In this document: positions 1-64,000 of the stretch, in pieces
Layout: each line of letters begins with the position of its first letter
Numbering within the stretch: the stretch's first letter is position 1
Assembly (NCBI GenBank): GCA_003250475.1
Contig: QKGI01000136.1
Span: 19,188-83,187 of the forward strand
Direction of reading: 5' to 3'
DNA from: Bacteroidota bacterium
GTDB lineage: Bacteria > Bacteroidota > Bacteroidia > Bacteroidales > VadinHA17
DNA: 64,000 bases
Notes under the pieces: model-generated
Told to the model about the DNA's origin: nothing
The model's database searches: none
What the model saw: only the letters and a program-made list of their open reading frames with translations
Made by a program: the position numbers and the translations under genes

Positions 1-282
1 GCCCTCTTTGAAATACCTCATGGAGAGATGGCAGGTTGTCAGGCCCGGAACAGGGCCGTGAGGATAACCATTGATATACATGCCACAGCTGCCGCAAATC
101 CCTTCACGGCAGTCGTGATCAAAGGCAACAGGTTCCTTTCCGTCATCTATAAGTCTGCTGTTCAGCAGGTCAAGCATCTCAAGGAATGACATGTCAGGGG
201 AGACACCGTCAAGGTCATATGATACGAATGCACCTTTGGATTTTGCATTCTTCTGTCTCCATATCTTAAGTTTCAGCTTCAT
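1..282 (-). CDS. sdhB: succinate dehydrogenase/fumarate reductase iron-sulfur subunit (N-terminal part only; gene continues beyond window start)
   Basis: My own translation of the minus strand from the ATG at complement 280-282 gives [27 protein letters not shown]...[23 protein letters not shown]. It has the CxxxxCxxC 2Fe-2S motif of SdhB/FrdB. The gene lies 21 nt downstream of the flavoprotein gene. It is absent from the ORF track because it runs off the edge. Confidence 0.85.
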
Positions 283-303
283 TTCAGGAATAATTTCAAT
301 AGG

Positions 304-2220
304 TTATTTATAGCTTCTTTCCTTAAGTTCAACGAACTCGAATTTCAGGGGCTCTTTGTTCAGAATGGGCTCATTATCACCGTTATATTCCCATGCAGCG
401 ACATATGAATATTCGGAGTCGATTCTTTTGGCTTCGCCATCAGGTGTCTGGCTCTCTTCGCGGAAGTGGGCCCCACATGACTCTTTCCTGTTAAGGGCGT
501 CAGTGATCATCAGTCCTGCCAGTTCAAGAAAGTCGGCTACCCTGCCGGCTTTTTCAAGCTGCTGATTCAGGTCTTCCCCCTCACCGGTCACCAGCAGATT
601 GCTCCAGAACTCCTTTTTCAGCTCTGTGACAAGTTCTTTTGCCTTCATAAGCCCCTCCTCGTTCCTTGTCATACCGCAGTAGTCCCACATGATCTTACCG
701 AGCCGTTTATGAAAACTCGATGCTGTCTCTTTGCCTTTTATCGACAGCAGCTTATCTATTCTTTCCCTGGCGGTCTTCTCCGTCTCATCGAATTCTGCAC
801 CGGTGGTAGGTATGCGGGGTGTTCTTATCTCACCTGACAGGTAACTGCTTATTGTGACAGGGAGGATGAAGTAGCCGTCGCCGGCGGCCTGCATCAGCGA
901 GCTGGCTCCCAGCCTGTTGGCTCCATGATCGGAGAAATTCGCCTCGCCAATGGCAAACAATCCCGGGATAGTTGTCATAAGCTCATAGTCGACCCAGAGG
1001 CCTCCCATGGTATAATGGCCTGCCGGGTAGATCTGCATAGGTACTTCATAAGGGTTCATCCCTGTGATGGCACTGTACATCTCGAACAGGTTGCCGTATT
1101 TGTTCTCAATGGCTTTTTTGCCCTGTTTTTTTATTGCGTCACGGAAGTCCAGGTTAACAGCCAGGCCTGTTTTGCCCACACCGTATCCTGCATCGCACCT
1201 CTCTTTGGCAGCCCTTGACGCCACATCGCGTGGCACCAGGTTGCCGAAAGCAGGATAACGGCGTTCAAGATAATAATCGCGTTCTTCCTCCGGTATATCA
1301 TTGGCCGGCCTGTTGTCTCCCTTGTTTTTCGGGACCCAGATCCTCCCGTCGTTACGCAGTGATTCTGACATCAGGGTCAGTTTGCTCTGGAATTCGTTAA
1401 GCTGTGGTATGCTTGTGGGATGTATCTGAACGAAGCTTGGATTGGCAAAAGCTGCTCCCTTTTTGTAGGCTTTCCATGCAGCCGAGGCATTGCTGTTGAC
1501 AGCCAGGGTAGAGAGATAGTACACTGTGCCGTAACCTCCTGTGGCCAGAACGACGGCATGGGCTGAATGTCTCTCAATCTCCCCGGTAATGAGGTTACGG
1601 GTTATTATGCCCCTTGCCTTACCGTCAATTACAACAAGGTCAAGCATGTCACGGCGGGGGAACATGGTAACGGTTCCGGCCTTAATCTGCCTGTTGAGTG
1701 AGGAATAGGCGCCCAGCAGACACTGTTGCCCGGTCTGCCCCTTTGCGTAGAAAGTACGGGACACCTGCACGCCGCCAAATGAACGTGTGTCAAGGGTGCC
1801 GCCATATTCACGGGCGAAAGGAACGCCTATGGCCGTATAATGGTCGATGACCTGGTTGCTGACCTCTGCTATGCGATAGACGTTTGCCTCACGGGCACGG
1901 AAGTCCCCACCTTTAATCATATCATAGAAGAGCCGGAAAATGTTGTCACCGTCATTCTTGTAGTTCTTTGCAGCATTGATGCCGCCCTGGGCAGCTACCG
2001 AGTGTGCCCGGCGCGGTGAATCCTGGTAACAAAAAACCTTGACGTTGTATCCCAGCTCTCCCAGCGAGGAGGCAGCTCCGGCTCCCGAGAGTCCGGTGCC
2101 TATTACAATGATATCAAGCTTCTTCTTGTTGGCCGGGTTCACCAGCTTTGATCCTGACTTGTATCTGGTCCATTTATCTTCCAGCGGACCATCGGGTATC
2201 TTTGCATTCAGAGTTATCAT
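304..2220 (-). CDS. sdhA: succinate dehydrogenase/fumarate reductase flavoprotein subunit
   Basis: 638-aa ORF. It has the FAD-binding N-terminus [13 protein letters not shown], plus [20 protein letters not shown] and RLGASSL motifs typical of SdhA/FrdA. Confidence 0.95.
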
Positions 2221-2239
2221 AGTGTTTCACTTCTTCAGG

Positions 2240-2884
2240 TTATTTGAAAAGCCAGATGATGAGAGGAATAGCGGCAAATCCCAGGGGGAGTACTATCGAA
2301 TAGATGAGCGAGACCGCTTTGATTACCGGAGTCCAGAATTCATTTACCCAGCCGAGAGTCTGAAAAGCTGACTGCAGGGCATGGTACAGGTGCAAACCCA
2401 GTAAAAGAAAACAGACCCAGTAAAGGATGACATATCCGGGTATGGAAAACAGCTGGTAGGCTACTGAATAAAAATCTTCCGGATCTCCTTCAACAATTCC
2501 GAGCTTGATAAAGTAGAAATTGAAGAAATGAATCACGAGAAAGATAAGCACGGAGCCACCTGTCCATATCATGAATTTTGAGAATGCAGTGGTGTCGGCT
2601 TTGTTCCGTACAGCATATCTTACAGGGCGCGCAAGCCAGTTGCGTACCTGCAGGATGATACCGTAGGAAATGTGGATCACAATAGTCAGGAAGAGTAATA
2701 CCTCCACAACCTTGACCAGCGGGAAAGTCGCCATAAAATGGGCAGCATTGTTAAAGGGTTCCGGATCACTCTTGAGAAGCATCAGATTGATGCCGAGATG
2801 TACCGGCAGGAACAGCAGCAGGAACAAACCGGCCAGCGCCATCACAAATTTCTTCGAGACGGCCGAGAAAAGAACTTTGTTCAT
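2240..2884 (-). CDS. sdhC: succinate dehydrogenase/fumarate reductase cytochrome b subunit (b558-type)
   Basis: ORF 2240-3001 encodes a polytopic membrane protein directly upstream of sdhA, matching Bacteroidota C-A-B gene order. The probable true start is MNKVLFSAVSKKF at 2884; the start is uncertain. Confidence 0.8.
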   Translation of the reverse strand: MNKVLFSAVSKKFVMALAGLFLLLFLPVHLGINLMLLKSDPEPFNNAAHFMATFPLVKVVEVLLFLTIVIHISYGIILQVRNWLARPVRYAVRNKADTTAFSKFMIWTGGSVLIFLVIHFFNFYFIKLGIVEGDPEDFYSVAYQLFSIPGYVILYWVCFLLLGLHLYHALQSAFQTLGWVNEFWTPVIKAVSLIYSIVLPLGFAAIPLIIWLFK

Positions 2885-2983
2885 CGGCAATGTACTTTTG
2901 AATTCAGGGTTATTTGGAAAATTACTGAAAAATCTTTTCTTACTTGTAAATTTAGAAAGTTTTTCTCCCATAACAAAAGAACA

Positions 2984-3784
2984 ATGATCAGGAGTGTACA
3001 ATTTGAAGGAATAACGGTTTCATACAGGGTGACCGGCAGCGGCAGACCGGTTGTATTGTTGCATGGTTATCTCGAAGCCGCCGGGGTATGGGAACCTCTT
3101 ACAGAGAGGCTTGAGAAGGAGTTCAGGGTAATTTCTGTTGATCTTCCGGGTCATGGCGATTCAGGTGTTAAGAGCGAATGCCATACAATGGAGTTCCTTG
3201 CGGGAGCAGTCAGGGCGGTAGTGTCAGATGCAGGCGAGGAAAGGGTAGTGCTGGCAGGTCATTCACTGGGAGGGTATGTGGCCCTTGCATTTGTGGAGTT
3301 GTATCCCGGGTTACTTGCAGGATATGTACTGTTCCATTCGCATCCGCATGCCGACACAGCTGAGGCAGTAAGCAGAAGAAAAAGAGAGATAGCTGTAGTG
3401 GCTGCCGGAAGGAAGAACATCATGTATCCCGGAAATGTGAGCATGATGTTTGCGAAGAAGAACCTCGGTTCAATGGCCGGTGCCCTTGAAAGGGTAAAAC
3501 TGATAGCATCACGTAACCCGGGAGAAGGGATTATCGCTCTCCTGAACGGGATGATAGCCAGGCCATCCAGGCAGCTGGTATTGGAAGAAGGCCGTCTTCC
3601 GCTATTATGGGTACTTGGGAGGGACGACCTTTATTTCTCGCCCGGGAAAGCTTTGCGTGAGACGAAGCTACCGGAGAATGCGGAAGTGGTCATTCTGGAG
3701 AATTCAGGTCATCTTGGATTTATAGAAGAGACGCAGAGGTCTGCAGAACTACTGACCGTTTTTATTCGCAAGTTGAAGTGGTAG
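2984..3784 (+). CDS. alpha/beta-fold hydrolase
   Basis: ORF 2738-3784 is trimmed to MIRSVQFEG (ATG 2984), because the upstream part is antisense to sdhC. It has VVLLHGYLE, the nucleophile elbow GHSLGG and a C-terminal SGHLGF. Confidence 0.8.
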   Translation: MIRSVQFEGITVSYRVTGSGRPVVLLHGYLEAAGVWEPLTERLEKEFRVISVDLPGHGDSGVKSECHTMEFLAGAVRAVVSDAGEERVVLAGHSLGGYVALAFVELYPGLLAGYVLFHSHPHADTAEAVSRRKREIAVVAAGRKNIMYPGNVSMMFAKKNLGSMAGALERVKLIASRNPGEGIIALLNGMIARPSRQLVLEEGRLPLLWVLGRDDLYFSPGKALRETKLPENAEVVILENSGHLGFIEETQRSAELLTVFIRKLKW

Positions 3785-3791
3785 ACTGATC

Positions 3792-5384
3792 TCAGATACT
3801 GTCAATATAGGCTAAGGCATCAAGCAATGTCCTGTCTATCTCCTGCCATATTGGATAGAATCCATTGTTGTCAAGCATGTTACGTGCTATGTAAGCCTTC
3901 AGCTGCACATAGATGATATTCCCTGAAACGGCCAGCTGATCGTTATTGACAGGAACGCCATTCTCTGCGGCAAACCTCACGAACCTGGTTGTTAGATCCT
4001 GGTCCGAAAGCCATTTGTCAAGAGAGGGCAGATCATTGAATCTCTTCAGGGTCTCACGATTGTCTTCAGTATATTTGAGGGCATATCTGTATAGTAACCC
4101 TGAGTTCCTGATGGCCAGGAAATAATCAGTAATACCGTTTGTGTCAATAGGGATGAAGATATCCGGCATGATCCCTCCACCGCCGTACACGGTTTTTCCG
4201 CCGGGGGTGGTATAACGGAGGGAGTCATCCAACCTTATGGAGTCAGCCTCCTCGAACTCGCCGTGAATAAGCCTGTTACCAAGGTCTTCATAGTATTTTT
4301 CAATACCCTGGTCATATGGTTTTTGAATTGACCTGCCTGTCGGGGTGTAGTATCTGGCGATGGTGAGTCTCATCCCTGATCCGTCACGGAACATGACAGG
4401 TTCCTGCACCAGTCCTTTTCCGAAGGAGCGGCGTCCGATTATGGTTCCACGGTCATTATCCTGAACGGCACCTGCCAGGATCTCGCTGGCAGAAGCACTC
4501 CACTCATCGATAAGAATGACCAGTTCGCCCTCCTCAAATTCTCCATGTGCTGTTGCCCTGATCTCCTGGCGCGGAGTCGACTTGCCCATCGTAAAGACGA
4601 TGAGTTTACCTTCCGGGAGGAATTCGTCAGCAATCATTGTAGCCGCATCCATAACACCGCCTGAATTGCCCCTTAGATCGAGGATGAGTTTTTTCATCCC
4701 CTTGTCCTTGAGCTCACGAATTCCCTTCTTGAATTCATCATGTGTTGTCAGCGCAAAGTTGGATATCTTCATATAACCCACATCATCCGACATCATATAG
4801 GAGACATCGATACTGTAGATAGGAATTTTGTCACGGACAATGTCAAACGGAAGTAACCTGTCAGCTCCCTTGCGCTCGATTTTCAATTCAACCTTTGTAC
4901 CACGGGGTCCCTTGAGCATTTTGACTATATCTTCATCAGGGATTGTCTTACCGGCTATCAGTGAGTCATTTACATAGATTATTTTATCCCCGGGGATGAT
5001 TCCGGCCTTTTCGGATGGGCCTCCCGGTATGGTGCTTATAATTAAAACGGTATCGGTAAGCATATTGAAGGAGACCCCTATGCCGTCAAAGTTACCCTGC
5101 AGAGGTTCATTGGCCTGTGCCAGGTCTGTGGCGGGAATATACACAGAATGGGGATCAAGCTTGCGAAGCATTACCGGTATGGCTTCTTCAATCAGGGCAT
5201 TGCGGTTTACTGTGTCAACATAATCAGATTCGATGATGTCAAGCACCCGGCTCAGTTTATCATTTGACGGTGGGAAATTTGTATACAATCCGTTCTGCGG
5301 GTGGGGCATGTAAAACCCAATCAGGATACCGGCTGCCACGGCAACTCCTATTATCAATGGAAGATATGCTCTGTTATATTTCAT
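3792..5384 (-). CDS. S41 family C-terminal processing (tail-specific) peptidase
   Basis: PDZ-like region followed by GNSGG, SASASEIL and FGKG motifs. The probable start is MKYNRAYLPLIIGVAVAAG (a signal anchor) at 5384. The gene overlaps the upstream deaminase gene by 11 nt. Confidence 0.88.
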   Translation of the reverse strand: MKYNRAYLPLIIGVAVAAGILIGFYMPHPQNGLYTNFPPSNDKLSRVLDIIESDYVDTVNRNALIEEAIPVMLRKLDPHSVYIPATDLAQANEPLQGNFDGIGVSFNMLTDTVLIISTIPGGPSEKAGIIPGDKIIYVNDSLIAGKTIPDEDIVKMLKGPRGTKVELKIERKGADRLLPFDIVRDKIPIYSIDVSYMMSDDVGYMKISNFALTTHDEFKKGIRELKDKGMKKLILDLRGNSGGVMDAATMIADEFLPEGKLIVFTMGKSTPRQEIRATAHGEFEEGELVILIDEWSASASEILAGAVQDNDRGTIIGRRSFGKGLVQEPVMFRDGSGMRLTIARYYTPTGRSIQKPYDQGIEKYYEDLGNRLIHGEFEEADSIRLDDSLRYTTPGGKTVYGGGGIMPDIFIPIDTNGITDYFLAIRNSGLLYRYALKYTEDNRETLKRFNDLPSLDKWLSDQDLTTRFVRFAAENGVPVNNDQLAVSGNIIYVQLKAYIARNMLDNNGFYPIWQEIDRTLLDALAYIDSI

Positions 5385-5841
5385 TTTTCTTTTCTCCGAG
5401 GTCAATGTAAACAAGCTCGATAGCTGCACGTTTAAGAAGCTCAATACCTTCAAGGTTCCGGTACTGGTTGCTGTAAACAACACGCCTGATGCCTGCCTGT
5501 ATGATCAGCTTGGCACACTCCATGCATGGAGAGTCAGTGATATACAGAGTGGCGTTCTCGCTTGAGTTGTTTGACCTGGCTACCTTGGTGATGGCGTTGG
5601 CCTCAGCATGTAAAACGTAAGGTTTGGTAACATTATTCTCATCCTCGCAAACATTTTCAAAACCTGCCGGCGTTCCGTTATATCCGTCTGATATGATCAT
5701 CCTGTCCTTGACTATCAACGCCCCCACTTTTCTTCTCTGGCAATAGGAGTTTTCAGACCATATTGCCGCCATGCGCAGATAGCGCCTGTCAAACTGATCC
5801 TGCTTCTCCCCGTAGGGATGAATGGCATCTTTTTTTGTCAT
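5374..5841 (-). CDS. dCMP (deoxycytidylate) deaminase family protein
   Basis: 155 aa with the zinc-binding CDA signature HAEANAI ... PCMECAKLI. Confidence 0.88.
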   Translation of the reverse strand: MTKKDAIHPYGEKQDQFDRRYLRMAAIWSENSYCQRRKVGALIVKDRMIISDGYNGTPAGFENVCEDENNVTKPYVLHAEANAITKVARSNNSSENATLYITDSPCMECAKLIIQAGIRRVVYSNQYRNLEGIELLKRAAIELVYIDLGEKKNEI

Positions 5842-5859
5842 CGTCTTTTATTTCGATGG

Positions 5860-5867
5860 CAAACTTA
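5860..5867 (-). promoter_or_regulatory. candidate Bacteroidota -7 box (TAAGTTTG) for the deaminase/S41 peptidase operon
   Basis: The minus strand reads CAACTAAGTTTGCCATCGAAATAAAAGACGATG. This is an exact TAnnTTTG match about 20 nt upstream of the ATG at 5841. Confidence 0.4.
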
Positions 5868-5887
5868 GTTGTTTTTGAGGCTATTTC

Positions 5888-5915
5888 AAAAAATCAGGAC
5901 AAGGGCATCCTTGAT
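5888..5915 (-). terminator. candidate intrinsic terminator after the cytochrome gene
   Basis: Minus strand: AUCAAGGA-UGCCCUUG-UCCUGAU followed by UUUUUUG. The stem is 7 bp with one bulge. It lies about 45 nt downstream of the stop at 5960. Confidence 0.45.
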
Positions 5916-5959
5916 TGGCTTATGCCTCTTTTCAGATACACCCGGCTGGAAAAGGTCCT

Positions 5960-7261
5960 TTAGTTGCTGTTTTTCCAGGTAAAGGCGTGAGGCCATTTTG
6001 AAATATTATATTCCACAGAGGTATGGCATATGTAGCATCCGTTTTCTTTTTCGGGTTTGCTGCCGCCGTGCGCCTCCATAAACTCCTCCAGGTCGTCATC
6101 TCCTCTTGAGCTGCCATGGCATGCACCGCAGCTTCCCAGTGTTTTTGGTGATTTACTGTAGGGCTGGTACTGTAACGACTGGTAGTTGTCAACGTCTTTT
6201 AACGAAGGCACCATTGCGTGCGGGCTGCCATGGCAGGCAGAGCACATAAGGTCACCATGCCCTGTTGAATTTCTGTACAGGACCGCTGTGCTGCCTACAT
6301 CGGTGACACCGGTATGACAGTCGGAGCATGATGGCTCGTTGACCCACGGAACCCTTCCGGAATTGGTTGAGGCGGCAACCTGCTCCATGGTGCCATGGCA
6401 TTTTGTACAGTTACCATCGGCCGCCGTATGTTTTGCACTACGGTTGCATTTGGTTGTATTACCGGGGTGACAGTCATAGCATGAGGCACCTTTGTCAGCA
6501 TGGAACCCGTGGAGAGCTTCCGAAAGATATTTGCCTGACGATCCTTTACCCATTTTACCCAGTGCAGCGCTGCCATGACATCCGGCACACAGTACAGGTT
6601 TTGAATTCATCAGATTGGTGCCGTTCTCTTCATCATGCCGGGCAAGGACATCATTGAAGGCATCCTGTCCGTGACACCTGGCACAGTTAATATCATCAGA
6701 GGTCGGAACCGTAGCCCGGGTCGATGCAACAGTCTTTCCCGACTTGTCCTTAACCGTTATCTCCGCTACCTGAAGCGGGTCCCATGCTCCCAGGTCATTC
6801 ACGGGTGTGGCCGGTATGCCGGTGGCCTCAAAATGATCCGATACAACAGTCATCAGACCGTTCAGTCTGTTTCCGGTCAGCCCGACATCATGTTCCAGTG
6901 TGGCAACGCCGAACAGGGCGGTTACGTTATCCCAGAACCCGCCATATTCACGCTTGTTATACGATGTGGTGTTTCCCAGCAGTTTGTATTCAACAGTCAG
7001 GTCACCTGTAACTATTTGCGGCGGGTTTCCTCTCTCAACAACCTGTACAATCAGGTTATTGTAAGGAGGAAGTATCACAGCCTTATCGTATGTCGGGTTA
7101 AGGCAGTGCATTCCCAGGTCATTCCATGCAAAGACTGCATAATCACTTGAGAATACCGGCGGAGTGTCATTTTGCTTGGAGCAACCGGTAACGGTGATGA
7201 GAACAGGAACCAGTAGGCAGATCAGGAAAATAAAACCTGTAAAAAGCAGCTTTTTCATCAT
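5960..7261 (-). CDS. octaheme c-type cytochrome lipoprotein (function unknown)
   Basis: Signal peptide with lipobox LITVTGC. The N-terminal region of about 190 aa is heme-free. Eight canonical CxxCH motifs follow: CARCH, CAGCH, CYDCH, CTKCH, CSDCH, CSACH, CGACH, CYICH. Confidence 0.85.
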   Translation of the reverse strand: MMKKLLFTGFIFLICLLVPVLITVTGCSKQNDTPPVFSSDYAVFAWNDLGMHCLNPTYDKAVILPPYNNLIVQVVERGNPPQIVTGDLTVEYKLLGNTTSYNKREYGGFWDNVTALFGVATLEHDVGLTGNRLNGLMTVVSDHFEATGIPATPVNDLGAWDPLQVAEITVKDKSGKTVASTRATVPTSDDINCARCHGQDAFNDVLARHDEENGTNLMNSKPVLCAGCHGSAALGKMGKGSSGKYLSEALHGFHADKGASCYDCHPGNTTKCNRSAKHTAADGNCTKCHGTMEQVAASTNSGRVPWVNEPSCSDCHTGVTDVGSTAVLYRNSTGHGDLMCSACHGSPHAMVPSLKDVDNYQSLQYQPYSKSPKTLGSCGACHGSSRGDDDLEEFMEAHGGSKPEKENGCYICHTSVEYNISKWPHAFTWKNSN

Positions 7262-7270
7262 ATTCTGATA

Positions 7271-8059
7271 TTAGATACTTATTTCCCCTTTTAAATAGAG
7301 GAGGGCATGTCCCGCTATCAATGTCCGGTCCCCGGTAAGAGTACATTCAAGATATCCTCCTCTCGGGGAGAGCTGTCTGGCCTTCATTGTTGTCTTACCA
7401 AGGCGGCCTGACCAGAAGGGTGTGAGTGTGGTATGGGCTGATCCGGTAACAGGATCTTCATCGATTCCTGCCTGGGGAGCAAAGAATCTTGAAACGAAGT
7501 CTGTATCCGATCCCGGGGCAGTGGCAATGACACCCCTGCCATCGGCTTTCTTTAACTTCCCGAAGTCCGGCTTCAGGTCGAGTATATCTTTCTCTGTCCT
7601 GTAAAGAAGCAGATAATCACTTCTCCCCATAAAACAATCAAGAGGGTCCTTCCCCATGCTCTCTTTTATGAGATCCGGTAGTGTGCATTTATGCAGAGTG
7701 TCTGCAGGGAAGTCAAGTTCAAACATATCCCCTTTCTTTCTTACTTTGAGGACCCCCATCTTCTCGGTCCCGAAAACAACCGTTTCCCTGCCGGGCTGTA
7801 AAATATTCATCACCACGAATGATGATGCAAGGGTGGCATGGCCGCAGAGGTCTACCTCTGTCAGGGGGGTAAACCACCTTATCAGCCATTCGCTTCCGTC
7901 AGGTACTATGAAAGCTGTCTCTGAAAGGTTGTTCTCAAGTGCTATTTTCTGCATTATGTCATCGGAGAGCCATTCCTTCAATACACACACGGCGGCAGGA
8001 TTGCCGGTGAATGGCCCGCTTGTAAATGCATCCAACTGGTACAACGGAAACTGTTTCAT
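7271..8059 (-). CDS. PhzF family isomerase-like protein
   Basis: N-terminus LYQLDAFTSGPFTGNPAAVC, plus ETAF, CGHATLAS and DPVTGSAH motifs typical of the PhzF/DAP-epimerase-like fold. The probable start is MKQFPLY at 8059. Confidence 0.85.
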   Translation of the reverse strand: MKQFPLYQLDAFTSGPFTGNPAAVCVLKEWLSDDIMQKIALENNLSETAFIVPDGSEWLIRWFTPLTEVDLCGHATLASSFVVMNILQPGRETVVFGTEKMGVLKVRKKGDMFELDFPADTLHKCTLPDLIKESMGKDPLDCFMGRSDYLLLYRTEKDILDLKPDFGKLKKADGRGVIATAPGSDTDFVSRFFAPQAGIDEDPVTGSAHTTLTPFWSGRLGKTTMKARQLSPRGGYLECTLTGDRTLIAGHALLYLKGEISI

Positions 8060-8154
8060 TAATCTCGGAAATATTATACTAAAGTTATACAATTTCAGAA
8101 ATCAGAAGTCAATACATGATAATAAACATGCGGAAAGAAGTGTAAATTAGTGGT

Positions 8155-8856
8155 ATGATGGAAGCACTAAATACCGGGCATGGAACGGAGATATTCAGGC
8201 TGACTCCTGCCAGGTGCAATATCTTCATTGTAAGAAGAAACAGCAGGTCAATAATGGTTGATTCCGGAATCAGTTTCGACCGGCACAGGATAGAACATGC
8301 ACTGGAGCGCAAAGGGATAATACCTGAGGCTGTTGTGCTGACCCATACACATTTTGACCATGCAGGCAACGCTGCCTGGCTTGCCCATGAGTACGGAGCT
8401 GAGATAGTGGTTCAGGAGGATGAGAAAGAATCGCTTGCTGAAGGTGATACCCCTATCCCTAAAGGTACCTATCATTTCACCAAAAGCCTGGTAAGCCTGG
8501 GTGAAAAGATAGCTCCGGTATTTAAATATGAACCCTGCAAGGCTGACCATGTCTTCACTGACACATTTGACCTCGACCGGTTTGGAATAAGCGGATATAT
8601 AATCCATACGCCCGGGCATTCGCCCGGGGGTGCAACCATAATAATCGATGACAGCATTGCCATCGCAGGTGATTCTATAATAGGTACCATACCGGGAAGC
8701 CCCTTTCCTCCCTTTGCCGATGATGAAGGTCAGCTGATCCGCAGCTGGAAGAAAATCATTGACACAGGATGCCATACCCTCCTTCCCGGTCACGGCAAGC
8801 CGGTATCGAGAGAGACAATTATTAATGAGTACAGTAAAAGGAGCAGAACACAATAA
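8155..8856 (+). CDS. MBL-fold metallo-hydrolase
   Basis: HxHxDH motif HTHFDHAGN, with later HTPGHSPGG and LPGHG metal ligands. Confidence 0.88.
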   Translation: MMEALNTGHGTEIFRLTPARCNIFIVRRNSRSIMVDSGISFDRHRIEHALERKGIIPEAVVLTHTHFDHAGNAAWLAHEYGAEIVVQEDEKESLAEGDTPIPKGTYHFTKSLVSLGEKIAPVFKYEPCKADHVFTDTFDLDRFGISGYIIHTPGHSPGGATIIIDDSIAIAGDSIIGTIPGSPFPPFADDEGQLIRSWKKIIDTGCHTLLPGHGKPVSRETIINEYSKRSRTQ

Positions 8857-8912
8857 TTATCTGCTGCCAACTACCCTGAAATTCCGTTATTTCATCCTGA
8901 CACTAATGAAGG

Positions 8913-10328
8913 CTATTCTGCCAATATATCGGAATAGGACTTACCGTACTCTTCTCCATACATGCTTTTGTAGTCTTTGACATAATTTGTGTAGATCTGC
9001 TTTGACAGGTATGGCTTTCCGAGGATGGTATAATATCTGCATTTGAGAGAAAGGGCAAGATCATTCAGAGGATCAACTGTGAACAGTGCGTCTGCAATGG
9101 CATTGGTCAGCCCGGGATTTCTTTCCCAGTCCATATGACCGGAGAAATCAGTAAGAAGGGTAATAACATAATCGGCTATACCTGCTTTGACATCATCAAG
9201 CCACAGGTAGTCACATTCAGGAAGGAATGCCCCCTTTTTGACAAGGGTTACAAGACTCTCTATATCCTCCACTCTGATGATCTTTTTCCCTATCGTCTCC
9301 CTGAAGTCAAGATAATCAACATATATATCTGTAAATTCAATCAACCACTTACCCTTCTCATGTGACAACTGGTACCCACCGACTGTTTCCAGCAACTGCC
9401 TTAATTTGGCGAGGTACACTGACCTGTTGTTCCTGGCACTTTCCTCGCTTTTATCGAACCAGAGGAGCTCCTTTAGCGATGCCGAAGAGATTCCCTCATC
9501 CGGCTGCCTGCAGATAAGTAATATAAAAAGCTCCTTCAGAATTGGTGAGAAGCCGGAGGAGATCTCCTCACCATTCCTGTTATATACCTCAAAGCCTCCA
9601 AACAGATGAACCGAGCTGGTTTTGGACGGCAATTTTTCAGTTATTGTGACATTGCTTATTGTTACCTGTTCGGGGTTCTGGATCCCTTTCCTTTTCAGAT
9701 ACCTGTTTCTCAGGTGCATTATCAGGAAGAACCCGATGTCAGCAACCACAAGCAGGATTAGCAGCAGTATCTCGGTATACAGTTTTCTGTCGCCTGACAT
9801 GTCGGAGACTTCAGGAGAGGTGACCCTGACAAACCTGTGGCTTTCCGGGGGACCGGATAAAGAAACTCCCGGCATGAAAGTGACCTGATATTTCCTTCCT
9901 TGTTGAAGCTTCATTTTAAACTGTGTGATAATTGTATCTGCAATGGTAAAAGCAAAGTTTCCCGCAGGAGCACTTATCTCCGCGCTTACAGGCATTATAA
10001 CTTTCAATGCAGTCCTATTCCCCGGTGATTTTCTGAGGACGGTGTCTTCTGTGATAAAGAAAAATGAATATCCTGTAATGGTATCATGGTCGGCCACTAT
10101 GGTCAGGACAACCTTCCGGCCTTCTTTTATGCTCAGAACCAGCTCTGAAAAGTTTACTGCGCTGTCAGGAAGAGTTATCCCGCATGATGCAATTATCTTG
10201 TCTCTGAGAATAAATGCATCATTTTCAGAAAATGGGGCAGGCTCCTCGTAATCTCCTATACAACCGAAAAGGCCAACGGTCATTAATGCATACCAAATAA
10301 ACTTAAACAGCCTCATTATAAACAACAT
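8913..10328 (-). CDS. membrane-anchored transcriptional regulator with cytoplasmic winged-helix + BTAD (SARP-like) module
   Basis: N-terminal signal/lipobox LFGC and an extracytoplasmic region of about 160 aa. One TM helix at about aa 184-206 (EILLLILLVVADIGFFLIMHL) is followed by RNRYLKRKG. Next comes VHLFGGFEVYNRNGEEI...LKELLWFDKSEESARNNRSVYLAKLRQLL (an OmpR/SARP-type wHTH) and a C-terminal helical BTAD-like region. The alternative start MRLFKF lies 12 nt downstream. Confidence 0.6.
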   Translation of the reverse strand: MLFIMRLFKFIWYALMTVGLFGCIGDYEEPAPFSENDAFILRDKIIASCGITLPDSAVNFSELVLSIKEGRKVVLTIVADHDTITGYSFFFITEDTVLRKSPGNRTALKVIMPVSAEISAPAGNFAFTIADTIITQFKMKLQQGRKYQVTFMPGVSLSGPPESHRFVRVTSPEVSDMSGDRKLYTEILLLILLVVADIGFFLIMHLRNRYLKRKGIQNPEQVTISNVTITEKLPSKTSSVHLFGGFEVYNRNGEEISSGFSPILKELFILLICRQPDEGISSASLKELLWFDKSEESARNNRSVYLAKLRQLLETVGGYQLSHEKGKWLIEFTDIYVDYLDFRETIGKKIIRVEDIESLVTLVKKGAFLPECDYLWLDDVKAGIADYVITLLTDFSGHMDWERNPGLTNAIADALFTVDPLNDLALSLKCRYYTILGKPYLSKQIYTNYVKDYKSMYGEEYGKSYSDILAE

Positions 10329-10449
10329 AAACGACGGAAAAAATTTTCCTGTTAAATTTAATAAAAATGCCTGTTAATAAAATATTAATTGATTTATTAA
10401 TCTGTTTGTTTGCCGGTCCCGGGTAATTTTATATCAAAATCGACATCAG

Positions 10450-11832
10450 ATGACTTTGATCGGAGGGTTGATAGCAATTCATTTTGTTCTTCTTACTGCA
10501 TTCCTGCTGTACAGGAGGTACAATCCTTCGTTTACTCTCCTGATCATGGGAATGCTGATGTATTTTATCTCACACTGGCTGGGGCTTGCCGGTCCTTCAC
10601 AGGGGCATTCTGAAACAACCGGGTTCCTCCTGTTTGACTTCTTTAAGTTTCTGATTGATTCATTTATAACCAGGTTTGGCAGTACAGGTCTTCTGATTAT
10701 GCTTATCGGGGGATATGTAGAGTTCATGAAGAGAATCAAGGCAAACGATGCCCTTATATATGTGACGATGCAGCCATTGTCCATACTGAAACAGTATCCC
10801 TATATGGCAGCTGTCATGATCATTCCCATAGGTCAGATTATTTTTATTGCCACTCCTTCGGCAGTGGCACTCGGGCTGCTGCTGATAACAACAGTATACC
10901 CTGTTCTGATAGGACTCGGAGTGAACAGGCTGACAGCAGTGTCTGTAATAGCAGCGTGCACTGTTTTTGATATGGGCCCGACCTCTTCAAATGCTGCAAT
11001 GGCCACGGAACTGTTGCAGTCAGACAGTATTTTTTATTTCACACGTCAGCTGAGAGTAGCTCTGCCTCTGACAGTGGTGATGATGGCACTCTTCATGATA
11101 TCCAATAAGTATTTTGATAAGAAGGATCTCTCTGTCCCGGGGAAAATGCCAAGGCCCATTAATATAGAGGAGCTGATTAAGACAACGCCACTCTATTATG
11201 CAATTTTCCCGGCTCTGCCGCTAATATTTACAGTCCTGTTTGCCCCGTCTATCAACATCTTCAATTTAGGAGTCACCTTGGATATTGCTCCATTGATAAT
11301 ACTGTCAATGTTCATTGCAGTCATTGCTGAGCTGATAAGACGCAAGTCCGTGAAAGACACATTTGCTGCTATTAATCCTTTCTGGTCAGGTGCAGGCAGG
11401 ATATTTGCATCGGTGATAGTCCTGATAGTATGTGCTGAGATTTTTGCTACCGGACTGATAAACCTTGGACTTATAGATTCAATGGCTGCGGCTATTCAGG
11501 CTCTGGGTCTTAACTCCATATTTGTCATAATACTCCTCACTCTCCTTTCATTTTCTGCTGCGGTTATCAGCGGAAGCGGCGTGGCGGTCTTTACTACCAT
11601 CGGCAAGTTCATACCTGACCTTGCCCTTAAATTCGGTATCCCGGCGATTGCCCTCATGATCCCCGTGCAGCTTGCTACAGGGCTTGGAAGGGCAGCCTCA
11701 CCCATAGCAATAGTGATTATTGCAATCTCCGAGATCGCAGGAGTATCCCCGTTCGATGTTGCTAAAAGGAATGCAGGGCCACTATTGATAATTGCATTCC
11801 TCCTTGTTGCCCTCTCTTCTGTTTTATTCTGA
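10450..11832 (+). CDS. DcuC-family (C4-dicarboxylate anaerobic carrier-like) transporter, copy 1
   Basis: 460-aa polytopic protein, colinear with E. coli DcuC as I recall it. Conserved blocks include GSGVAVFTT (DcuC GSGNAPFYA) and GVSPFDVAKRNAGP (DcuC ISPFEVVKRTSVP). Confidence 0.8.
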   Translation: MTLIGGLIAIHFVLLTAFLLYRRYNPSFTLLIMGMLMYFISHWLGLAGPSQGHSETTGFLLFDFFKFLIDSFITRFGSTGLLIMLIGGYVEFMKRIKANDALIYVTMQPLSILKQYPYMAAVMIIPIGQIIFIATPSAVALGLLLITTVYPVLIGLGVNRLTAVSVIAACTVFDMGPTSSNAAMATELLQSDSIFYFTRQLRVALPLTVVMMALFMISNKYFDKKDLSVPGKMPRPINIEELIKTTPLYYAIFPALPLIFTVLFAPSINIFNLGVTLDIAPLIILSMFIAVIAELIRRKSVKDTFAAINPFWSGAGRIFASVIVLIVCAEIFATGLINLGLIDSMAAAIQALGLNSIFVIILLTLLSFSAAVISGSGVAVFTTIGKFIPDLALKFGIPAIALMIPVQLATGLGRAASPIAIVIIAISEIAGVSPFDVAKRNAGPLLIIAFLLVALSSVLF

Positions 11833-11858
11833 GAAATAATGGTTAATCAAAACATATA

Positions 11859-13397
11859 ATGACTAAATACTACCTGTTTACAATAATTTTCCTGCTCTCT
11901 TCAGGGCTTCTGGAAGGACAGCAGTCAGCCCTTATTACATCGAAATATTTCCCTGACCCTCCTGTTGAATTCGGCACACCGACCCTCTCCATAAAGGAAA
12001 ACCGGTTTGCAACATACGAGGAGATAATGACATGGATTGACAGGAATATTTCCCATGAGCGGAATGCAAGTGTCAGGATAATCGGGACGACACCAGGCGG
12101 GAGGGAAATTCCTGTAATTTATCTCTCCAACGGGAGTGCGGGACCCAAGATAAGGGTATGGATGCAGGGTTTGCTGCACGGCAATGAGCCCGCCGGGGGA
12201 GAAGCTTTATTATTTCTCGCCAGGGAGATCCTCACCGGTGAGACTGGTAAAAACTACCTTGACAATATGGACATTGCCATTCTGCCGGTAGCCAATTTTG
12301 ACGGGTATCTGGCCATGGACAGGAGATCGGCAGCCGGTTTTGACCTGAACAGGGACCAGACCAAGTTTGCCGATCCGGTAAGCAAAATCATAAAAAAAGC
12401 CTTCATCGACTGGAACGCAGACATCGCATTTGACTTTCATGAATTTCAACCCACAAGACGTGAATATTCAACGGTTGGAAACAAGGGCGCTTCAATCTCT
12501 TACGATGTCCTTTTTCTTCTTTCCGGATATATGAATATACCGTCAGGACTGCGCAGGGCATCGGGAGAGATATTTCAGAAAGAGGCAGAACAGGTTTTGG
12601 ACGCTCACGGGTACACTCATAATTTTTACTTTACAACCGATGTGTCGGGTGATGAAATTGTCCTTAACAAAGGAGCACAGAGTCCTCATTCGAGTTCAAC
12701 CTCTTATGCCCTGGCAAATGCCGTCTCCATGCTTGTAGAGACAAGAGGTATTGGCCTGGGAAGAACATCTTTCAAGCGGAGAACTTACAGTGTTTACCTG
12801 GTAGCTGACAGCTTTCTTAAGAGTGCTTTGAAGCATAAGGAGGAGCTACTTGAGACAATAGCAGAGGCAAGAGCGGAGACCATCTCCGGAGGAGGTGATG
12901 TTACTGTAATCAATGAGCCGGCAGTGTGTCAATCTTCTGTGAATTTCATTGATATCGAAACAGGAGATCTTATCACCCTTAATCTGAAGACGAAGGATGC
13001 GGAGAACATGTCCCCGGAGCTTGTCAGGCCAAGGCCTTATGCCTATGTCCTCGAACCGGGATGTGCCAGGGAAGCTGAAATACTTGCTTTGCTGGGGCTG
13101 AGGGTGGAAGAGCTCAGGCACAAAAAGAAACTCAGGGCAGAAAGCTATGTTATCACGGATTATCAGGAGTCTTCAACGGAATGGGAAGGAATACGGCAGG
13201 CATCAGTTACCGCTGAAACATATTCCGGATCCAGGGTCTTTCCGAAGGGATCATTCTATATAGACCTCCGTCAGAAGAATGCCAATTATGCGGTATCCCT
13301 TCTGGAACCGGAAGCTGTCAATGGCTTTGTCGCTTACAGGGTCTCTCTGACCTCAATGGGAGATACACTTAAGATTCACAGGATTACCAGAAAATAA
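11859..13397 (+). CDS. secreted M14 family zinc carboxypeptidase
   Basis: Signal peptide. Zinc ligands sit in LLHGNEPAG (HxxE) and a later FDFHEF His, in the typical M14 arrangement. Confidence 0.8.
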   Translation: MTKYYLFTIIFLLSSGLLEGQQSALITSKYFPDPPVEFGTPTLSIKENRFATYEEIMTWIDRNISHERNASVRIIGTTPGGREIPVIYLSNGSAGPKIRVWMQGLLHGNEPAGGEALLFLAREILTGETGKNYLDNMDIAILPVANFDGYLAMDRRSAAGFDLNRDQTKFADPVSKIIKKAFIDWNADIAFDFHEFQPTRREYSTVGNKGASISYDVLFLLSGYMNIPSGLRRASGEIFQKEAEQVLDAHGYTHNFYFTTDVSGDEIVLNKGAQSPHSSSTSYALANAVSMLVETRGIGLGRTSFKRRTYSVYLVADSFLKSALKHKEELLETIAEARAETISGGGDVTVINEPAVCQSSVNFIDIETGDLITLNLKTKDAENMSPELVRPRPYAYVLEPGCAREAEILALLGLRVEELRHKKKLRAESYVITDYQESSTEWEGIRQASVTAETYSGSRVFPKGSFYIDLRQKNANYAVSLLEPEAVNGFVAYRVSLTSMGDTLKIHRITRK

Positions 13398-13427
13398 CCA
13401 TAATAAATTAACCCAAAACAAAAAAAA

Positions 13428-16352
13428 ATGAAGAAAACTATCGTACTGCTTTTTTTACTTTTCTCCGGTCTGATGGCAAGCGCCCAGGTCAGGGGGAAAG
13501 TTACCGATGGCGACAGGAATGAGCCATTTGCAGGTGTTACCGTACAGGTCAGGGGAACACAGCGAGGTACCTTTACAGATGCTTCGGGAATGTTTTCCAT
13601 CAATGCAGACCAGGGAGAGGTTCTCTCTTTTTCCTTTATAGGTTATAAACCTGTTGAGCATCAGATTACGGGAACCGGTACTATAAATATTGTTCTCTAC
13701 CCTGACGAGACACAGCTTGACGAGGTAGTTGTAGTGGGATATGGTGTTCAGAAGAAGAGTGATGTGACAGGCTCGGTAGCCTCTGTCAGTCCTGAAACAC
13801 TGGAAAGCCGTCCTAATGCCAACCTTATTCAGTCGCTTCAGGGTTCGGTTGCCGGTTTAAGTATAAGCATTACCGGCTCGAATGCAGAGGGATCGGCAAC
13901 AACAACACGTATCAGGGGCAGCAGGTCCATCACTGCTTCAAATGCTCCACTGGTAATCCTTGACGGTGTTCCGTATTCCGGGAACTGGTCGGAAATTAAC
14001 CCGAATGACATTGAGTCAATGGAGATACTTAAGGATGCTTCCTCTTCTGCTATCTATGGGGCAAGAGGTGCCAACGGGGTTATTCTCATCCAGACAAAGA
14101 AGGGAAAAGACGGCGAGAAGGTCCTGGTATCCTACGATGCCAGCATCACCTCCTCGACGGCAATCAATATTCCGAAGATGATGGATGGTCCTACTTTCGG
14201 GGCATATAAGCTTGAAGCAGGCCTTGTTCATACCTATACCGAGGCAGAGATGTATGCCCAGAATGAAACAACTGACTGGATAGGCCTGGCACTCAGGACA
14301 GGGTTTAACCAACAGCACAACCTTTCATTAAGAGGTTCAGGCAACAATTCGAGGTATTTCATTTCCGGCAACTATACGTCGAACAAGGGAATTGCCAAAA
14401 ACGACGATTTTAGTCGTATCACACTGAGAATCAACTTTGACCAGACAGTGAACAAATACATCACCATCGGCACAAGCACCCAGTATGGCTTCTATGACAG
14501 GAGTGGCAATGCAGCAGATTTCGACGACGCATTTACGATGAACCCCCTTGGTAAGGCCTATACCGAATCAGGTGAGCTCCGCCTTTCCACCTGGGAGGAT
14601 GCCAGCTATGACAGAAACCCGCTTAGCTCACTGAATGATGTCAACGTAAATCACAAGAATGTCCTGGTTTCCAACAATTACCTGAATGTTAATCTCCCCA
14701 TCGAAGGATTATCGTACAAACTGAACACAGGTTACACATACCAGACCCAGGCCGAGCAGAACTATCAGGGACTCAATACTTATGAGGGTCTTCAGAGCAA
14801 CGGTGTCCTGGAGATATCCAATAATTACCAGGTAGACTGGCTGGTTGAAAATATTGTCTCCTATACAAGACTTTTCGGGAAACATAATATTTTCCTGACG
14901 GGTCTATATTCTGCACAGGGTTACAAACAGGAATCGAATGGCATTGAAGCAACCGGTTTCCCGAGTGACGTAATGACATTCTATCAGCCAGACAAGGCAA
15001 GCGTTATGTATCCGAATGCGTCTCAGGACAAATCAAACCACATCTCCCAGATGTTAAGGGCAAACTATAGTTATGACAGCAGATACCTGTTCACAGCAAC
15101 AGTTAGACGGGATGGATTTTCAGCATTCGGTGCCGACAGGAAATATGGTATTTTCCCTTCCCTGGCTCTCGGATGGAACATAACCAATGAATCCTTCCTC
15201 AAAGATTCTCAGTTCAGCGACGTCGTAAACAACCTTAAGTTCAGGGTGTCATGGGGCAAGAACGGGAACGAGGCTATCTCTCCCTATTCAAGTCTTCCAA
15301 ACCTGCGCAGCCTTGACTATCTGTCAAGTGACCATAGTCCGCTGTTCGGGTTCTATCCCTCAAGACTTGCTTCGGCACTACTGGGATGGGAGACCACCAC
15401 ATCGACCAACTTCGGTTTCGATTTTGGTATCCTGGATGACAGAATTACAGGTTCGTTTGATTTCTATCTCTCAAACACATTCGATCTTTTGCTTTCGAGG
15501 TCAATACCACCGATTAACGGGGCCAGTGAAATACTTGAGAACATAGGGCAGACGAAAGGAAACGGGATTGATTTCCAGATCTCTTCGGTAAATATTGACA
15601 GGAACAAATTCAAATGGTCAACCAACCTCAGTTTCGTCCACAACAAGACAGTGCTTGTGGATGTGGGGTTGTATGACGAAAACGGTGATCCGATAGATGA
15701 CATTGCTTCAGAGTGGTTCATCGGTTATGATGTAAATGTCAACTACGACTACCTTTTCGGTGGAATATGGCAGGAAGGAGAATCAACCGAACCCGATGAG
15801 ATAGCAGGCTTTATAAAATACGTTGATGTCAACACAGACGGTGACATTACGCCTGAAGAAGACAAGCAGATAATCGGGAGCCGGACTCCACTGTTTACTG
15901 CCGGACTAAATAATACCTTTACCTACGGCAATGTTTCCCTGTCGGTCTTTATTAACGGATCTGTCGGCGAAACAAGACCTAACTACCTGCTCACACCTTC
16001 AACGATTTCTTACAGGCAGAATCAACTTGATAAGGTGTTCTGGACTTCTGAAAACCCCATCAATACATATCCGGCAAACATACCTGACGGATCGGTCAAC
16101 CTGAGAAGAATGTATTTCTACGAAAAGACCGACTTCCTCAGGGTACAGGACGTCAGCCTTTCTTACATGTTCGACAGGGGACTTATCGGGAAAGCAGGTT
16201 TATCAAGGCTTGAAGCCTATGTAAGTGTCAGGAACCTGTTAACTCTGACTAACTGGTCAGGTCTTGATCCGGAGTTTACCTCAACCGGGTCTGTACAGAG
16301 AGCAATTCCTCAGACCAGACAATTGACTTTCGGTATCAGAACCAGCTTCTAA
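13428..16352 (+). CDS. SusC/RagA-family TonB-dependent outer-membrane transporter
   Basis: Signal peptide and a CarboxypepD_reg N-domain (VRGKVTDGDRNEPFAGVTVQV). The plug region has LDEVVVVGYGVQKKSDVTGSV and ILKDASSSAIYGARGANGVILIQTKKG. The protein is 974 aa and ends in F. Confidence 0.93.
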   Translation: MKKTIVLLFLLFSGLMASAQVRGKVTDGDRNEPFAGVTVQVRGTQRGTFTDASGMFSINADQGEVLSFSFIGYKPVEHQITGTGTINIVLYPDETQLDEVVVVGYGVQKKSDVTGSVASVSPETLESRPNANLIQSLQGSVAGLSISITGSNAEGSATTTRIRGSRSITASNAPLVILDGVPYSGNWSEINPNDIESMEILKDASSSAIYGARGANGVILIQTKKGKDGEKVLVSYDASITSSTAINIPKMMDGPTFGAYKLEAGLVHTYTEAEMYAQNETTDWIGLALRTGFNQQHNLSLRGSGNNSRYFISGNYTSNKGIAKNDDFSRITLRINFDQTVNKYITIGTSTQYGFYDRSGNAADFDDAFTMNPLGKAYTESGELRLSTWEDASYDRNPLSSLNDVNVNHKNVLVSNNYLNVNLPIEGLSYKLNTGYTYQTQAEQNYQGLNTYEGLQSNGVLEISNNYQVDWLVENIVSYTRLFGKHNIFLTGLYSAQGYKQESNGIEATGFPSDVMTFYQPDKASVMYPNASQDKSNHISQMLRANYSYDSRYLFTATVRRDGFSAFGADRKYGIFPSLALGWNITNESFLKDSQFSDVVNNLKFRVSWGKNGNEAISPYSSLPNLRSLDYLSSDHSPLFGFYPSRLASALLGWETTTSTNFGFDFGILDDRITGSFDFYLSNTFDLLLSRSIPPINGASEILENIGQTKGNGIDFQISSVNIDRNKFKWSTNLSFVHNKTVLVDVGLYDENGDPIDDIASEWFIGYDVNVNYDYLFGGIWQEGESTEPDEIAGFIKYVDVNTDGDITPEEDKQIIGSRTPLFTAGLNNTFTYGNVSLSVFINGSVGETRPNYLLTPSTISYRQNQLDKVFWTSENPINTYPANIPDGSVNLRRMYFYEKTDFLRVQDVSLSYMFDRGLIGKAGLSRLEAYVSVRNLLTLTNWSGLDPEFTSTGSVQRAIPQTRQLTFGIRTSF

Positions 16353-16374
16353 TAATCTCTAAACAGAAATAAAG

Positions 16375-18153
16375 ATGAAAAAAATACTATACCTTATACT
16401 GATTTCTGTCCTGGCAATCTCTTCATGCAGTGAGGATTTCCTGACAGAGAAGCCTGTAGATGATATCTTTGCAGACAACCTCCTTGTTAGTTACAGCGGC
16501 TTCCAGAATATGCAGAATGCTATGTTCGCCCTGGTAAGAGATGAATATGACCGTGGTGACAGGTATTACGGAGGCACCTCTTTCGGCAGCATACCCTTTG
16601 CCAAGCATGTGCTGTTCAGTGCCGGTGCTGACAACTCCTGGGGAAACAACAGGCATACGAATTTCAGGCACCTGAGCTACCCAAAAAATATTACGGACAT
16701 GGAAGATGTTATACCATTCCAGGCACTGTTTGAGTGGCTGTATAAAGTGATCAACACCTCAAATATGATTATTTCCAGGGCTGAGAATCCTGATATTGAC
16801 TGGCAGGGCAGCTCAGATGCTGAAGACCTGGCAAACAAGAATACCACGCTTGCAAATGCGAGACTGGTAAGAGCCTGGGCTTACAGGCACCTTACGTATG
16901 CCTTTGGCCCTGTTCCCCTTTCTACTGAAGAGATAACAGGAAGCAACTACAGGACTGACTGGGAAAGAACACCTGTCGCCGACATCCGTGAGGTGATGGA
17001 GCAGGATTTACTCTTTGCCATTGATATGCTACCCATGAGAACAGCAAATAATACAGTGCCATCTGCAGCCGTGGCACGTCATTATCTGGGTGAACTGTAC
17101 CTGGCTATGGGCAGACCCGGGGATGCGAAGTCTGTTCTGCAGCCGCTCGTTGAGGGCACTGATTACACACTGATGACCGAACGGTTCGGGAAAAATGCCG
17201 CTAATCCGGGTCATGCATTCATTGATGTCTTCCGTTCACCTCTTTTCTCAGACGGCAACATGGAGGTACTATGGGCATTCCCGAACACTGAACCGGAAAA
17301 TGCAGCCACAGGTTACTCCCCGAATACCTTTATGAGGAACATGTGGAGGAATTATTACTCAAGTCTTTCAGATATCAGCAAATTAAACCACCCGGATTAT
17401 CCCGGACAGACAATAAAGCTTTTCTGGTCGCTCAACGGCGGTAAGGGAGCCGGCAGGCTGGCCATCTCCCTGGGGGCATTCAATCTGTATAAGTATAATG
17501 AACAGGATACCAGTGATGTGAGATACGATGAGAATTCACTTGTCTGGCATCTCTATTTCCTCAATACAGATAACCAGGAATACGAGGTGCTGAAGAACGG
17601 GATCAGTCTTATTAACCTGACGCCCAACGCTGCGATGAGTAACGACGCAGATCCCACCATCAAACAATACAACTGGCCGTCAACAAAAAAATGGGATTAT
17701 GTAAATCCTATTTTTGAGCAGTCTGACGCTGACAATGCTTATAATGACATAGTATACCTGCGACTGGCAGAGACCTATCTTCTATACGCAGAAGCCCTCT
17801 ACAAACTGGGTGAAGGCGGCGAGTTCTGGCTGAACAAGATCAGGGAGCGTGCCCAGGTTACACCTATTGACGGTTCTGAGATGAGCATAGATATGATACT
17901 GGATGAAAGAAGCCGTGAGCTCATCACCGAGGAGGAGAGGAGACACACCCTGATAAGGCTTAGCCAGGAAAATGGCGGAGATGAAAGACTTGCCAGTAAC
18001 ATATTTAAGACCAGGGTAAGAACATACAACGAGGTATCTGGGAGAGAAGTCAGAGGAATGTGGGATGACGAAACACCGGTGTTATTGCCGATACCCCAGG
18101 CTTTCATTAACTCAAATTCAGGCAGAGTAATTCAGCAGAATCCCGGCTACTAG
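16375..18153 (+). CDS. SusD/RagB-family outer-membrane lipoprotein
   Basis: Lipobox AISSCSEDF, LVRAWAYRHL, YLRLAETYLLYAEALY and ILDERSRELITEEERRHTLIR motifs. It lies directly downstream of SusC. Confidence 0.9.
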   Translation: MKKILYLILISVLAISSCSEDFLTEKPVDDIFADNLLVSYSGFQNMQNAMFALVRDEYDRGDRYYGGTSFGSIPFAKHVLFSAGADNSWGNNRHTNFRHLSYPKNITDMEDVIPFQALFEWLYKVINTSNMIISRAENPDIDWQGSSDAEDLANKNTTLANARLVRAWAYRHLTYAFGPVPLSTEEITGSNYRTDWERTPVADIREVMEQDLLFAIDMLPMRTANNTVPSAAVARHYLGELYLAMGRPGDAKSVLQPLVEGTDYTLMTERFGKNAANPGHAFIDVFRSPLFSDGNMEVLWAFPNTEPENAATGYSPNTFMRNMWRNYYSSLSDISKLNHPDYPGQTIKLFWSLNGGKGAGRLAISLGAFNLYKYNEQDTSDVRYDENSLVWHLYFLNTDNQEYEVLKNGISLINLTPNAAMSNDADPTIKQYNWPSTKKWDYVNPIFEQSDADNAYNDIVYLRLAETYLLYAEALYKLGEGGEFWLNKIRERAQVTPIDGSEMSIDMILDERSRELITEEERRHTLIRLSQENGGDERLASNIFKTRVRTYNEVSGREVRGMWDDETPVLLPIPQAFINSNSGRVIQQNPGY

Positions 18154-18158
18154 TTGAT

Positions 18159-19529
18159 ATGGCAGTTCCCGGATTCATAATATGTATTGCAGTAATTTCA
18201 ATAACAGCAGTACTGCTCTACAGGAGGTTTAATCCTCAGGCTGTCCTGATTTTTGCGGGACTACTGATGATAAGTTTTGCGGCTGCTATGGGGTTGCACC
18301 CCATAGCGGTCACGAAACCCTCAGGCAGTTTTGTGTTTGATATCGTCCAGGAGATTGAGGACGGCTTCATAAGCAACATCACAAGAATTGGATTAATGAT
18401 AATGACAATAGGCGGATATGTGGCCTTTATGAATAAGATAAAAGCTACCGATTCGCTTGTTTACATTGCCATCAAGCCACTGGCATTCTTCAGAAAATAT
18501 CCCTACCTGGCCTCGGTCATTGCAATTCCGATCGGTCAGATCCTGTTTATGACTATACCGTCAGCTGCAGGCCTTGGCCTCCTCCTGGTGGCATCGTTCT
18601 ATCCGGTGCTTGTCAGCCTCGGGTGCAGCAGGATGACTGCCCTTTCGGTAATTGCAGCGGCAACAATTTTCGACCAGGGTCCCGGATCAGCAAATACCGC
18701 TATGGCCGCTTCACTGATCGGCAAAGCAAATGTGGAATACTTTGTCAGCGATCAGTTGCCTCTTGTCATACCTACTACCGTGGTTGTGATGATACTTTAC
18801 TACTTCAGTAACAGATATTTCGACAAGAGAGACCTGAAGGCAGGGAAGGAGACCTGTATAAGAGAACCGGAACAGAAGGGGAAACCGGACATGCCTCTGA
18901 TATTTGCCATATTGCCGATGCTGCCTCTGCTGCTTCTTGTAATCTTCTCGGAATATGTTGGCCTGGTCGACATCCACCTGAGCACCACGGTGGCGATGCT
19001 GTTTTCCCTGATAGTGTCGGTGGTCTTTGTCATTATCGTCAAAAGGGATTTCCGAAGCGTAATAGACATGCTTGAAAGCTTCTGGAAAGGCATGGGCAGT
19101 GTTTTCAGCTCTGTAATAACCCTGATAGTCTCGGCTGAGATTTTTTCACAGGGACTGATCAGCCTGGGATTCATAGATACTCTTGTCACCGGCTCAACAC
19201 ACCTTGGATTTTCAGGAGTCGTCATTTCCATCTTTATCACGATACTGATATTCCTTGCAGCCATGTTGATGGGTAGCGGTAATGCAGCATTCTTCTCCTT
19301 CGGGCCTCTTATACCGGACATAGCACCGAGGCTTGCGATGAATGCGCCTGACATGATCCTGCCTATGCAGTTGTCTGCAAGCATGGGTAGAGCCACATCA
19401 CCCATTGCAGGAATTATTGTTGCCATAGCGGGTGTCGCGGGTGTATCACCCGTTGAGCTGGCAAAAAGAAACCTGCCGCCTCTGGCGGGCGGACTGTTTG
19501 TTCTCTTGTTGTTTCATTTTATCTTCTGA
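18159..19529 (+). CDS. DcuC-family transporter, copy 2 (divergent paralog of 10450-11832)
   Basis: 456 aa, colinear with copy 1. Examples: LLYRRFNPQ vs LLYRRYNPS; GSGNAAFFSF; GVSPVELAKRNLPP. Confidence 0.8.
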   Translation: MAVPGFIICIAVISITAVLLYRRFNPQAVLIFAGLLMISFAAAMGLHPIAVTKPSGSFVFDIVQEIEDGFISNITRIGLMIMTIGGYVAFMNKIKATDSLVYIAIKPLAFFRKYPYLASVIAIPIGQILFMTIPSAAGLGLLLVASFYPVLVSLGCSRMTALSVIAAATIFDQGPGSANTAMAASLIGKANVEYFVSDQLPLVIPTTVVVMILYYFSNRYFDKRDLKAGKETCIREPEQKGKPDMPLIFAILPMLPLLLLVIFSEYVGLVDIHLSTTVAMLFSLIVSVVFVIIVKRDFRSVIDMLESFWKGMGSVFSSVITLIVSAEIFSQGLISLGFIDTLVTGSTHLGFSGVVISIFITILIFLAAMLMGSGNAAFFSFGPLIPDIAPRLAMNAPDMILPMQLSASMGRATSPIAGIIVAIAGVAGVSPVELAKRNLPPLAGGLFVLLLFHFIF

Positions 19530-19536
19530 TAATACG

Positions 19537-20649
19537 ATGATATCAATAATAAAAGGCGGAGAGGTTTATGCACCTGAAAGACTGGGGAAAAAGGACATTC
19601 TCACAGTTAACGGACAAATTGTGGCAATAGAGGATTCCATCACAGTGAAGGAGTTGTCACCGGTAGTAATTGACGCAGCAGGGAGAAAGATATGCCCTGG
19701 CTTTATTGATCAGCATGTCCACGTCACCGGCGGGGGAGGACAGTTCGGTTTTTCATCTTTTATACCCGAGCTGTTTGCGGGTGACTTGCTTGCTGTAGGA
19801 ACCACAACGGTACTGGGCATGCTGGGTACCGACGGATTTGTAAAAGAGCTAAGCACCCTGTACAGCAAGGTCAAATCACTGGATGAGACGGGCGTCACCG
19901 CATTTATGCTCACCAGCTATTACGGATTCCCCCCGAAGACAATTTGCGGATCAGTAGCTGACGATCTGATATTCATAGATAAGGTTATAGGATGCAAGCT
20001 GGCTATAAGTGACGATCGCAGCTCTTTCCCAACAGAGCGTGAGATACTCAGACTAATTAACCAGGTAAGGCTGGGAGGCTTTACATCAGGTAAGGGAGGA
20101 ATACTTCATATGCATCTCGGAGCCCTTGAAAGCAGGGTTGATACCCTCCTGAATATTGCAGAAAACTATCCGTCACTTATATCATATATCTCACCGACAC
20201 ACTGTTCAAGGACCCGGAAACTGTTTGAAGATTGCCTGAAGTTAGCCAGAGCCGGGGTAATGATCGATATCTCTACCGGGGGTACCACCTTCACCAATCC
20301 GCATAAGGCAGTTCAGATTGCTATTGAGGAAGGTGTGACCCCGGATCGGATAACATTTTCAAGCGACGGTAGAGGAGGTGTGCGAAGGGAAGATCCCATA
20401 ACAGGTGCCGTAACCTATAATCCTGCTCCTCTTGACCTTAACCTTAAAGAGGTCGTCAGCCTCGTTGTAAATAATATTCTCCCGCTCGAGGAAGCATTGA
20501 AGCTGATAACAGTAAACCCGGCAAAGAACATGAAGATAAAAGGCAAGGGTAAACTGATGCCTGGTTACGATGCTGATATGGTTATTCTTAACGACAATCT
20601 TGAAATAGAGCAGGTCATTTCAATGGGTGTCAGCCGGCTGAAAAAGTGA
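19537..20649 (+). CDS. iadA: isoaspartyl (beta-aspartyl) dipeptidase
   Basis: The ORF is trimmed to MISIIKGGEVYAP (ATG 19537). It is colinear with E. coli IadA as I recall it: CPGFIDQHVHVTGGGG, LGTDG, VIGCKLAISD, HMHLG, SPTH, FSSDG, GYDADMVIL. There is no signal peptide, so it is predicted to be cytoplasmic. Confidence 0.88.
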   Translation: MISIIKGGEVYAPERLGKKDILTVNGQIVAIEDSITVKELSPVVIDAAGRKICPGFIDQHVHVTGGGGQFGFSSFIPELFAGDLLAVGTTTVLGMLGTDGFVKELSTLYSKVKSLDETGVTAFMLTSYYGFPPKTICGSVADDLIFIDKVIGCKLAISDDRSSFPTEREILRLINQVRLGGFTSGKGGILHMHLGALESRVDTLLNIAENYPSLISYISPTHCSRTRKLFEDCLKLARAGVMIDISTGGTTFTNPHKAVQIAIEEGVTPDRITFSSDGRGGVRREDPITGAVTYNPAPLDLNLKEVVSLVVNNILPLEEALKLITVNPAKNMKIKGKGKLMPGYDADMVILNDNLEIEQVISMGVSRLKK

Positions 20650-20683
20650 AATAGATCAATTGATAAATCATAACCCGTTTAAA

Positions 20684-21634
20684 ATGAAGATACTTAGAAA
20701 AGAGAGCCTGGTTGTCCCAATCCTGTTGCTTACCTTATTGATCCCGGCCGGGTGCAAATCCAACACAGATAATAATAGGAGCGTGCCGCAATCAGGGATT
20801 ATGACTTTCAACACGGGTCCGGGTTTTGATGACAGGGAGATCAAGGTTCATTACTATATACCTGCCGGGAAGGTTTCAGAAATGAAATGCCAGGTTGTAA
20901 TGCACGGTGCCGGCAGAAATGCAGATGAATATCTTGCCGGTTGGATATCTAAAGCCGATGAATATGGCCTGATCATTATCGCACCCGGGTTCTCCAGGGA
21001 ACTATTCAGACCTGAGGAGTACTATGGTGGAATGGCTGTTACTCCCGAAGGGGAAATCAATGAACCGGATTCAACCACCTTTTCTCTGATTGACAGGATT
21101 TTTGAACTGGTAAAAAAGACACATAAACTGAAGCAAACATCTTATAATATCTTTGGTCACTCAGCCGGTGGGCAGTTTACGCACAGGTTCATGCTGTTCT
21201 ATGACAGTCCTTATGTTGACAGGGCCGTTGCCGCCAATGCCGGATGGTATACTTTCCCGGACGACACGACTAATTACCCTTACGGACTCAGGGGTCTTTA
21301 CCCTGATATCGACACTATCAGAAAAAAATATTATGCCAGACAGCTTACAATACTGCTAGGCACAGCCGACACCATAAGGAGTGATGACCTCAGGCAGACT
21401 CCTGAGGCTGATCTTCAGGGATTAACCAGGCTGGCAAGAGGAGAGGCATTTTTTAATTATAATAAGTTAACGGCCGGCAAGCTTGGGCTTGCCTTTGTAT
21501 GGAACAAGGCTTATGTACCGGGAGCGGGGCATGATCATACCAGGATGTCTCCGGCAGCCGCAGATCTGCTGTATGGCAGCCGGATAACGGAAAAAGATGA
21601 TATCTTAGAGCAGCCGGATGAAGATAAACAATAG
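20684..21634 (+). CDS. alpha/beta hydrolase lipoprotein (PHB-depolymerase/LpqC-like esterase fold)
   Basis: Start MKILRKESL with lipobox IPAGC. It has VVMHGAGRNADEY, a flanking W...ADEYGLIIIAPGF block and the nucleophile elbow GHSAGGQF, plus a late GAGHDH. Confidence 0.65.
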   Translation: MKILRKESLVVPILLLTLLIPAGCKSNTDNNRSVPQSGIMTFNTGPGFDDREIKVHYYIPAGKVSEMKCQVVMHGAGRNADEYLAGWISKADEYGLIIIAPGFSRELFRPEEYYGGMAVTPEGEINEPDSTTFSLIDRIFELVKKTHKLKQTSYNIFGHSAGGQFTHRFMLFYDSPYVDRAVAANAGWYTFPDDTTNYPYGLRGLYPDIDTIRKKYYARQLTILLGTADTIRSDDLRQTPEADLQGLTRLARGEAFFNYNKLTAGKLGLAFVWNKAYVPGAGHDHTRMSPAAADLLYGSRITEKDDILEQPDEDKQ

Positions 21635-22958
21635 CAAGTGGCTCAAAACAGCAGGGTTACTGGCAGCAGGAATTGTTGTCGGTAACCTGGCTATGGATGA
21701 CCCCGGGCAGAAGCTGGGGGTTGGCATTCTGATATTTATCGGAGGTTTATGGGTGACAGAGATATTCCCTCTTGCTGTTTCGGGTCTTCTTGTGCCGGTT
21801 ATAGCTGTACTGTTCAATATTTTTAATGCCAGGGAGGCACTGTCACATTTTGCCAATCCGGTAATTTTCATTTTCATCGGAGGCTTTGCACTTGCCGCCG
21901 TCCTGAATGAACACGGTATTGACAGGTGGCTGGCAAACAACCTGATTCACCTGGCCAGGGGCAAAAGATGGGTTGCCGTTGCATCTATCCTTGGCGCCAC
22001 ATCCCTTCTTTCAATGTGGATGAGCAATACGGCCACAGCAGCCATGTTTCTTCCTATCGGTATGTCACTCATTGATAAAAAGTATCCAAAGGCACGCACG
22101 TTTGTTATCCTGGGAACAGCGTTTGCTGCGAGCATCGGAGGAATAAGCACCCTTATCGGCAGTCCCCCAAACCTGATTGCTGCCGGCGCACTGGATATTG
22201 ATTTCGTTACCTGGTTTAAATTCGGATTTCCGGTGACACTGATCCTCTTCCCTCTTCTCCTTTTTGTACTTAAACTGATTGTCAAACCCGAGAAGGATTT
22301 CCATCTTAACGAAATAAATATCACGCGGGAGAACTGGAGCAGTAAACAGACGATGGCAACTGCCTTTTTCTTTTTTATTGTGATACTGTGGATCGGATCC
22401 AAACCGATAGGTGATCTCATGCATATTGATAATTTTGATGCTGTTGTCGGGGTACTGGCGGCTGCGCTGGCACCGGCATTCGGACTCACTTCATGGACCA
22501 GGATGCAGGACTCCATCAACTGGGGTATCCTGCTGCTGTTCGGCGGAGGTTTGTGCCTGAGTGCGATTCTCTCCGAAACAGGCACTTCGGCAATGATTGC
22601 CAACAGCATTTTGAAAAACATCAATGAAGGTCATGGACTGATGCTGTTGTTACTGGCTGTGATATTTATTATCGGCCTGACAGAAATATCGAGCAACACC
22701 GGTGCTGCTGCGATATCCATACCAATAATGATGGAGGTAGCCATGCAATTCAATCCGGAATATGTTTTGCCGATGGTCATGGCTATCGGGATAGGTGCCA
22801 ACTGTGCATTCATGCTTCCTGTATCAACGCCTCCCAATGCCCTGGCCTATGCTACCGGTGAGGTGACGGTAAAAACAATGATAAAAGCAGGCGTGCTGCT
22901 TGATCTTATAGCAATTCCCATAATATGGCTATGGGTCAGTAAAGGACTTGTATTCTGA
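21618..22958 (+). CDS. DASS (SLC13-like) family anion/dicarboxylate:sodium symporter
   Basis: 446-aa polytopic protein with two hairpin SNT motifs (MSNTATAAMFLPIG and SSNTGAAAISIPIM). Each is followed by a PPN motif (GSPPNLIAAG, STPPNALAYA). The gene overlaps the upstream gene by 17 nt. Confidence 0.85.
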   Translation: MKINNSKWLKTAGLLAAGIVVGNLAMDDPGQKLGVGILIFIGGLWVTEIFPLAVSGLLVPVIAVLFNIFNAREALSHFANPVIFIFIGGFALAAVLNEHGIDRWLANNLIHLARGKRWVAVASILGATSLLSMWMSNTATAAMFLPIGMSLIDKKYPKARTFVILGTAFAASIGGISTLIGSPPNLIAAGALDIDFVTWFKFGFPVTLILFPLLLFVLKLIVKPEKDFHLNEINITRENWSSKQTMATAFFFFIVILWIGSKPIGDLMHIDNFDAVVGVLAAALAPAFGLTSWTRMQDSINWGILLLFGGGLCLSAILSETGTSAMIANSILKNINEGHGLMLLLLAVIFIIGLTEISSNTGAAAISIPIMMEVAMQFNPEYVLPMVMAIGIGANCAFMLPVSTPPNALAYATGEVTVKTMIKAGVLLDLIAIPIIWLWVSKGLVF

Positions 22959-23174
22959 ATTACCTGTATCATGCACATTATCTACGGGCATGATTGCCAC
23001 GCCCTCAGATACCACATATGTGCATATTTAATTATATATGTTAACTGATACCCGGGCCTGAAATAAATTGTGGAATCTGAAAGCCAGGGACCGGGTTTTA
23101 AAAATCCAGAAATCTGATTGACATAACATATGAAAAAAAATGGTGTAATTTAATATCTCAAAACTCGTACGAAA

Positions 23175-23930
23175 ATGAAGAAAACATTCAAAATCATCGT
23201 TTTAACAGCATTATTTGGTATTCTTTATATCAACGGTAATGCTCAGGGAGAAAAGGATTCGCTCAGAGTACTGTTTGTGGGTAACAGTTACACCTACTTT
23301 GAAAATATGCCACAGATGGTTTCGGTGATTTCAGAGAAGACAGGCACCAAATTAATTACTGAAAAAATTACCCTAGGGGGCGCCAAGCTCAGTGAGCACT
23401 GGCGGGGTGAACGGGGACTGAAGACGCTGGAGAAGATAAAATCCGGGGATTTTGATATAGTAATCCTGCAGGAATGGAGTCTCGGAACGGTAAGTGAGAG
23501 GGACAGCGCCATGAAGTACCTGGCATTGTTTAGCGATTTTGTCAGGGAACAGGGGGCCATTCCCTACTACTACCTCACCTGGGCCAGGGAGAAGGTTCCT
23601 CAGCAACAGAGTACGATCAGTAACGCATATCGTGAAGCAGCCGGACAAAATGACGCAGTAGTGGTCCCTGTGGGGGAAGCCTGGGCTATTGCACGGAAGC
23701 TGCGTCCCGACTTCAAACTGTTCAATCCTGACGGGACCCATCCTTCTGCCTTTGGGGCTTATCTAACCGCATGTGTTTTTGTAGATGTGATAACAGGTGA
23801 GCTGCCTGCCGTTCTGCCGACCTTCCTCGGTACCCGTGACCGGCATGGTGAATCTGTGATACTGATGATGATCGATCAGTTTGACGCGGACTTTTGCCGG
23901 GCAGTGGCCCTGGAGGCTGTCAGCCGGTAG
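23175..23930 (+). CDS. secreted SGNH-like hydrolase-fold protein (DUF4886-like)
   Basis: Signal peptide, VLFVGNSYTY near the N-terminus and DGTHPSAFGAYL (DxxH block) near the C-terminus. Confidence 0.6.
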   Translation: MKKTFKIIVLTALFGILYINGNAQGEKDSLRVLFVGNSYTYFENMPQMVSVISEKTGTKLITEKITLGGAKLSEHWRGERGLKTLEKIKSGDFDIVILQEWSLGTVSERDSAMKYLALFSDFVREQGAIPYYYLTWAREKVPQQQSTISNAYREAAGQNDAVVVPVGEAWAIARKLRPDFKLFNPDGTHPSAFGAYLTACVFVDVITGELPAVLPTFLGTRDRHGESVILMMIDQFDADFCRAVALEAVSR

Positions 23931-24071
23931 TGAGCGGGAACCATTGAGACAGCAACCCGATGGCAGGTCCGGCATTGGGATTGAGAACCACAGGACGGAA
24001 AGCCTGCAATGTAAAGCAACAGGAGCAATTGATTTCCGGCTTATTCTGATTTCCCGGTTCTGCCGGACTAA

Positions 24072-24108
24072 TGAAAAAGCCCCTTGACATCTGTCGGTCA
24101 GGGGGCTT
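24072..24108 (-). terminator. intrinsic terminator downstream of tRNA-Leu
   Basis: Minus strand: AAGCCCC-C-TGAC...GTCA-A-GGGGCTT followed by TTTTC. It begins 7 nt after the tRNA 3' end. Confidence 0.75.
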
Positions 24109-24114
24109 CTGAAG

Positions 24115-24198
24115 TACCCGGAGCCGGGATCGAACCGGCACAGCATCGCTGCCACTGGTGTTTGAGACCAGCGCGTCTACCAATTCCGCCATCCGGGC
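24115..24198 (-). tRNA. tRNA-Leu (anticodon CAA)
   Basis: Minus strand sequence GCCCGGATGGCGGAATTGGTAGACGCGCTGGTCTCAAACACCAGTGGCAGCGATGCTGTGCCGGTTCGATCCCGGCTCCGGGTA. The anticodon stem is CTGGT/ACCAG with loop CTCAAAC. It has a long variable arm and the T-loop GGTTCGATCC. There is a 7-bp acceptor stem (one G-U pair) and no encoded CCA. Confidence 0.92.
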
Positions 24199-24352
24199 GT
24201 ATTTTCTTTGTTTCTACCTATCTAGTTAATGTATTTATTGTTAATAGCCTATTTTACTTATTTCATCCGGATGGCGGAATTGTCTGCCCTGCATTCCGGC
24301 TCCTCTCCGCCAGCCGGCGGATCGGCCCTGCCATCCGGGCGTATCTTTGTCT

Positions 24353-24392
24353 TGCAGTCTTGCAGTCATGCAGTCATGCAGTCATGCAGTCT
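24353..24392. repeat. 8-bp tandem repeat, 5 units (TGCAGTCW)
   Basis: Read directly from the sequence: TGCAGTCT TGCAGTCA TGCAGTCA TGCAGTCA TGCAGTCT. Confidence 0.95.
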
Positions 24393-24593
24393 GGAGGTCT
24401 CAGGTCTGAAGGTCAGACTGTACGGTCAACATGTACCGTTTGTCAACCGCCATACCTCATTACCGGCACTCAGGGCTGCAGTGTGCGAAAATAGAATATT
24501 TTTTTTAATAATTTTCTTTCGTGAGGCAAACAGGCTATCTGATTCCATTGCATATGGTTACCTGACAGTGAAGTCACGTACCCCCGCACCCTT

Positions 24594-26492
24594 TCACCTG
24601 CCACAGGCCTGTAAGATTGTTTTATAAATGCCTTCGGTGTCGTATCCGCACTCATGCCAAAGCTCCTTCTGGGTTCCGTGCTCAACAAAGTAATCAGGAA
24701 TTCCCATACGCTTAACTTCAGGAGAATAGCCGTTGTCGGCGGCAAACTCAAGTACTGCGCTGCCGAACCCTCCCTTGATCACCCCGTCTTCAACAGTGAT
24801 GACTTTTTTGAACCCCTTCATGACCTTATGCAGTACCTCTGTATCGACCGGGTTGGCAAAACGCATGTCATAGTGCATTACGGAGATACCCTTATCACGT
24901 AGCTTCTCCACTGCTTCAGCAACAAAATTACCGGGATGGCCGATACTCAGGACAGCTATGTCACTTCCCTCGCTTATCATGCGGGCCCGGCCCACTTCTA
25001 TCTCCTCAAACGGCTTCTGCCAGTCGCATATCACTCCTGTTCCGCGTGGGTAGCGTATGCTGAAAGGTCCTTTTATGCTGTCGAGCTGTGCGGTGTACAT
25101 CATATTGCGCAGTTCCACCTCGTCCATCGGGGCTGCTGTTATCATGCCCGGTATGTTACGCATGAAGGCAAGATCGAAGAACCCGTGATGGGTGGCGCCG
25201 TCAGTGCCCACCAGTCCGCCCCGGTCAAGGCAGAACACTACCTTAAGTCCCTGTATAGCCACGTCATGTATTACCTGGTCATAGGCACGCTGCATAAACG
25301 AGGAGTAGATGTTACAGTAGGGGAGCAGGCCGTTGGCAGCCATTCCTGCTGAGAAGGTGACAGCATGTTGTTCACATATTCCGACATCAAAGGCTCTGCC
25401 TGGCATCTCCCTCATCATGATGTTGAGTGAACATCCCGTCGGCATTGCAGGTGTTATGCCGACAATCCTGTCATTCTGCCGCGCAAGCTCAACGATGGTA
25501 TTGCCAAAAACCTCCTGGTAGAGAGGGTGCTTTGAGCATTCGGCAGGTCTGATGAGCTCACCCGTGCATTTGTCGAACCGGCCGGGGGCATGGAAAATGG
25601 TCTGTTGTTCCTCGGCTTTTGGAAATCCTTTTCCTTTGACTGTCACACAGTGCAGAAGCTTGGGTCCCGGTATTGTCTTGAGATCCTCCAGTACCCTGGT
25701 GAGATGAAGGACATCATGCCCGTCAATGGGTCCGAAGTATCTGAATTTAAATGCCTCGAACAGGTTGCTTTGTTCAAGTACTGTTCCCTTGATGGTTCCT
25801 TCAATCTGTGAAGCTATTGTCTGGGCCCTGGACCCCACTCTCTTCGAGCGGCCCAGCAGCTTCCACATCTTGTCCTTGAACCTGTTGTAAGTCCTGCTGG
25901 TGGTTATGTCAAGAAGGTACTCCTTGAGAGCTCCCACGCTTGCATCAATGGATATGTTATTGTCGTTCAGGATTACCAGGAGGTCTGCCTTTTCATTCCC
26001 GGCGTTGTTCATCCCTTCATACGCAAGACCTGCCTGGAGGGCACCGTCACCTATCACTGCAACCACTTTTCGTTTTTCACCTCTTGCCTGGGAGGCTACG
26101 GCCATCCCCAGTGCTGCCGAGATGGATGTTGATGAATGACCCACACCAAACGCATCATACTCACTCTCAGCCATACGTGGAAAGCCGCTTATACCTTTGT
26201 ATTTACGGTTTGTGTGAAACTGGGCTTTACGTCCGGTCAGGATCTTGTGGCCATATGCCTGATGACCCACGTCCCAGACAATCTTATCATAAGGCGTATT
26301 ATAAACGTAGTGCAGGGCAACTGTCAGCTCAACAACACCGAGACTTGCACCGAAGTGCCCGGGATTACTGCTGACCTCATCGATGATATGCTGCCGTAGC
26401 TCATCGCTGAGCCTGACCAGGTCGAGCCTGTCAAGCTTCCTGAGGTCATCAGGAGTATTTATCCTGTCTAACAGCCGTTCTGAGTCTGACAT
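24594..26492 (-). CDS. dxs: 1-deoxy-D-xylulose-5-phosphate synthase
   Basis: 632 aa. It has an N-terminal LLDRINTPDDLRKL, the HFGASLGVVELTVALHYV and VWDVGHQAYGHKILTGR motifs, the ThDP-binding GDGALQAG...NDN, and transketolase-like C-terminal domains. Confidence 0.96.
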   Translation of the reverse strand: MSDSERLLDRINTPDDLRKLDRLDLVRLSDELRQHIIDEVSSNPGHFGASLGVVELTVALHYVYNTPYDKIVWDVGHQAYGHKILTGRKAQFHTNRKYKGISGFPRMAESEYDAFGVGHSSTSISAALGMAVASQARGEKRKVVAVIGDGALQAGLAYEGMNNAGNEKADLLVILNDNNISIDASVGALKEYLLDITTSRTYNRFKDKMWKLLGRSKRVGSRAQTIASQIEGTIKGTVLEQSNLFEAFKFRYFGPIDGHDVLHLTRVLEDLKTIPGPKLLHCVTVKGKGFPKAEEQQTIFHAPGRFDKCTGELIRPAECSKHPLYQEVFGNTIVELARQNDRIVGITPAMPTGCSLNIMMREMPGRAFDVGICEQHAVTFSAGMAANGLLPYCNIYSSFMQRAYDQVIHDVAIQGLKVVFCLDRGGLVGTDGATHHGFFDLAFMRNIPGMITAAPMDEVELRNMMYTAQLDSIKGPFSIRYPRGTGVICDWQKPFEEIEVGRARMISEGSDIAVLSIGHPGNFVAEAVEKLRDKGISVMHYDMRFANPVDTEVLHKVMKGFKKVITVEDGVIKGGFGSAVLEFAADNGYSPEVKRMGIPDYFVEHGTQKELWHECGYDTEGIYKTILQACGR

Positions 26493-26675
26493 TTATAAGG
26501 GACATATAATTGACCGGGCAAAGATACTCATATTTTGATTTTGGAGGGAAGATACTGTTACCCGCAGATGGTAGTAAATATTCATTATTGTTAATTAATC
26601 ATCCGACTATTAACAACAGGATAAGCCATTTATTGTTTATTTCGCCCCAGGGGTAAGATCAAAAAGAATCAGGTC

Positions 26676-27689
26676 ATGATGCCAAGGAATTTTTTTTTGC
26701 CTGTGTTGCTTATCGCGCTTATTACAGCGTCATGTGTTACAGGTAAGCGATACAATACTCTGAATGACAGGAGCGCCATGCTGATGTCAGAGCGTGATTC
26801 GCTTAAGGCGGAAAATATCTGGCTTACGATGTCAAACAGGGAGTTGACTACTAAGTCTATGCAGCTCACTGCAGATGCAGCAAGCCTGACGAAGAAGCTC
26901 GGAGAGGCTCAGAGCCGGCTCGAGCAGTCCAGGGACGAGGTCAGCAGGCTTTCGACACGTTATGAAGAGTTGCAGCTTGCTCAACAGGAGCTGGAAGCAG
27001 GTAAGGCCAGGGAGACTCAAAAGCTGCTTTCCGAGCTGAGACAGGCCCAGGGTGAATTGCAGCAGAGGGAAGAACTTATGCGTGACCTGGAGATGAACCT
27101 GGACACCAAGAAAGCATCTCTCGAGGAGCTTACCTATGAGCTTGAAAAGAGAAACGTGCGGCTCGCCGAGCTTGAAAAGATGCTTGATGCACAGCAGCAG
27201 GCAGTAAAGGCTCTTAAGGATAAAGTGTCGGAGGCTCTTTTCGGGTTTGAAAATAACGGCCTTACCGTAACAATGAAGAACGGACAGGTATATGTCTCAA
27301 TGGATGACAAGCTGCTCTTCAAGACAGGCAGCTATGAGATAGACTCTAACGGCCGTATTGCACTCCGTAAGCTGGGAACACTCCTGGAGAAAAATCCGGA
27401 TATCACAATCACCATTGAGGGCCATACCGACGATGTTCCATACCGGGCTGCCCCCGGTCAGCAGATACTGGATAACTGGGATCTGAGTGTCAAAAGGGCC
27501 ACCACGGTGGTAAGGGTGCTGACTCAGGATACCCATATCAATCCAAAGCGTCTTGTAGCGTCAGGCCGCAGTGAATACATGCCTGTAGATTCAAGGAAAA
27601 CATCTGACGCCAGGCAAAAGAACAGAAGGACGGAGATCATTCTGACGCCTGATCTCTCTGCTCTTTACAAGGTGCTTGAGAGTTATTAG
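26676..27689 (+). CDS. OmpA/MotB-domain lipoprotein with long coiled-coil
   Basis: Lipobox ITASC. A Q/E/L-rich coiled-coil region of about 170 aa. The C-terminal OmpA-like domain has IEGHTDDVPY, NWDLSVKRATTVVRVL and NRRTEIIL. Confidence 0.85.
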   Translation: MMPRNFFLPVLLIALITASCVTGKRYNTLNDRSAMLMSERDSLKAENIWLTMSNRELTTKSMQLTADAASLTKKLGEAQSRLEQSRDEVSRLSTRYEELQLAQQELEAGKARETQKLLSELRQAQGELQQREELMRDLEMNLDTKKASLEELTYELEKRNVRLAELEKMLDAQQQAVKALKDKVSEALFGFENNGLTVTMKNGQVYVSMDDKLLFKTGSYEIDSNGRIALRKLGTLLEKNPDITITIEGHTDDVPYRAAPGQQILDNWDLSVKRATTVVRVLTQDTHINPKRLVASGRSEYMPVDSRKTSDARQKNRRTEIILTPDLSALYKVLESY

Positions 27690-27699
27690 CAGCACTACT

Positions 27700-29214
27700 T
27701 CAGTCGTTGAACTCACCCAGCCTGACCTTTAATTTTTCAAGGGCTTCGACGAGGTCATCCTCGGGTTTAAGGAAATCAAAGTCTTTCCAGTAGCCGGCGT
27801 CATAGCCGTTTATCGTCAGTGAGAATATAGAATAGACCGGGGCCAGTTCCTCATGATCAAACCTTGATACATTTTCTGTACGGTAGTCGGTTATTGCCAG
27901 TTCGAAAAAAACATTGAAGCGGCTGCTGAAGACCTTCTTTCTCCCTTTTGCAATGAAGCCTAAATCACCTCTTACATGGACCAGATAATATCTCCCGTCC
28001 ACGTTCCGGTACCGGGTACGGTACCTGATATATTCGGGCTTCATTGAATATTCCCTCGGAAGTCTGCTGACGAATGATTCGCCTGTCTGATCAACGTAAC
28101 CGGGATTGACCTCAAAGTCGGCAAGTATTACACTGTAGTTATCGACGTTAATATATATATCACCCTGCAGCAGGGGTTCGGTAATCCAATCCTTTTGCCG
28201 GAATGAAATTACGTATGCTGTCTGCCCGTCAACAGTGACAATATCTGTCAGGTGATAATCATAGGAGTCAAAAGACTGGGGATCAATGAAGTCAAACAGA
28301 TGCCTCATACCGTCAAGAGAGAGAGTGGCGCTCAGTCCTGCTTTGAGCCTGACAGCCAGGGTGTCCTTTATTTCCAGGCTCTCGATCTTTCTGCTCCGCA
28401 AAATTTTAATCTGATCATTCTGGAGTGATCTGGCATAAGGGCTTTTATAAATCTGTACTACAGCTTCGGAGTAAACCTGCGGTTCTTTTCTCCGATATAC
28501 TCCCTCCCGGTAAAACCCGGTGAGCAATGCCGGGGAGGTACCATAGTTTGATGCAATGGAAGAGATAGTCTTCCTGATGATGAGCTGTGGGTCCTGGGCT
28601 CTTATTATTATTTCAGGTATGGGAATGAAATCTCTCTGCATGTTGATGGTCATCACGTTACCGGGCAGACTCCGTACAGGTATCAGCCTGTTTACATATC
28701 CCACATATGAAACGGTAAGGGTGTCATCCATACACTCTTCGCTTATTCTCAGGACAAACTCGCCATTGATGTTTGTCACCGTTCCCCTTCCACGGTGACT
28801 GATCCCTATTGTTGCATAGGGCAGGGGCTCCGAGGTCTCCATATCTGTTATCGTTCCGCCGATGGATAGAAATGCCGGAACTGAGTCACGGCCGGCCACT
28901 GCATCTGCAGTGACGGCCATTTCCCGGTAGAGTATTATGTGCCTGCCGATGACGGAATACCTGATTGCAGGGTCACCCGTTATGGAGTCAAGCAGTACCC
29001 TGACCTGCATCTGATCAGAGGGCAGTGAGAATGTTCTATCGGTGTTTATGATCTGGGTGTCATAGGTAAAGAGAAAGCCGGTAATCCTGCTTAACTCGTT
29101 CAGCGCCCTGGATGCCTTTATGCTTTTCCCCGGCAGTTGTATGTATCTGTCAAGGATGCTCTCCTGCGAAAAAGAATGCAGTGAGACCAGAAGCAGGCCG
29201 GCAACCAGGATCAT
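27700..29214 (-). CDS. secreted protein: STN-like signalling domain + CarboxypepD_reg domain + ~330-aa domain of unknown function (not a TonB-dependent barrel)
   Basis: The probable start is MILVAGLLLVSLHSFSQ (29214). The N-terminal stretch KASRALNELSRITGFLFTYDTQII...VRVLLDSITGDPAIRYSVIGRHIILY resembles the STN extension of FecA/SusC transducers. Next is GGTITDMETSEPLPYATIGI...NINGEFVL (CarboxypepD_reg). The remainder is colinear with 30788-32077. Confidence 0.6.
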   Translation of the reverse strand: MILVAGLLLVSLHSFSQESILDRYIQLPGKSIKASRALNELSRITGFLFTYDTQIINTDRTFSLPSDQMQVRVLLDSITGDPAIRYSVIGRHIILYREMAVTADAVAGRDSVPAFLSIGGTITDMETSEPLPYATIGISHRGRGTVTNINGEFVLRISEECMDDTLTVSYVGYVNRLIPVRSLPGNVMTINMQRDFIPIPEIIIRAQDPQLIIRKTISSIASNYGTSPALLTGFYREGVYRRKEPQVYSEAVVQIYKSPYARSLQNDQIKILRSRKIESLEIKDTLAVRLKAGLSATLSLDGMRHLFDFIDPQSFDSYDYHLTDIVTVDGQTAYVISFRQKDWITEPLLQGDIYINVDNYSVILADFEVNPGYVDQTGESFVSRLPREYSMKPEYIRYRTRYRNVDGRYYLVHVRGDLGFIAKGRKKVFSSRFNVFFELAITDYRTENVSRFDHEELAPVYSIFSLTINGYDAGYWKDFDFLKPEDDLVEALEKLKVRLGEFND

Positions 29215-29250
29215 GTGATTTCCCTTTGAACCTGTCGGCCACATCAGTTT

Positions 29251-30237
29251 TTATTGTGCCTGTCCCGGATGAAGTATGTAGGTACCTCCTTCCATGACAG
29301 AATGAAGGTTAAAGGTAGTGCAAATCAGTTTAATAATTGTATCATGAGGCTGTTGTTCGAAGGGAGAGGTAAGCCTGTAATCATTTATAGCCGGGTCAGC
29401 TGCCTTAATATCAATGCCGAAGGTACGTTTAAGATCCGAAAACACCACCTCAAGACGTTCACCGTCATAGACAAGCATATCGGTATGCCATGCCAGGTAG
29501 TTGGCGTTGGTATTGAGTTCCCTTGTTGCGCCGGCATCTGACACAATACCTAAAGACCGGGGTTCGAGAATCACACTCTGTGACCCGTCATTGCTTGTCA
29601 GCACCACCGTCCCTGTTGTGACATAAACCTCAACCTCATGGTTGACATTATCAGTTATCACGTTAAAGGATGTTCCAAGGACTCTTACATTAGCTTTGCC
29701 TGCATCGATAATAAAGGGCCGCTGTGCATCAGGAGCTATATCGAAGAAGGCTTCTCCTCTTAAAGATACCTTGCGTTTACTGCTCCTGAATTCCTTCGGG
29801 TAGGTAAGCCGGCTGTTACGGTTCAGGAAAACCTTACTGCCGTCTGCCAACAGCACTTCGAGGTTCTTCTGGTCGCCCGCCGATATCACAGTCATCTTTT
29901 CAGGGGCCGCCACCTCGAAGAGCATCCATCCCAGTCCGGCAACGATGATCACCATTGCGGCAATCCTGGCAAAGGTCCTCAGGAAAGTATCACGCTGCAT
30001 AGGAATGACCTGGCTTTCTATTTCAATCCTGCGGTTAAGCCTGTCCCAGGCTTTGTCAACATCTATCACTTCATTATCCTGATATTTCAGGTCATTCCAT
30101 TTCTTCATTATCTCACTATCTTCACTGATCAGGAGGCGGGCAGCATCGTTGCCTGAGTTCTCTTCACCTGAGAGCCATGCAGCTGCATCGGCCCATTCCC
30201 GGTCATTCAATTCTTCTATCTTTCTTTTCTTCTTCAT
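29251..30237 (-). CDS. FecR-family anti-sigma factor
   Basis: Short cytoplasmic N-terminus and a single TM helix (IAAMVIIVAGLGWMLF). The periplasmic FecR region has SLRGEAFFDI and ANVRVLGTSFNV. Its start codon overlaps the sigma gene stop (TAATG). Confidence 0.85.
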   Translation of the reverse strand: MKKKRKIEELNDREWADAAAWLSGEENSGNDAARLLISEDSEIMKKWNDLKYQDNEVIDVDKAWDRLNRRIEIESQVIPMQRDTFLRTFARIAAMVIIVAGLGWMLFEVAAPEKMTVISAGDQKNLEVLLADGSKVFLNRNSRLTYPKEFRSSKRKVSLRGEAFFDIAPDAQRPFIIDAGKANVRVLGTSFNVITDNVNHEVEVYVTTGTVVLTSNDGSQSVILEPRSLGIVSDAGATRELNTNANYLAWHTDMLVYDGERLEVVFSDLKRTFGIDIKAADPAINDYRLTSPFEQQPHDTIIKLICTTFNLHSVMEGGTYILHPGQAQ

Positions 30238-30770
30238 TACTCTGCAAGTGCTTTTCTGAATTCCCTGAGCGCTTTACCCATGTCTGCCTCAACTGTCTTG
30301 AGGGATACCGCCAGTTTTTCAGCTATTTCATTATACTTCAGTCCTTCAAACCGGCTCATCCGGAATATAGCCCTGCATCTTTCCGGCAGTCTTTCAAGTA
30401 CCCTGGCCACCCTGGCCTGAAGCTCGTTGTAGTAGATTGCTTCTGTAACAGGCTCCGTTGTCAGCTCTGACCTGGAAGCGATCTCGCCGGCATGGCGACT
30501 GACCACCTTCTGATGTTCTATGTAATGCAACGCTCTGTTATGTACTGACCGGTAGAGATATCCGTTCAGCGAGGTTTCAATTCTAAGGTTCTGCCTGTCC
30601 TGCCACAGCCTGAAGAAAAGGTCCTGGACAATCTCTTCGGAGGCATCGTGATCTTTTACAAAGGTTGTGGCGTAACGTACCAGTGAAACATAGGAGGACC
30701 GGAACAGCTTTTCAAACTCCTGTTTGTCTCCCTGCCTGATCCTCCTTATTATTTCACCGCTGCTGTGCAT
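30237..30770 (-). CDS. ECF (sigma-70 group 4) RNA polymerase sigma factor
   Basis: 177 aa. Region 2 has SEEIVQDLFFRLW. Region 4 has LPERCRAIFRMSRFEGLKYNEIAEKLAVSLKTVEADMGKAL. Confidence 0.9.
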   Translation of the reverse strand: MHSSGEIIRRIRQGDKQEFEKLFRSSYVSLVRYATTFVKDHDASEEIVQDLFFRLWQDRQNLRIETSLNGYLYRSVHNRALHYIEHQKVVSRHAGEIASRSELTTEPVTEAIYYNELQARVARVLERLPERCRAIFRMSRFEGLKYNEIAEKLAVSLKTVEADMGKALREFRKALAE

Positions 30771-30787
30771 AGGCCATTGGCGACTAT

Positions 30788-32077
30788 TTATTCTGTCCTG
30801 TCGCTGAATTTGACTTTCCTGCTCAGCTTCCTTATGGCTGCCTCGATACTCTGATCGGGCTCGATCACATTATAGTCACCCCAGAAGTCCGGATCGGCAA
30901 AGGCTGTCACCTCTTCGGTAAAGACATCTGAGGGCTTGATCCTCTCTTTGGATGAGAACTTCACCACATCTTCCTCTGTACGGTCGGTGATGGCAAGTTC
31001 TGACATAGTTGTGTAGTTGGTATTAAAGAGTTTCCTCTTCCAGTCGACTTTAAACTTGACCTCTGCCCTTGAGTGGGTAAAGTACCATTTACCATTCATC
31101 TCGCGATATCGTACAAGGTAAGAAGTCAGTTCGGGGGTCACCTGCATACCCATCGGTTTCTTCCTGATGAACATCGACGCTGCAAGGTCCTTGTTCTCAA
31201 GATTGAAGGCGAATTCTGCCTGGGCCACAGCATAGGTCTCAATATCAATGAAGAGACGTCCCTGATACAACGGGGTTGTTATGGAGGGCTTCTGGTAGAA
31301 GTTTATCACATAGTTGGTCCTGTCGTCGATGACAACGATGCTCGAAAGTTCGAGGTCATACTGGGCGAGGGCTTCCCTGGTGAGAAATGTCTCGGGATTC
31401 TTGACAACGTCAAGGTAGAGTGTGGTTGTGGGACCGCCCTGGAGTTTGAAGAGGACTGTGTCCATCTTATCAACGTCACTGCTCTTCCTTCCCTTGTATA
31501 TCCTTACGGCATCATACCTCAGCTCATTCTGATAGGGAGCCTTGAATACTTCAACCACGGCCTCGCCTATAGAGACATAAGAGCGGTTTTTCCTTATCGT
31601 CTCGCGGTAGAAACCAGTCATGTCATTGGCTACCGCAGGATAATTTTCACTGAAGCGGTCAATCACCTTTTCTATGATCTCCTCAGGGACAAGAGGTTTG
31701 ACGATAACTTCTCTTATCGGTATCATCGCAGTCTCAAGTGCAATTACATTGCGCTGACCGTTGGTTTTCATCTCGTCAACCGACATCACCCTGTTCTTGT
31801 AACCTATATAGGAAAATTCAAGCTTGCCTGCTTCCCCCTCACCAATTTTAAGGGTGAATTCACCGTCAAGGTTTGTAACGGTAGATACATTGGTTCCCTG
31901 AACTGCTATACCGGCAAAAATAAGTGGCTGATTTGTTTCGGCATCAACCACCCTTCCGCGGATGGTAGTCACCTGTTGCTGATCCTTCTTTGTTCTTGCG
32001 GATGCATCTATGTCACCTGCAGGCAGAAGGAAGAGTAGCGTAGCTACTGCTGCTGTTAGTAAAACTTTTGTTTTCAT
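30788..32077 (-). CDS. secreted CarboxypepD_reg-domain protein, paralog of 27700-29214 lacking the STN-like extension
   Basis: Signal peptide and TIRGRVVDAETNQPLIFAGIAVQGTNVSTVTNLDGEFTL. The remainder aligns by eye with the paralog: GFYRETIRKNRSYVSIGEAVVEVFKAPY vs GFYREGVYRRKEPQVYSEAVVQIYKSPY, and ELAITDRTEE vs ELAITDYRTE. Confidence 0.75.
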   Translation of the reverse strand: MKTKVLLTAAVATLLFLLPAGDIDASARTKKDQQQVTTIRGRVVDAETNQPLIFAGIAVQGTNVSTVTNLDGEFTLKIGEGEAGKLEFSYIGYKNRVMSVDEMKTNGQRNVIALETAMIPIREVIVKPLVPEEIIEKVIDRFSENYPAVANDMTGFYRETIRKNRSYVSIGEAVVEVFKAPYQNELRYDAVRIYKGRKSSDVDKMDTVLFKLQGGPTTTLYLDVVKNPETFLTREALAQYDLELSSIVVIDDRTNYVINFYQKPSITTPLYQGRLFIDIETYAVAQAEFAFNLENKDLAASMFIRKKPMGMQVTPELTSYLVRYREMNGKWYFTHSRAEVKFKVDWKRKLFNTNYTTMSELAITDRTEEDVVKFSSKERIKPSDVFTEEVTAFADPDFWGDYNVIEPDQSIEAAIRKLSRKVKFSDRTE

Positions 32078-32156
32078 GGTCTTTTATCAGTTTTTGTTCT
32101 TAATCCGGATCGTGTTTCCATACTTATGACCGGAATTGCCCACTCTCCCCTATACA

Positions 32157-33158
32157 ATGAACAAAAAAAAATGTTTATTTGCCTCTGCCATGCCTGCTCC
32201 GTTTCTTAATGCAAGTTACTCTGTTTTCTCTTATGCCGTTAAGAGAACAACCGGCATTTCCGTTAATCCGCCGTTACCTGGCGCCGTCAGCGTTGAGCTA
32301 AGCAGTAAATGCAACCTGGGTTGCCCCGAATGCGTCACTGGCTCCGGCCTTCTGACAAGAAGGAGTGATTTCATGAGTTACGACCTTGCTTCCATGATTG
32401 CCTCTGAGTTTCGCGGGAGGGCCCTTTCTGTATGGCTCAGTTTTCAGGGAGAGCCGCTCATGCATCCCCGGTTCTTCAGTATAGCAGAGCTCTTCAGGGG
32501 AATGAACCCGGTCATATCAACCAACGGACACTTTCTTGACAGTGAGACGTGCCTCAGGCTTGCAGAGTCTCCACTGAAAGAGATAATAATCTCTTACGAT
32601 GGCGTTTCGGCAGATACGTATAATATATACAGGGCGGGGGGTGATCATGAACGCGTTACCGGGGGCATAAGGAGACTGGCCGGAATAGCTGGAAAAAGGC
32701 GCTCGGCACCAAAGCTTACCCTGCAGTTCCTCCTTCACAGGGGTAATGAACATGAGGCCGGCGCAGCTGCAGCATTTGCTGCATCAATAGGCGCCGGGTT
32801 CAGAATAAAGACTATACAGGTACTCGATAATCAAAGGGCAGGATTATGGATCCCGTCCGACAGGAAGAGGTCAAGATACAGCTTCTCCGGCGGACAATGG
32901 AAGATTACCGGCATCCCGGCAAAAGGCTGCCTGAGGATGTGGACAACGACGGTAATAACCACTGACGGCGACGTTGTGCCCTGTTGCTATGATAAAAATG
33001 CCGGCCATATAATGGGCAATATCCAAAGCCGGACCTTCAGAGAGATATGGTACGGGACCCGTTACAGGTCATTCAGGGATTCCGTTATGCAAAGCCGCAG
33101 CATGACAGATATCTGCCGTCAGTGTCCACAGGGTAAACGGATTTTTTTTAAAGGCTGA
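32157..33158 (+). CDS. radical SAM protein with SPASM-like C-terminal Cys cluster
   Basis: CNLGCPEC (Cx3Cx2C), with C-terminal DGDVVPCCYD and CRQCPQG. The start is uncertain: TTG 32136, ATG 32157 or ATG 32190. Confidence 0.8.
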   Translation: MNKKKCLFASAMPAPFLNASYSVFSYAVKRTTGISVNPPLPGAVSVELSSKCNLGCPECVTGSGLLTRRSDFMSYDLASMIASEFRGRALSVWLSFQGEPLMHPRFFSIAELFRGMNPVISTNGHFLDSETCLRLAESPLKEIIISYDGVSADTYNIYRAGGDHERVTGGIRRLAGIAGKRRSAPKLTLQFLLHRGNEHEAGAAAAFAASIGAGFRIKTIQVLDNQRAGLWIPSDRKRSRYSFSGGQWKITGIPAKGCLRMWTTTVITTDGDVVPCCYDKNAGHIMGNIQSRTFREIWYGTRYRSFRDSVMQSRSMTDICRQCPQGKRIFFKG

Positions 33159-33222
33159 GAATTATTGCCTTTGCTACGTGTTCATCATTTACTAATTTTA
33201 AGGAAACCAAACTGAACCTCGT

Positions 33223-35619
33223 ATGAAGATACTTAAACTCTCCCTGACAGTCATTGCTGCTGTTCTTGTTGTAGCACTTGCAGCAGGGATAATTATTGCT
33301 TCCTCCCTGCGTAAGTCCGGACTGCCGGAACTTAACGGCGAAAAGACTGTCAAAGGCCTTACGGCTGATGCCAGGGTTATCCGTGATGAGCGTGGTGTGC
33401 CTCATATCTATGCAGGCAATACGCATGATCTTTATTTTCTTACCGGTTATGTCACCGCCCAGGAAAGGCTCTGGCAGATGGATATGGTAAGACATGCAAC
33501 CCGGGGCCGGCTGTCGGAACTGTTTAAAAGAGATATGCTCGAGACAGATTATTTTCTCAGAGCGCTGGGTATGTCAAAAAAATCAAAACTGGTACTGGAA
33601 AATGAGGATCCGGCTGTCCTCGCTACCCTGCAGGCATATACCGACGGTGTGAATGCATGGATAACGGAGTGCGGGAAGAAACTACCACCGGAGTTTAAGG
33701 TGCTGGGATATAGCCCTGACCCATGGACGCTTACAGATATAACCAATATCATAGGGTTCATCGGATGGGACCTGGCCTCTTCCAACCTCAGTGACGAGAT
33801 AAACAATTATAAGCTTGTCAAGACACTCGGTCCGGAAAAAGCTTCAGAGCTGATTGCTGACTGGAACCTGGTGGATGAGGTGGTCTACCCGGACTTCACC
33901 ATTGATGAAGAGCTGTTGGAGAACGCTGTTTCCTCAATAGGTTCGATGAAAAAACTGGAGGAGCTGGGTATTGTCACGCTGTCAGGCAGCAATAACTGGG
34001 CTGTCTCCGGGTCAAGAAGTGAGACCGGCAAACCCATTTTATCGAATGACATGCATCTGGGCTTTAATGTGCCGGGCTTCTGGATGCAGATGCACCAGGT
34101 CATCCCGGGCGAACTAAATGTAACAGGTGTTCTCTTTCCGGGAGAGCCCTTTATCATTGCAGGGCACAATGAAAGGATTGCCTGGGGCATGACGAATCTC
34201 AGCGTGGACGATATCGATCTATTTGTGGAGACTGTTGATTCTTCAGGAAATAACTACCTGTACAATGGTCAGTGGCTTCCGTTCAGGGACGAGGATGAGG
34301 AAATAAGGCTCTCAAAAGATTCTGTCGTCACAAAGTCAATAAGGTATACTCATCACGGGCCGGTCATCTCCGGCATGCGGGGTATTGACGATGCGGTACT
34401 TACAATGCGCTGGTCAGGATATGACTATAGTGATGAAATAAAGGCGGTGTACCTTCTTAACAGGGCAGGGTCATGGGATGAGTTCCGTGCGGCTTTAAGC
34501 AACTTCAGGTCTATAAGTCAGAATTTTGCCTACGCTGATGTCGATGGTAATATCGGGCTGAACACCGGGGGAGGTGTTCCTGTAAGAAAAGGAACCGGGT
34601 TGTTGCCCAGGAGAGGCGACACTGATGAGTATGAATGGAAAGGATATGTGCCATTTGAGGTTCTTCCCACCTCATTTAATCCGCCAAATGGATTTGTATC
34701 CTCGGCAAACCAGCGCACAGTGACAGCTGACTATCCTTTTTACATCAGCGGCGAGTTCTCTATGCCGTACCGTATTATGCGCATACGGGAGATGGCAGCA
34801 GAGAAGGAGATACTAGGGATAGAAGATTTCAGGAAGATGGTGACAGACAATCACTCTGCATATGCAGCCATGCTTACCCCGGTAATCCTGAAGGCAGCCG
34901 CCACCATCGGCGAACCTGATGCGACAGAACAGGCTGCCATAGAGGAGCTCAAGACATGGGATTACTCGATGAATGCTTCGCTGATTGCCCCTTCATTGTT
35001 CGAAGTAATACGGATCGAACTGGCTCACAATATCATGTATGATGAGCTTGGCGATTTGTACGGATCGCCACTGGGAAGACAATATGACTTTTATATATAC
35101 AGCATGATAAAAGAGGGTCCTGATGAGTGGATTGACAATGTCAGCACTCCCGAGCAGGAGACCATGGATGAGATCATGGTCATGAGCATAAGATCTGCCA
35201 TTGATACTCTTACTGCAAGGTGTGGTGACTATGGAGAAAACTGGCAGTGGGGCAAAATACACACCTTCACCCTTGAGCATCCGATGGGTAGCGTTAAAAT
35301 ACTTGACAGACTGCTTGGTCTCAACTCAAAAACATATGGCGTGGGAGGCAGCTATCATACTGTTGAACCTTACTCTTACAGGAACAATTTCCGTGCAAAT
35401 CACGGTGCGTCGGAACGTCATATCTTCAACACGGCCGACTGGGATAAATCACTGACAGTGATACCGACAGGCACCTCTGGCATCCCGGGCAGTCCGTTCT
35501 ACCTCTCTCAGACTGATACTTACGTAAACAACGGATTCTTTTCAGAACCGTTTTCTGATCAGGCTGTAGAAGCAGCAAAAAAGTATGAGATGATTTTCAA
35601 GCCCGGTGTGAACGAATAA
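33223..35619 (+). CDS. penicillin/AHL acylase family (S45 Ntn-hydrolase) protein
   Basis: 798 aa with an N-terminal membrane anchor. It has DERGVPHIYA, AQERLWQMD and the autoprocessing/nucleophile site LSGSNNWAVSG. Confidence 0.88.
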   Translation: MKILKLSLTVIAAVLVVALAAGIIIASSLRKSGLPELNGEKTVKGLTADARVIRDERGVPHIYAGNTHDLYFLTGYVTAQERLWQMDMVRHATRGRLSELFKRDMLETDYFLRALGMSKKSKLVLENEDPAVLATLQAYTDGVNAWITECGKKLPPEFKVLGYSPDPWTLTDITNIIGFIGWDLASSNLSDEINNYKLVKTLGPEKASELIADWNLVDEVVYPDFTIDEELLENAVSSIGSMKKLEELGIVTLSGSNNWAVSGSRSETGKPILSNDMHLGFNVPGFWMQMHQVIPGELNVTGVLFPGEPFIIAGHNERIAWGMTNLSVDDIDLFVETVDSSGNNYLYNGQWLPFRDEDEEIRLSKDSVVTKSIRYTHHGPVISGMRGIDDAVLTMRWSGYDYSDEIKAVYLLNRAGSWDEFRAALSNFRSISQNFAYADVDGNIGLNTGGGVPVRKGTGLLPRRGDTDEYEWKGYVPFEVLPTSFNPPNGFVSSANQRTVTADYPFYISGEFSMPYRIMRIREMAAEKEILGIEDFRKMVTDNHSAYAAMLTPVILKAAATIGEPDATEQAAIEELKTWDYSMNASLIAPSLFEVIRIELAHNIMYDELGDLYGSPLGRQYDFYIYSMIKEGPDEWIDNVSTPEQETMDEIMVMSIRSAIDTLTARCGDYGENWQWGKIHTFTLEHPMGSVKILDRLLGLNSKTYGVGGSYHTVEPYSYRNNFRANHGASERHIFNTADWDKSLTVIPTGTSGIPGSPFYLSQTDTYVNNGFFSEPFSDQAVEAAKKYEMIFKPGVNE

Positions 35620-35649
35620 CCGTTACAGGAAATGATTGCAAAGGAGAGG

Positions 35650-35680
35650 CTGTCTCAACCAGAGGCAGTTTCTCTTTTTT
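35650..35680 (+). terminator. candidate intrinsic terminator after the acylase gene
   Basis: CTGTCTC-aacca-GAGGCAG (7 bp including one G-U pair) followed by TTTCTCTTTTTT. It abuts the convergent frr stop codon. Confidence 0.4.
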
Positions 35681-36242
35681 ATACAGTCATTATCTCCTTT
35701 TCCTTTACCTCTATGATTTTGTCAACGCGGGAAATATGGCGGTCCGTCAAATCCTGGATCAGCTTTTCGCCGTTTTTTTCCTCATCTTCCGGCAATCCTT
35801 CCTTGAGGAGTGTTTTCAGCTCGTCAAGGAACCACTTGCGGCTGGTACGGATGCTGATCTTGGCTGTCTCGCCTTCCTGTTTTACCTGCCTGACCAGCTG
35901 GTGCCTGCGCTCTTCCGTTAGAGGGGGAACATTTATGCGGATTGCCTCTCCGTTATTTATCGGGGTCATGCCTATGTTGGCAGCCAGTATAGCCTTTTCA
36001 ATAACGCTCAGCATATTTTTCTCCCATGGCTGTATAAGGATACTCTTGGCGTCAGGAGTGTTTATGTTGGATACCTGTGCCAGGGGTGTCATGGTACCGT
36101 AATAGTCAACACTGATTCCGTCAAGCAGGAGTGGATTGGCGCGGCCGGCACGGAGATGTGAAAGCTCATATTCAAGATGTTTGATGGCTTTCTCCATCTT
36201 TTCTTCAGACTCATCTTTAATAAGTTCCAGTTCGTCAGTCAT
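35679..36242 (-). CDS. frr: ribosome recycling factor
   Basis: 187 aa with LSHLRAGRANPLLLDGISVDYYG and LTEERRHQLVRQVKQEGE motifs. Confidence 0.95.
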   Translation of the reverse strand: MTDELELIKDESEEKMEKAIKHLEYELSHLRAGRANPLLLDGISVDYYGTMTPLAQVSNINTPDAKSILIQPWEKNMLSVIEKAILAANIGMTPINNGEAIRINVPPLTEERRHQLVRQVKQEGETAKISIRTSRKWFLDELKTLLKEGLPEDEEKNGEKLIQDLTDRHISRVDKIIEVKEKEIMTV

Positions 36243-36288
36243 ATGGTTGATGTTATTCTGATAAAGACAAATGTAAAAAAATTTTCTT

Positions 36289-36996
36289 TCAGCGGGTTAA
36301 TAGTGTTCCGTTGTTGGTGCCTTCAGCCACTGCCTTAAGGTTTCCTTCATTGTTCATATCAAATACAACTACCGGCATGTTGTTTTCACTGCACAAGGAA
36401 AATGCAGTCTGGTCCATGACCTTCAGGTTCTTTTCAATAGCTTCCCTGAAAGTGAGGTTTTCATATTTTACGGCTGCCGGGTCTTTCTCCGGATCTGCCG
36501 TATAAACACCGTCCACGCGGGTGCCTTTAAGCAGCACATCGCAGTTGAGCTCCACGGCACGAAGGGCTGCAGCAGTATCAGTTGTAAAGAAGGGGTTACC
36601 TGTTCCTCCGGCAAGGATACAAACGCACCCGCAATCAAGCGCGGATGATACCTTGTCCCTGCTGTAAAGCTCTCCCACAGGTTCCATACGTATTGATGTA
36701 TAGACCTTTGCGCTGCATCCGGCTCTGGTCAGAAAGCTCTCCAGGGCCAGGCTGTTTATGACGGTTGCCAGCATGCCCATCTGATCTCCTTTCACCCGGT
36801 CATAGCCGTCGGCACTGCTGCCCAGGCCACGGAAGATATTCCCTCCGCCGATGACTATAGCTACCTGGCATCCTGATGCAACAACTTCTTTTATCTGATG
36901 TGCATAGCTTGTCAGTACTGTGGTTTCAAGGCCAGTGCCGTCGGGGCCTCCGGCAGACTCACCGCTGAGTTTAAGCAGGATCCTCTTGTATTTCAT
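36289..36996 (-). CDS. pyrH: UMP kinase
   Basis: 235 aa with RILLKLSGE, VIGGGNIFRG and GTGNPFFTTDTAAALRA motifs. Confidence 0.95.
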   Translation of the reverse strand: MKYKRILLKLSGESAGGPDGTGLETTVLTSYAHQIKEVVASGCQVAIVIGGGNIFRGLGSSADGYDRVKGDQMGMLATVINSLALESFLTRAGCSAKVYTSIRMEPVGELYSRDKVSSALDCGCVCILAGGTGNPFFTTDTAAALRAVELNCDVLLKGTRVDGVYTADPEKDPAAVKYENLTFREAIEKNLKVMDQTAFSLCSENNMPVVVFDMNNEGNLKAVAEGTNNGTLLTR

Positions 36997-37062
36997 TATA
37001 GCAAAATGTTTTTGACCGGAACGAAATTAGTAAAAAATGCACCCTGATCAATGCGGGTATAT

Positions 37063-37099
37063 AAAAAATGCAGCGGCAACCGGTGAGGGTGCCGCTGCA
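37063..37099 (-). terminator. intrinsic terminator after the DUF2892 gene
   Basis: Minus strand: TGCAGCGGCA-(11 nt)-TGCCGCTGCA (10-bp stem) followed by TTTTTT. Confidence 0.75.
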
Positions 37100-37122
37100 T
37101 GAAAGGTTCACAGCAGATGCCC

Positions 37123-37329
37123 TTATTCTTTCTTTTTCAGGGTACTTATCCTGAAGATGTAGTAGAGAGGGCAGGTCTGTGTCAGTGCGGTTACGGCCAG
37201 GATGATTGCAAGAATTATGAAAATTAATCCCAGAATCTTACTGACGCCAATGAAATAGACAATAACAAGCAAGGCTGCCATAACAAGCCTTACAATCATG
37301 TCAGTTTTACCAACATTCTTTTTCATCAT
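37123..37329 (-). CDS. small membrane protein, DUF2892 (YgaP C-terminal-like)
   Basis: 68 aa with two TM helices. It has a GKTDMIVRLVMA N-terminal pattern and a C-terminal TQTCPLYYIF pattern. Confidence 0.7.
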   Translation of the reverse strand: MMKKNVGKTDMIVRLVMAALLVIVYFIGVSKILGLIFIILAIILAVTALTQTCPLYYIFRISTLKKKE

Positions 37330-37511
37330 ATTAAGGTTTTAGTAATTAAATTCTTATGAATCGGTTATGTCTCTGATTTTAACGGTATTTATCTTCAGCT
37401 GGCTCATTAATCCGGATACATATGTGCTCCACAGGCATCATCGTTTTATCGATACAATTTACTAATATTTTGCGGTACCCGGACAAATAACATCAGAGGG
37501 CTTTGCTGTAT

Positions 37512-37544
37512 AAAAAAGAACGACGCCCGTTGCCGGCGTCGTTC
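37512..37544 (-). terminator. intrinsic terminator after tsf
   Basis: Minus strand: GAACGACGCC-(7 nt)-GGCGTCGTTC (10-bp stem) followed by TTTTTT. It lies 27 nt downstream of the tsf stop. Confidence 0.85.
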
Positions 37545-37570
37545 CCTGTATATATCCAACAGGATTATTA

Positions 37571-38401
37571 TCAGATATTCAGAGTATAGCGGATAAAACC
37601 AGTTGCTTTCAGCTCTTTGTCCTTGCTTTCAAGGTACTGTCTGATGCTGATTTTGCTGTCTTTGATGAACTCCTGATTCATCAGTGTGCTCTCCTTGAAG
37701 AACTTGTTCAGTTTACCCTGGGCAATCTTTTCAAGCATCTCTTCCGGTTTGCCTTCGCGACGGGCCTGTTCCCTTGCAATTTCAAGCTCCTGGGCAAGAA
37801 TTTTTTCAGGGACATCATCCTTGTCAACCGAAACCGGGTTCATTGCAGCAACCTGCATGGCGACATCCTTATATATCTGGATATCAAGGCCTGATTTGTT
37901 GAATCCTACCAGTGTTGCAAGCTTGTTTCCCGGGTGGATATAAGCCTGGACAGCCGGGGCATTTATACTCCCGAAGTATGAGAGTTCGAACTTCTCACCT
38001 GTGATACCGCTCTTTTCAAGCACCAGTTCAGCGACGGTTTTGCCATCAACAGTAACATTCTTGAGGGCTTCAAGGTCTGCTGCTCCGCTTTCCAGAGCCG
38101 CATCAAGTATCGTATTACCCAGTGCAATGAAGTCGGCATTCTTGGCAACGAAGTCAGTCTCGCAGTTAAGCGATATCATCATACCTTTGCTGGCATCAGC
38201 AGTGGTTTTGGCAAGTACCACTCCTTCAGTGGCCTCACGGTCAGCACGTTTGTTTGCAATAGCCTGACCTCTCTTACGTATCAGTTCCTGTGCTTTTTCA
38301 AAATCGCCCGCTGCTTCTTCAAGGGCTTTTTTACAGTCCATCATGCCGGCGCCTGTCATCCTTCTCAGTTTGGCGACGTCGGCAGCGCTAATATTTGACA
38401 T
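37571..38401 (-). CDS. tsf: translation elongation factor Ts
   Basis: 276 aa. The N-terminal UBA-like LRRMTGAGMMDCKKALEEA and the rest of the protein are typical of EF-Ts. It lies downstream of rpsB. Confidence 0.95.
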   Translation of the reverse strand: MSNISAADVAKLRRMTGAGMMDCKKALEEAAGDFEKAQELIRKRGQAIANKRADREATEGVVLAKTTADASKGMMISLNCETDFVAKNADFIALGNTILDAALESGAADLEALKNVTVDGKTVAELVLEKSGITGEKFELSYFGSINAPAVQAYIHPGNKLATLVGFNKSGLDIQIYKDVAMQVAAMNPVSVDKDDVPEKILAQELEIAREQARREGKPEEMLEKIAQGKLNKFFKESTLMNQEFIKDSKISIRQYLESKDKELKATGFIRYTLNI

Positions 38402-38428
38402 AGTATATTTTCTGTTTAATCGTTGATC

Positions 38429-39301
38429 TTATTCTTCTTCTTTTGTGCTCTCTTCCTCTTCTGCGGCAACCTCCTCTTCAGCTTTTTCCTCAGCATCATC
38501 AGCCTTCATCTCTGCCGGCTCTTCCTCATAGTCGAGTGCTGTGAATTTACCTTTATGTGCTCCTTCGGGGATATCTTCCCTGTCAGACTGTGAGCTGTCT
38601 TTGTCTTTCTCTGCCTTGCGTTCGTTAAGTCCCTCGGCTATTGCCTGGCACATGATCTCAATCACAAGTGATATTGACTTTGCAGCATCATCGTTTGCCG
38701 GGATAACAAAGTCGATATCTGAAGGATCAGAATTGGTGTCAACCATTGCAAATACCGGTATTCCCAGTCTCTTTGCCTCATGAACAGCGATACGCTCCTT
38801 GGATACGTCGACCACGAACAGAGCTGATGGCTGGCGGGTCATATCGGAGATCGATCCGAGGTTCTTTTCCAGTTTGGCCCTCTGGCGTGTGATCTGCAGC
38901 TTCTCTCTCTTGGAGAGATTGTCAAAAGTACCGTCAGTGGCCATTTTATCAATAGACCCCATCTTCTTTACCGCCTTGCGGATTGTCGGGAAGTTGGTAA
39001 GCATTCCACCCGGCCATCTTTCAGTGACGTATGGCATGTTTACGGCTCCGACCTTTTCAGATACGATGTCTTTCGCCTGTTTCTTCGTTGCCACAAATAG
39101 TACTTTACGTCCAGATTTTGCAATCTGTCTTATGGCAGAGGCGGCCTCGTCTATTCTGATTATTGTTTTTTCAAGGTCAATGATATGAATGCCGTTACGC
39201 TCCATGAAAATATAAGGAGCCATTGCCGGATTCCACTTTCTCTTAAGGTGTCCGAAGTGTACGCCGGCATCCAGTAATTCTTTGAAATTGGTTCTTGACA
39301 T
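38429..39301 (-). CDS. rpsB: 30S ribosomal protein S2
   Basis: The probable start is MSRTNFKELLDAGVHFGH (39301). It has WNPAMAPYIF and VDTNSDPSDIDFVIPANDDA motifs, and an acidic C-terminal tail. Confidence 0.95.
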   Translation of the reverse strand: MSRTNFKELLDAGVHFGHLKRKWNPAMAPYIFMERNGIHIIDLEKTIIRIDEAASAIRQIAKSGRKVLFVATKKQAKDIVSEKVGAVNMPYVTERWPGGMLTNFPTIRKAVKKMGSIDKMATDGTFDNLSKREKLQITRQRAKLEKNLGSISDMTRQPSALFVVDVSKERIAVHEAKRLGIPVFAMVDTNSDPSDIDFVIPANDDAAKSISLVIEIMCQAIAEGLNERKAEKDKDSSQSDREDIPEGAHKGKFTALDYEEEPAEMKADDAEEKAEEEVAAEEEESTKEEE

Positions 39302-39418
39302 TTTGATAATGATTGTTAAGTTTACGTTCTGTGAAGTCAATTGCAGAGTAGTTCCTCGCGGGAAGTCAATGCAATTTAGATACTAAACCTGCATCTATAA
39401 TTAATTGCTTTTGAACTC

Positions 39419-39805
39419 CTAACGCTTGCTGAACTGGAATCTCTTGCGTGCCTTTGGTCTTCCGGGCTTCTTTCTCTCAACCTCGCGCGGGTCGCGTGTG
39501 GTAAAGCCTTCAGCCTTGAGCTTGGGTTTGTACTCCGGATCGATTTTGATCAGAGCCCTGGAAATCGCAAGACGTACCGCCTCTGCCTGACCTTTGAATC
39601 CACCACCGTCAAGGGTGACTTTGATGTCATATTTGTCGGCAACATTGAGAAGGTTTAGTGGCTGAAGAACAACATACTGAAGGATCTCATTCGGGAAGTA
39701 TTGCTTATACTCCCTGTCATTGATCGTAATCTGCCCCTTACCGTCGCTCATATATACCCTGGCGACTGCCGCTTTCCTTCTTCCGATAGCGTTAATAACT
39801 TCCAT
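39419..39805 (-). CDS. rpsI: 30S ribosomal protein S9
   Basis: 128 aa with GRRKAAVARV, GGGFKGQAEA and a C-terminal KARKRFQFSKR. Confidence 0.95.
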   Translation of the reverse strand: MEVINAIGRRKAAVARVYMSDGKGQITINDREYKQYFPNEILQYVVLQPLNLLNVADKYDIKVTLDGGGFKGQAEAVRLAISRALIKIDPEYKPKLKAEGFTTRDPREVERKKPGRPKARKRFQFSKR

Positions 39806-39810
39806 GTTTC

Positions 39811-40266
39811 TTACTTAATGGTTTTTAAATCGATTTGTTTGGGTTGCTGGGCCTCATGCTTGTGCTCTGGGCCTTCATACACATAAAGGTTCCTGAAGAT
39901 TGCGCTTCCCAGCCTGTTTTTCGGAAGCATCCCTTTGACGGCATATTCAATCAGCCTTATGGGATGTTTCTTCATCAGCTCGTCAGCTTTGACGATCCTC
40001 TGGCCGCCGGGGTAACCGGTATGCCTGATGTACTCCTTGTCTGTCATCTTTGCTCCCGTCAGCGTAATTTTTTCTGCATTGATAACTATCACATTATCAC
40101 CGCAGTCAACATGAGGTGTGAAGCTTGGCTTGTGCTTCCCCCTCAGCATCAGGGCAACAACAGATGCCAGACGTCCGAGTGTCTGACCCTCTGCATCTAC
40201 AAGTACCCACTCTTTCTCAACAGTCGCCTTGTTGGCCGACACTGTCTTGTAGCTTAAGGTGTTCAC
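39811..40266 (-). CDS. rplM: 50S ribosomal protein L13
   Basis: 151 aa with [31 protein letters not shown] and GMLPKNRLG motifs. Confidence 0.95.
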
Positions 40267-40309
40267 TTTGTACTAAGGTTTTGTTAATTAATGATTTTTC
40301 AAAATAAAA

Positions 40310-40336
40310 ACCCCAATTTTGGGGTCTGCAAAAATA
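40310..40336 (-). promoter_or_regulatory. candidate rplM promoter -7 box (TATTTTTG) followed by a terminator-like leader hairpin
   Basis: The minus strand reads GTTGTATTTTTGCAGACCCCAAAATTGGGGTTTTTATTTTG. There is an exact TAnnTTTG at 40329-40336. The hairpin ACCCCA/TGGGGT at 40310-40325 is followed by a U-rich run, about 45 nt upstream of the rplM ATG. Confidence 0.45.
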
Positions 40337-40596
40337 CAACTTATTTTTATTTCGAGCAATATGTTGTATTTTTAATTTCTTTATCATCTACATGTTAAGC
40401 AGAAACCCCAACCGGTCAACCAGTTCTTCCTGCCATCCTGCGGTTGTTCCCGGCCTGCTTCTATCCGGCTGGTTTTTACCGGCAGAAGGAAACAGGGCTT
40501 TTGTTACCTTACCGGATCACGATAGTTGCGGTCAGATTACCATAGCGGTATTCTTTTCGTATTTTTACACACTGTTACTTAGTACCTGCATATAAT

Positions 40597-41076
40597 ATGG
40601 ATATTAATTTTGAGGACAGAGAATTCCTCAGTATTGCGATAAGAACCGCAGAGGAGAACATTAGTGACGGAGGAGGGCCCTTCGGGGCGGTGATTGTCAG
40701 TGACGGCCGGGTAATTGCCCGGGCCGGCAACAGGGTTGTCACCGGGCATGATCCCACGGCGCATGCTGAAGTAATGGCAATCCGCATGGCCTCTTCCGCT
40801 CTGCAGACCCATGACCTCAGTAACTGTGTCATATATACTTCCTGTGAACCCTGTCCTATGTGCCTGGGTGCTATATACTGGGCAGGCATCAGCCGTATTG
40901 TCTATGCCTCTGACAGGTACATGGCCGCAGAAGCAGGGTTTGATGACAACCGGATCTACACAGAGCTGTCACTCGCCACCGGCAAGAGGAGTATAGTCAT
41001 GGACCAGGGTCTGAAGCATGAGGGTGACAGTGTCCTGAAAAAGTGGGAAGATTTTCCGGATAAAGTACCCTATTGA
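40597..41076 (+). CDS. guaD: guanine deaminase (CDA-fold, GuaD type)
   Basis: 159 aa, closely colinear with B. subtilis GuaD as I recall it: GGPFGAVIV, DPTAHAEVMAIR, YTSCEPCPMCLGAIYWA, AAEAGFDD. Confidence 0.85.
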   Translation: MDINFEDREFLSIAIRTAEENISDGGGPFGAVIVSDGRVIARAGNRVVTGHDPTAHAEVMAIRMASSALQTHDLSNCVIYTSCEPCPMCLGAIYWAGISRIVYASDRYMAAEAGFDDNRIYTELSLATGKRSIVMDQGLKHEGDSVLKKWEDFPDKVPY

Positions 41077-41082
41077 AAGGTT

Positions 41083-41595
41083 ATGACGAGCAGACTTGAA
41101 CGGACCTTCTTTCTTGACGACGCTGTCACTGTTGCACGGATGATGACGGGAATGTATATTGTCATAAATGCCGGGGAGAGGGCAGAAAGGTATCTGATAA
41201 CAGAGACAGAAGCCTACCTGGGACAAACCGACAAGGCATGTCATGCCAGCAGGGGAAGGACCGGCAGGACTGAGCCCATGTTTCTTGAGGGGGGGCACCT
41301 TTATATCTACTTTGTGTATGGAATGCACTGGATGTTGAATGTGGTCTCAGGCCCGGCAGAGTCGCCCCAGGCTGTCCTGATAAGAGGCGTTCAGCATTTT
41401 TCCGGGCCGGGCCGTGTAACAAAAGGCCTGGGCATTGACGGTAGCTTCAACCGTGAGGATCTTACAAGGTCCAGGAGGGTATGGATGGAGGACAGCGGTT
41501 TGCGGCCAGAACTGGTGGCAGGTCCGCGCGTGGGAATAAATTATGCCGGTGAACCATGGGTGAGCAAACCATGGCGCTTTATGATAAAAAATTAA
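41083..41595 (+). CDS. DNA-3-methyladenine glycosylase (Mpg/AAG family)
   Basis: ITETEAYLGQTDKACHASRGRTGRTEPMFLEGGHLYIYFVYGMHWMLNVV matches the AAG-family core. Confidence 0.9.
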   Translation: MTSRLERTFFLDDAVTVARMMTGMYIVINAGERAERYLITETEAYLGQTDKACHASRGRTGRTEPMFLEGGHLYIYFVYGMHWMLNVVSGPAESPQAVLIRGVQHFSGPGRVTKGLGIDGSFNREDLTRSRRVWMEDSGLRPELVAGPRVGINYAGEPWVSKPWRFMIKN

Positions 41596-41606
41596 ATATT
41601 GAAAAA

Positions 41607-44600
41607 ATGATAAAAGGATTCAGGCAGTTGAACAACATTACAGGGTGGGCGGTGTTCGCCGTTTCACTCGTGGTATATCTTCTGACAATTGAGCCTACTG
41701 TAAGTTTCTGGGACTGTGGAGAATTTATCCTGTGTTCATACAGACTTGAGGTCGGGCATCCGCCCGGTGCACCTTTATTCCTCTTGCTGGGACGGTTCTT
41801 TTCACTTTTTGCCGGGGGAGACACCTCAAAGGTGGCAATGATGGTGAACATCCTGTCAGCCCTGGCCAGCGCATTCACGGTTCTGTTTCTTTTCTGGACA
41901 ATAACCAGACTTATACGTTTTGGTACCGGAAGCGTTGAAAATATAAGTGGCGGAAAAGCGTTCGCAGTACTGGCAGGCGGAGCCATTGGCGCACTGGCCT
42001 ATGCATTTTCAGACACCTTCTGGTTCTCAGCCGTTGAGGGTGAGGTATATGCCACCAGCTCCCTCTTTACGGCCGTTGTCTTATGGGCTATGCTACGATG
42101 GTATGATGAGGCCGATGAACCTCATTCCACCAGATGGATCATACTGATTGCCTACCTGATGGGGCTCTCGATAGGGATTCACCTTCTGAATCTTCTCGCA
42201 ATACCCGTACTTGTCCTGTTATGGTACTTCAGGAAACGAAGGGTGACAGGGAAGGGAGTTCTCTATGCGCTTGTCACGGGCTTCCTGGTTCTCGGCGTAC
42301 TGAACTTTGTCTTTGTTCCTGGCGTGGCCAAAGTAGCCGGCTGGTTCGAATTGTTTTTTGTCAATACCCTGGGACTGCCATATAATACAGGGCTCTATAT
42401 CTACCTTGTCCTGCTTGTAGGACTGACAGTGTATGCCATATGGTATTCCCTCAGGAACAACAAGCTGATAATGAATTTTATTATGACAGTGGTTGCGGTA
42501 CTGCTTCTCGGGTATGCCTCATTCGCACTCATCATAATAAGAGCAAATGCTCATCCGCCCATGAACCAGAATGACCCTTCTGACGTGTTTTCATTTATTT
42601 ATTACATCAATCGTTCACAGTACCCCAGAGCACCATTTTTATACGGGCACTATTATTCGGCTCCTGTGACCGGGGTTACCAAGAAGATAGGCGGCTATAA
42701 CAAAAAGGATGGAAAGTATGTTCCATATTACTCGGCTGATTATGAATATGACAGTCGCTTCAACACAATCTTTCCAAGGATGTACAGCAGCGAGCCTGAT
42801 CATATTCGCCAGTACGAGTACTGGGGCAGGATTAAGGGGAGGAAAGTGACCATCAGGTCCGGGGGAGAGAGTGAACAGGTTACCATTCCGACTTTTGGGG
42901 AGAACCTGCGTTTCTTCTTCAGGTACCAGGTTGGGGTGATGTATCTGAGATATTTCATGTGGGACTTTTCAGGCCGGCAGAATGACATCCAGGGAAACGG
43001 GAATGTGATGGACGGTAACTGGATAACAGGTATACCGTTCCTTGATAATGCCCGCCTGGGTGACCAGGCAATGCTGCCGGCAGAAAACATCAACAACCCT
43101 GCACATAATACCTACTTTCTCCTCCCGCTGCTTGCAGGGCTGGCAGGCTTGTTCTGGCAATACCGGCGTGACAAGAAGGGAACCTCACTGGTATTTCTGC
43201 TGTTCCTGATGACCGGTCTGGCCATCATCACATACCTTAATCAGAATCCCAGCCAGCCCAGGGAGAGAGATTACGCATACGCCGGGTCTTTCTACGCATT
43301 TGCTGTCTGGATAGGGATGAGCGTGATGCTGGTATATGACCTTCTGAGGAAGTATATGAAGGAATTTCCCGCTGCCCTGATACCCTCACTATTGATAACT
43401 GCCGCCGTGCCGCTGCTGATGATACAGCAGAATTATGATGACCACGACCGGTCTGACAGATATACTGCCAGGGACATAGCCTCAAACTATCTCGCTTCCT
43501 GTGATGAGAATGCCATACTGCTGACTTACGGTGACAACGATTCATTCCCGTTATGGTACATTCAGGATGTCGAAGGTTACCGTACCGATGTACGCGTGGC
43601 AAACCTGAGTTATCTCCAGAGCGGTTTTTATATTGAGACAATGAGCCGCAAGGCATTTAAGTCTGATCCGTTACCATTTACTCTCGGTACTGATAAATAT
43701 ATTGAGGGAGAAAGAGTACAGCTTCCTGTTGAGGACCTGATAAAGGAGCCGACGCCTCTGAGAAAGGTGATTGACTTTGTTGGTTCGGATGATCCAAAGG
43801 CCAAGGTCGACCTGTCGGGCCGAGGCGACTACTTCAACTTCATCCCTGTAAAAGAATTTACCATCGATGTCGATTCGGCTCATGTGATTGCCACGGGAGC
43901 GGTGCGTCCCTATCATGCTGACAGGATATTAAACCCGTTTCTGTGGAAGTTCAGAGGATCCATGGCTATCAAAGATGACCTGGCAGTTATGGATGTCATG
44001 GCCGGAAATAACTGGGAACGACCTTTTTATTATTCGGTCACAGTGCCTGCTTCTACTTATATCGGGCTGGAGAACTTCTTCCTTCTTGAGGGGATGGCAT
44101 ACAGGATAAGCCCGATCAGAATTGATCCTCCGCCGGCAGGAGAAACCGGAATGGTTGATACCAGGGAGATGTATGAGAAGATGATGAACCATTACAAGTG
44201 GGGCAATGCAGAAAAGAGCGGGGTATACCTTGATGAAAACAACCGCAGAATGTTTGACGTCTTCAGACGACAGTTCGCTAAACTATCCAGGGCTCTGGTG
44301 CTTGAAGGAGATACTGTCAGGGCCATAGAGGCAGTGGAGAAGGGACTGGGCATAGTACCTCCCGAAAAGATGCCATATGATTATTTCAGTATCGATCTAG
44401 GTGAAGCCCTGGCTATGGCCGGGAAGAAGGAAGAGGGTGAGAAGCTGCTCTCCGACATTGTTGAAAACTCACTGGTTGCATTGAGATTCATTTCAACTCT
44501 TCCTGATGAGAAGACCTATGGTCTTGACTTTACCATATCAGTTTCGCTTCAGACCCTGCTTGACGTGTACAGGCTGGCAACCAGGTTCGGAATGACCGGG

Positions 44601-44660
44601 CTCGCAACAAGAGCTTCTGAAGAACTGACAAAGTATTACGGAGAACTGCCGGCGAGATGA
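41607..44660 (+). CDS. large polytopic GT-C-like membrane protein (DUF2723 family)
   Basis: The probable start is MIKGFRQLNN (41607). The N-terminus has TVSFWDCGEF...GHPPGAPLFLL, the hallmark of DUF2723. About 11 TM segments are followed by a soluble C-terminal region of about 450 aa. Confidence 0.75.
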   Translation: MIKGFRQLNNITGWAVFAVSLVVYLLTIEPTVSFWDCGEFILCSYRLEVGHPPGAPLFLLLGRFFSLFAGGDTSKVAMMVNILSALASAFTVLFLFWTITRLIRFGTGSVENISGGKAFAVLAGGAIGALAYAFSDTFWFSAVEGEVYATSSLFTAVVLWAMLRWYDEADEPHSTRWIILIAYLMGLSIGIHLLNLLAIPVLVLLWYFRKRRVTGKGVLYALVTGFLVLGVLNFVFVPGVAKVAGWFELFFVNTLGLPYNTGLYIYLVLLVGLTVYAIWYSLRNNKLIMNFIMTVVAVLLLGYASFALIIIRANAHPPMNQNDPSDVFSFIYYINRSQYPRAPFLYGHYYSAPVTGVTKKIGGYNKKDGKYVPYYSADYEYDSRFNTIFPRMYSSEPDHIRQYEYWGRIKGRKVTIRSGGESEQVTIPTFGENLRFFFRYQVGVMYLRYFMWDFSGRQNDIQGNGNVMDGNWITGIPFLDNARLGDQAMLPAENINNPAHNTYFLLPLLAGLAGLFWQYRRDKKGTSLVFLLFLMTGLAIITYLNQNPSQPRERDYAYAGSFYAFAVWIGMSVMLVYDLLRKYMKEFPAALIPSLLITAAVPLLMIQQNYDDHDRSDRYTARDIASNYLASCDENAILLTYGDNDSFPLWYIQDVEGYRTDVRVANLSYLQSGFYIETMSRKAFKSDPLPFTLGTDKYIEGERVQLPVEDLIKEPTPLRKVIDFVGSDDPKAKVDLSGRGDYFNFIPVKEFTIDVDSAHVIATGAVRPYHADRILNPFLWKFRGSMAIKDDLAVMDVMAGNNWERPFYYSVTVPASTYIGLENFFLLEGMAYRISPIRIDPPPAGETGMVDTREMYEKMMNHYKWGNAEKSGVYLDENNRRMFDVFRRQFAKLSRALVLEGDTVRAIEAVEKGLGIVPPEKMPYDYFSIDLGEALAMAGKKEEGEKLLSDIVENSLVALRFISTLPDEKTYGLDFTISVSLQTLLDVYRLATRFGMTGLATRASEELTKYYGELPAR

Positions 44661-45283
44661 TCCGAAATTATGGCCGGCCGTTTCCTGCAGGGATCATTTA
44701 CCCTGATGCCATTTACAGTCTGAGAGGTAACGGGAGGAGGCTCTATCTGACCTTTGATGACGGTCCTGATCCTGAGTCGACTCCCAAAATACTTGATATT
44801 CTTGAGTCACGTGATGTGCATGCGACCTTTTTCTGCACCGGGGCAAAAGTACTCTCTTCACCGGGCATATTTGCCCGGATAGCTGCCGCAGGACACACCA
44901 TAGGTAACCACGGCTACAGCCATCTTAACGGCCTCAAGACCTCAGTGAGGCTTTATTGTTCAGATGTATTGAGAGGGAGGGATATCACTTGCAGCAACCT
45001 TTTCAGGCCACCATACGGAAGGCTGCGGGTAAGGCAGTACAGGATACTTGAAAGAAGCATGAAGATCATTTTCTGGGACGTTATGACTTATGATTTCGAC
45101 AAAGCCCTATCTCCTGAAGCCTCTTATGGTATTCTGTCGAAGAGATACAGGCCAGGGTCGGTGATAGTCCTGCATGACACATCCTCCAGTACCGTGACAG
45201 GCTACCTTGACAGGTTCATCGGGCATGCGATGGATGAAGGCTATTCTTTTGGCCCATTGGATGATTATTCGCTTAATGGCTGA
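44657..45283 (+). CDS. polysaccharide deacetylase (NodB homology domain)
   Basis: LTFDDGPDPEST, TFFCTG, IGNHGYSH and RPPYGR motifs. It overlaps the upstream gene by 4 nt. Confidence 0.88.
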   Translation: MIRNYGRPFPAGIIYPDAIYSLRGNGRRLYLTFDDGPDPESTPKILDILESRDVHATFFCTGAKVLSSPGIFARIAAAGHTIGNHGYSHLNGLKTSVRLYCSDVLRGRDITCSNLFRPPYGRLRVRQYRILERSMKIIFWDVMTYDFDKALSPEASYGILSKRYRPGSVIVLHDTSSSTVTGYLDRFIGHAMDEGYSFGPLDDYSLNG

Positions 45284-45330
45284 TTTTTTCAGTCGAAATG
45301 CTATTTTTGAAAAGGAAAGGAATCTGTGTA

Positions 45331-46614
45331 ATGAACATACTTATTCTCGGATCAGGTGCCCGTGAACATGCTATAGCATGGAAACTGGCACAGAGCAATA
45401 AATCTCCGGTACTTTATGTGGCGCCAGGGAATCCGGGCACTGCCGCGGTCGCGGCCAATATTCCGGTTGACCCGCTGGATTTTGAGGCAGTGAAAGGCGC
45501 CATACTCAAACATGAGATAGGCATGGTCGTCGTTGGGCCCGAGGTACCCCTTGCCGAAGGTGTAACAGATTATATTGAGGAGGACCCCCTGTTATCCCAT
45601 GTGGCTGTGATAGGTCCCCGCCGTAAAGGAGCCATGCTTGAAGGGAGCAAGGATTTTGCCAAGGGGTTTATGAAGAGACACCGGATCCCCACAGCAGCAT
45701 ACTCAACCTTTTCCTCTGATAACATTTCTGAAGCTGTCAGCTTCCTTCGCAGTCTCAAACCTCCGTATGTACTCAAGGCAGATGGACTGGCAGCAGGGAA
45801 AGGAGTTCTGATCATTGATGATTTTGACGAAGCGCTCGATGAGCTTAGAGCAATGCTTCAGGGCCGCTTCGGGGCGGCAGGAAGCAAGGTGGTGATAGAA
45901 CAATACCTGAAGGGTATTGAGATGTCTGCTTTTATTATTACTGATGGCACTTCTTACAAGCTGTTGCCTGAAGCTAAGGACTATAAACGTATAGGGGAGG
46001 CTGATACAGGTAAAAATACCGGAGGCATGGGAGCCGTATCACCGGTGCCTTTCTCAGATAAACTATTTATGTCAAAAGTGGAGGAGACGATCATCAGACC
46101 AACAGTTGAGGGGCTAAGGGAAGAGGGTATTGACTACCGCGGATTCATCTTCTTTGGCCTGATGAATGTCGACGGAGACCCTTATGTTATTGAGTATAAT
46201 GCGCGTCTCGGCGATCCGGAAAGCGAGGTGATCCTGCCAAGGATTGAGAGCGATCTCTATGACCTGCTCGAGGGTGTTGCCAAAGGTGACCTCTCAGACC
46301 GTACTATTGTTATTACTCCTGAAACAGCTGTCACAGTAATGATGGTATCAGGAGGCTATCCTGACACCTATGGGAAAGGATTTCCTGTTTCAGGGATTGA
46401 AGATGTTAATGAGAGCATGGTCTTCCATGCAGGTACAAAAATTAATAACGACAGCCTTGTTACGTCAGGAGGCAGAGTACTGTCAGTAACCTCTACCGGA
46501 TCATCCATGGCAGAGGCTCTCGACAGAAGTTACCGGAGCATTTCGAAAATATCATTTGAGGGAATGCACTACCGCAGGGACATCGGTTTTGACCTGAAAC
46601 CACTGGCAAAATGA
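45331..46614 (+). CDS. purD: phosphoribosylamine--glycine ligase
   Basis: The probable start is MNILILGSGAREHAIAWKL (45331). It has the ATP-grasp motifs VLKADGLAAGKGV and EYNARLGDPE. Confidence 0.95.
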   Translation: MNILILGSGAREHAIAWKLAQSNKSPVLYVAPGNPGTAAVAANIPVDPLDFEAVKGAILKHEIGMVVVGPEVPLAEGVTDYIEEDPLLSHVAVIGPRRKGAMLEGSKDFAKGFMKRHRIPTAAYSTFSSDNISEAVSFLRSLKPPYVLKADGLAAGKGVLIIDDFDEALDELRAMLQGRFGAAGSKVVIEQYLKGIEMSAFIITDGTSYKLLPEAKDYKRIGEADTGKNTGGMGAVSPVPFSDKLFMSKVEETIIRPTVEGLREEGIDYRGFIFFGLMNVDGDPYVIEYNARLGDPESEVILPRIESDLYDLLEGVAKGDLSDRTIVITPETAVTVMMVSGGYPDTYGKGFPVSGIEDVNESMVFHAGTKINNDSLVTSGGRVLSVTSTGSSMAEALDRSYRSISKISFEGMHYRRDIGFDLKPLAK

Positions 46615-47597
46615 TCAGGTTGTTCAGAGAATCAGGAGCAGTACCGGCACTTATGCTGACGTTATTGGCACTGGCACTCTGGAGTCCCTGTTTTATCAAT
46701 CCTCCTGATCTTTCGCAGCCCTACAACAGTGATACTATGCCGCTGTGGGGATATGTTATCCGGGTCTTTTCCGGTTCACCGCTCCTTGCAGTTACATTCT
46801 CCTTTGTGCTTATGCTGGTTGTGGCGATAGTCATGGTAAGGTTTAACACTGCAATCTTCTTCATACCGCGCCGGACAATTCTTCCCTCTTTAATGTATGT
46901 TCTTTTGTTCTCGGTTTTCCCGGGCGATATGATTCTTAATCCGGCCCTGCCGGCAGCACTGTTAATTGTGTCAGGATTATGGAGGATGATCTCGTCATAC
47001 AGGAAGAACGGCATGGTTTTCAATTTTTTTGATGCAGCGATCCTGATATCATCGGCAGGACTATTTTACCCAGGCAGTGTGTGGTTTATCATCCTTGTGT
47101 TCATAGGAGCACTCATATTAAGAAGCCCTGATGTCAGGGAACTCACTGTTGCCCTTGCCGGTGCCTTGCTTCCATGGATAATAATGTATGCTCTCTGGTA
47201 TGTTACCGGAGGATTTGTTTCAGACCTGACGGAGATTATCAGGCATAATCTTTTTGATCAGATGCCGGCAATATACTGGAGCAGAACCCTCATCCTCCTT
47301 ATTATAGTGACAGGGCTGAATTTTCTTCCGGCGCTGTTCTCACTTATGGGGGAGATGTCAACTTACAAGATCAGGAGCCGTAAAACATATGAGCTGTTTT
47401 TCTGGATGATGGTTGTCTGTGCTGCAGCATGGGCTTTTGTGCCTTCTGTTTCTGTTGAGCTGGGTGCCATAGCTGCAATACCGGTGGCCTTTATCATTGC
47501 AAATTATATGGCCTTAGCGAGAAAGGTGGCTATTATTGAGACACTGCTCTGGCTTATGGTGATAATGCTTATTGTATCCAGGGTGTGGCCTTACTGA
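46611..47597 (+). CDS. polytopic membrane protein, unknown function
   Basis: 328 aa with about 9 hydrophobic segments. It overlaps the purD stop by 4 nt. I recognised no motif. Confidence 0.65.
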   Translation: MIRLFRESGAVPALMLTLLALALWSPCFINPPDLSQPYNSDTMPLWGYVIRVFSGSPLLAVTFSFVLMLVVAIVMVRFNTAIFFIPRRTILPSLMYVLLFSVFPGDMILNPALPAALLIVSGLWRMISSYRKNGMVFNFFDAAILISSAGLFYPGSVWFIILVFIGALILRSPDVRELTVALAGALLPWIIMYALWYVTGGFVSDLTEIIRHNLFDQMPAIYWSRTLILLIIVTGLNFLPALFSLMGEMSTYKIRSRKTYELFFWMMVVCAAAWAFVPSVSVELGAIAAIPVAFIIANYMALARKVAIIETLLWLMVIMLIVSRVWPY

Positions 47598-48038
47598 TCA
47601 TTTGATCATGTAAACTACACCCACACCGGATCCCTGTTCCCCGTTCAGGAAATCATACCACAGCGTATAAAGACCTGTTTTGTTGCACACGAAGTCAATG
47701 GAGTTGTATTTTTTCCCTGTGCTCTTATCCAACGAGCAGATCAGCTCTTTATTCTGGTCATATATGGTTATGATGAGTTCACCGGCTGATTCGGGAGTCT
47801 CACATACAGAGAACCTGTACTTAATGTTCTTCATAAGATACATGTTGGCCTTGTATACAGGAGCAGTGGCATCGGGGCCGGCTTTTGGCAACTGCACACG
47901 GAAATCTTTCAGGTAGGTAGTGTTGTTACCGGCGGCGAGCACACAATTGCTGACAAATTCTTCTGCTGCAGGCTGACCGGTAGTAATAAAGGGCAAAAAG
48001 ACCAGTATGACGGAGATAATCATAAACCTGCACTTCAT
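47598..48038 (-). CDS. small secreted protein, unknown function
   Basis: 146 aa with a signal peptide (MIISVILVFLPFITTGQ) and four Cys residues. It starts 1 nt after the upstream lipoprotein gene. Confidence 0.6.
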   Translation of the reverse strand: MKCRFMIISVILVFLPFITTGQPAAEEFVSNCVLAAGNNTTYLKDFRVQLPKAGPDATAPVYKANMYLMKNIKYRFSVCETPESAGELIITIYDQNKELICSLDKSTGKKYNSIDFVCNKTGLYTLWYDFLNGEQGSGVGVVYMIK

Positions 48039-48039
48039 C

Positions 48040-48957
48040 TTATCTGTCAGATATTAATTTGTTCCTTACTTCTTCTGAGACTCCGGCTATCTCTTCCAAC
48101 TGACTGACATTCATCTCAACAATGCTCTCCTCATGTTGTACCATCACCAGTCGCCCGTCCTGCTCTGCCGTCTCCGGTTCACCGAGCCTGTAAGAGATAT
48201 GTACATCATGGTATGCCTTGTTTATCCCTTCCATCATATTGCACAGAGAGTTGTATTCCGCGCTGCTTTCCCTATATGGCCGAAGGAGCATCAGCAGATC
48301 ACCGAGGATCATTTTCTGCTCACCGATACGGTCTGTAAGTATCCTGTCCGGATGAACAAGGGCAACCTGTGTTGCCAGGTACTGACCTTCTATCCATATA
48401 CCTGCTATCATCAGCGCTGAAACAGATGCCCGGTCGTTCTCCCTGAGAAATTCATCGATCTGGTTGTATGAATTAACCGACATGAACAACAGGGAATCAA
48501 GGTTGGATTTATTGACAGACAGTCTCCTGAGCGTCTCGAAATCAAAGTACCGACCCACACCCAACCCGTCAGCCAGTTTTTTGATGGTTGACAGAACTTC
48601 AACCGAATTTCCGGTTTTCCCGTAAATATTGAGATATCCGAGATCAGCACCGTAAATGCCAAGCATAACGGCTTTTTGAAAATTGGAGGTGAGTCGGTCA
48701 GATTCCTGTGTGGGAGCCAGGTATTCGGCCGTGAATGGTATTTGCATTTCCTGGAGGATGGAAGAAATTTCCACAGGTGAAGCCATGTTCTGAACAATAT
48801 CTGTCACAGCCTCATAACTCAGTTCCGCGACCTCTCCGGCCGGTAAGGAATCGGCAGCCGGAAACCCTATGCCGACATGTCCGGTGTTACTATTCCTGCA
48901 TGAGCAAACAAATATCAGCAGGATCACTGCCAGCAGCTTCGAAATTGTTCCTGTCAT
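48040..48957 (-). CDS. lipoprotein, unknown function
   Basis: 305 aa with lipobox IFVCSC. The body is predicted to be mostly helical. I recognised no motif. Confidence 0.65.
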   Translation of the reverse strand: MTGTISKLLAVILLIFVCSCRNSNTGHVGIGFPAADSLPAGEVAELSYEAVTDIVQNMASPVEISSILQEMQIPFTAEYLAPTQESDRLTSNFQKAVMLGIYGADLGYLNIYGKTGNSVEVLSTIKKLADGLGVGRYFDFETLRRLSVNKSNLDSLLFMSVNSYNQIDEFLRENDRASVSALMIAGIWIEGQYLATQVALVHPDRILTDRIGEQKMILGDLLMLLRPYRESSAEYNSLCNMMEGINKAYHDVHISYRLGEPETAEQDGRLVMVQHEESIVEMNVSQLEEIAGVSEEVRNKLISDR

Positions 48958-49383
48958 CAGGTATTTTGTTAATGTACAAATGTAAGAAAATTGGTCATTC
49001 CTGTTTTATTAAAACAGAGTACTGAAAAAACCTGAGGATCTGTCTCAGCGTTTTGTATGAGCCTGTTCCTGTACTCAGGCATTTTGTTTTATATACCTTC
49101 CTGGCTATCTCATCAATCCAGTCATTTCTGTCCTGCCTGGCAATTATGACAAATAACTCCATCAAAGCCTCCAGGATCTCTTCACTTAATTCTTAGTGAT
49201 GGGCATTTTCACGTGTGGCCGGCAAGTTCACGAAATTAGGTAGAAAATTTGTTGGAAAATGTGGACTTATTGATTATGAGGAATATCCTTTGTCCAAAGT
49301 TCATATATTTATATCCCTGCACATTCTGAACTCTAAAAAAAAGAGAACTTAAAAAATATTTTCTAACCCTAATCAACTTGTCT

Positions 49384-52300
49384 ATGACAAAATCAATCTT
49401 TGAAATCAGAAGATCCCTCAGCCCTGGTTACAGTGGTCTGAGGGCCTGCCTGGTCATTGCCATGCTTGTGATTTCTCTGACAGCATTTTCACAGAACATA
49501 ACTGTGAAAGGAACGGTCACTGATGCTCAGACAGAAGAAGCGATGATCGGCGTGAATGTGGTCATTAAAGGCACGATAAGGGGCGTGGTTACTGACATTA
49601 ACGGTCAGTTTACCATGCCTGACTGTCCGCCTGATGCTGTACTCGCCTTCACATACGTCGGCTATGAACTGCTTGAGGTTCCGGTACAGGGAAGAACAAA
49701 CATCCCCGTTAACATGGAAGTTTCGAGCAGTCTGCTTGATGAAGTGGTCGTTATCGGTTACGGAACCGTGGCCAAAAAAGATATTACGGGATCCGTTGCA
49801 TCTGTCAAGGGTGAAGAGCTGACATCGATACCTGTTGCTTCAGCTGCCGAGGCACTGACCGGGAAAATGGCCGGGGTTCAGGTAGTCACTACTGAAGGAT
49901 CACCTGATGCCGAGGTCAAAATACGTGTCCGGGGAGGAGGATCCATTACCCAGGATAACTCACCCATGTTTATCGTTGATGGCTTCCCCGTAACAAGTAT
50001 CTCTGACATTCCGGCTTCCGAGATCCAGTCTATCGACGTTCTGAAGGATGCCTCCTCCACAGCCATTTACGGAGCCAGGGGGGCTAACGGGGTTATAATA
50101 ATAACCACCAAGAGCGGTGTGGCAGGCAAAGTGACAGTTAGTTACAATGCCTACTACGGATTTAAAAAGGTTGCCAATCAGCTCAACACTCTCAGCGTTG
50201 AAGATTATGTCAACTGGCAGTACGAGTATGCCCTGCTTGCCGATAGACTTGACAGCTACGAGAAATTTTTCGGTAGCTACCAGGACATTGACCTGTATAA
50301 CGGTCAGCCGGGCATTAACTGGTACGAGCAGGTTTTTGGCCATGTGGGCACAACATTCAACCACGACCTGACAATCACGGGCGGATCGGATAAATTTCGC
50401 TATTCGGTCGGCTATGCCGGGATTACAAGCGATGAGATAATGCTTAATTCTCAATACAGGCGTGACAATATTTCCCTGAAACTTGATCACCGCCCTAACG
50501 ATAAAATTGAACTTTCATTCTCATTACGTTATTCAGACCTTAAGATTGGTGGTGCCGGCGGTACTGACCAGGATAACGCTACCCCGAACGACGCAAGAGT
50601 AAAACAGACTATGATCAACGCGCCGGTTCCTTTCACAACAATGGGTGATTATGATATTGAAGAGGTAACCTCGTCGATGGTCAATCCGATATTATCCGTT
50701 AACGATAACGACAGGCAGCAACAGAAGCTGAGGTACACTATGGGCGGCAGTTTCGGCTGGTATATAGTTGACAATCTCCAACTAAAAACAGAGGTTGGAT
50801 TACAGAGCTATGTCACAAACGATGACAGGTTTTATGGACTGACTACCTACTATGTAAAAAATACTCCCGGGGTTGATGATCAAAATAAACCTGCCCTGAT
50901 ATCTGAGTACAATAACTCCTTGCAGTTCAGGAATACCAATACCCTCACCTATGACTTCAAGACCTTCCTTGGCGCATCAGGTCATTCATTAAAACTGCTG
51001 CTTGGTCATGAAGTAATCCAGGTCAAAACAAATGAAGCAACAAATACAATATGGGGTTTTCCTGACTTCTTTGTTGCAGAACAGGCTTACAAACTGACAA
51101 GCCAGGGGAATACCTATTTTTATGAAAACAGCTATGAACCTGACAGAAAATTGCTCTCCTTCTTTGGAAGGGTAAATTATGACTATAAGGGCAAATACCT
51201 TGTTTCAGCAACCTACAGAGCTGACGGTTCCAGCAAATTTGCCAAAGGCAACCGCTGGGGTTATTTTCCTTCAGCCGCAGTAGCGTGGAGAATATCGGAG
51301 GAGAATTTCATGCAGAGCCTTTCTTCGGTGATCAACAACCTGAAGCTGCGCTTCAGCTATGGTTCGGCCGGTAACAATAATATTCCTTCCAACCAGATCG
51401 CCCAGGTGTTTACGTCCAGTGCAACAGCTTATATTAATAATGTGATGAACTACTGGTCGCCGGAGACCACGATGGCCAACCCTGACCTGAAATGGGAGAC
51501 TACCTATACCAGGAACCTGGGCCTTGACTTCGGACTCTTCAGGGGAAGAATAGACGGGGCTGTTGAGTTGTATTACAATACCACCAAGGATTTGCTTATC
51601 GAATTCCCTGTCTCCGGAACAGGGTACAAAACCCAGTACAGAAACATGGGTGAGACAGAGAACAAGGGTCTGGAGATCTCATTGAACTGGATGGCCCTGA
51701 ACAAGAAAGACTATAGTCTGACATTCGGATTCAACATCGGGTTTAACAGGAACAAAATCGTTTCCCTGGGAATCATGGATGACTTCGGAATGAACACTTC
51801 ATGGGCTTCTACAGAGATAGGTGACGATTACTGGATTGCCGTCGGCGGTTCAGTGGGCCAGATGATTGGATTTGTGAATGCCGGAAGATACGAGGTGTCT
51901 GATTTTACAGGATATGATGAAGCCACCGATACATGGACGCTTAAGGAAGGTGTCGATGATGCTTCAGCTGTTGTTGGAGCCCTCAGGCCGGGAAGCCTCA
52001 AGCTTGTTGACAATACGGGCGAAGGCCAGGTCACCGTCGATGATTGTGTCATAATTGGTGATGCGAACCCCAAACATACCGGCGGGTTTAATATCGATGC
52101 CCGCTTCTATGGATTTGATCTTTCCGCTGTCTTTAACTGGAGCTATGGAAATGATATCTATAACGCCAACAAGATAGAGTATACAACAGGCAGGTACCAG
52201 TTCAGAAACCTGCTTGATATTATGGCTGAGGGAAAAAGATGGACCAATCTCGATGCTGACGGCAACCTGGTAAACGATCCGGCTGCCCTGGCTGCGATGA

Positions 52301-52614
52301 ATGCAAATACCACAATGTGGTCACCTTATATGTCGAGGCATGTGTTCAGCGACTGGGCTGTTGAAGACGGCTCGTTCCTGAGATTGAACACACTCTCGCT
52401 CGGGTATACTATCCCTTCAGCGCTTCTCGACAAGGTCAACATTCAGAACCTCAGATTCTATGTGTCAGGATATAATGTATTCCTCCTGACAAGGTACTCG
52501 GGCTTTGACCCTGAAGTCTCTGCGAGAAGAAATACCGGTCTTACGCCAGGTGTTGATTACTCAGCCTATCCAAAGAGCAGGCAGATACTGTTTGGTTTAA
52601 ATCTTTCATTTTAA
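49384..52614 (+). CDS. SusC/RagA-family TonB-dependent outer-membrane transporter (pectin PUL)
   Basis: CarboxypepD_reg N-domain (VKGTVTDAQTEEAMIGVNVVIKG). The plug has LDEVVVIGYGTVAKKDITGSV and VLKDASSTAIYGARGANGVIIITTKSG. The C-terminal residue is F. The ATG at 49384 is preferred over the TTG at 49378. Confidence 0.93.
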   Translation: MTKSIFEIRRSLSPGYSGLRACLVIAMLVISLTAFSQNITVKGTVTDAQTEEAMIGVNVVIKGTIRGVVTDINGQFTMPDCPPDAVLAFTYVGYELLEVPVQGRTNIPVNMEVSSSLLDEVVVIGYGTVAKKDITGSVASVKGEELTSIPVASAAEALTGKMAGVQVVTTEGSPDAEVKIRVRGGGSITQDNSPMFIVDGFPVTSISDIPASEIQSIDVLKDASSTAIYGARGANGVIIITTKSGVAGKVTVSYNAYYGFKKVANQLNTLSVEDYVNWQYEYALLADRLDSYEKFFGSYQDIDLYNGQPGINWYEQVFGHVGTTFNHDLTITGGSDKFRYSVGYAGITSDEIMLNSQYRRDNISLKLDHRPNDKIELSFSLRYSDLKIGGAGGTDQDNATPNDARVKQTMINAPVPFTTMGDYDIEEVTSSMVNPILSVNDNDRQQQKLRYTMGGSFGWYIVDNLQLKTEVGLQSYVTNDDRFYGLTTYYVKNTPGVDDQNKPALISEYNNSLQFRNTNTLTYDFKTFLGASGHSLKLLLGHEVIQVKTNEATNTIWGFPDFFVAEQAYKLTSQGNTYFYENSYEPDRKLLSFFGRVNYDYKGKYLVSATYRADGSSKFAKGNRWGYFPSAAVAWRISEENFMQSLSSVINNLKLRFSYGSAGNNNIPSNQIAQVFTSSATAYINNVMNYWSPETTMANPDLKWETTYTRNLGLDFGLFRGRIDGAVELYYNTTKDLLIEFPVSGTGYKTQYRNMGETENKGLEISLNWMALNKKDYSLTFGFNIGFNRNKIVSLGIMDDFGMNTSWASTEIGDDYWIAVGGSVGQMIGFVNAGRYEVSDFTGYDEATDTWTLKEGVDDASAVVGALRPGSLKLVDNTGEGQVTVDDCVIIGDANPKHTGGFNIDARFYGFDLSAVFNWSYGNDIYNANKIEYTTGRYQFRNLLDIMAEGKRWTNLDADGNLVNDPAALAAMNANTTMWSPYMSRHVFSDWAVEDGSFLRLNTLSLGYTIPSALLDKVNIQNLRFYVSGYNVFLLTRYSGFDPEVSARRNTGLTPGVDYSAYPKSRQILFGLNLSF

Positions 52615-52634
52615 ACTGCTATAACTATATGATT

Positions 52635-54428
52635 ATGAAAAAAGTAATATATATAATTAGTCTGGTTCTGGCGTGCTTTTTCATCTCTTGTGAAGATTTC
52701 CTGGAAGCTCCGTCACAGTCGACACTGGATGAATCACTGATTTTCTCCAACCCGACACTTGCTTCCATGGCAATTGACGGCATCAAAGAACCTTTAGGTC
52801 AGACCAACTCATACAGGGGAAGGTTTATCCCCTTTTATGGGACAAATACGGATATCGAGTGGAACAACTCTTCCGACGGCACCGGACCGGTGCAGGAGCT
52901 GGCAAGGTATGAGAACTCGGCCACCAATACCTACATGAATACCACCAACAATGCCTGGGCAATGATGTACCTGGGCATCGAACGTGCCAATATTTGTATC
53001 AGGGGCTTACGCACCTACGGCGATCCTGCCCCGGGCAATGCGATGGGTCAGCTTCTCGGTGAGGCTCTGACCCTCAGAGCTATCTATTATGCAGACCTGC
53101 TCAAGGCATGGGGTGATGTGGTTGCCCGGTTCGAGCCGGTCTCCTCCACAACCATCTATCTTGCCAAATCAAGCAGGGATGAAGTGTACAAACTGGTGAT
53201 AGCTGACCTTGAGGAGGCCGCTACTCTCGTTGCCTGGCCCAATGAGACCGAGGCAACACAAACCACTGAGAGAATTAACAGGGCATTTGTCAAGGCTCTC
53301 CGGGCACGCCTGTGCATGAGAGCTGCGGGTTATTCACAGTACCCTGACGGCATCAGAAGAAGCAATGATCCCGAATTGTCGGTGGCAAATATGTATGGTA
53401 TAGCTCTACAGGAATGCAAAGATGTAATAAACAGTGAAAAGGCTGGCCTGGCAACTACTTTTGAAGAGTTTTTCAGGAATATGTGTGAGGAAGATATCAC
53501 CGCAGGTGGAGAGTCATTGTGGGAGATACCTTTCGCAGCCGGTCGCGGGAGAGTAGCGTTTACTTTCGCAGTACAACACAGGTCAGTTGACCAGTACACT
53601 GCACAGCCAAGAGGAGGAACTTCAGGTCCGCTGCCGTTCTTCTACTATGACTATGACGTTAAGGACCTGCGGCGCGATGTCACATGTGTACCTTATGAGT
53701 ATGGCACTGCTGATAACAACGAAGTGGCGAAACAGGAACTTCGCGCTGTCGATAACTGGTGTTTCGGAAAGTGGCGTTATGAGTGGATGACAAGGCGTGT
53801 TACATCAACAAACGATGATGGTCTGAACAAGATCTATCTGCGTTATGCTGAAGTATTGCTTATGGCTGCCGAGGCGGAGAATGAACTAAACGGCCCTGCC
53901 AACGCGGCCCCGTACCTGAAACAGATACGGCGGAGAGCTTTTGCCCAGGAAGACTGGGCTGTAAAAGTAGACGCATATGTCAATGCCCTGACAAGCAAAG
54001 AACAGATGTTCAATGCAATAGTTGATGAGTTTGCCTTCGAGTTCTGCGGTGAAATGGAACGCAAATCAGCGCTTATCCGCTGGAACCTGCTGGGAGACAA
54101 AATGGATGAAGCCCTGGCCAAAATGGATAACCTTCGCAACCGGACAGGTGAATATTCAGATGTGCCTGAAAACCTTTACTACCGGTACGTTGCTGATGAG
54201 GATGGTTTGATAACCAAACTTGACATATACGGCCTCAACAGGGGAGAGACTGCTGATATGTCTGGCCAGTATACAGGCTTTGAAGAATGGATCACCCCGG
54301 ATGCTATAACAGACCTCAAAATCAACTCTCTGTTCAGGTTTGATCCTGACCAGAACCAGTTCTGGCCCATCTGGCAGGTATTCATCGATGCCAGTAATGG
54401 AATGTTGAAGAATGATTATGGTTACTGA
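52635..54428 (+). CDS. SusD/RagB-family outer-membrane lipoprotein (pectin PUL)
   Basis: Lipobox FISCEDF, with ALTLRAIYYADLLKAWG, YLRYAEVLLMAAEAENEL and FEFCGEMERKSALIRW motifs. Confidence 0.9.
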   Translation: MKKVIYIISLVLACFFISCEDFLEAPSQSTLDESLIFSNPTLASMAIDGIKEPLGQTNSYRGRFIPFYGTNTDIEWNNSSDGTGPVQELARYENSATNTYMNTTNNAWAMMYLGIERANICIRGLRTYGDPAPGNAMGQLLGEALTLRAIYYADLLKAWGDVVARFEPVSSTTIYLAKSSRDEVYKLVIADLEEAATLVAWPNETEATQTTERINRAFVKALRARLCMRAAGYSQYPDGIRRSNDPELSVANMYGIALQECKDVINSEKAGLATTFEEFFRNMCEEDITAGGESLWEIPFAAGRGRVAFTFAVQHRSVDQYTAQPRGGTSGPLPFFYYDYDVKDLRRDVTCVPYEYGTADNNEVAKQELRAVDNWCFGKWRYEWMTRRVTSTNDDGLNKIYLRYAEVLLMAAEAENELNGPANAAPYLKQIRRRAFAQEDWAVKVDAYVNALTSKEQMFNAIVDEFAFEFCGEMERKSALIRWNLLGDKMDEALAKMDNLRNRTGEYSDVPENLYYRYVADEDGLITKLDIYGLNRGETADMSGQYTGFEEWITPDAITDLKINSLFRFDPDQNQFWPIWQVFIDASNGMLKNDYGY

Positions 54429-54441
54429 TAAATCTATTATA

Positions 54442-56049
54442 ATGAAAAAGATACTAAGAAACATAGCGATCTTAACCGGTGTTTTCTCAATGTTGCTTTT
54501 CAGCGCATGTGAAGATAAAATACCGCCTGTAATAGAAGAACTTGACTTCAGCAGGGCTTTTACACCGGTCGGACTGACCTCCGAGATCAGTAACGTGACA
54601 ACTGTTACACTTTCATGGACAGAAGTGAAAAACGCTGATCATTATGTGCTCGAGATCTACGAGGGAATAACATTTGAAGCAGCGTCACTGCTTGCTACCG
54701 TTGATATCCCGGGCAACGAACTAACTTATTCATACGTTCTGCCGGCGGGTGATACTCAGTTCTCAGCCAGACTGAAGACTATCAGCTCATTGCAGGGCGT
54801 GGATGAATCAAAATGGTCAATGATTGCATTCAGATCTGCTCCTGAAAACCTGTTTACTGGTTATACCAGCATGATGACCGGTTTGGGTGAGTGTGTCATA
54901 AAATGGAAACCAGGCTCTGTAGCCACAGCTCTAGTATTCACATCCGGAGGCAGCGATATTTCTTACCCGCTTACTGCAGGAGAAATTGCCGCCGGGGAGA
55001 AGATGCTTACAGGAGTGGCAAATGCCGGGTATGAAGTGAAACTGATGAACGGTACCTTTGTAAGAGGCAGGACGAACATAGTCATCGAGGGAGATGTCCT
55101 CCTGCCTGCCGGCGGAGACCTGGCAGCTGCCATTGCAGCCATGGCACCCGGTGGTGTACTGGTTTTAACAAACGGCTCTGATTATCCGCTTGTCGAGACA
55201 GATACCATCCTGAGCAGTATAAAAATCCGCGGACTGTTCGCTGACGACCTTCCTACGATATACCTGATGACTGGCGGTGGCAACCATATGTTCGATGTCG
55301 ATCCCAACATGACGTTTTCCGATTTTGTGATCTTTGAAAATGTCGATATAAGTTGCTACTATGATGACGCCGGAACAACAAGACACCGCGGTGTATTTGA
55401 CGTTGAAGGATCAGCTGTAAGCCTGGGTTCACTGGTTTTTAACCATTGCATCGTCAGGAACTCCGGACGTAGCGTTATCCGTCTTCGTGGCAACGCCGAC
55501 GGCCAGGTGATCAACAATGTTGAGTTTAACGATTGTGTAATGTATGACTTTGCCTTTGACAGCCATTACGGAATGCTTAATCCAAACGCCTCCACAGCAT
55601 CAATGGTCAATATAAAATTCATAAATACGACTGTTTATAATATAAGAGGCGGTATCATCAATTATGGATCAGGCGTCGGCTGTCAGAGTGTGATTATTGA
55701 CAACTGCACTTTCAACCAGACCACTATGGATGCCTCATCTGCAAGGTGGTTCATTGATTTCGGTTCCTCCGGCACATCAAACGGGACAATTGCCATCAGT
55801 GACTGTATCCTGGGTGAGACTACGGAAAATGCCAACGGAATCAGGCCGGCAGCTATGAGCCTCTCGGTGACAGGGTCATACAATACGACTGACTTTGCTG
55901 ATAATAATGCTGTATTCAAGGCTATGCTGACCTCATATTCAGGCTCGTCAACCTCTCTGTGGACTGATCCTGTTAACGGTGACTTCACATTCCTTGATAC
56001 TTATTTTGAGGGAATAGCGACTGCAGGGGCCCCGCGCTGGAAGCCCTGA
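54442..56049 (+). CDS. PUL surface lipoprotein with Fn3-like N-domain and right-handed beta-helix-like C-domain (DUF4957/DUF5123-like)
   Basis: The probable start is MKKILRNIAILTG, with lipobox LFSAC. The motif VTLSWTEVKNADHYVLEIY is Fn3-like. Later repetitive N/G/V-rich beta-helix-like turns appear (FENVDISC, FNHCIVRN, FNDCVMYD, IDNCTFNQ). The position after SusD matches pectin PULs. Confidence 0.55.
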   Translation: MKKILRNIAILTGVFSMLLFSACEDKIPPVIEELDFSRAFTPVGLTSEISNVTTVTLSWTEVKNADHYVLEIYEGITFEAASLLATVDIPGNELTYSYVLPAGDTQFSARLKTISSLQGVDESKWSMIAFRSAPENLFTGYTSMMTGLGECVIKWKPGSVATALVFTSGGSDISYPLTAGEIAAGEKMLTGVANAGYEVKLMNGTFVRGRTNIVIEGDVLLPAGGDLAAAIAAMAPGGVLVLTNGSDYPLVETDTILSSIKIRGLFADDLPTIYLMTGGGNHMFDVDPNMTFSDFVIFENVDISCYYDDAGTTRHRGVFDVEGSAVSLGSLVFNHCIVRNSGRSVIRLRGNADGQVINNVEFNDCVMYDFAFDSHYGMLNPNASTASMVNIKFINTTVYNIRGGIINYGSGVGCQSVIIDNCTFNQTTMDASSARWFIDFGSSGTSNGTIAISDCILGETTENANGIRPAAMSLSVTGSYNTTDFADNNAVFKAMLTSYSGSSTSLWTDPVNGDFTFLDTYFEGIATAGAPRWKP

Positions 56050-56194
56050 CGGTTGACCTGAAAGGATTTAGGTCAGTTTTTGGATTTTTCTTGAGGATCG
56101 GGAGAGGGAGACCACTCCCGGTCCTTTGGGTTTACACTATGAAAGCTCCCTGGTCCTTAAAAGTATTGAATTCTGCATACCTAACTCACGGTTT

Positions 56195-58192
56195 TTGAGA
56201 AAAATCACCGCAATAGCAGTCATGGCCCTGACCGGCACATTGATGGCAGGGGCACAGGATCCTGCCGGTGTCCTGAACTGGAAGTCTGAGACCTCTCTCA
56301 GAACGTACCTGCTTCAGAAGATGCACCAGCAGTATGATACCCGCAGAGCCCTTTTTGAACGTGCAGCGCTCACTACTGACGGTATTGGCGATTATATCAG
56401 ATCATGCAGGGAAAAATACCTGGGTCTTCTGGGCACCTTGCCCGGGAAGACACCCCTTAACCCTGTTGTTACGGGTAAGATGGAATATGATGACTACTCG
56501 ATTGAGAATATCATTTTTGAGTCGAGACCGGGCCATCATGTGACATCAAACATTTATATACCCTCAGGTGAAGGACCCTTTCCTGCAGTGCTGTTTTTCT
56601 GCGGTCATGAAATGACATCAAAAGCAACGGCATCATACCAGCAGACGGCTATTCTCTTTGTCAGAAACGGTTTTGTCGTACTTGTTGTCGACCCTGTATC
56701 ACAGGGCGAAAGAGTCCAGTTTACCGATACCTGCGGAAACAGGATACTCAGAGGCAGCACCACTGAACACACACTGCTTAACGCGGGTGCTTTGCTTACC
56801 GGCGGCAGCGTGGCAGCCTGGGAACTGCATGACAATGTAAGGTCACTTGACTATCTGGTCTCAAGGCAGGAAGTTGACAGCTCCAGGACAGGTTGCCTGG
56901 GCAACTCCGGTGGCGGGGCTCAGACACTATACTTTGCAGCATTTGACGATAGGGTTAAGGTTGCGGCACCATGCAGCTTTATTACAAGCAGGGAACGCGA
57001 GTACGAAATGAACGGAACAGGTGACGGATGCCAGCAGCTGCCATCAGAAGGAAAGGCGCAACTTGAGATAGCGGATTACCTGATGCTTTTTGCCCCTAAA
57101 CCCCTGCTGGTTCTTGCGGGACGGTATGATTTTGTTGACTACCAGGGTACCCTTGATGCATCAGCAGAACTTGAGAAGGTTTATGAAAGCATGGGAGAAG
57201 AGGATAAATTCAGACTCTTTTCTTTTGATGATGGCCACGGAATATCAGAACCCAAACGGGTGGAGGCAGTCAGGTGGTTTAAAAAATGGCTTGGCAATGA
57301 TGCCCGGGTGATAACGGCACCCGTAAATGAACCATCTGCGCCGGAACAGCTCTGGTGCACGCCTGCAGGGCAGGTTACTTCACTTTATAAAGATGAGGTT
57401 ACCTTTCAGGCAGTGAACGCCGGCATCCTGAATTACCTGGGTGAATCCCGACATGAGTTCATCAGCCGCAATGACCCCGAAGCAGTAAGGTCGAAACTGA
57501 ACACTCTTCTGGCAACAGGGGACCGAAGCCATGATCCGGAAGTTGAAGAGGTAGCCACGGTACAAGGGCCGGGTTATGTAATGAACAAGCTTATTATCAG
57601 GAACGGGGAGCAGCCGCCTCTGCCATGCCTGATGGTGACGCCTGACTCAAAATATCCTGCTGACACTCTTGTAATCGTTCTTGATCACCGTGGCAAATCA
57701 TCGGTTCTGGCGGACCCCAAATTCATTAGGGGAACAGGTGATGACGCCGGGAAGATTTATCTGCTGGCTGACCTTCGCGGCATGGGAGAGACCGCCGAGA
57801 AGCCCGGTGTTAATGACCCCAAATATTACAACAGTGAGTATCATAATGCAGTTCTCAGCCTTCATAGCGGACAACCGTTACCGGGCCAGCGCGTTACTGA
57901 TATCCTGACACTGCTTGACTTTGCCGGGACACAACACACTATCAGCAAGCTGCCGGTAAAGATCATTGCATCCGGACCGGCTGCACCCGCAGCCCTGATG
58001 GCTGCTGTCTGCGACAGCCGGATAACCTCACTTAAGCTATCCGCAACAATCAGATCATTTGCCGAGATTACAGGAAGACCGATGGAAAAAGATTGGTATT
58101 CATACGTTGTTCCCGGGATAATGAAATATTTTGATCTGCCTGACCTGGCCTCCATGAGACCCGGGCTTAAAGTTGAATATGTCAGTAACTGA
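56195..58192 (+). CDS. alpha/beta-hydrolase carbohydrate-esterase-like protein
   Basis: The ORF track begins at TTG 56126. I prefer TTG 56195 (MRKITAIAVMALTGTLMAGAQ signal peptide), but the start is uncertain. It has the nucleophile elbow CLGNSGGGAQ and an acetyl-xylan-esterase/dienelactone-hydrolase-like layout. Confidence 0.55.
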   Translation: MRKITAIAVMALTGTLMAGAQDPAGVLNWKSETSLRTYLLQKMHQQYDTRRALFERAALTTDGIGDYIRSCREKYLGLLGTLPGKTPLNPVVTGKMEYDDYSIENIIFESRPGHHVTSNIYIPSGEGPFPAVLFFCGHEMTSKATASYQQTAILFVRNGFVVLVVDPVSQGERVQFTDTCGNRILRGSTTEHTLLNAGALLTGGSVAAWELHDNVRSLDYLVSRQEVDSSRTGCLGNSGGGAQTLYFAAFDDRVKVAAPCSFITSREREYEMNGTGDGCQQLPSEGKAQLEIADYLMLFAPKPLLVLAGRYDFVDYQGTLDASAELEKVYESMGEEDKFRLFSFDDGHGISEPKRVEAVRWFKKWLGNDARVITAPVNEPSAPEQLWCTPAGQVTSLYKDEVTFQAVNAGILNYLGESRHEFISRNDPEAVRSKLNTLLATGDRSHDPEVEEVATVQGPGYVMNKLIIRNGEQPPLPCLMVTPDSKYPADTLVIVLDHRGKSSVLADPKFIRGTGDDAGKIYLLADLRGMGETAEKPGVNDPKYYNSEYHNAVLSLHSGQPLPGQRVTDILTLLDFAGTQHTISKLPVKIIASGPAAPAALMAAVCDSRITSLKLSATIRSFAEITGRPMEKDWYSYVVPGIMKYFDLPDLASMRPGLKVEYVSN

Positions 58193-58193
58193 A

Positions 58194-59807
58194 ATGATGA
58201 AAACGGCCGGGAGGATTATCATAACTTTAATATTGCCCTTATTACCCTTTTTAATCTGCTGCAACAGATCCGGGAGGGTTGAGGAATCAATATACACCAA
58301 TCCCGTCCTTCATGCCGATTACTCTGATCCTGATGTTATAAGGGCAGGGGATGATTATTATATGGTCGCCTCTTCATTCAATTGTGTGCCCGGGTTGCCG
58401 GTACTGCACTCAGGCGACCTTGTCAGCTGGGAACTTATTGGTTATGCCCTTGACCGCCTGACCCCGGAGGAACATTATTCATCTGTACAGCATGGAGGAG
58501 GCGTATGGGCTCCGTGCATCAGGATTCATAAAGGTCTGTTTTATATCTATTATCCTGATCCTGACCGTGGTATTTTCATGGTCAGTGCATCGGATCCCTC
58601 GGGTCCTTGGTCTTCACCGGTACAGGTCATGCAAGGAAAGGGATTGATTGATCCTTCTCCGCTCTGGGATAGCGATGGCAACGCTTATCTTGTTTATGCT
58701 TTCGCAGGTAGCAGGGCAGGAGTGAAAAGCGTGCTGATGATTACAAGGTTGAACAGTGAGGGCACCGCAACCTATGGCGAACAGGTGATGGTTTTCGACG
58801 GACATGACGATGAGCCTACCGTTGAGGGACCCAAAATCTACAAGAGAAACGGATGGTATTATATTTTTGCCCCTGCAGGTGGTGTCACCAACGGGTGGCA
58901 GCTTGTGCTAAGGTCAAAAGATATCTTCGGCCCTTACGAGAAAAGGATTGTCTTACACCAGGGAGAGAGCACGGTTAACGGGCCCCATCAGGGTGCATGG
59001 GTGACAACACGCAGAGGTGAGGACTGGTTCATTCATTTTCAGGATAAAGGTGCTTATGGCAGGATCGTTCATCTGCAGCCGGTGAGCTGGACAGACGACT
59101 GGCCGGTCATAGGAGCAGATAATAACGGTGACGGCATAGGAGAACCGGTGTCATCATTCACAAAACCAGATGCCGGCAGGGCCAGTCCTTCAGGTACACT
59201 CCGGGCAGGAGATGAGTTTAACTCTTCCACACTTGGCCTGCAGTGGCAGTGGCAGGCAAATCCCTCTTTGACATGGGGTTTTCCCTCGGAGGCTTATGGC
59301 TTTTACAGGCTTAACTGTACTGCCAGGCCCGACAGCATTGCAAACTTGTGGACAATACCCAACCTGTTACTGCAAAAGCTGCCGGCGGAGAAGTTTGTTG
59401 CAACGGCCTCAGTTAGGGTTACCCTGAGAAATGAGGGGGAAGAGTCCGGTATGATCATTATGGGAAAAGATTACCAGTATATCTCACTGAAAAGAATGGA
59501 AGGTAATACATGGCTCAGGGTTGCCAGGTGTATCGGCGCCGACAGGGGTTCACCGGAAGAAGAGATCTTCATCCAGCCACTGGAGACAGGGGAGATATTT
59601 CTAAGGATTAAAACTGAAGCCGGGGCTCTGTGTACATTCAGCTACAGCACAGATAACAAGGTTTTCAATGAAGCAGGAGAATCATTTATTGCCCGCGAAG
59701 GAGTGTGGACAGGAGCAAAATTCGGATTCTTTGCATTACGTGATGGGTTTATTAATGATGCAGGCTACGCTGACATCGACTGGGTACGAATCTTAACAAC
59801 AGATTGA
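58194..59807 (+). CDS. GH43 family glycoside hydrolase (arabinofuranosidase/xylosidase type) with C-terminal beta-sandwich domain
   Basis: NPVLHADYSDPDVIRAGDDYYMVASSF, DPSPLWDSDGNAYL and VEGPKIYKRNGWYYIF are GH43 catalytic blocks. The ATG at 58194 follows the previous stop directly. Confidence 0.88.
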   Translation: MMKTAGRIIITLILPLLPFLICCNRSGRVEESIYTNPVLHADYSDPDVIRAGDDYYMVASSFNCVPGLPVLHSGDLVSWELIGYALDRLTPEEHYSSVQHGGGVWAPCIRIHKGLFYIYYPDPDRGIFMVSASDPSGPWSSPVQVMQGKGLIDPSPLWDSDGNAYLVYAFAGSRAGVKSVLMITRLNSEGTATYGEQVMVFDGHDDEPTVEGPKIYKRNGWYYIFAPAGGVTNGWQLVLRSKDIFGPYEKRIVLHQGESTVNGPHQGAWVTTRRGEDWFIHFQDKGAYGRIVHLQPVSWTDDWPVIGADNNGDGIGEPVSSFTKPDAGRASPSGTLRAGDEFNSSTLGLQWQWQANPSLTWGFPSEAYGFYRLNCTARPDSIANLWTIPNLLLQKLPAEKFVATASVRVTLRNEGEESGMIIMGKDYQYISLKRMEGNTWLRVARCIGADRGSPEEEIFIQPLETGEIFLRIKTEAGALCTFSYSTDNKVFNEAGESFIAREGVWTGAKFGFFALRDGFINDAGYADIDWVRILTTD

Positions 59808-59810
59808 TTT

Positions 59811-62270
59811 ATGAGAGTAAACAGGTTTTTAATTATGGTCTTCCTGACAGGTCTGCTGTCGTCATTTAGCTGGCAGCCTGCAGACCAAATAGAAGGAAAA
59901 ATAAAAAAGAAAATCACCACTGTATGGCTTATAGGTGATTCAACAGTCGCTGACTACTCTCTTGAAAAGGATTACCTCCGGAAAAGATATCCGATCATGG
60001 GATGGGGCCAGGTCTTTCAGTCATTCATGACCCCGGATTCCCTGACTGCAGTAAGGCATATTATAAAAAAAGACAGCGTTATTGTTATAGACAGGGCCAG
60101 AGGCGGACGCAGTACCCGTTCCTTCTTCGAGGAAGGAAGATGGGCAGACGTTTTCGGAGCCCTGCGCCCCGGTGATGTTGTGATGATCCAGTTCGGCCAC
60201 AATGACGCTTCAGTCAATAAAGGAGAACGCTATACTTCATTACCAGGCTATAAGGAATTCCTGAGGCTCTACGTTAACCAGACCAGGGGGAAGGGTGCGA
60301 TACCTGTGCTTGTTACCCCTGTGGCGAGAAACTATCCCTGGAGGGATGGCAGTCTTGGCAATACCCACGGATCCTACCCCGATGCCATGAAAGAGGTGGC
60401 GGGTGAGACCGGTACTTACCTTATTGATCTGAACGCTCTGAGTATGGAGTTCTTCAGCAAAATGGGGCAGGATTATGTCTCCACCACATATTTCATGAAT
60501 TTTCCGGCCGGCCTCTACCCGGGTTATCCTGACGGAAGCAAAGACAATACCCACTTTCAGCCTGCCGGAGCCGTGGCAGTAGCACAACTTGTCTTCAGTG
60601 CGATGAAAGAATTAAAGGCATTGAATATAGCACAGGAGCCCGGCGTTGATGCTGACCGGATGACTCCTGCACCTCCGGCAGGAACCTCATCTCCTGCCGG
60701 CGAGATTTACAGGGATATTGAGTTTGAAATGCCACAGGTGACAGAGCCTCAGATACCCCTGAACAGCGTATCACTGGCCGACTTTGGTGCTGTCGGGGAC
60801 GGACTTACACTTAACACCGAATCTTTCAGGGAGGCGATAGATTACCTGTCGTCAAGGGGAGGAGGAACGGTCGTCATTCCACGCGGTATGTGGCTTACCG
60901 GCCCTGTGATATTAAAGAGCAATATACGGATGCATGCTGAAGAGGGTGCCCTGATTGTATTCAGCCCGGATAAAAGTCTTTACCCCCTCATTGAGACGAG
61001 TTTTGAGGGATATAATACTGTCAGGTGTATCTCTCCGATTTACGGCAAGGATATAGAAAACATAGCTTTTACAGGCAAAGGGGTATGGGATGGCAGCGGT
61101 CATGCCTGGCGCCCCGTCAAGCGCGAGAAAGTGCCACCTCCACAATGGCAGGAAATTGTGAGATCCGGAGGAGTGGTCAGTGATGACGGGAAAATGTGGT
61201 ATCCTTCCGAATCATATCGTAATGCACAGGAGATGAGCGACATGAACGTCCCATTGCAGCAGGGCGGCATAGAAGAATTTGAAATTATGAAGGATTTTCT
61301 TCGCCCGGTGATGGTCAGCTTTGTGAACTGCAGAAAAATTCTAATTGACGGCCCGGTATTCCAGAATTCCCCTGCATGGTGTATTCACCCACTCATGTGC
61401 GAGGACCTGACGGTAAGGAATATTACAGTGAGGAATCCCTGGTACTCTCAGAACGGTGATGGTATTGACATCGAATCATGCAGGAACACCCTGCTCTACA
61501 ATAGCAGCTTTGATGTGGGTGATGATGCCATCTGCATCAAATCGGGCAAGAACGAGGATGGAAGAAAAAGAGGGATACCGACGGAAAATCTCGTAATAAG
61601 GAACTGTACAGTCTATCATGGCCACGGTGGCGTTACCATCGGAAGTGAGATGTCCGGAGGGGTAAGGAACGTTTCCGTTGGTGGGTGTACATTCATGGGA
61701 ACGGATGTGGGCATACGTTTCAAGAGCAACCGCGGCCGGGGCGGAGTAGTTGAGGATATTTGGTTCAATGACATAATCATGACAAATATCCCATCACAGG
61801 CCATCTCCTTTAACATGTATTACAGTGGCCTCTCTGTTTCAGAGATGCTTGCCGAAGGGAAGAATGTCGAAACTACAACCGGTGATATTCCGCCCGTCAA
61901 TGAAGAAACCCCCTGGTTCAGGAACATTTCAATAAGTAATATTATGTGCCGGGGAGCACAACAGGCAATTTATCTCCAGGGACTTCCGGAGCTAAACCTT
62001 GAGAATATCAGGCTCGAGAACATTGACATGACAGCTGAGAACGGTATGACATGCATTGATTCAAAAGGCATAACAGTCACTGACATGAGGCTTGTTACCG
62101 ACAATAAGCCGGTACTGTTCTTCCTGAACAGCACGGATGTGAGGATAGACAATATGAAGGTGAAGGATGAGGAGGAAGGCCTTGTTGAAATACTAGGCAG
62201 TTCTTCAAGGAACATCAGGGTCGAATCCGTTACACCCGGTGGTAAGGTCAGCGTAAATACATTCAAATGA
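59811..62270 (+). CDS. bifunctional CE12 rhamnogalacturonan acetylesterase-like (SGNH) / GH28 polygalacturonase-like protein
   Basis: N-terminal SGNH blocks: WLIGDSTVADY, GGRSTRSF, IQFGHNDAS, DNTHFQPAGA. C-terminal GH28 blocks: NSPAWCIHP, QNGDGIDIESC, GDDAICIKSG, HGHGGVTIGSE, GIRFKSNRGRGG. Confidence 0.88.
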   Translation: MRVNRFLIMVFLTGLLSSFSWQPADQIEGKIKKKITTVWLIGDSTVADYSLEKDYLRKRYPIMGWGQVFQSFMTPDSLTAVRHIIKKDSVIVIDRARGGRSTRSFFEEGRWADVFGALRPGDVVMIQFGHNDASVNKGERYTSLPGYKEFLRLYVNQTRGKGAIPVLVTPVARNYPWRDGSLGNTHGSYPDAMKEVAGETGTYLIDLNALSMEFFSKMGQDYVSTTYFMNFPAGLYPGYPDGSKDNTHFQPAGAVAVAQLVFSAMKELKALNIAQEPGVDADRMTPAPPAGTSSPAGEIYRDIEFEMPQVTEPQIPLNSVSLADFGAVGDGLTLNTESFREAIDYLSSRGGGTVVIPRGMWLTGPVILKSNIRMHAEEGALIVFSPDKSLYPLIETSFEGYNTVRCISPIYGKDIENIAFTGKGVWDGSGHAWRPVKREKVPPPQWQEIVRSGGVVSDDGKMWYPSESYRNAQEMSDMNVPLQQGGIEEFEIMKDFLRPVMVSFVNCRKILIDGPVFQNSPAWCIHPLMCEDLTVRNITVRNPWYSQNGDGIDIESCRNTLLYNSSFDVGDDAICIKSGKNEDGRKRGIPTENLVIRNCTVYHGHGGVTIGSEMSGGVRNVSVGGCTFMGTDVGIRFKSNRGRGGVVEDIWFNDIIMTNIPSQAISFNMYYSGLSVSEMLAEGKNVETTTGDIPPVNEETPWFRNISISNIMCRGAQQAIYLQGLPELNLENIRLENIDMTAENGMTCIDSKGITVTDMRLVTDNKPVLFFLNSTDVRIDNMKVKDEEEGLVEILGSSSRNIRVESVTPGGKVSVNTFK

Positions 62271-63616
62271 GATCGATATTATTTGTTACTCTCCTTCTTT
62301 TTACTGTGTTGAAGGTACCGGTAGCCCAGTTGCCGGCTTTCCCGGGGGCGGAAGGATACGGAAGGTATGTCACAGGAGGAAGGGGAGGTGATGTTTATAT
62401 CGTCACCAACCTGACTGATTCTGTTGTCAGTCCTCAGAAAGGATCACTACGCTGGGCCCTGAACAAGCACGGGGCCAGGACAATCGTTTTTGCCGTTTCG
62501 GGTACTATTGAGCTTAAACGGCGACTCCATATCTCGAAAGGTGATGTGACAATTGCAGGTCAGACTGCGCCGGGTGACGGTATTTGCATTAAGGGCGAAA
62601 CAGTATCCATTGAATCTGACAACGTGATTATACGGTATATCAGATTCAGATGCGGCAACGAGACACCGGGTGAAGAACCCAAGGATGCCATCTCATGCAT
62701 CCGCAACAGCAATATCATTGTTGATCACTGCTCAATGAGCTGGTCGGTGGATGAGGCGGCTTCGTTCTATGACAATGAGAATTTCACACTGCAGTGGTGT
62801 ATCATATCCGAGAGCCTCTACGAGGCAGGCCATCCCAAGGGTGCTCATGGCTACGGAGGTATCTGGGGAGGAATGGGAGCGACGTTCCACCATAACCTGC
62901 TGGCAAGCCACACAAGCCGCCTGCCGCGCTTCTGCGGAGCCAGATACCATCCCGGCACAAAAGAGAAGGAAATTGTTGACTTCCGTAATAACGTGATCTT
63001 TAACTGGGGATTTAACAGTTCATATGGTGGTGAGCTCGGACAACAAAATATGATCAACAATTACTATAAGGCGGGACCTGCCACCACAAGTCAGTCAGAA
63101 TACAGGATTGTCGAGCCTTTTGATTCCCTGGGCAGATGGTATATTAACGGTAACTATATGACAGGAAGCAGGGAGATCTCATCTGACAACTGGAATGGCG
63201 GCGTGCAGGGTGACTTTGCATCAGTAGCATCTATCAGATCATTGAAGCCTTTCCCATATGTTCCCCTGAGGACACAAAGTGCAAGGGGTGCATATAAATC
63301 GGTACTTAGAAACGCGGGGGCTGTCCTTCCCAGGCGTGACAGCGTTGATGCGAGGATAATCAGCGAGACAATAACAGGCATGTGTGCCTACGGCGATACA
63401 TACGGCAGCAACACGGGAATCATCGACTCACAGAACAATGCAGGCGGATGGCCGGTCCTTGAGACCTATGACATTCTGCCTGACACAGACAATGACGGTA
63501 TGCCTGATGAGTGGGAAAGGCGGAGAGGATTAAATCCTGCCGATCCTTCTGACCGGAACAAAACAGCCCGGTCAGGATATACTATGCTTGAAGAATATAT
63601 AAACGGGATAAGGTAA
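62267..63616 (+). CDS. pectate lyase (PL1-like)
   Basis: Signal peptide, then AFPGAEGYGRYVTGGRGGDVYIVTNLTD, DNVIIRYIRFR, DHCSMSWSVDE and SRLPRF. The motif DTDNDGMPDEWE is near the C-terminus. It overlaps the upstream gene by 4 nt. Confidence 0.85.
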   Translation: MRSILFVTLLLFTVLKVPVAQLPAFPGAEGYGRYVTGGRGGDVYIVTNLTDSVVSPQKGSLRWALNKHGARTIVFAVSGTIELKRRLHISKGDVTIAGQTAPGDGICIKGETVSIESDNVIIRYIRFRCGNETPGEEPKDAISCIRNSNIIVDHCSMSWSVDEAASFYDNENFTLQWCIISESLYEAGHPKGAHGYGGIWGGMGATFHHNLLASHTSRLPRFCGARYHPGTKEKEIVDFRNNVIFNWGFNSSYGGELGQQNMINNYYKAGPATTSQSEYRIVEPFDSLGRWYINGNYMTGSREISSDNWNGGVQGDFASVASIRSLKPFPYVPLRTQSARGAYKSVLRNAGAVLPRRDSVDARIISETITGMCAYGDTYGSNTGIIDSQNNAGGWPVLETYDILPDTDNDGMPDEWERRRGLNPADPSDRNKTARSGYTMLEEYINGIR

Positions 63617-63723
63617 TACTCCTGTCCGGAACGATAAGACGGACACTGACTGTAGGGATTTTGTAGAAACGGGTAAATATGTCTATTTTCAGGTGGTCAT
63701 TTATCACAAAAAAAATAGAGCAT

Positions 63724-64000
63724 ATGAGAGCATATTTTGTCCTGTTGCTTTTGTGCCTGGCACGATTGGTATCATCCCAGTCCCTTGACGGATTTATTCC
63801 TTCCGGTCTCTTTGATGAGCAGCAGATGGTAATTGAAAACTCTCCTCCCGGGACAAGGATACTCATCAACGCCCCGTTAACCGGATTCGACAGGAACGAC
63901 AGGGTGCTGCTGGTGATATATGCTCTTCCTAACGGAAACACCATAGAACAAACATTTGGTAAAAGGCTTAAAGCAGGAGACGACTGGCATTATGACATCC
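63724..64000 (+). CDS. secreted protein, unknown function (5' part only; runs off window end)
   Basis: My own translation from ATG 63724 gives MRAYFVLLLLCLARLVSSQSLDGFIPSGLFDEQQMVIENSPPGTRILINAPLTGFDRNDRVLLVIYALPNGNT... The frame is open to the window end and has a signal-peptide-like N-terminus. Confidence 0.4.
   Translation, partial: MRAYFVLLLLCLARLVSSQSLDGFIPSGLFDEQQMVIENSPPGTRILINAPLTGFDRNDRVLLVIYALPNGNTIEQTFGKRLKAGDDWHYDI

Follow-up and report, generated by a model that had tools for sequence, protein, structure and literature searches.

What does a SusC/SusD pair import when the operon around it encodes no recognizable enzyme for the breakdown of sugars? The question is raised by a locus of an uncultured member of the Bacteroidales, lying in the window, that is, the whole 64-kb stretch of DNA analyzed here. 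HMM searches identify its genes as coding for a DcuC carrier, M14 carboxypeptidase, SusC, SusD, a second DcuC, an IadA-like protein, an alpha/beta-hydrolase lipoprotein and a DASS carrier. These agree in every family and coordinate with the original prediction, as do the spacings of 5-34 nt or overlaps between genes. The original prediction had also placed nine co-directional genes in 10450-22958; they are indeed co-directional and tightly packed, but this interval holds eight. A ninth gene of the same direction, for an SGNH/DUF4886 protein, starts 216 nt past its end. No operon gene matched a glycoside hydrolase or lyase family in the HMM searches, as had been claimed. The features are as follows:

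8913..10328, minus strand: divergent membrane-anchored SARP-type regulator (from an AlphaFold2 model with Foldseek, and the gene names of homologs)
10372..10401, no strand: three ATTAAT-containing direct heptamers, in the gap that separates the regulator from the first gene of the operon
10450..11832, plus strand: DcuC-family C4-dicarboxylate carrier, paralog 1 (PF03606, 1e-51; NF037994, 293 bits, cutoff 100)
11859..13397, plus strand: secreted zinc carboxypeptidase of family M14, with a beta-sandwich domain at the C-terminus (PF00246, 2e-17)
13428..16352, plus strand: SusC/RagA-type TonB-dependent outer-membrane transporter (TIGR04056, 793 bits; Plug and CarboxypepD_reg domains)
16375..18153, plus strand: SusD-like surface lipoprotein (PF07980, 1e-28; PF14322, 5e-10; lipobox, then CSEDF)
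18159..19529, plus strand: DcuC-family carrier, paralog 2 (NF037994, 369 bits; TIGR00771, 308 bits)
19537..20649, plus strand: cytoplasmic IadA-like beta-aspartyl (isoaspartyl) dipeptidase (TIGR01975 and PDB IadA matches)
20684..21634, plus strand: lipoprotein serine hydrolase of PahZ1 type, homologous to poly(aspartic acid) hydrolase-1 (PDB matches, conserved residues)
21618..22958, plus strand: DASS-family anion (di/tricarboxylate) symporter (TIGR00785, 285 bits, cutoff 199; CitMHS, 2e-55)
23175..23930, plus strand: secreted SGNH-like hydrolase (DUF4886; PF16227, 1e-9)

A poly(aspartic acid) hydrolase homolog and its partner enzymes

The lipoprotein hydrolase had been called PHB-depolymerase/LpqC-like. 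That lineage is correct (LpqC 3d0k, 2e-39), but the protein is more exactly a homolog of PahZ1: it matches PahZ1 of Sphingomonas KT-1 (PDB 6ve6) with E=1e-53 and 42% identity, and a second PahZ1 (PDB 9o7u), which we take to be the Pedobacter KP-2 structure of PMC13017698, with 3e-49 and 36% identity. Its open reading frame begins at TTG 20660 (span 20660-21634); judged from its relatives, ATG 20684 is most likely the start. S168, D237, H291 and R257 correspond to S157, D225, H280 and R246 of the KT-1 enzyme, and the catalytic Ser/Asp/His and substrate-positioning Arg are invariant in 18 homologs and also kept in the fused and porin-type forms described below. R240 is likewise invariant, as in KP-2. 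To our knowledge, the enzymes to which this hydrolase is closely related are the only poly(aspartic acid) hydrolases known. Thermally made poly(Asp) is degraded by all six PahZ1 homologs tested to date, which share 35-93% identity and two of which have a pI of only about 6.3-6.8 (PMC13017698); those enzymes that have been characterized target beta-beta Asp-Asp bonds (PMC4456602, PMC13017698). Two features count against a polyaspartate substrate. The His230/His231 pair of KT-1 is missing (S241/D242), and neither the mature PahZ1-like protein, with a pI of about 5.7-6.2, nor SusD (pI 4.8) is cationic, in contrast to the best polyanion-binding PahZ1 enzymes.

The M14 protein has a signal peptide and no lipobox, and H107/E110 (HxxE), N164-R165, H194 and E294 are invariant across 28 homologs. 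Its AlphaFold2 model (pLDDT 92) retrieves M14 folds in Foldseek searches, with carboxypeptidase O the best match (2e-12). Neither these nor the profile comparisons resolve its subfamily or S1' specificity, which counts against the polyaspartate reading. We propose that it is the exo-acting partner of PahZ1, a role held elsewhere by PahZ2; CphZ, an M14-superfamily enzyme that cleaves the beta-Asp bond, provides a precedent (PMC9974463). In many genomes of many lineages M14 is fused to PahZ1 and/or DUF4886: we found PahZ1-DUF4886-M14 triple fusions (L031 and L033; L030 is interrupted after the M14 start) and DUF4886-M14 fusions (P0184, P0194 and P0211), while DUF4886 adjoins PahZ1 in L078 and L085. 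Because of these fusions in other genomes, the SGNH/DUF4886 protein, with a signal peptide, GNS and DGTHPS motifs and a match to PDB 4s1p (3e-10), is probably encoded by a ninth gene of the locus, as far as can be judged from sequence.

The IadA-like protein lacks a signal peptide, as predicted, and most likely starts at ATG 19537 rather than GTG 19432. It matches PDB structures of IadA with 1e-74 to 7e-62, and its alignment retains all metal ligands of the Escherichia coli enzyme (H68, H70, K162, H201, H230 and D285) as invariant positions, together with T106, R169 and R233, i.e. including the carboxylate-binding Arg residues. Against the polyaspartate reading, its TIGR01975 score of 320 bits lies slightly below the cutoff of 331, and the substrate-binding Glu77 of E. 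coli IadA is replaced by Gln here and by either Gln or Lys across loci of this type.

Transporters, conservation and variants

SusC has no STN signaling domain. Its orthologs in related loci score 980-2160 bits, and among known structures it is related to RagA (3e-73), with the glycan SusC 8aa4 as the best PDB match (2e-120). SusD orthologs score 610-1340 bits, and solved SusD structures are only weakly matched. The two DcuC paralogs share 43% identity. Paralog 1 (TIGR00771, 255 bits, cutoff 187) occurs in many related loci, not in all. Paralog 2 always lies directly 5' of IadA, a pairing maintained across SusCD-type loci, porin-type loci and one Comamonadaceae locus, and we propose that it imports aspartate and/or beta-Asp dipeptides. 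DASS is an accessory carrier of the locus: it is limited to the closest relatives (L001-L004 and L011-L013, whose identity is 60% or higher) and absent from more distant loci. In L094 an SDF Glu/Asp symporter has its position.

Conservation of gene order had been named beforehand as a test that could refute the prediction, and the locus passes it. The M14-SusC-SusD-DcuC-IadA-PahZ1 set is kept, in varying orders, at 86, 66, 61, 51, 46, 44, 43 and ~40% identity; it recurs in at least 20 of the 32 Bacteroidota species loci sampled, and also on metagenome contigs (86-40% protein identity). The arrangement is far beyond chance. Bacteroidales of the gut and rumen commonly have it, and it extends to freshwater and soil lineages. 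Two OprO/P-like anion-type porins take the place of SusCD in Butyricimonas, Bacteroides sp., Flavobacteriales, Comamonadaceae and a myxobacterial MAG. Bacteroides timonensis AP1 is among the strains that have the locus, and Butyricimonas muris among those with the porin type. In Draconibacterium loci aspA (aspartate ammonia-lyase; TIGR00839, 699 bits, cutoff 681) lies directly downstream. In Alphaproteobacteria the gene after pahZ1 is a homolog of pahZ2 (PDB 7ljh, 1.6e-129), and endo-acting and exo-acting enzymes are therefore paired there. Set against these associations, 54 of the 80 PahZ1-containing species loci have no partner gene within 10 kb, and one related locus (L093) is without PahZ1; both observations count against the polyaspartate reading.

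A divergent membrane-anchored regulator

The original prediction took 8913 as its start, and thereby included a divergent gene that it left undescribed. This gene, which we identify as a regulator, was missed along with the PahZ1 identity, the ninth gene and the fusions. The protein, with no Pfam match and no PDB sequence match, is predicted to comprise an N-terminal helix, a periplasmic beta-sandwich (residues ~35-176), a transmembrane helix (181-213) and a cytoplasmic SARP-type winged-helix and BTAD domain (~238-471). In Foldseek searches with the AlphaFold2 model (pLDDT 77) the C-terminal half resembles EmbR (2fez, 2e-6) and AfsR (8hvr, 7e-6), and the N-terminal domain galectin-like jelly rolls. 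Homologs, named 'SARP family transcriptional activator' in JGI, lie divergently beside DcuC-M14-SusC at 89, 56 and 47% identity, and also adjoin the porin-type loci L051 and L077 and locus L007.

In the intergenic region the heptamers TGTTAAT, TATTAAT and TATTAAT start at 10372, 10383 and 10395, i.e. with a spacing of 11-12 nt. Within the 64-kb window, TTAAT-N5-7-TTAAT-N5-7-TTAAT has a single match where 0.01 would be expected, and across 97 loci it is restricted to these stretches between the regulator and DcuC genes, apart from one further site in L049. All three repeats are invariant across five aligned orthologous intergenic regions, while the flanks diverge. We consider them a candidate operator for the SARP regulator.

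A probable route for beta-aspartyl polymers and its alternatives

We favor, as the probable though by no means settled explanation, that the locus serves the uptake and catabolism of beta-aspartyl-linked acidic oligo- or polyamides resembling polyaspartate; as part of that reading, and no more firmly, the SusCD import platform would here carry peptidases and amidases where carbohydrate enzymes would be. Whereas the gene identities are established, the following steps and all the biochemistry are inferred, with no enzyme or transporter assayed. The anionic chain would be captured and imported by SusC, as the TonB-dependent barrel, together with the lipoprotein SusD, and its beta-beta Asp amide bonds cut endolytically by the PahZ1-type hydrolase. 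The fragments would then be trimmed by the M14 carboxypeptidase, taking the exo-peptidase role of the Sphingomonadales PahZ2, and probably also by the SGNH/DUF4886 hydrolase. Aspartate and beta-Asp dipeptides would cross the inner membrane via the DcuC-type carriers, possibly in exchange for succinate or fumarate, with DASS helping here and SDF elsewhere. The IadA-like amidohydrolase would split beta-Asp-X dipeptides in the cytoplasm, and aspartate would enter central metabolism, through a locus-encoded AspA in some genomes. The regulator may sense a periplasmic product via its beta-sandwich and then activate the operon through the three repeats.

The predicted order of SusCD import, periplasmic trimming, anion-carrier uptake and cytoplasmic IadA thus fits all computational tests run, while the activities and the substrate remain inferred. 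Of its four candidate substrates, poly-aspartate-like polymers gain direct support because the hydrolase, as a PahZ1 homolog, retains all catalytic and specificity residues, and because some genomes add aspA or a Glu/Asp symporter to the locus and others have anion-type porins in place of SusCD. We know, however, of no natural beta-linked polyaspartate, which weighs against this choice. It is possible, if unlikely, that the locus instead scavenges isoaspartyl-containing peptides from aged, deamidated or heat-damaged proteins: protease-resistant fragments would be imported in a RagAB-like manner, cut at isoAsp by the PahZ1-like protein, trimmed by M14 and finished by IadA. The relationship of SusC to RagA, the gut and rumen habitat, rich in such peptides, the non-cationic PahZ1-like protein and SusD, which suit a substrate other than a polyanion, and the promiscuity of IadA enzymes for the residue following beta-Asp (PMC10206079) are all compatible with this. 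However, every recruited carrier or channel (DcuC, DASS, SDF, OprO/P-like porins) belongs to a family with acidic or dicarboxylate substrates, no POT, Opp or ABC-type peptide carrier occurs in the annotated neighborhoods, and the beta-beta Asp-Asp bonds targeted by characterized PahZ1 enzymes point elsewhere.

The remaining alternatives differ in the polymer. That the substrate is a different acidic, omega-linked polymer or ester, whether poly-gamma-glutamate, poly(beta-L-malate) or an esterified glycan, and that the alpha/beta hydrolase and the SGNH protein act as esterases or gamma-amidases, is improbable: despite the PHB-depolymerase/LpqC esterase lineage of PahZ1, the typical esterase fold of SGNH proteins, the possible transport of malate by DcuC and DASS, and a PahZ1-CapA-like fusion in Brevifollis (PMC13017698), IadA and aspA indicate aspartate, PahZ1 is fused to a peptidase, no version of the locus has a CAZyme, and no gamma-glutamyl enzymes were seen. 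Cyanophycin, imported as the polymer or as beta-Asp-Arg/Lys dipeptides with M14 and IadA as isoaspartyl dipeptidases, appears quite improbable. Among abundant natural polymers it alone has beta-aspartyl bonds, its breakdown is completed by both IadA and CphZ (PMC10206079, PMC9974463), and the Bacteroidota isoaspartyl dipeptidase for it has been described as undiscovered (PMC10206079). Yet the annotated neighborhoods, without a directed search, contain neither an S51 cyanophycinase nor a basic-amino-acid-family carrier, the carriers are of anion/dicarboxylate families, aspA rather than arginine-catabolic genes is recruited, and M14 is not close to CphZ, since the latter is missing from its profile and Foldseek match lists. 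Recycling of peptidoglycan peptides with D-iso-Asx bridges, as in lactic acid bacteria and enterococci, seems very improbable: murein peptide amidases occur in the M14 family, beta-linked D-Asp/D-Asn occur in such peptidoglycan and the gut/rumen habitat is compatible, but the annotated neighborhoods contain no peptidoglycan amidase or glycosidase (neither sought by directed search) and no muropeptide permease, and the locus is present in freshwater and soil lineages too. Cyanophycin and peptidoglycan peptides, both among the predicted substrates, are thus left with weaker support.

Returning to polyaspartate-like chains, a conserved SusC/SusD operon free of sugar enzymes and bearing a PahZ1 relative suggests that the use of beta-linked aspartate chains is widespread, and that many bacteria of the gut and the environment take them up and digest them, from a natural source that is unknown.

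Comparison with known systems

In line with the predicted novelty, this locus type is described in no paper that we found, and the PahZ literature found describes no import, catabolism and regulation operon around these enzymes. The locus shares with PahZ1/PahZ2 of Sphingomonas sp. KT-1 and PahZ1 of Pedobacter sp. KP-2 (6ve6, 9o7u, 7ljh) the lipase box, Ser/Asp/His triad and specificity Arg, and the presumed logic of an endo-acting serine hydrolase followed by an exo-acting metallopeptidase yielding aspartate (PMC13017698, PMC4456602). Unlike that system, it has no PahZ2 (M20/M28), for which a divergent M14, often fused to PahZ1, stands in; its PahZ1 is a lipoprotein with a pI of about 6, whereas theirs is periplasmic and cationic; and its enzymes are embedded in a full operon with SusCD or anion porins, DcuC, IadA and SARP.

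Like the Sus-like PULs of Bacteroidota, it combines adjacent SusC/SusD, secreted and lipoprotein hydrolases and a dedicated regulator in a co-directional operon, and the regulator families listed for predicted PULs include the SARP-OmpR type (PMC7641319). In contrast to them, it has peptidases/amidases and dicarboxylate carriers instead of glycoside hydrolases, lyases or recognized carbohydrate esterases, and its enzyme set pairs in other genomes with OprO/P-like porins rather than SusCD. RagAB of Porphyromonas gingivalis (PDB 6sli and related) is likewise a SusCD-family pair for peptides and not glycans; however, the SusC resemblance is at the family level only, and RagAB lies outside any operon of dedicated hydrolases, carriers and dipeptidase.

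The last cytoplasmic step, by an IadA-type binuclear-metal amidohydrolase, parallels IadA/IaaA/CphZ catabolism (E. coli iadA, the cyanophycin pathway), though the gene here pairs with a DcuC carrier and not YjiG/YjiH, differs at Glu77, and is accompanied by neither a cyanophycinase nor an arginine ABC system. Finally, the regulator shares with AfsR and EmbR a modeled winged-helix and BTAD fold and, as for SARP regulators, direct heptamer repeats of ~11-nt spacing upstream of the target operon, but adds an N-terminal periplasmic jelly-roll and a transmembrane helix, in a protein that no Pfam model matches; this membrane-spanning sensor/regulator topology, though in topology alone and without a homology comparison, recalls SusR (PMC7641319).

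Gene content and boundaries of the locus

The locus comprises nine genes on the forward strand and a divergently transcribed regulator:

Genes of the locus (coordinates, strand, product and basis of assignment)
8913-10328, -, SARP-type regulator of 471 aa, predicted (AlphaFold2 model and Foldseek)
10450-11832, +, DcuC-family carrier, paralog 1 (HMM)
11859-13397, +, secreted M14 carboxypeptidase (HMM)
13428-16352, +, SusC (TIGR04056, 793 bits)
16375-18153, +, SusD (PF07980/PF14322)
18159-19529, +, DcuC carrier, paralog 2 (HMM; 43% identity to paralog 1)
19537-20649, +, IadA-like amidohydrolase (ATG start at 19537 from homolog alignment)
20684-21634, +, alpha/beta-hydrolase lipoprotein (ATG at 20684 the most likely start from homolog alignment)
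21618-22958, +, DASS symporter (HMM)
23175-23930, +, secreted SGNH-like hydrolase, DUF4886 (PDB 4s1p, 3e-10; GNS and DGTHPS motifs)

The original prediction had placed nine co-directional genes, separated by gaps of 5-34 nt or overlapping, in 10450-22958. The ORF listing and HMM scans bear out its gene order and strand, and the ORF listing its spacing, but the interval holds eight genes and not nine. SusC and SusD are adjacent, as in PULs, with a gap of 22 nt. The claim that the block lacks any glycoside hydrolase, lyase or carbohydrate esterase also holds: searches of Pfam and NCBIfam assign none of the nine products to a GH or PL family or to a recognized family of CEs, and no carbohydrate-active enzymes are seen in the related loci either, unrelated neighbor genes excepted. 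Both DcuC carriers exceed the cutoffs of the DcuC models (NF037994/TIGR00771 scores of 293/255 and 369/308 bits vs 100/187); since these models are DcuC-specific, we rejected an identity as ArcD/YfcC-type basic amino-acid antiporters.

A scan of 8500-24700 for sigma-70 promoters and terminators returned counts at chance level, and the Bacteroidetes TAnnTTTG motif is neither enriched nor present in the regulator-DcuC intergenic region; hence, these scans offer no evidence for the operon boundaries. The flanks (5960-8856 and 24594-26492) code for a multihaem-cytochrome-like protein (faint matches), PhzF, a metallo-beta-lactamase-fold protein and DXP synthase, with names carried over from annotated relatives that share 86-89% identity in their locus proteins. 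These genes look unrelated to the locus, though they are syntenic in those relatives.

The lipoprotein is a PahZ1 homolog

The lipoprotein hydrolase had been labeled as PHB-depolymerase/LpqC-like. While it does match LpqC (3d0k, 2e-39), this label is incomplete, as structures of PahZ1, a poly(aspartic acid) hydrolase, score higher: 6ve6, from Sphingomonas sp. KT-1, is recovered with E=1e-53 and 42% identity over 250 residues, and a second PahZ1 structure, 9o7u, with 3e-49 and 36% identity. The latter we take, on our own reading, to be the Pedobacter sp. KP-2 PahZ1 structure of PMC13017698. The homology to the characterized PahZ1 enzymes is full-length and includes the GHSAG lipase box (GHSAGG at residues 166-171). 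Counting through the alignment, KT-1 S157, D225, H280 and R246, a triad and a substrate-positioning Arg backed by mutagenesis (PMC13017698), correspond to S168, D237, H291 and R257 of the hydrolase. Across 18 homologs of 39-86% identity none of the four varies, and the triad and Arg are also retained in the fused and porin-type versions discussed below. As to the basic residues that line the cationic substrate trough in the characterized enzymes (H230/H231 in KT-1, R239/R255 in KP-2), the KT-1 pair is replaced by S241/D242, and an invariant R240 lies nearby, as in the KP-2 type.

The mature hydrolase has a pI of ~6 and is not cationic; this value is close to that of PahZ1Ebac (pI 6.26), which degrades poly(Asp) (PMC13017698). 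Thermally made poly(Asp) is a substrate of all six PahZ1 homologs tested to date, whose mutual identity is 35-93%, and the same study treats hydrolysis of the thermally synthesized polymer as a required characteristic of PahZ1 (PMC13017698). The cleavage target of PahZ1, according to PMC4456602, is the beta-beta Asp amide bond. We accordingly assign the protein as a PahZ1 homolog, with poly(Asp) hydrolysis itself remaining a prediction from homology. Its closest match among species-level genomes is only 66% identical, in a Bacteroidales MAG, which places the window in an uncultured member of Bacteroidales, and none of the fetched loci contains a close relative of the KP-2 PahZ1 (all score ~200 bits).

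Conservation and mobility of the gene set

M14, SusC, SusD, DcuC, IadA and PahZ1 genes co-occur on the contigs of all six hydrolase homologs that we looked up (86, 66, 51, 48, 44 and 43% identity; the 66% contig, truncated upstream of SusC, shows only SusC onwards), with DASS limited, on these six contigs, to the closest relatives. A scan with one genome per species recovered PahZ1 relatives in at least 551 species from many phyla. ORFs were called in the best 80 of these loci and searched with the proteins of the window. Fourteen of the 80 are SusCD-type loci, with varied gene order, and eight are porin-type loci, in which OprO/P-like porins take the place of SusC/SusD. About 20 of 32 Bacteroidota loci have an M14 gene with IadA or DcuC adjoining PahZ1; searches begun from M14 or from the regulator lead back to the same locus, and one locus variant (L093) is missing PahZ1. 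The survey of gene neighborhoods across Bacteroidota that was suggested at the outset thus finds the gene set conserved and its order varied.

Several rumen Bacteroidales loci (L018, L014, L016 and L049) have a PahZ1 homolog of 43-47% identity without partner genes within 10 kb, indicating that not every member of the family is part of this pathway. One of these orphans adjoins histidine-utilization genes and a LysO exporter (L018:4964-9881). Two SusCD-type loci directly abut mobile-element genes: Fic, DUF3987, Toprim and Mob_Pre genes in one (L005:11278-18427), and the conjugative-transposon genes RteC, TraG and DUF4133/4134 in the other (L094:12028-20157). With such neighbors, integrative elements may serve as vehicles for the locus.

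A putative SARP-type regulator and its candidate operator

The divergent gene at 8913-10328 has no sequence match in Pfam, NCBIfam or PDB. From the N-terminus, its AlphaFold2 model (pLDDT 77) runs through a helix, a beta-sandwich (35-176) for which Foldseek returns galectin/ConA-like folds, and a transmembrane helix (181-213). For the C-terminal half, Foldseek recovers EmbR and AfsR, both SARP regulators, with a probability of 1.0 and a target-normalized TM of 0.44-0.58; an OmpR-type winged helix and a BTAD domain are thus predicted, at the level of the modeled fold only. JGI labels homologs of this protein as "SARP family". Such homologs, of 89, 56 and 47% identity, are divergently oriented neighbors of the operon, and homologs also adjoin porin-type loci and the Draconibacterium locus.

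The 121-nt intergenic region between regulator and DcuC contains three direct heptamers with the core ATTAAT, starting at 10372, 10383 and 10395 (10372-10401) with a spacing of 11-12 nt. This triple pattern occurs once in the 64-kb window, vs 0.01 expected, and the repeats are invariant across five orthologous intergenic regions. SARP activators bind direct repeats on one helix face. In the fetched loci, the triple-TTAAT pattern is confined to regulator-DcuC intergenic regions, with the single exception of L049:17586-17612, a site 7 kb from one of the orphan PahZ1 homologs. The repeats are hence a candidate operator of the putative SARP regulator, for which there are no binding data. For predicted PULs, a published list of regulator families includes SARP-OmpR regulators (PMC7641319).

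Fusions and tandem PahZ1 proteins

Several genomes join the hydrolases of the locus in single polypeptides. A 1009-aa secreted protein with the order PahZ1-DUF4886-M14 is found in Bacteroides timonensis AP1 (L033) and another Bacteroides (L031); the order recurs in a Tannerellaceae MAG (L030), where the ORF is broken once the M14 domain has begun, and PahZ1-M14 fusions occur in Mediterranea, Prevotellaceae and several Bacteroidales. We considered whether these were artefacts of stop-to-stop ORF calling, and rejected this since the PahZ1-M14 order (at least 11 clusters) and the DUF4886-M14 order both recur in independent database entries of 743-848 aa. The fusions imply that the three secreted hydrolases (PahZ1, M14 and SGNH/DUF4886) form one functional module, and that the ninth gene (23175-23930), which lies beyond the originally predicted block, belongs to the locus. 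In the B. timonensis fusion, the signal peptide is of the ordinary kind and lacks a lipobox, which suggests periplasmic action after import.

Other PahZ1 architectures are also seen. In a SusCD-type locus of Candidatus Egerieisoma, the ordinary PahZ1 gene is directly followed by an ORF of 1503 aa (L019:10816-15324) that has a PahZ1 domain at its C-terminus and a large, unidentified N-terminal part. In two Draconibacterium loci, PahZ1 is a tandem protein of 531 aa in which one PahZ1 domain is degenerate and the other intact (L007:10001-11596 and L017:9215-10810), and aspA comes next.

Variable partners and the porin-type loci

The gene following PahZ1 in the Draconibacterium loci scores as an aspartate ammonia-lyase (TIGR00839, 699 bits vs a cutoff of 681), and in L094 an SDF-family Glu/Asp:cation symporter gene lies between IadA and PahZ1. 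SusCD is absent in loci of Butyricimonas, a Bacteroides sp., Flavobacteriales, a Comamonadaceae MAG and a myxobacterial MAG. The porin-type order is DcuC-IadA-porin-M14-porin-PahZ1, with two related beta-barrel proteins around M14, one of which matches Porin_O_P, the family of phosphate- and pyrophosphate-selective anion porins. The Butyricimonas porins (L048:5840-7186 and 8756-9979) share 49% and 41% identity with those of the Comamonadaceae MAG (L041:16664-18088 and 13882-15117), which, given that the gene order is shared as well, suggests that the porin-type locus has moved between phyla. A Sphingomonadaceae MAG likewise has a gene with a strong Porin_O_P match near pahZ1. All the recruited channels and carriers come from anion, dicarboxylate or acidic-amino-acid families, and the recruited cytoplasmic enzymes are, by family, ones that act on aspartyl compounds, their activity being inferred.

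In Erythrobacter, Porphyrobacter and Emcibacter (L068:9821-12148, L035 and L089), pahZ1 is followed by a homolog of pahZ2 (7ljh, 1.6e-129), a gene pair not mentioned in the accessible PahZ literature. Judged by family membership, the partner of PahZ1 is an exo-metallopeptidase, namely PahZ2 in Alphaproteobacteria and M14 in Bacteroidota and others, with the proviso that orphan PahZ1 loci exist. We propose the fused or adjacent M14 as a functional stand-in for PahZ2, an exopeptidase that the PahZ literature reports as not found in Pedobacter sp. KP-2 (PMC13017698).

The IadA-like and M14 enzymes

The IadA-like protein matches IadA crystal structures at 1e-74, with a TIGR01975 score (320.1 bits) narrowly under the equivalog cutoff of 331.25. 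In the alignment with E. coli IadA, the metal ligands H68, H70, K162, H201, H230 and D285 are all invariant, as are the substrate residues T106, R169 and R233. At the position of E. coli Glu77, listed among the substrate-binding residues of EcIadA (PMC10206079), all SusCD-type loci, that of the window included, have Gln and the porin-type loci have Lys, a substitution that may reflect altered recognition of the N-terminal group.

The M14 protein is recognized by its domain match (PF00246, 2e-17) and by its fold in Foldseek; its model (pLDDT 92) comprises the catalytic domain and a C-terminal beta-sandwich. No variation is seen across 28 homologs in the zinc ligands H107 and E110 (HxxE) and H194, in the N-R motif for the substrate carboxylate (N164-R165) or in the catalytic Glu (E294). 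Foldseek places carboxypeptidase O and bacterial CCP-like structures first, with all M14 structures scoring alike (2e-12 to 2e-10). As profile and fold searches score M14 structures about equally, neither a subfamily nor an acidic S1' specificity can be claimed. A naive gap-free alignment to CPA, on which we do not rely, has an invariant Ser at the equivalent of position 255.

Substrate of the locus

What we observe, namely the identity of the genes, the retention of catalytic residues, the recurrence of the gene set, the fusions and the genomic contexts, best supports a locus that takes up and catabolizes acidic oligo- or polyamides of the beta-aspartyl type, the natural substrate of which is unknown; the order of the steps, their compartments, the assignment of carriers to molecules and the ligand of the regulator are all inferred. 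The most serious rival is that the substrate consists of isoAsp-containing protein fragments, because IadA is promiscuous and the locus proteins are not cationic. Cyanophycin, other omega-linked acidic polymers or esters, and peptidoglycan peptides with D-iso-Asx were also considered as substrates; all three fit poorly, both in matching badly the carrier, porin and aspA evidence and in the absence of their hallmark enzymes from the annotated neighborhoods.

If beta-aspartyl amides are indeed the substrate, one might go further and posit that a natural beta-linked polyaspartate or Asp-rich isopeptide polymer is common in guts, the rumen, freshwater and soil, and sustains a dedicated, horizontally spreading system, an extension that we put forward as a speculation more likely to fail than to hold. 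Such a system would comprise PahZ1, an M14 or PahZ2 exopeptidase, the SGNH hydrolase, the IadA-like enzyme, DcuC, SusCD or anion porins, and the SARP sensor. Were it true, the 'synthetic polymer' activity of PahZ1 would be a side effect of its natural role, this would be the first polyamide utilization locus of Bacteroidota, and SusD and the sensor domain of the regulator could be used as probes for the polymer.

Significance and relationship to known systems

To our knowledge, PahZ enzymes have been studied only as degraders of an industrial polymer, and their natural role is undiscussed in the accessible PahZ literature. PahZ1 can now be set in a complete, conserved pathway of import, digestion and regulation. 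As this pathway occurs widely among Bacteroidales of the gut and rumen, and in cultured species, the question of the natural substrate is directly testable, and that of why bacteria own enzymes for a synthetic polymer becomes open to experiments in the cultured B. timonensis and Butyricimonas muris. The locus also provides a toolbox of enzymes, binding protein and sensor for polyaspartate recycling and the detection of beta-aspartyl compounds.

In the full-text literature, which leaves subscription journals mostly uncovered, we found no account of a poly(Asp) hydrolase at the center of a conserved operon with SusCD or anion porins, no description of PahZ1-M14-SGNH fusions and none of the genomic context of PahZ1; nor was a link found in the literature from PahZ1, polyaspartate or isoaspartyl dipeptidase to SusC/SusD, TonB-dependent uptake or a "peptide utilisation locus". 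Such absence is not proof of novelty.

PahZ1, M14, IadA, DcuC, DASS, SusCD and SARP are all parts of known kinds, and peptide-importing SusCD pairs are known in the form of RagAB. We expect a moderate degree of surprise among PUL specialists. The SusCD paradigm is here widened to a proposed substrate that is a non-glycan anionic polyamide. The locus resembles a PUL in its adjacent SusC and SusD genes, but differs from it in having no linked carbohydrate-active enzymes.
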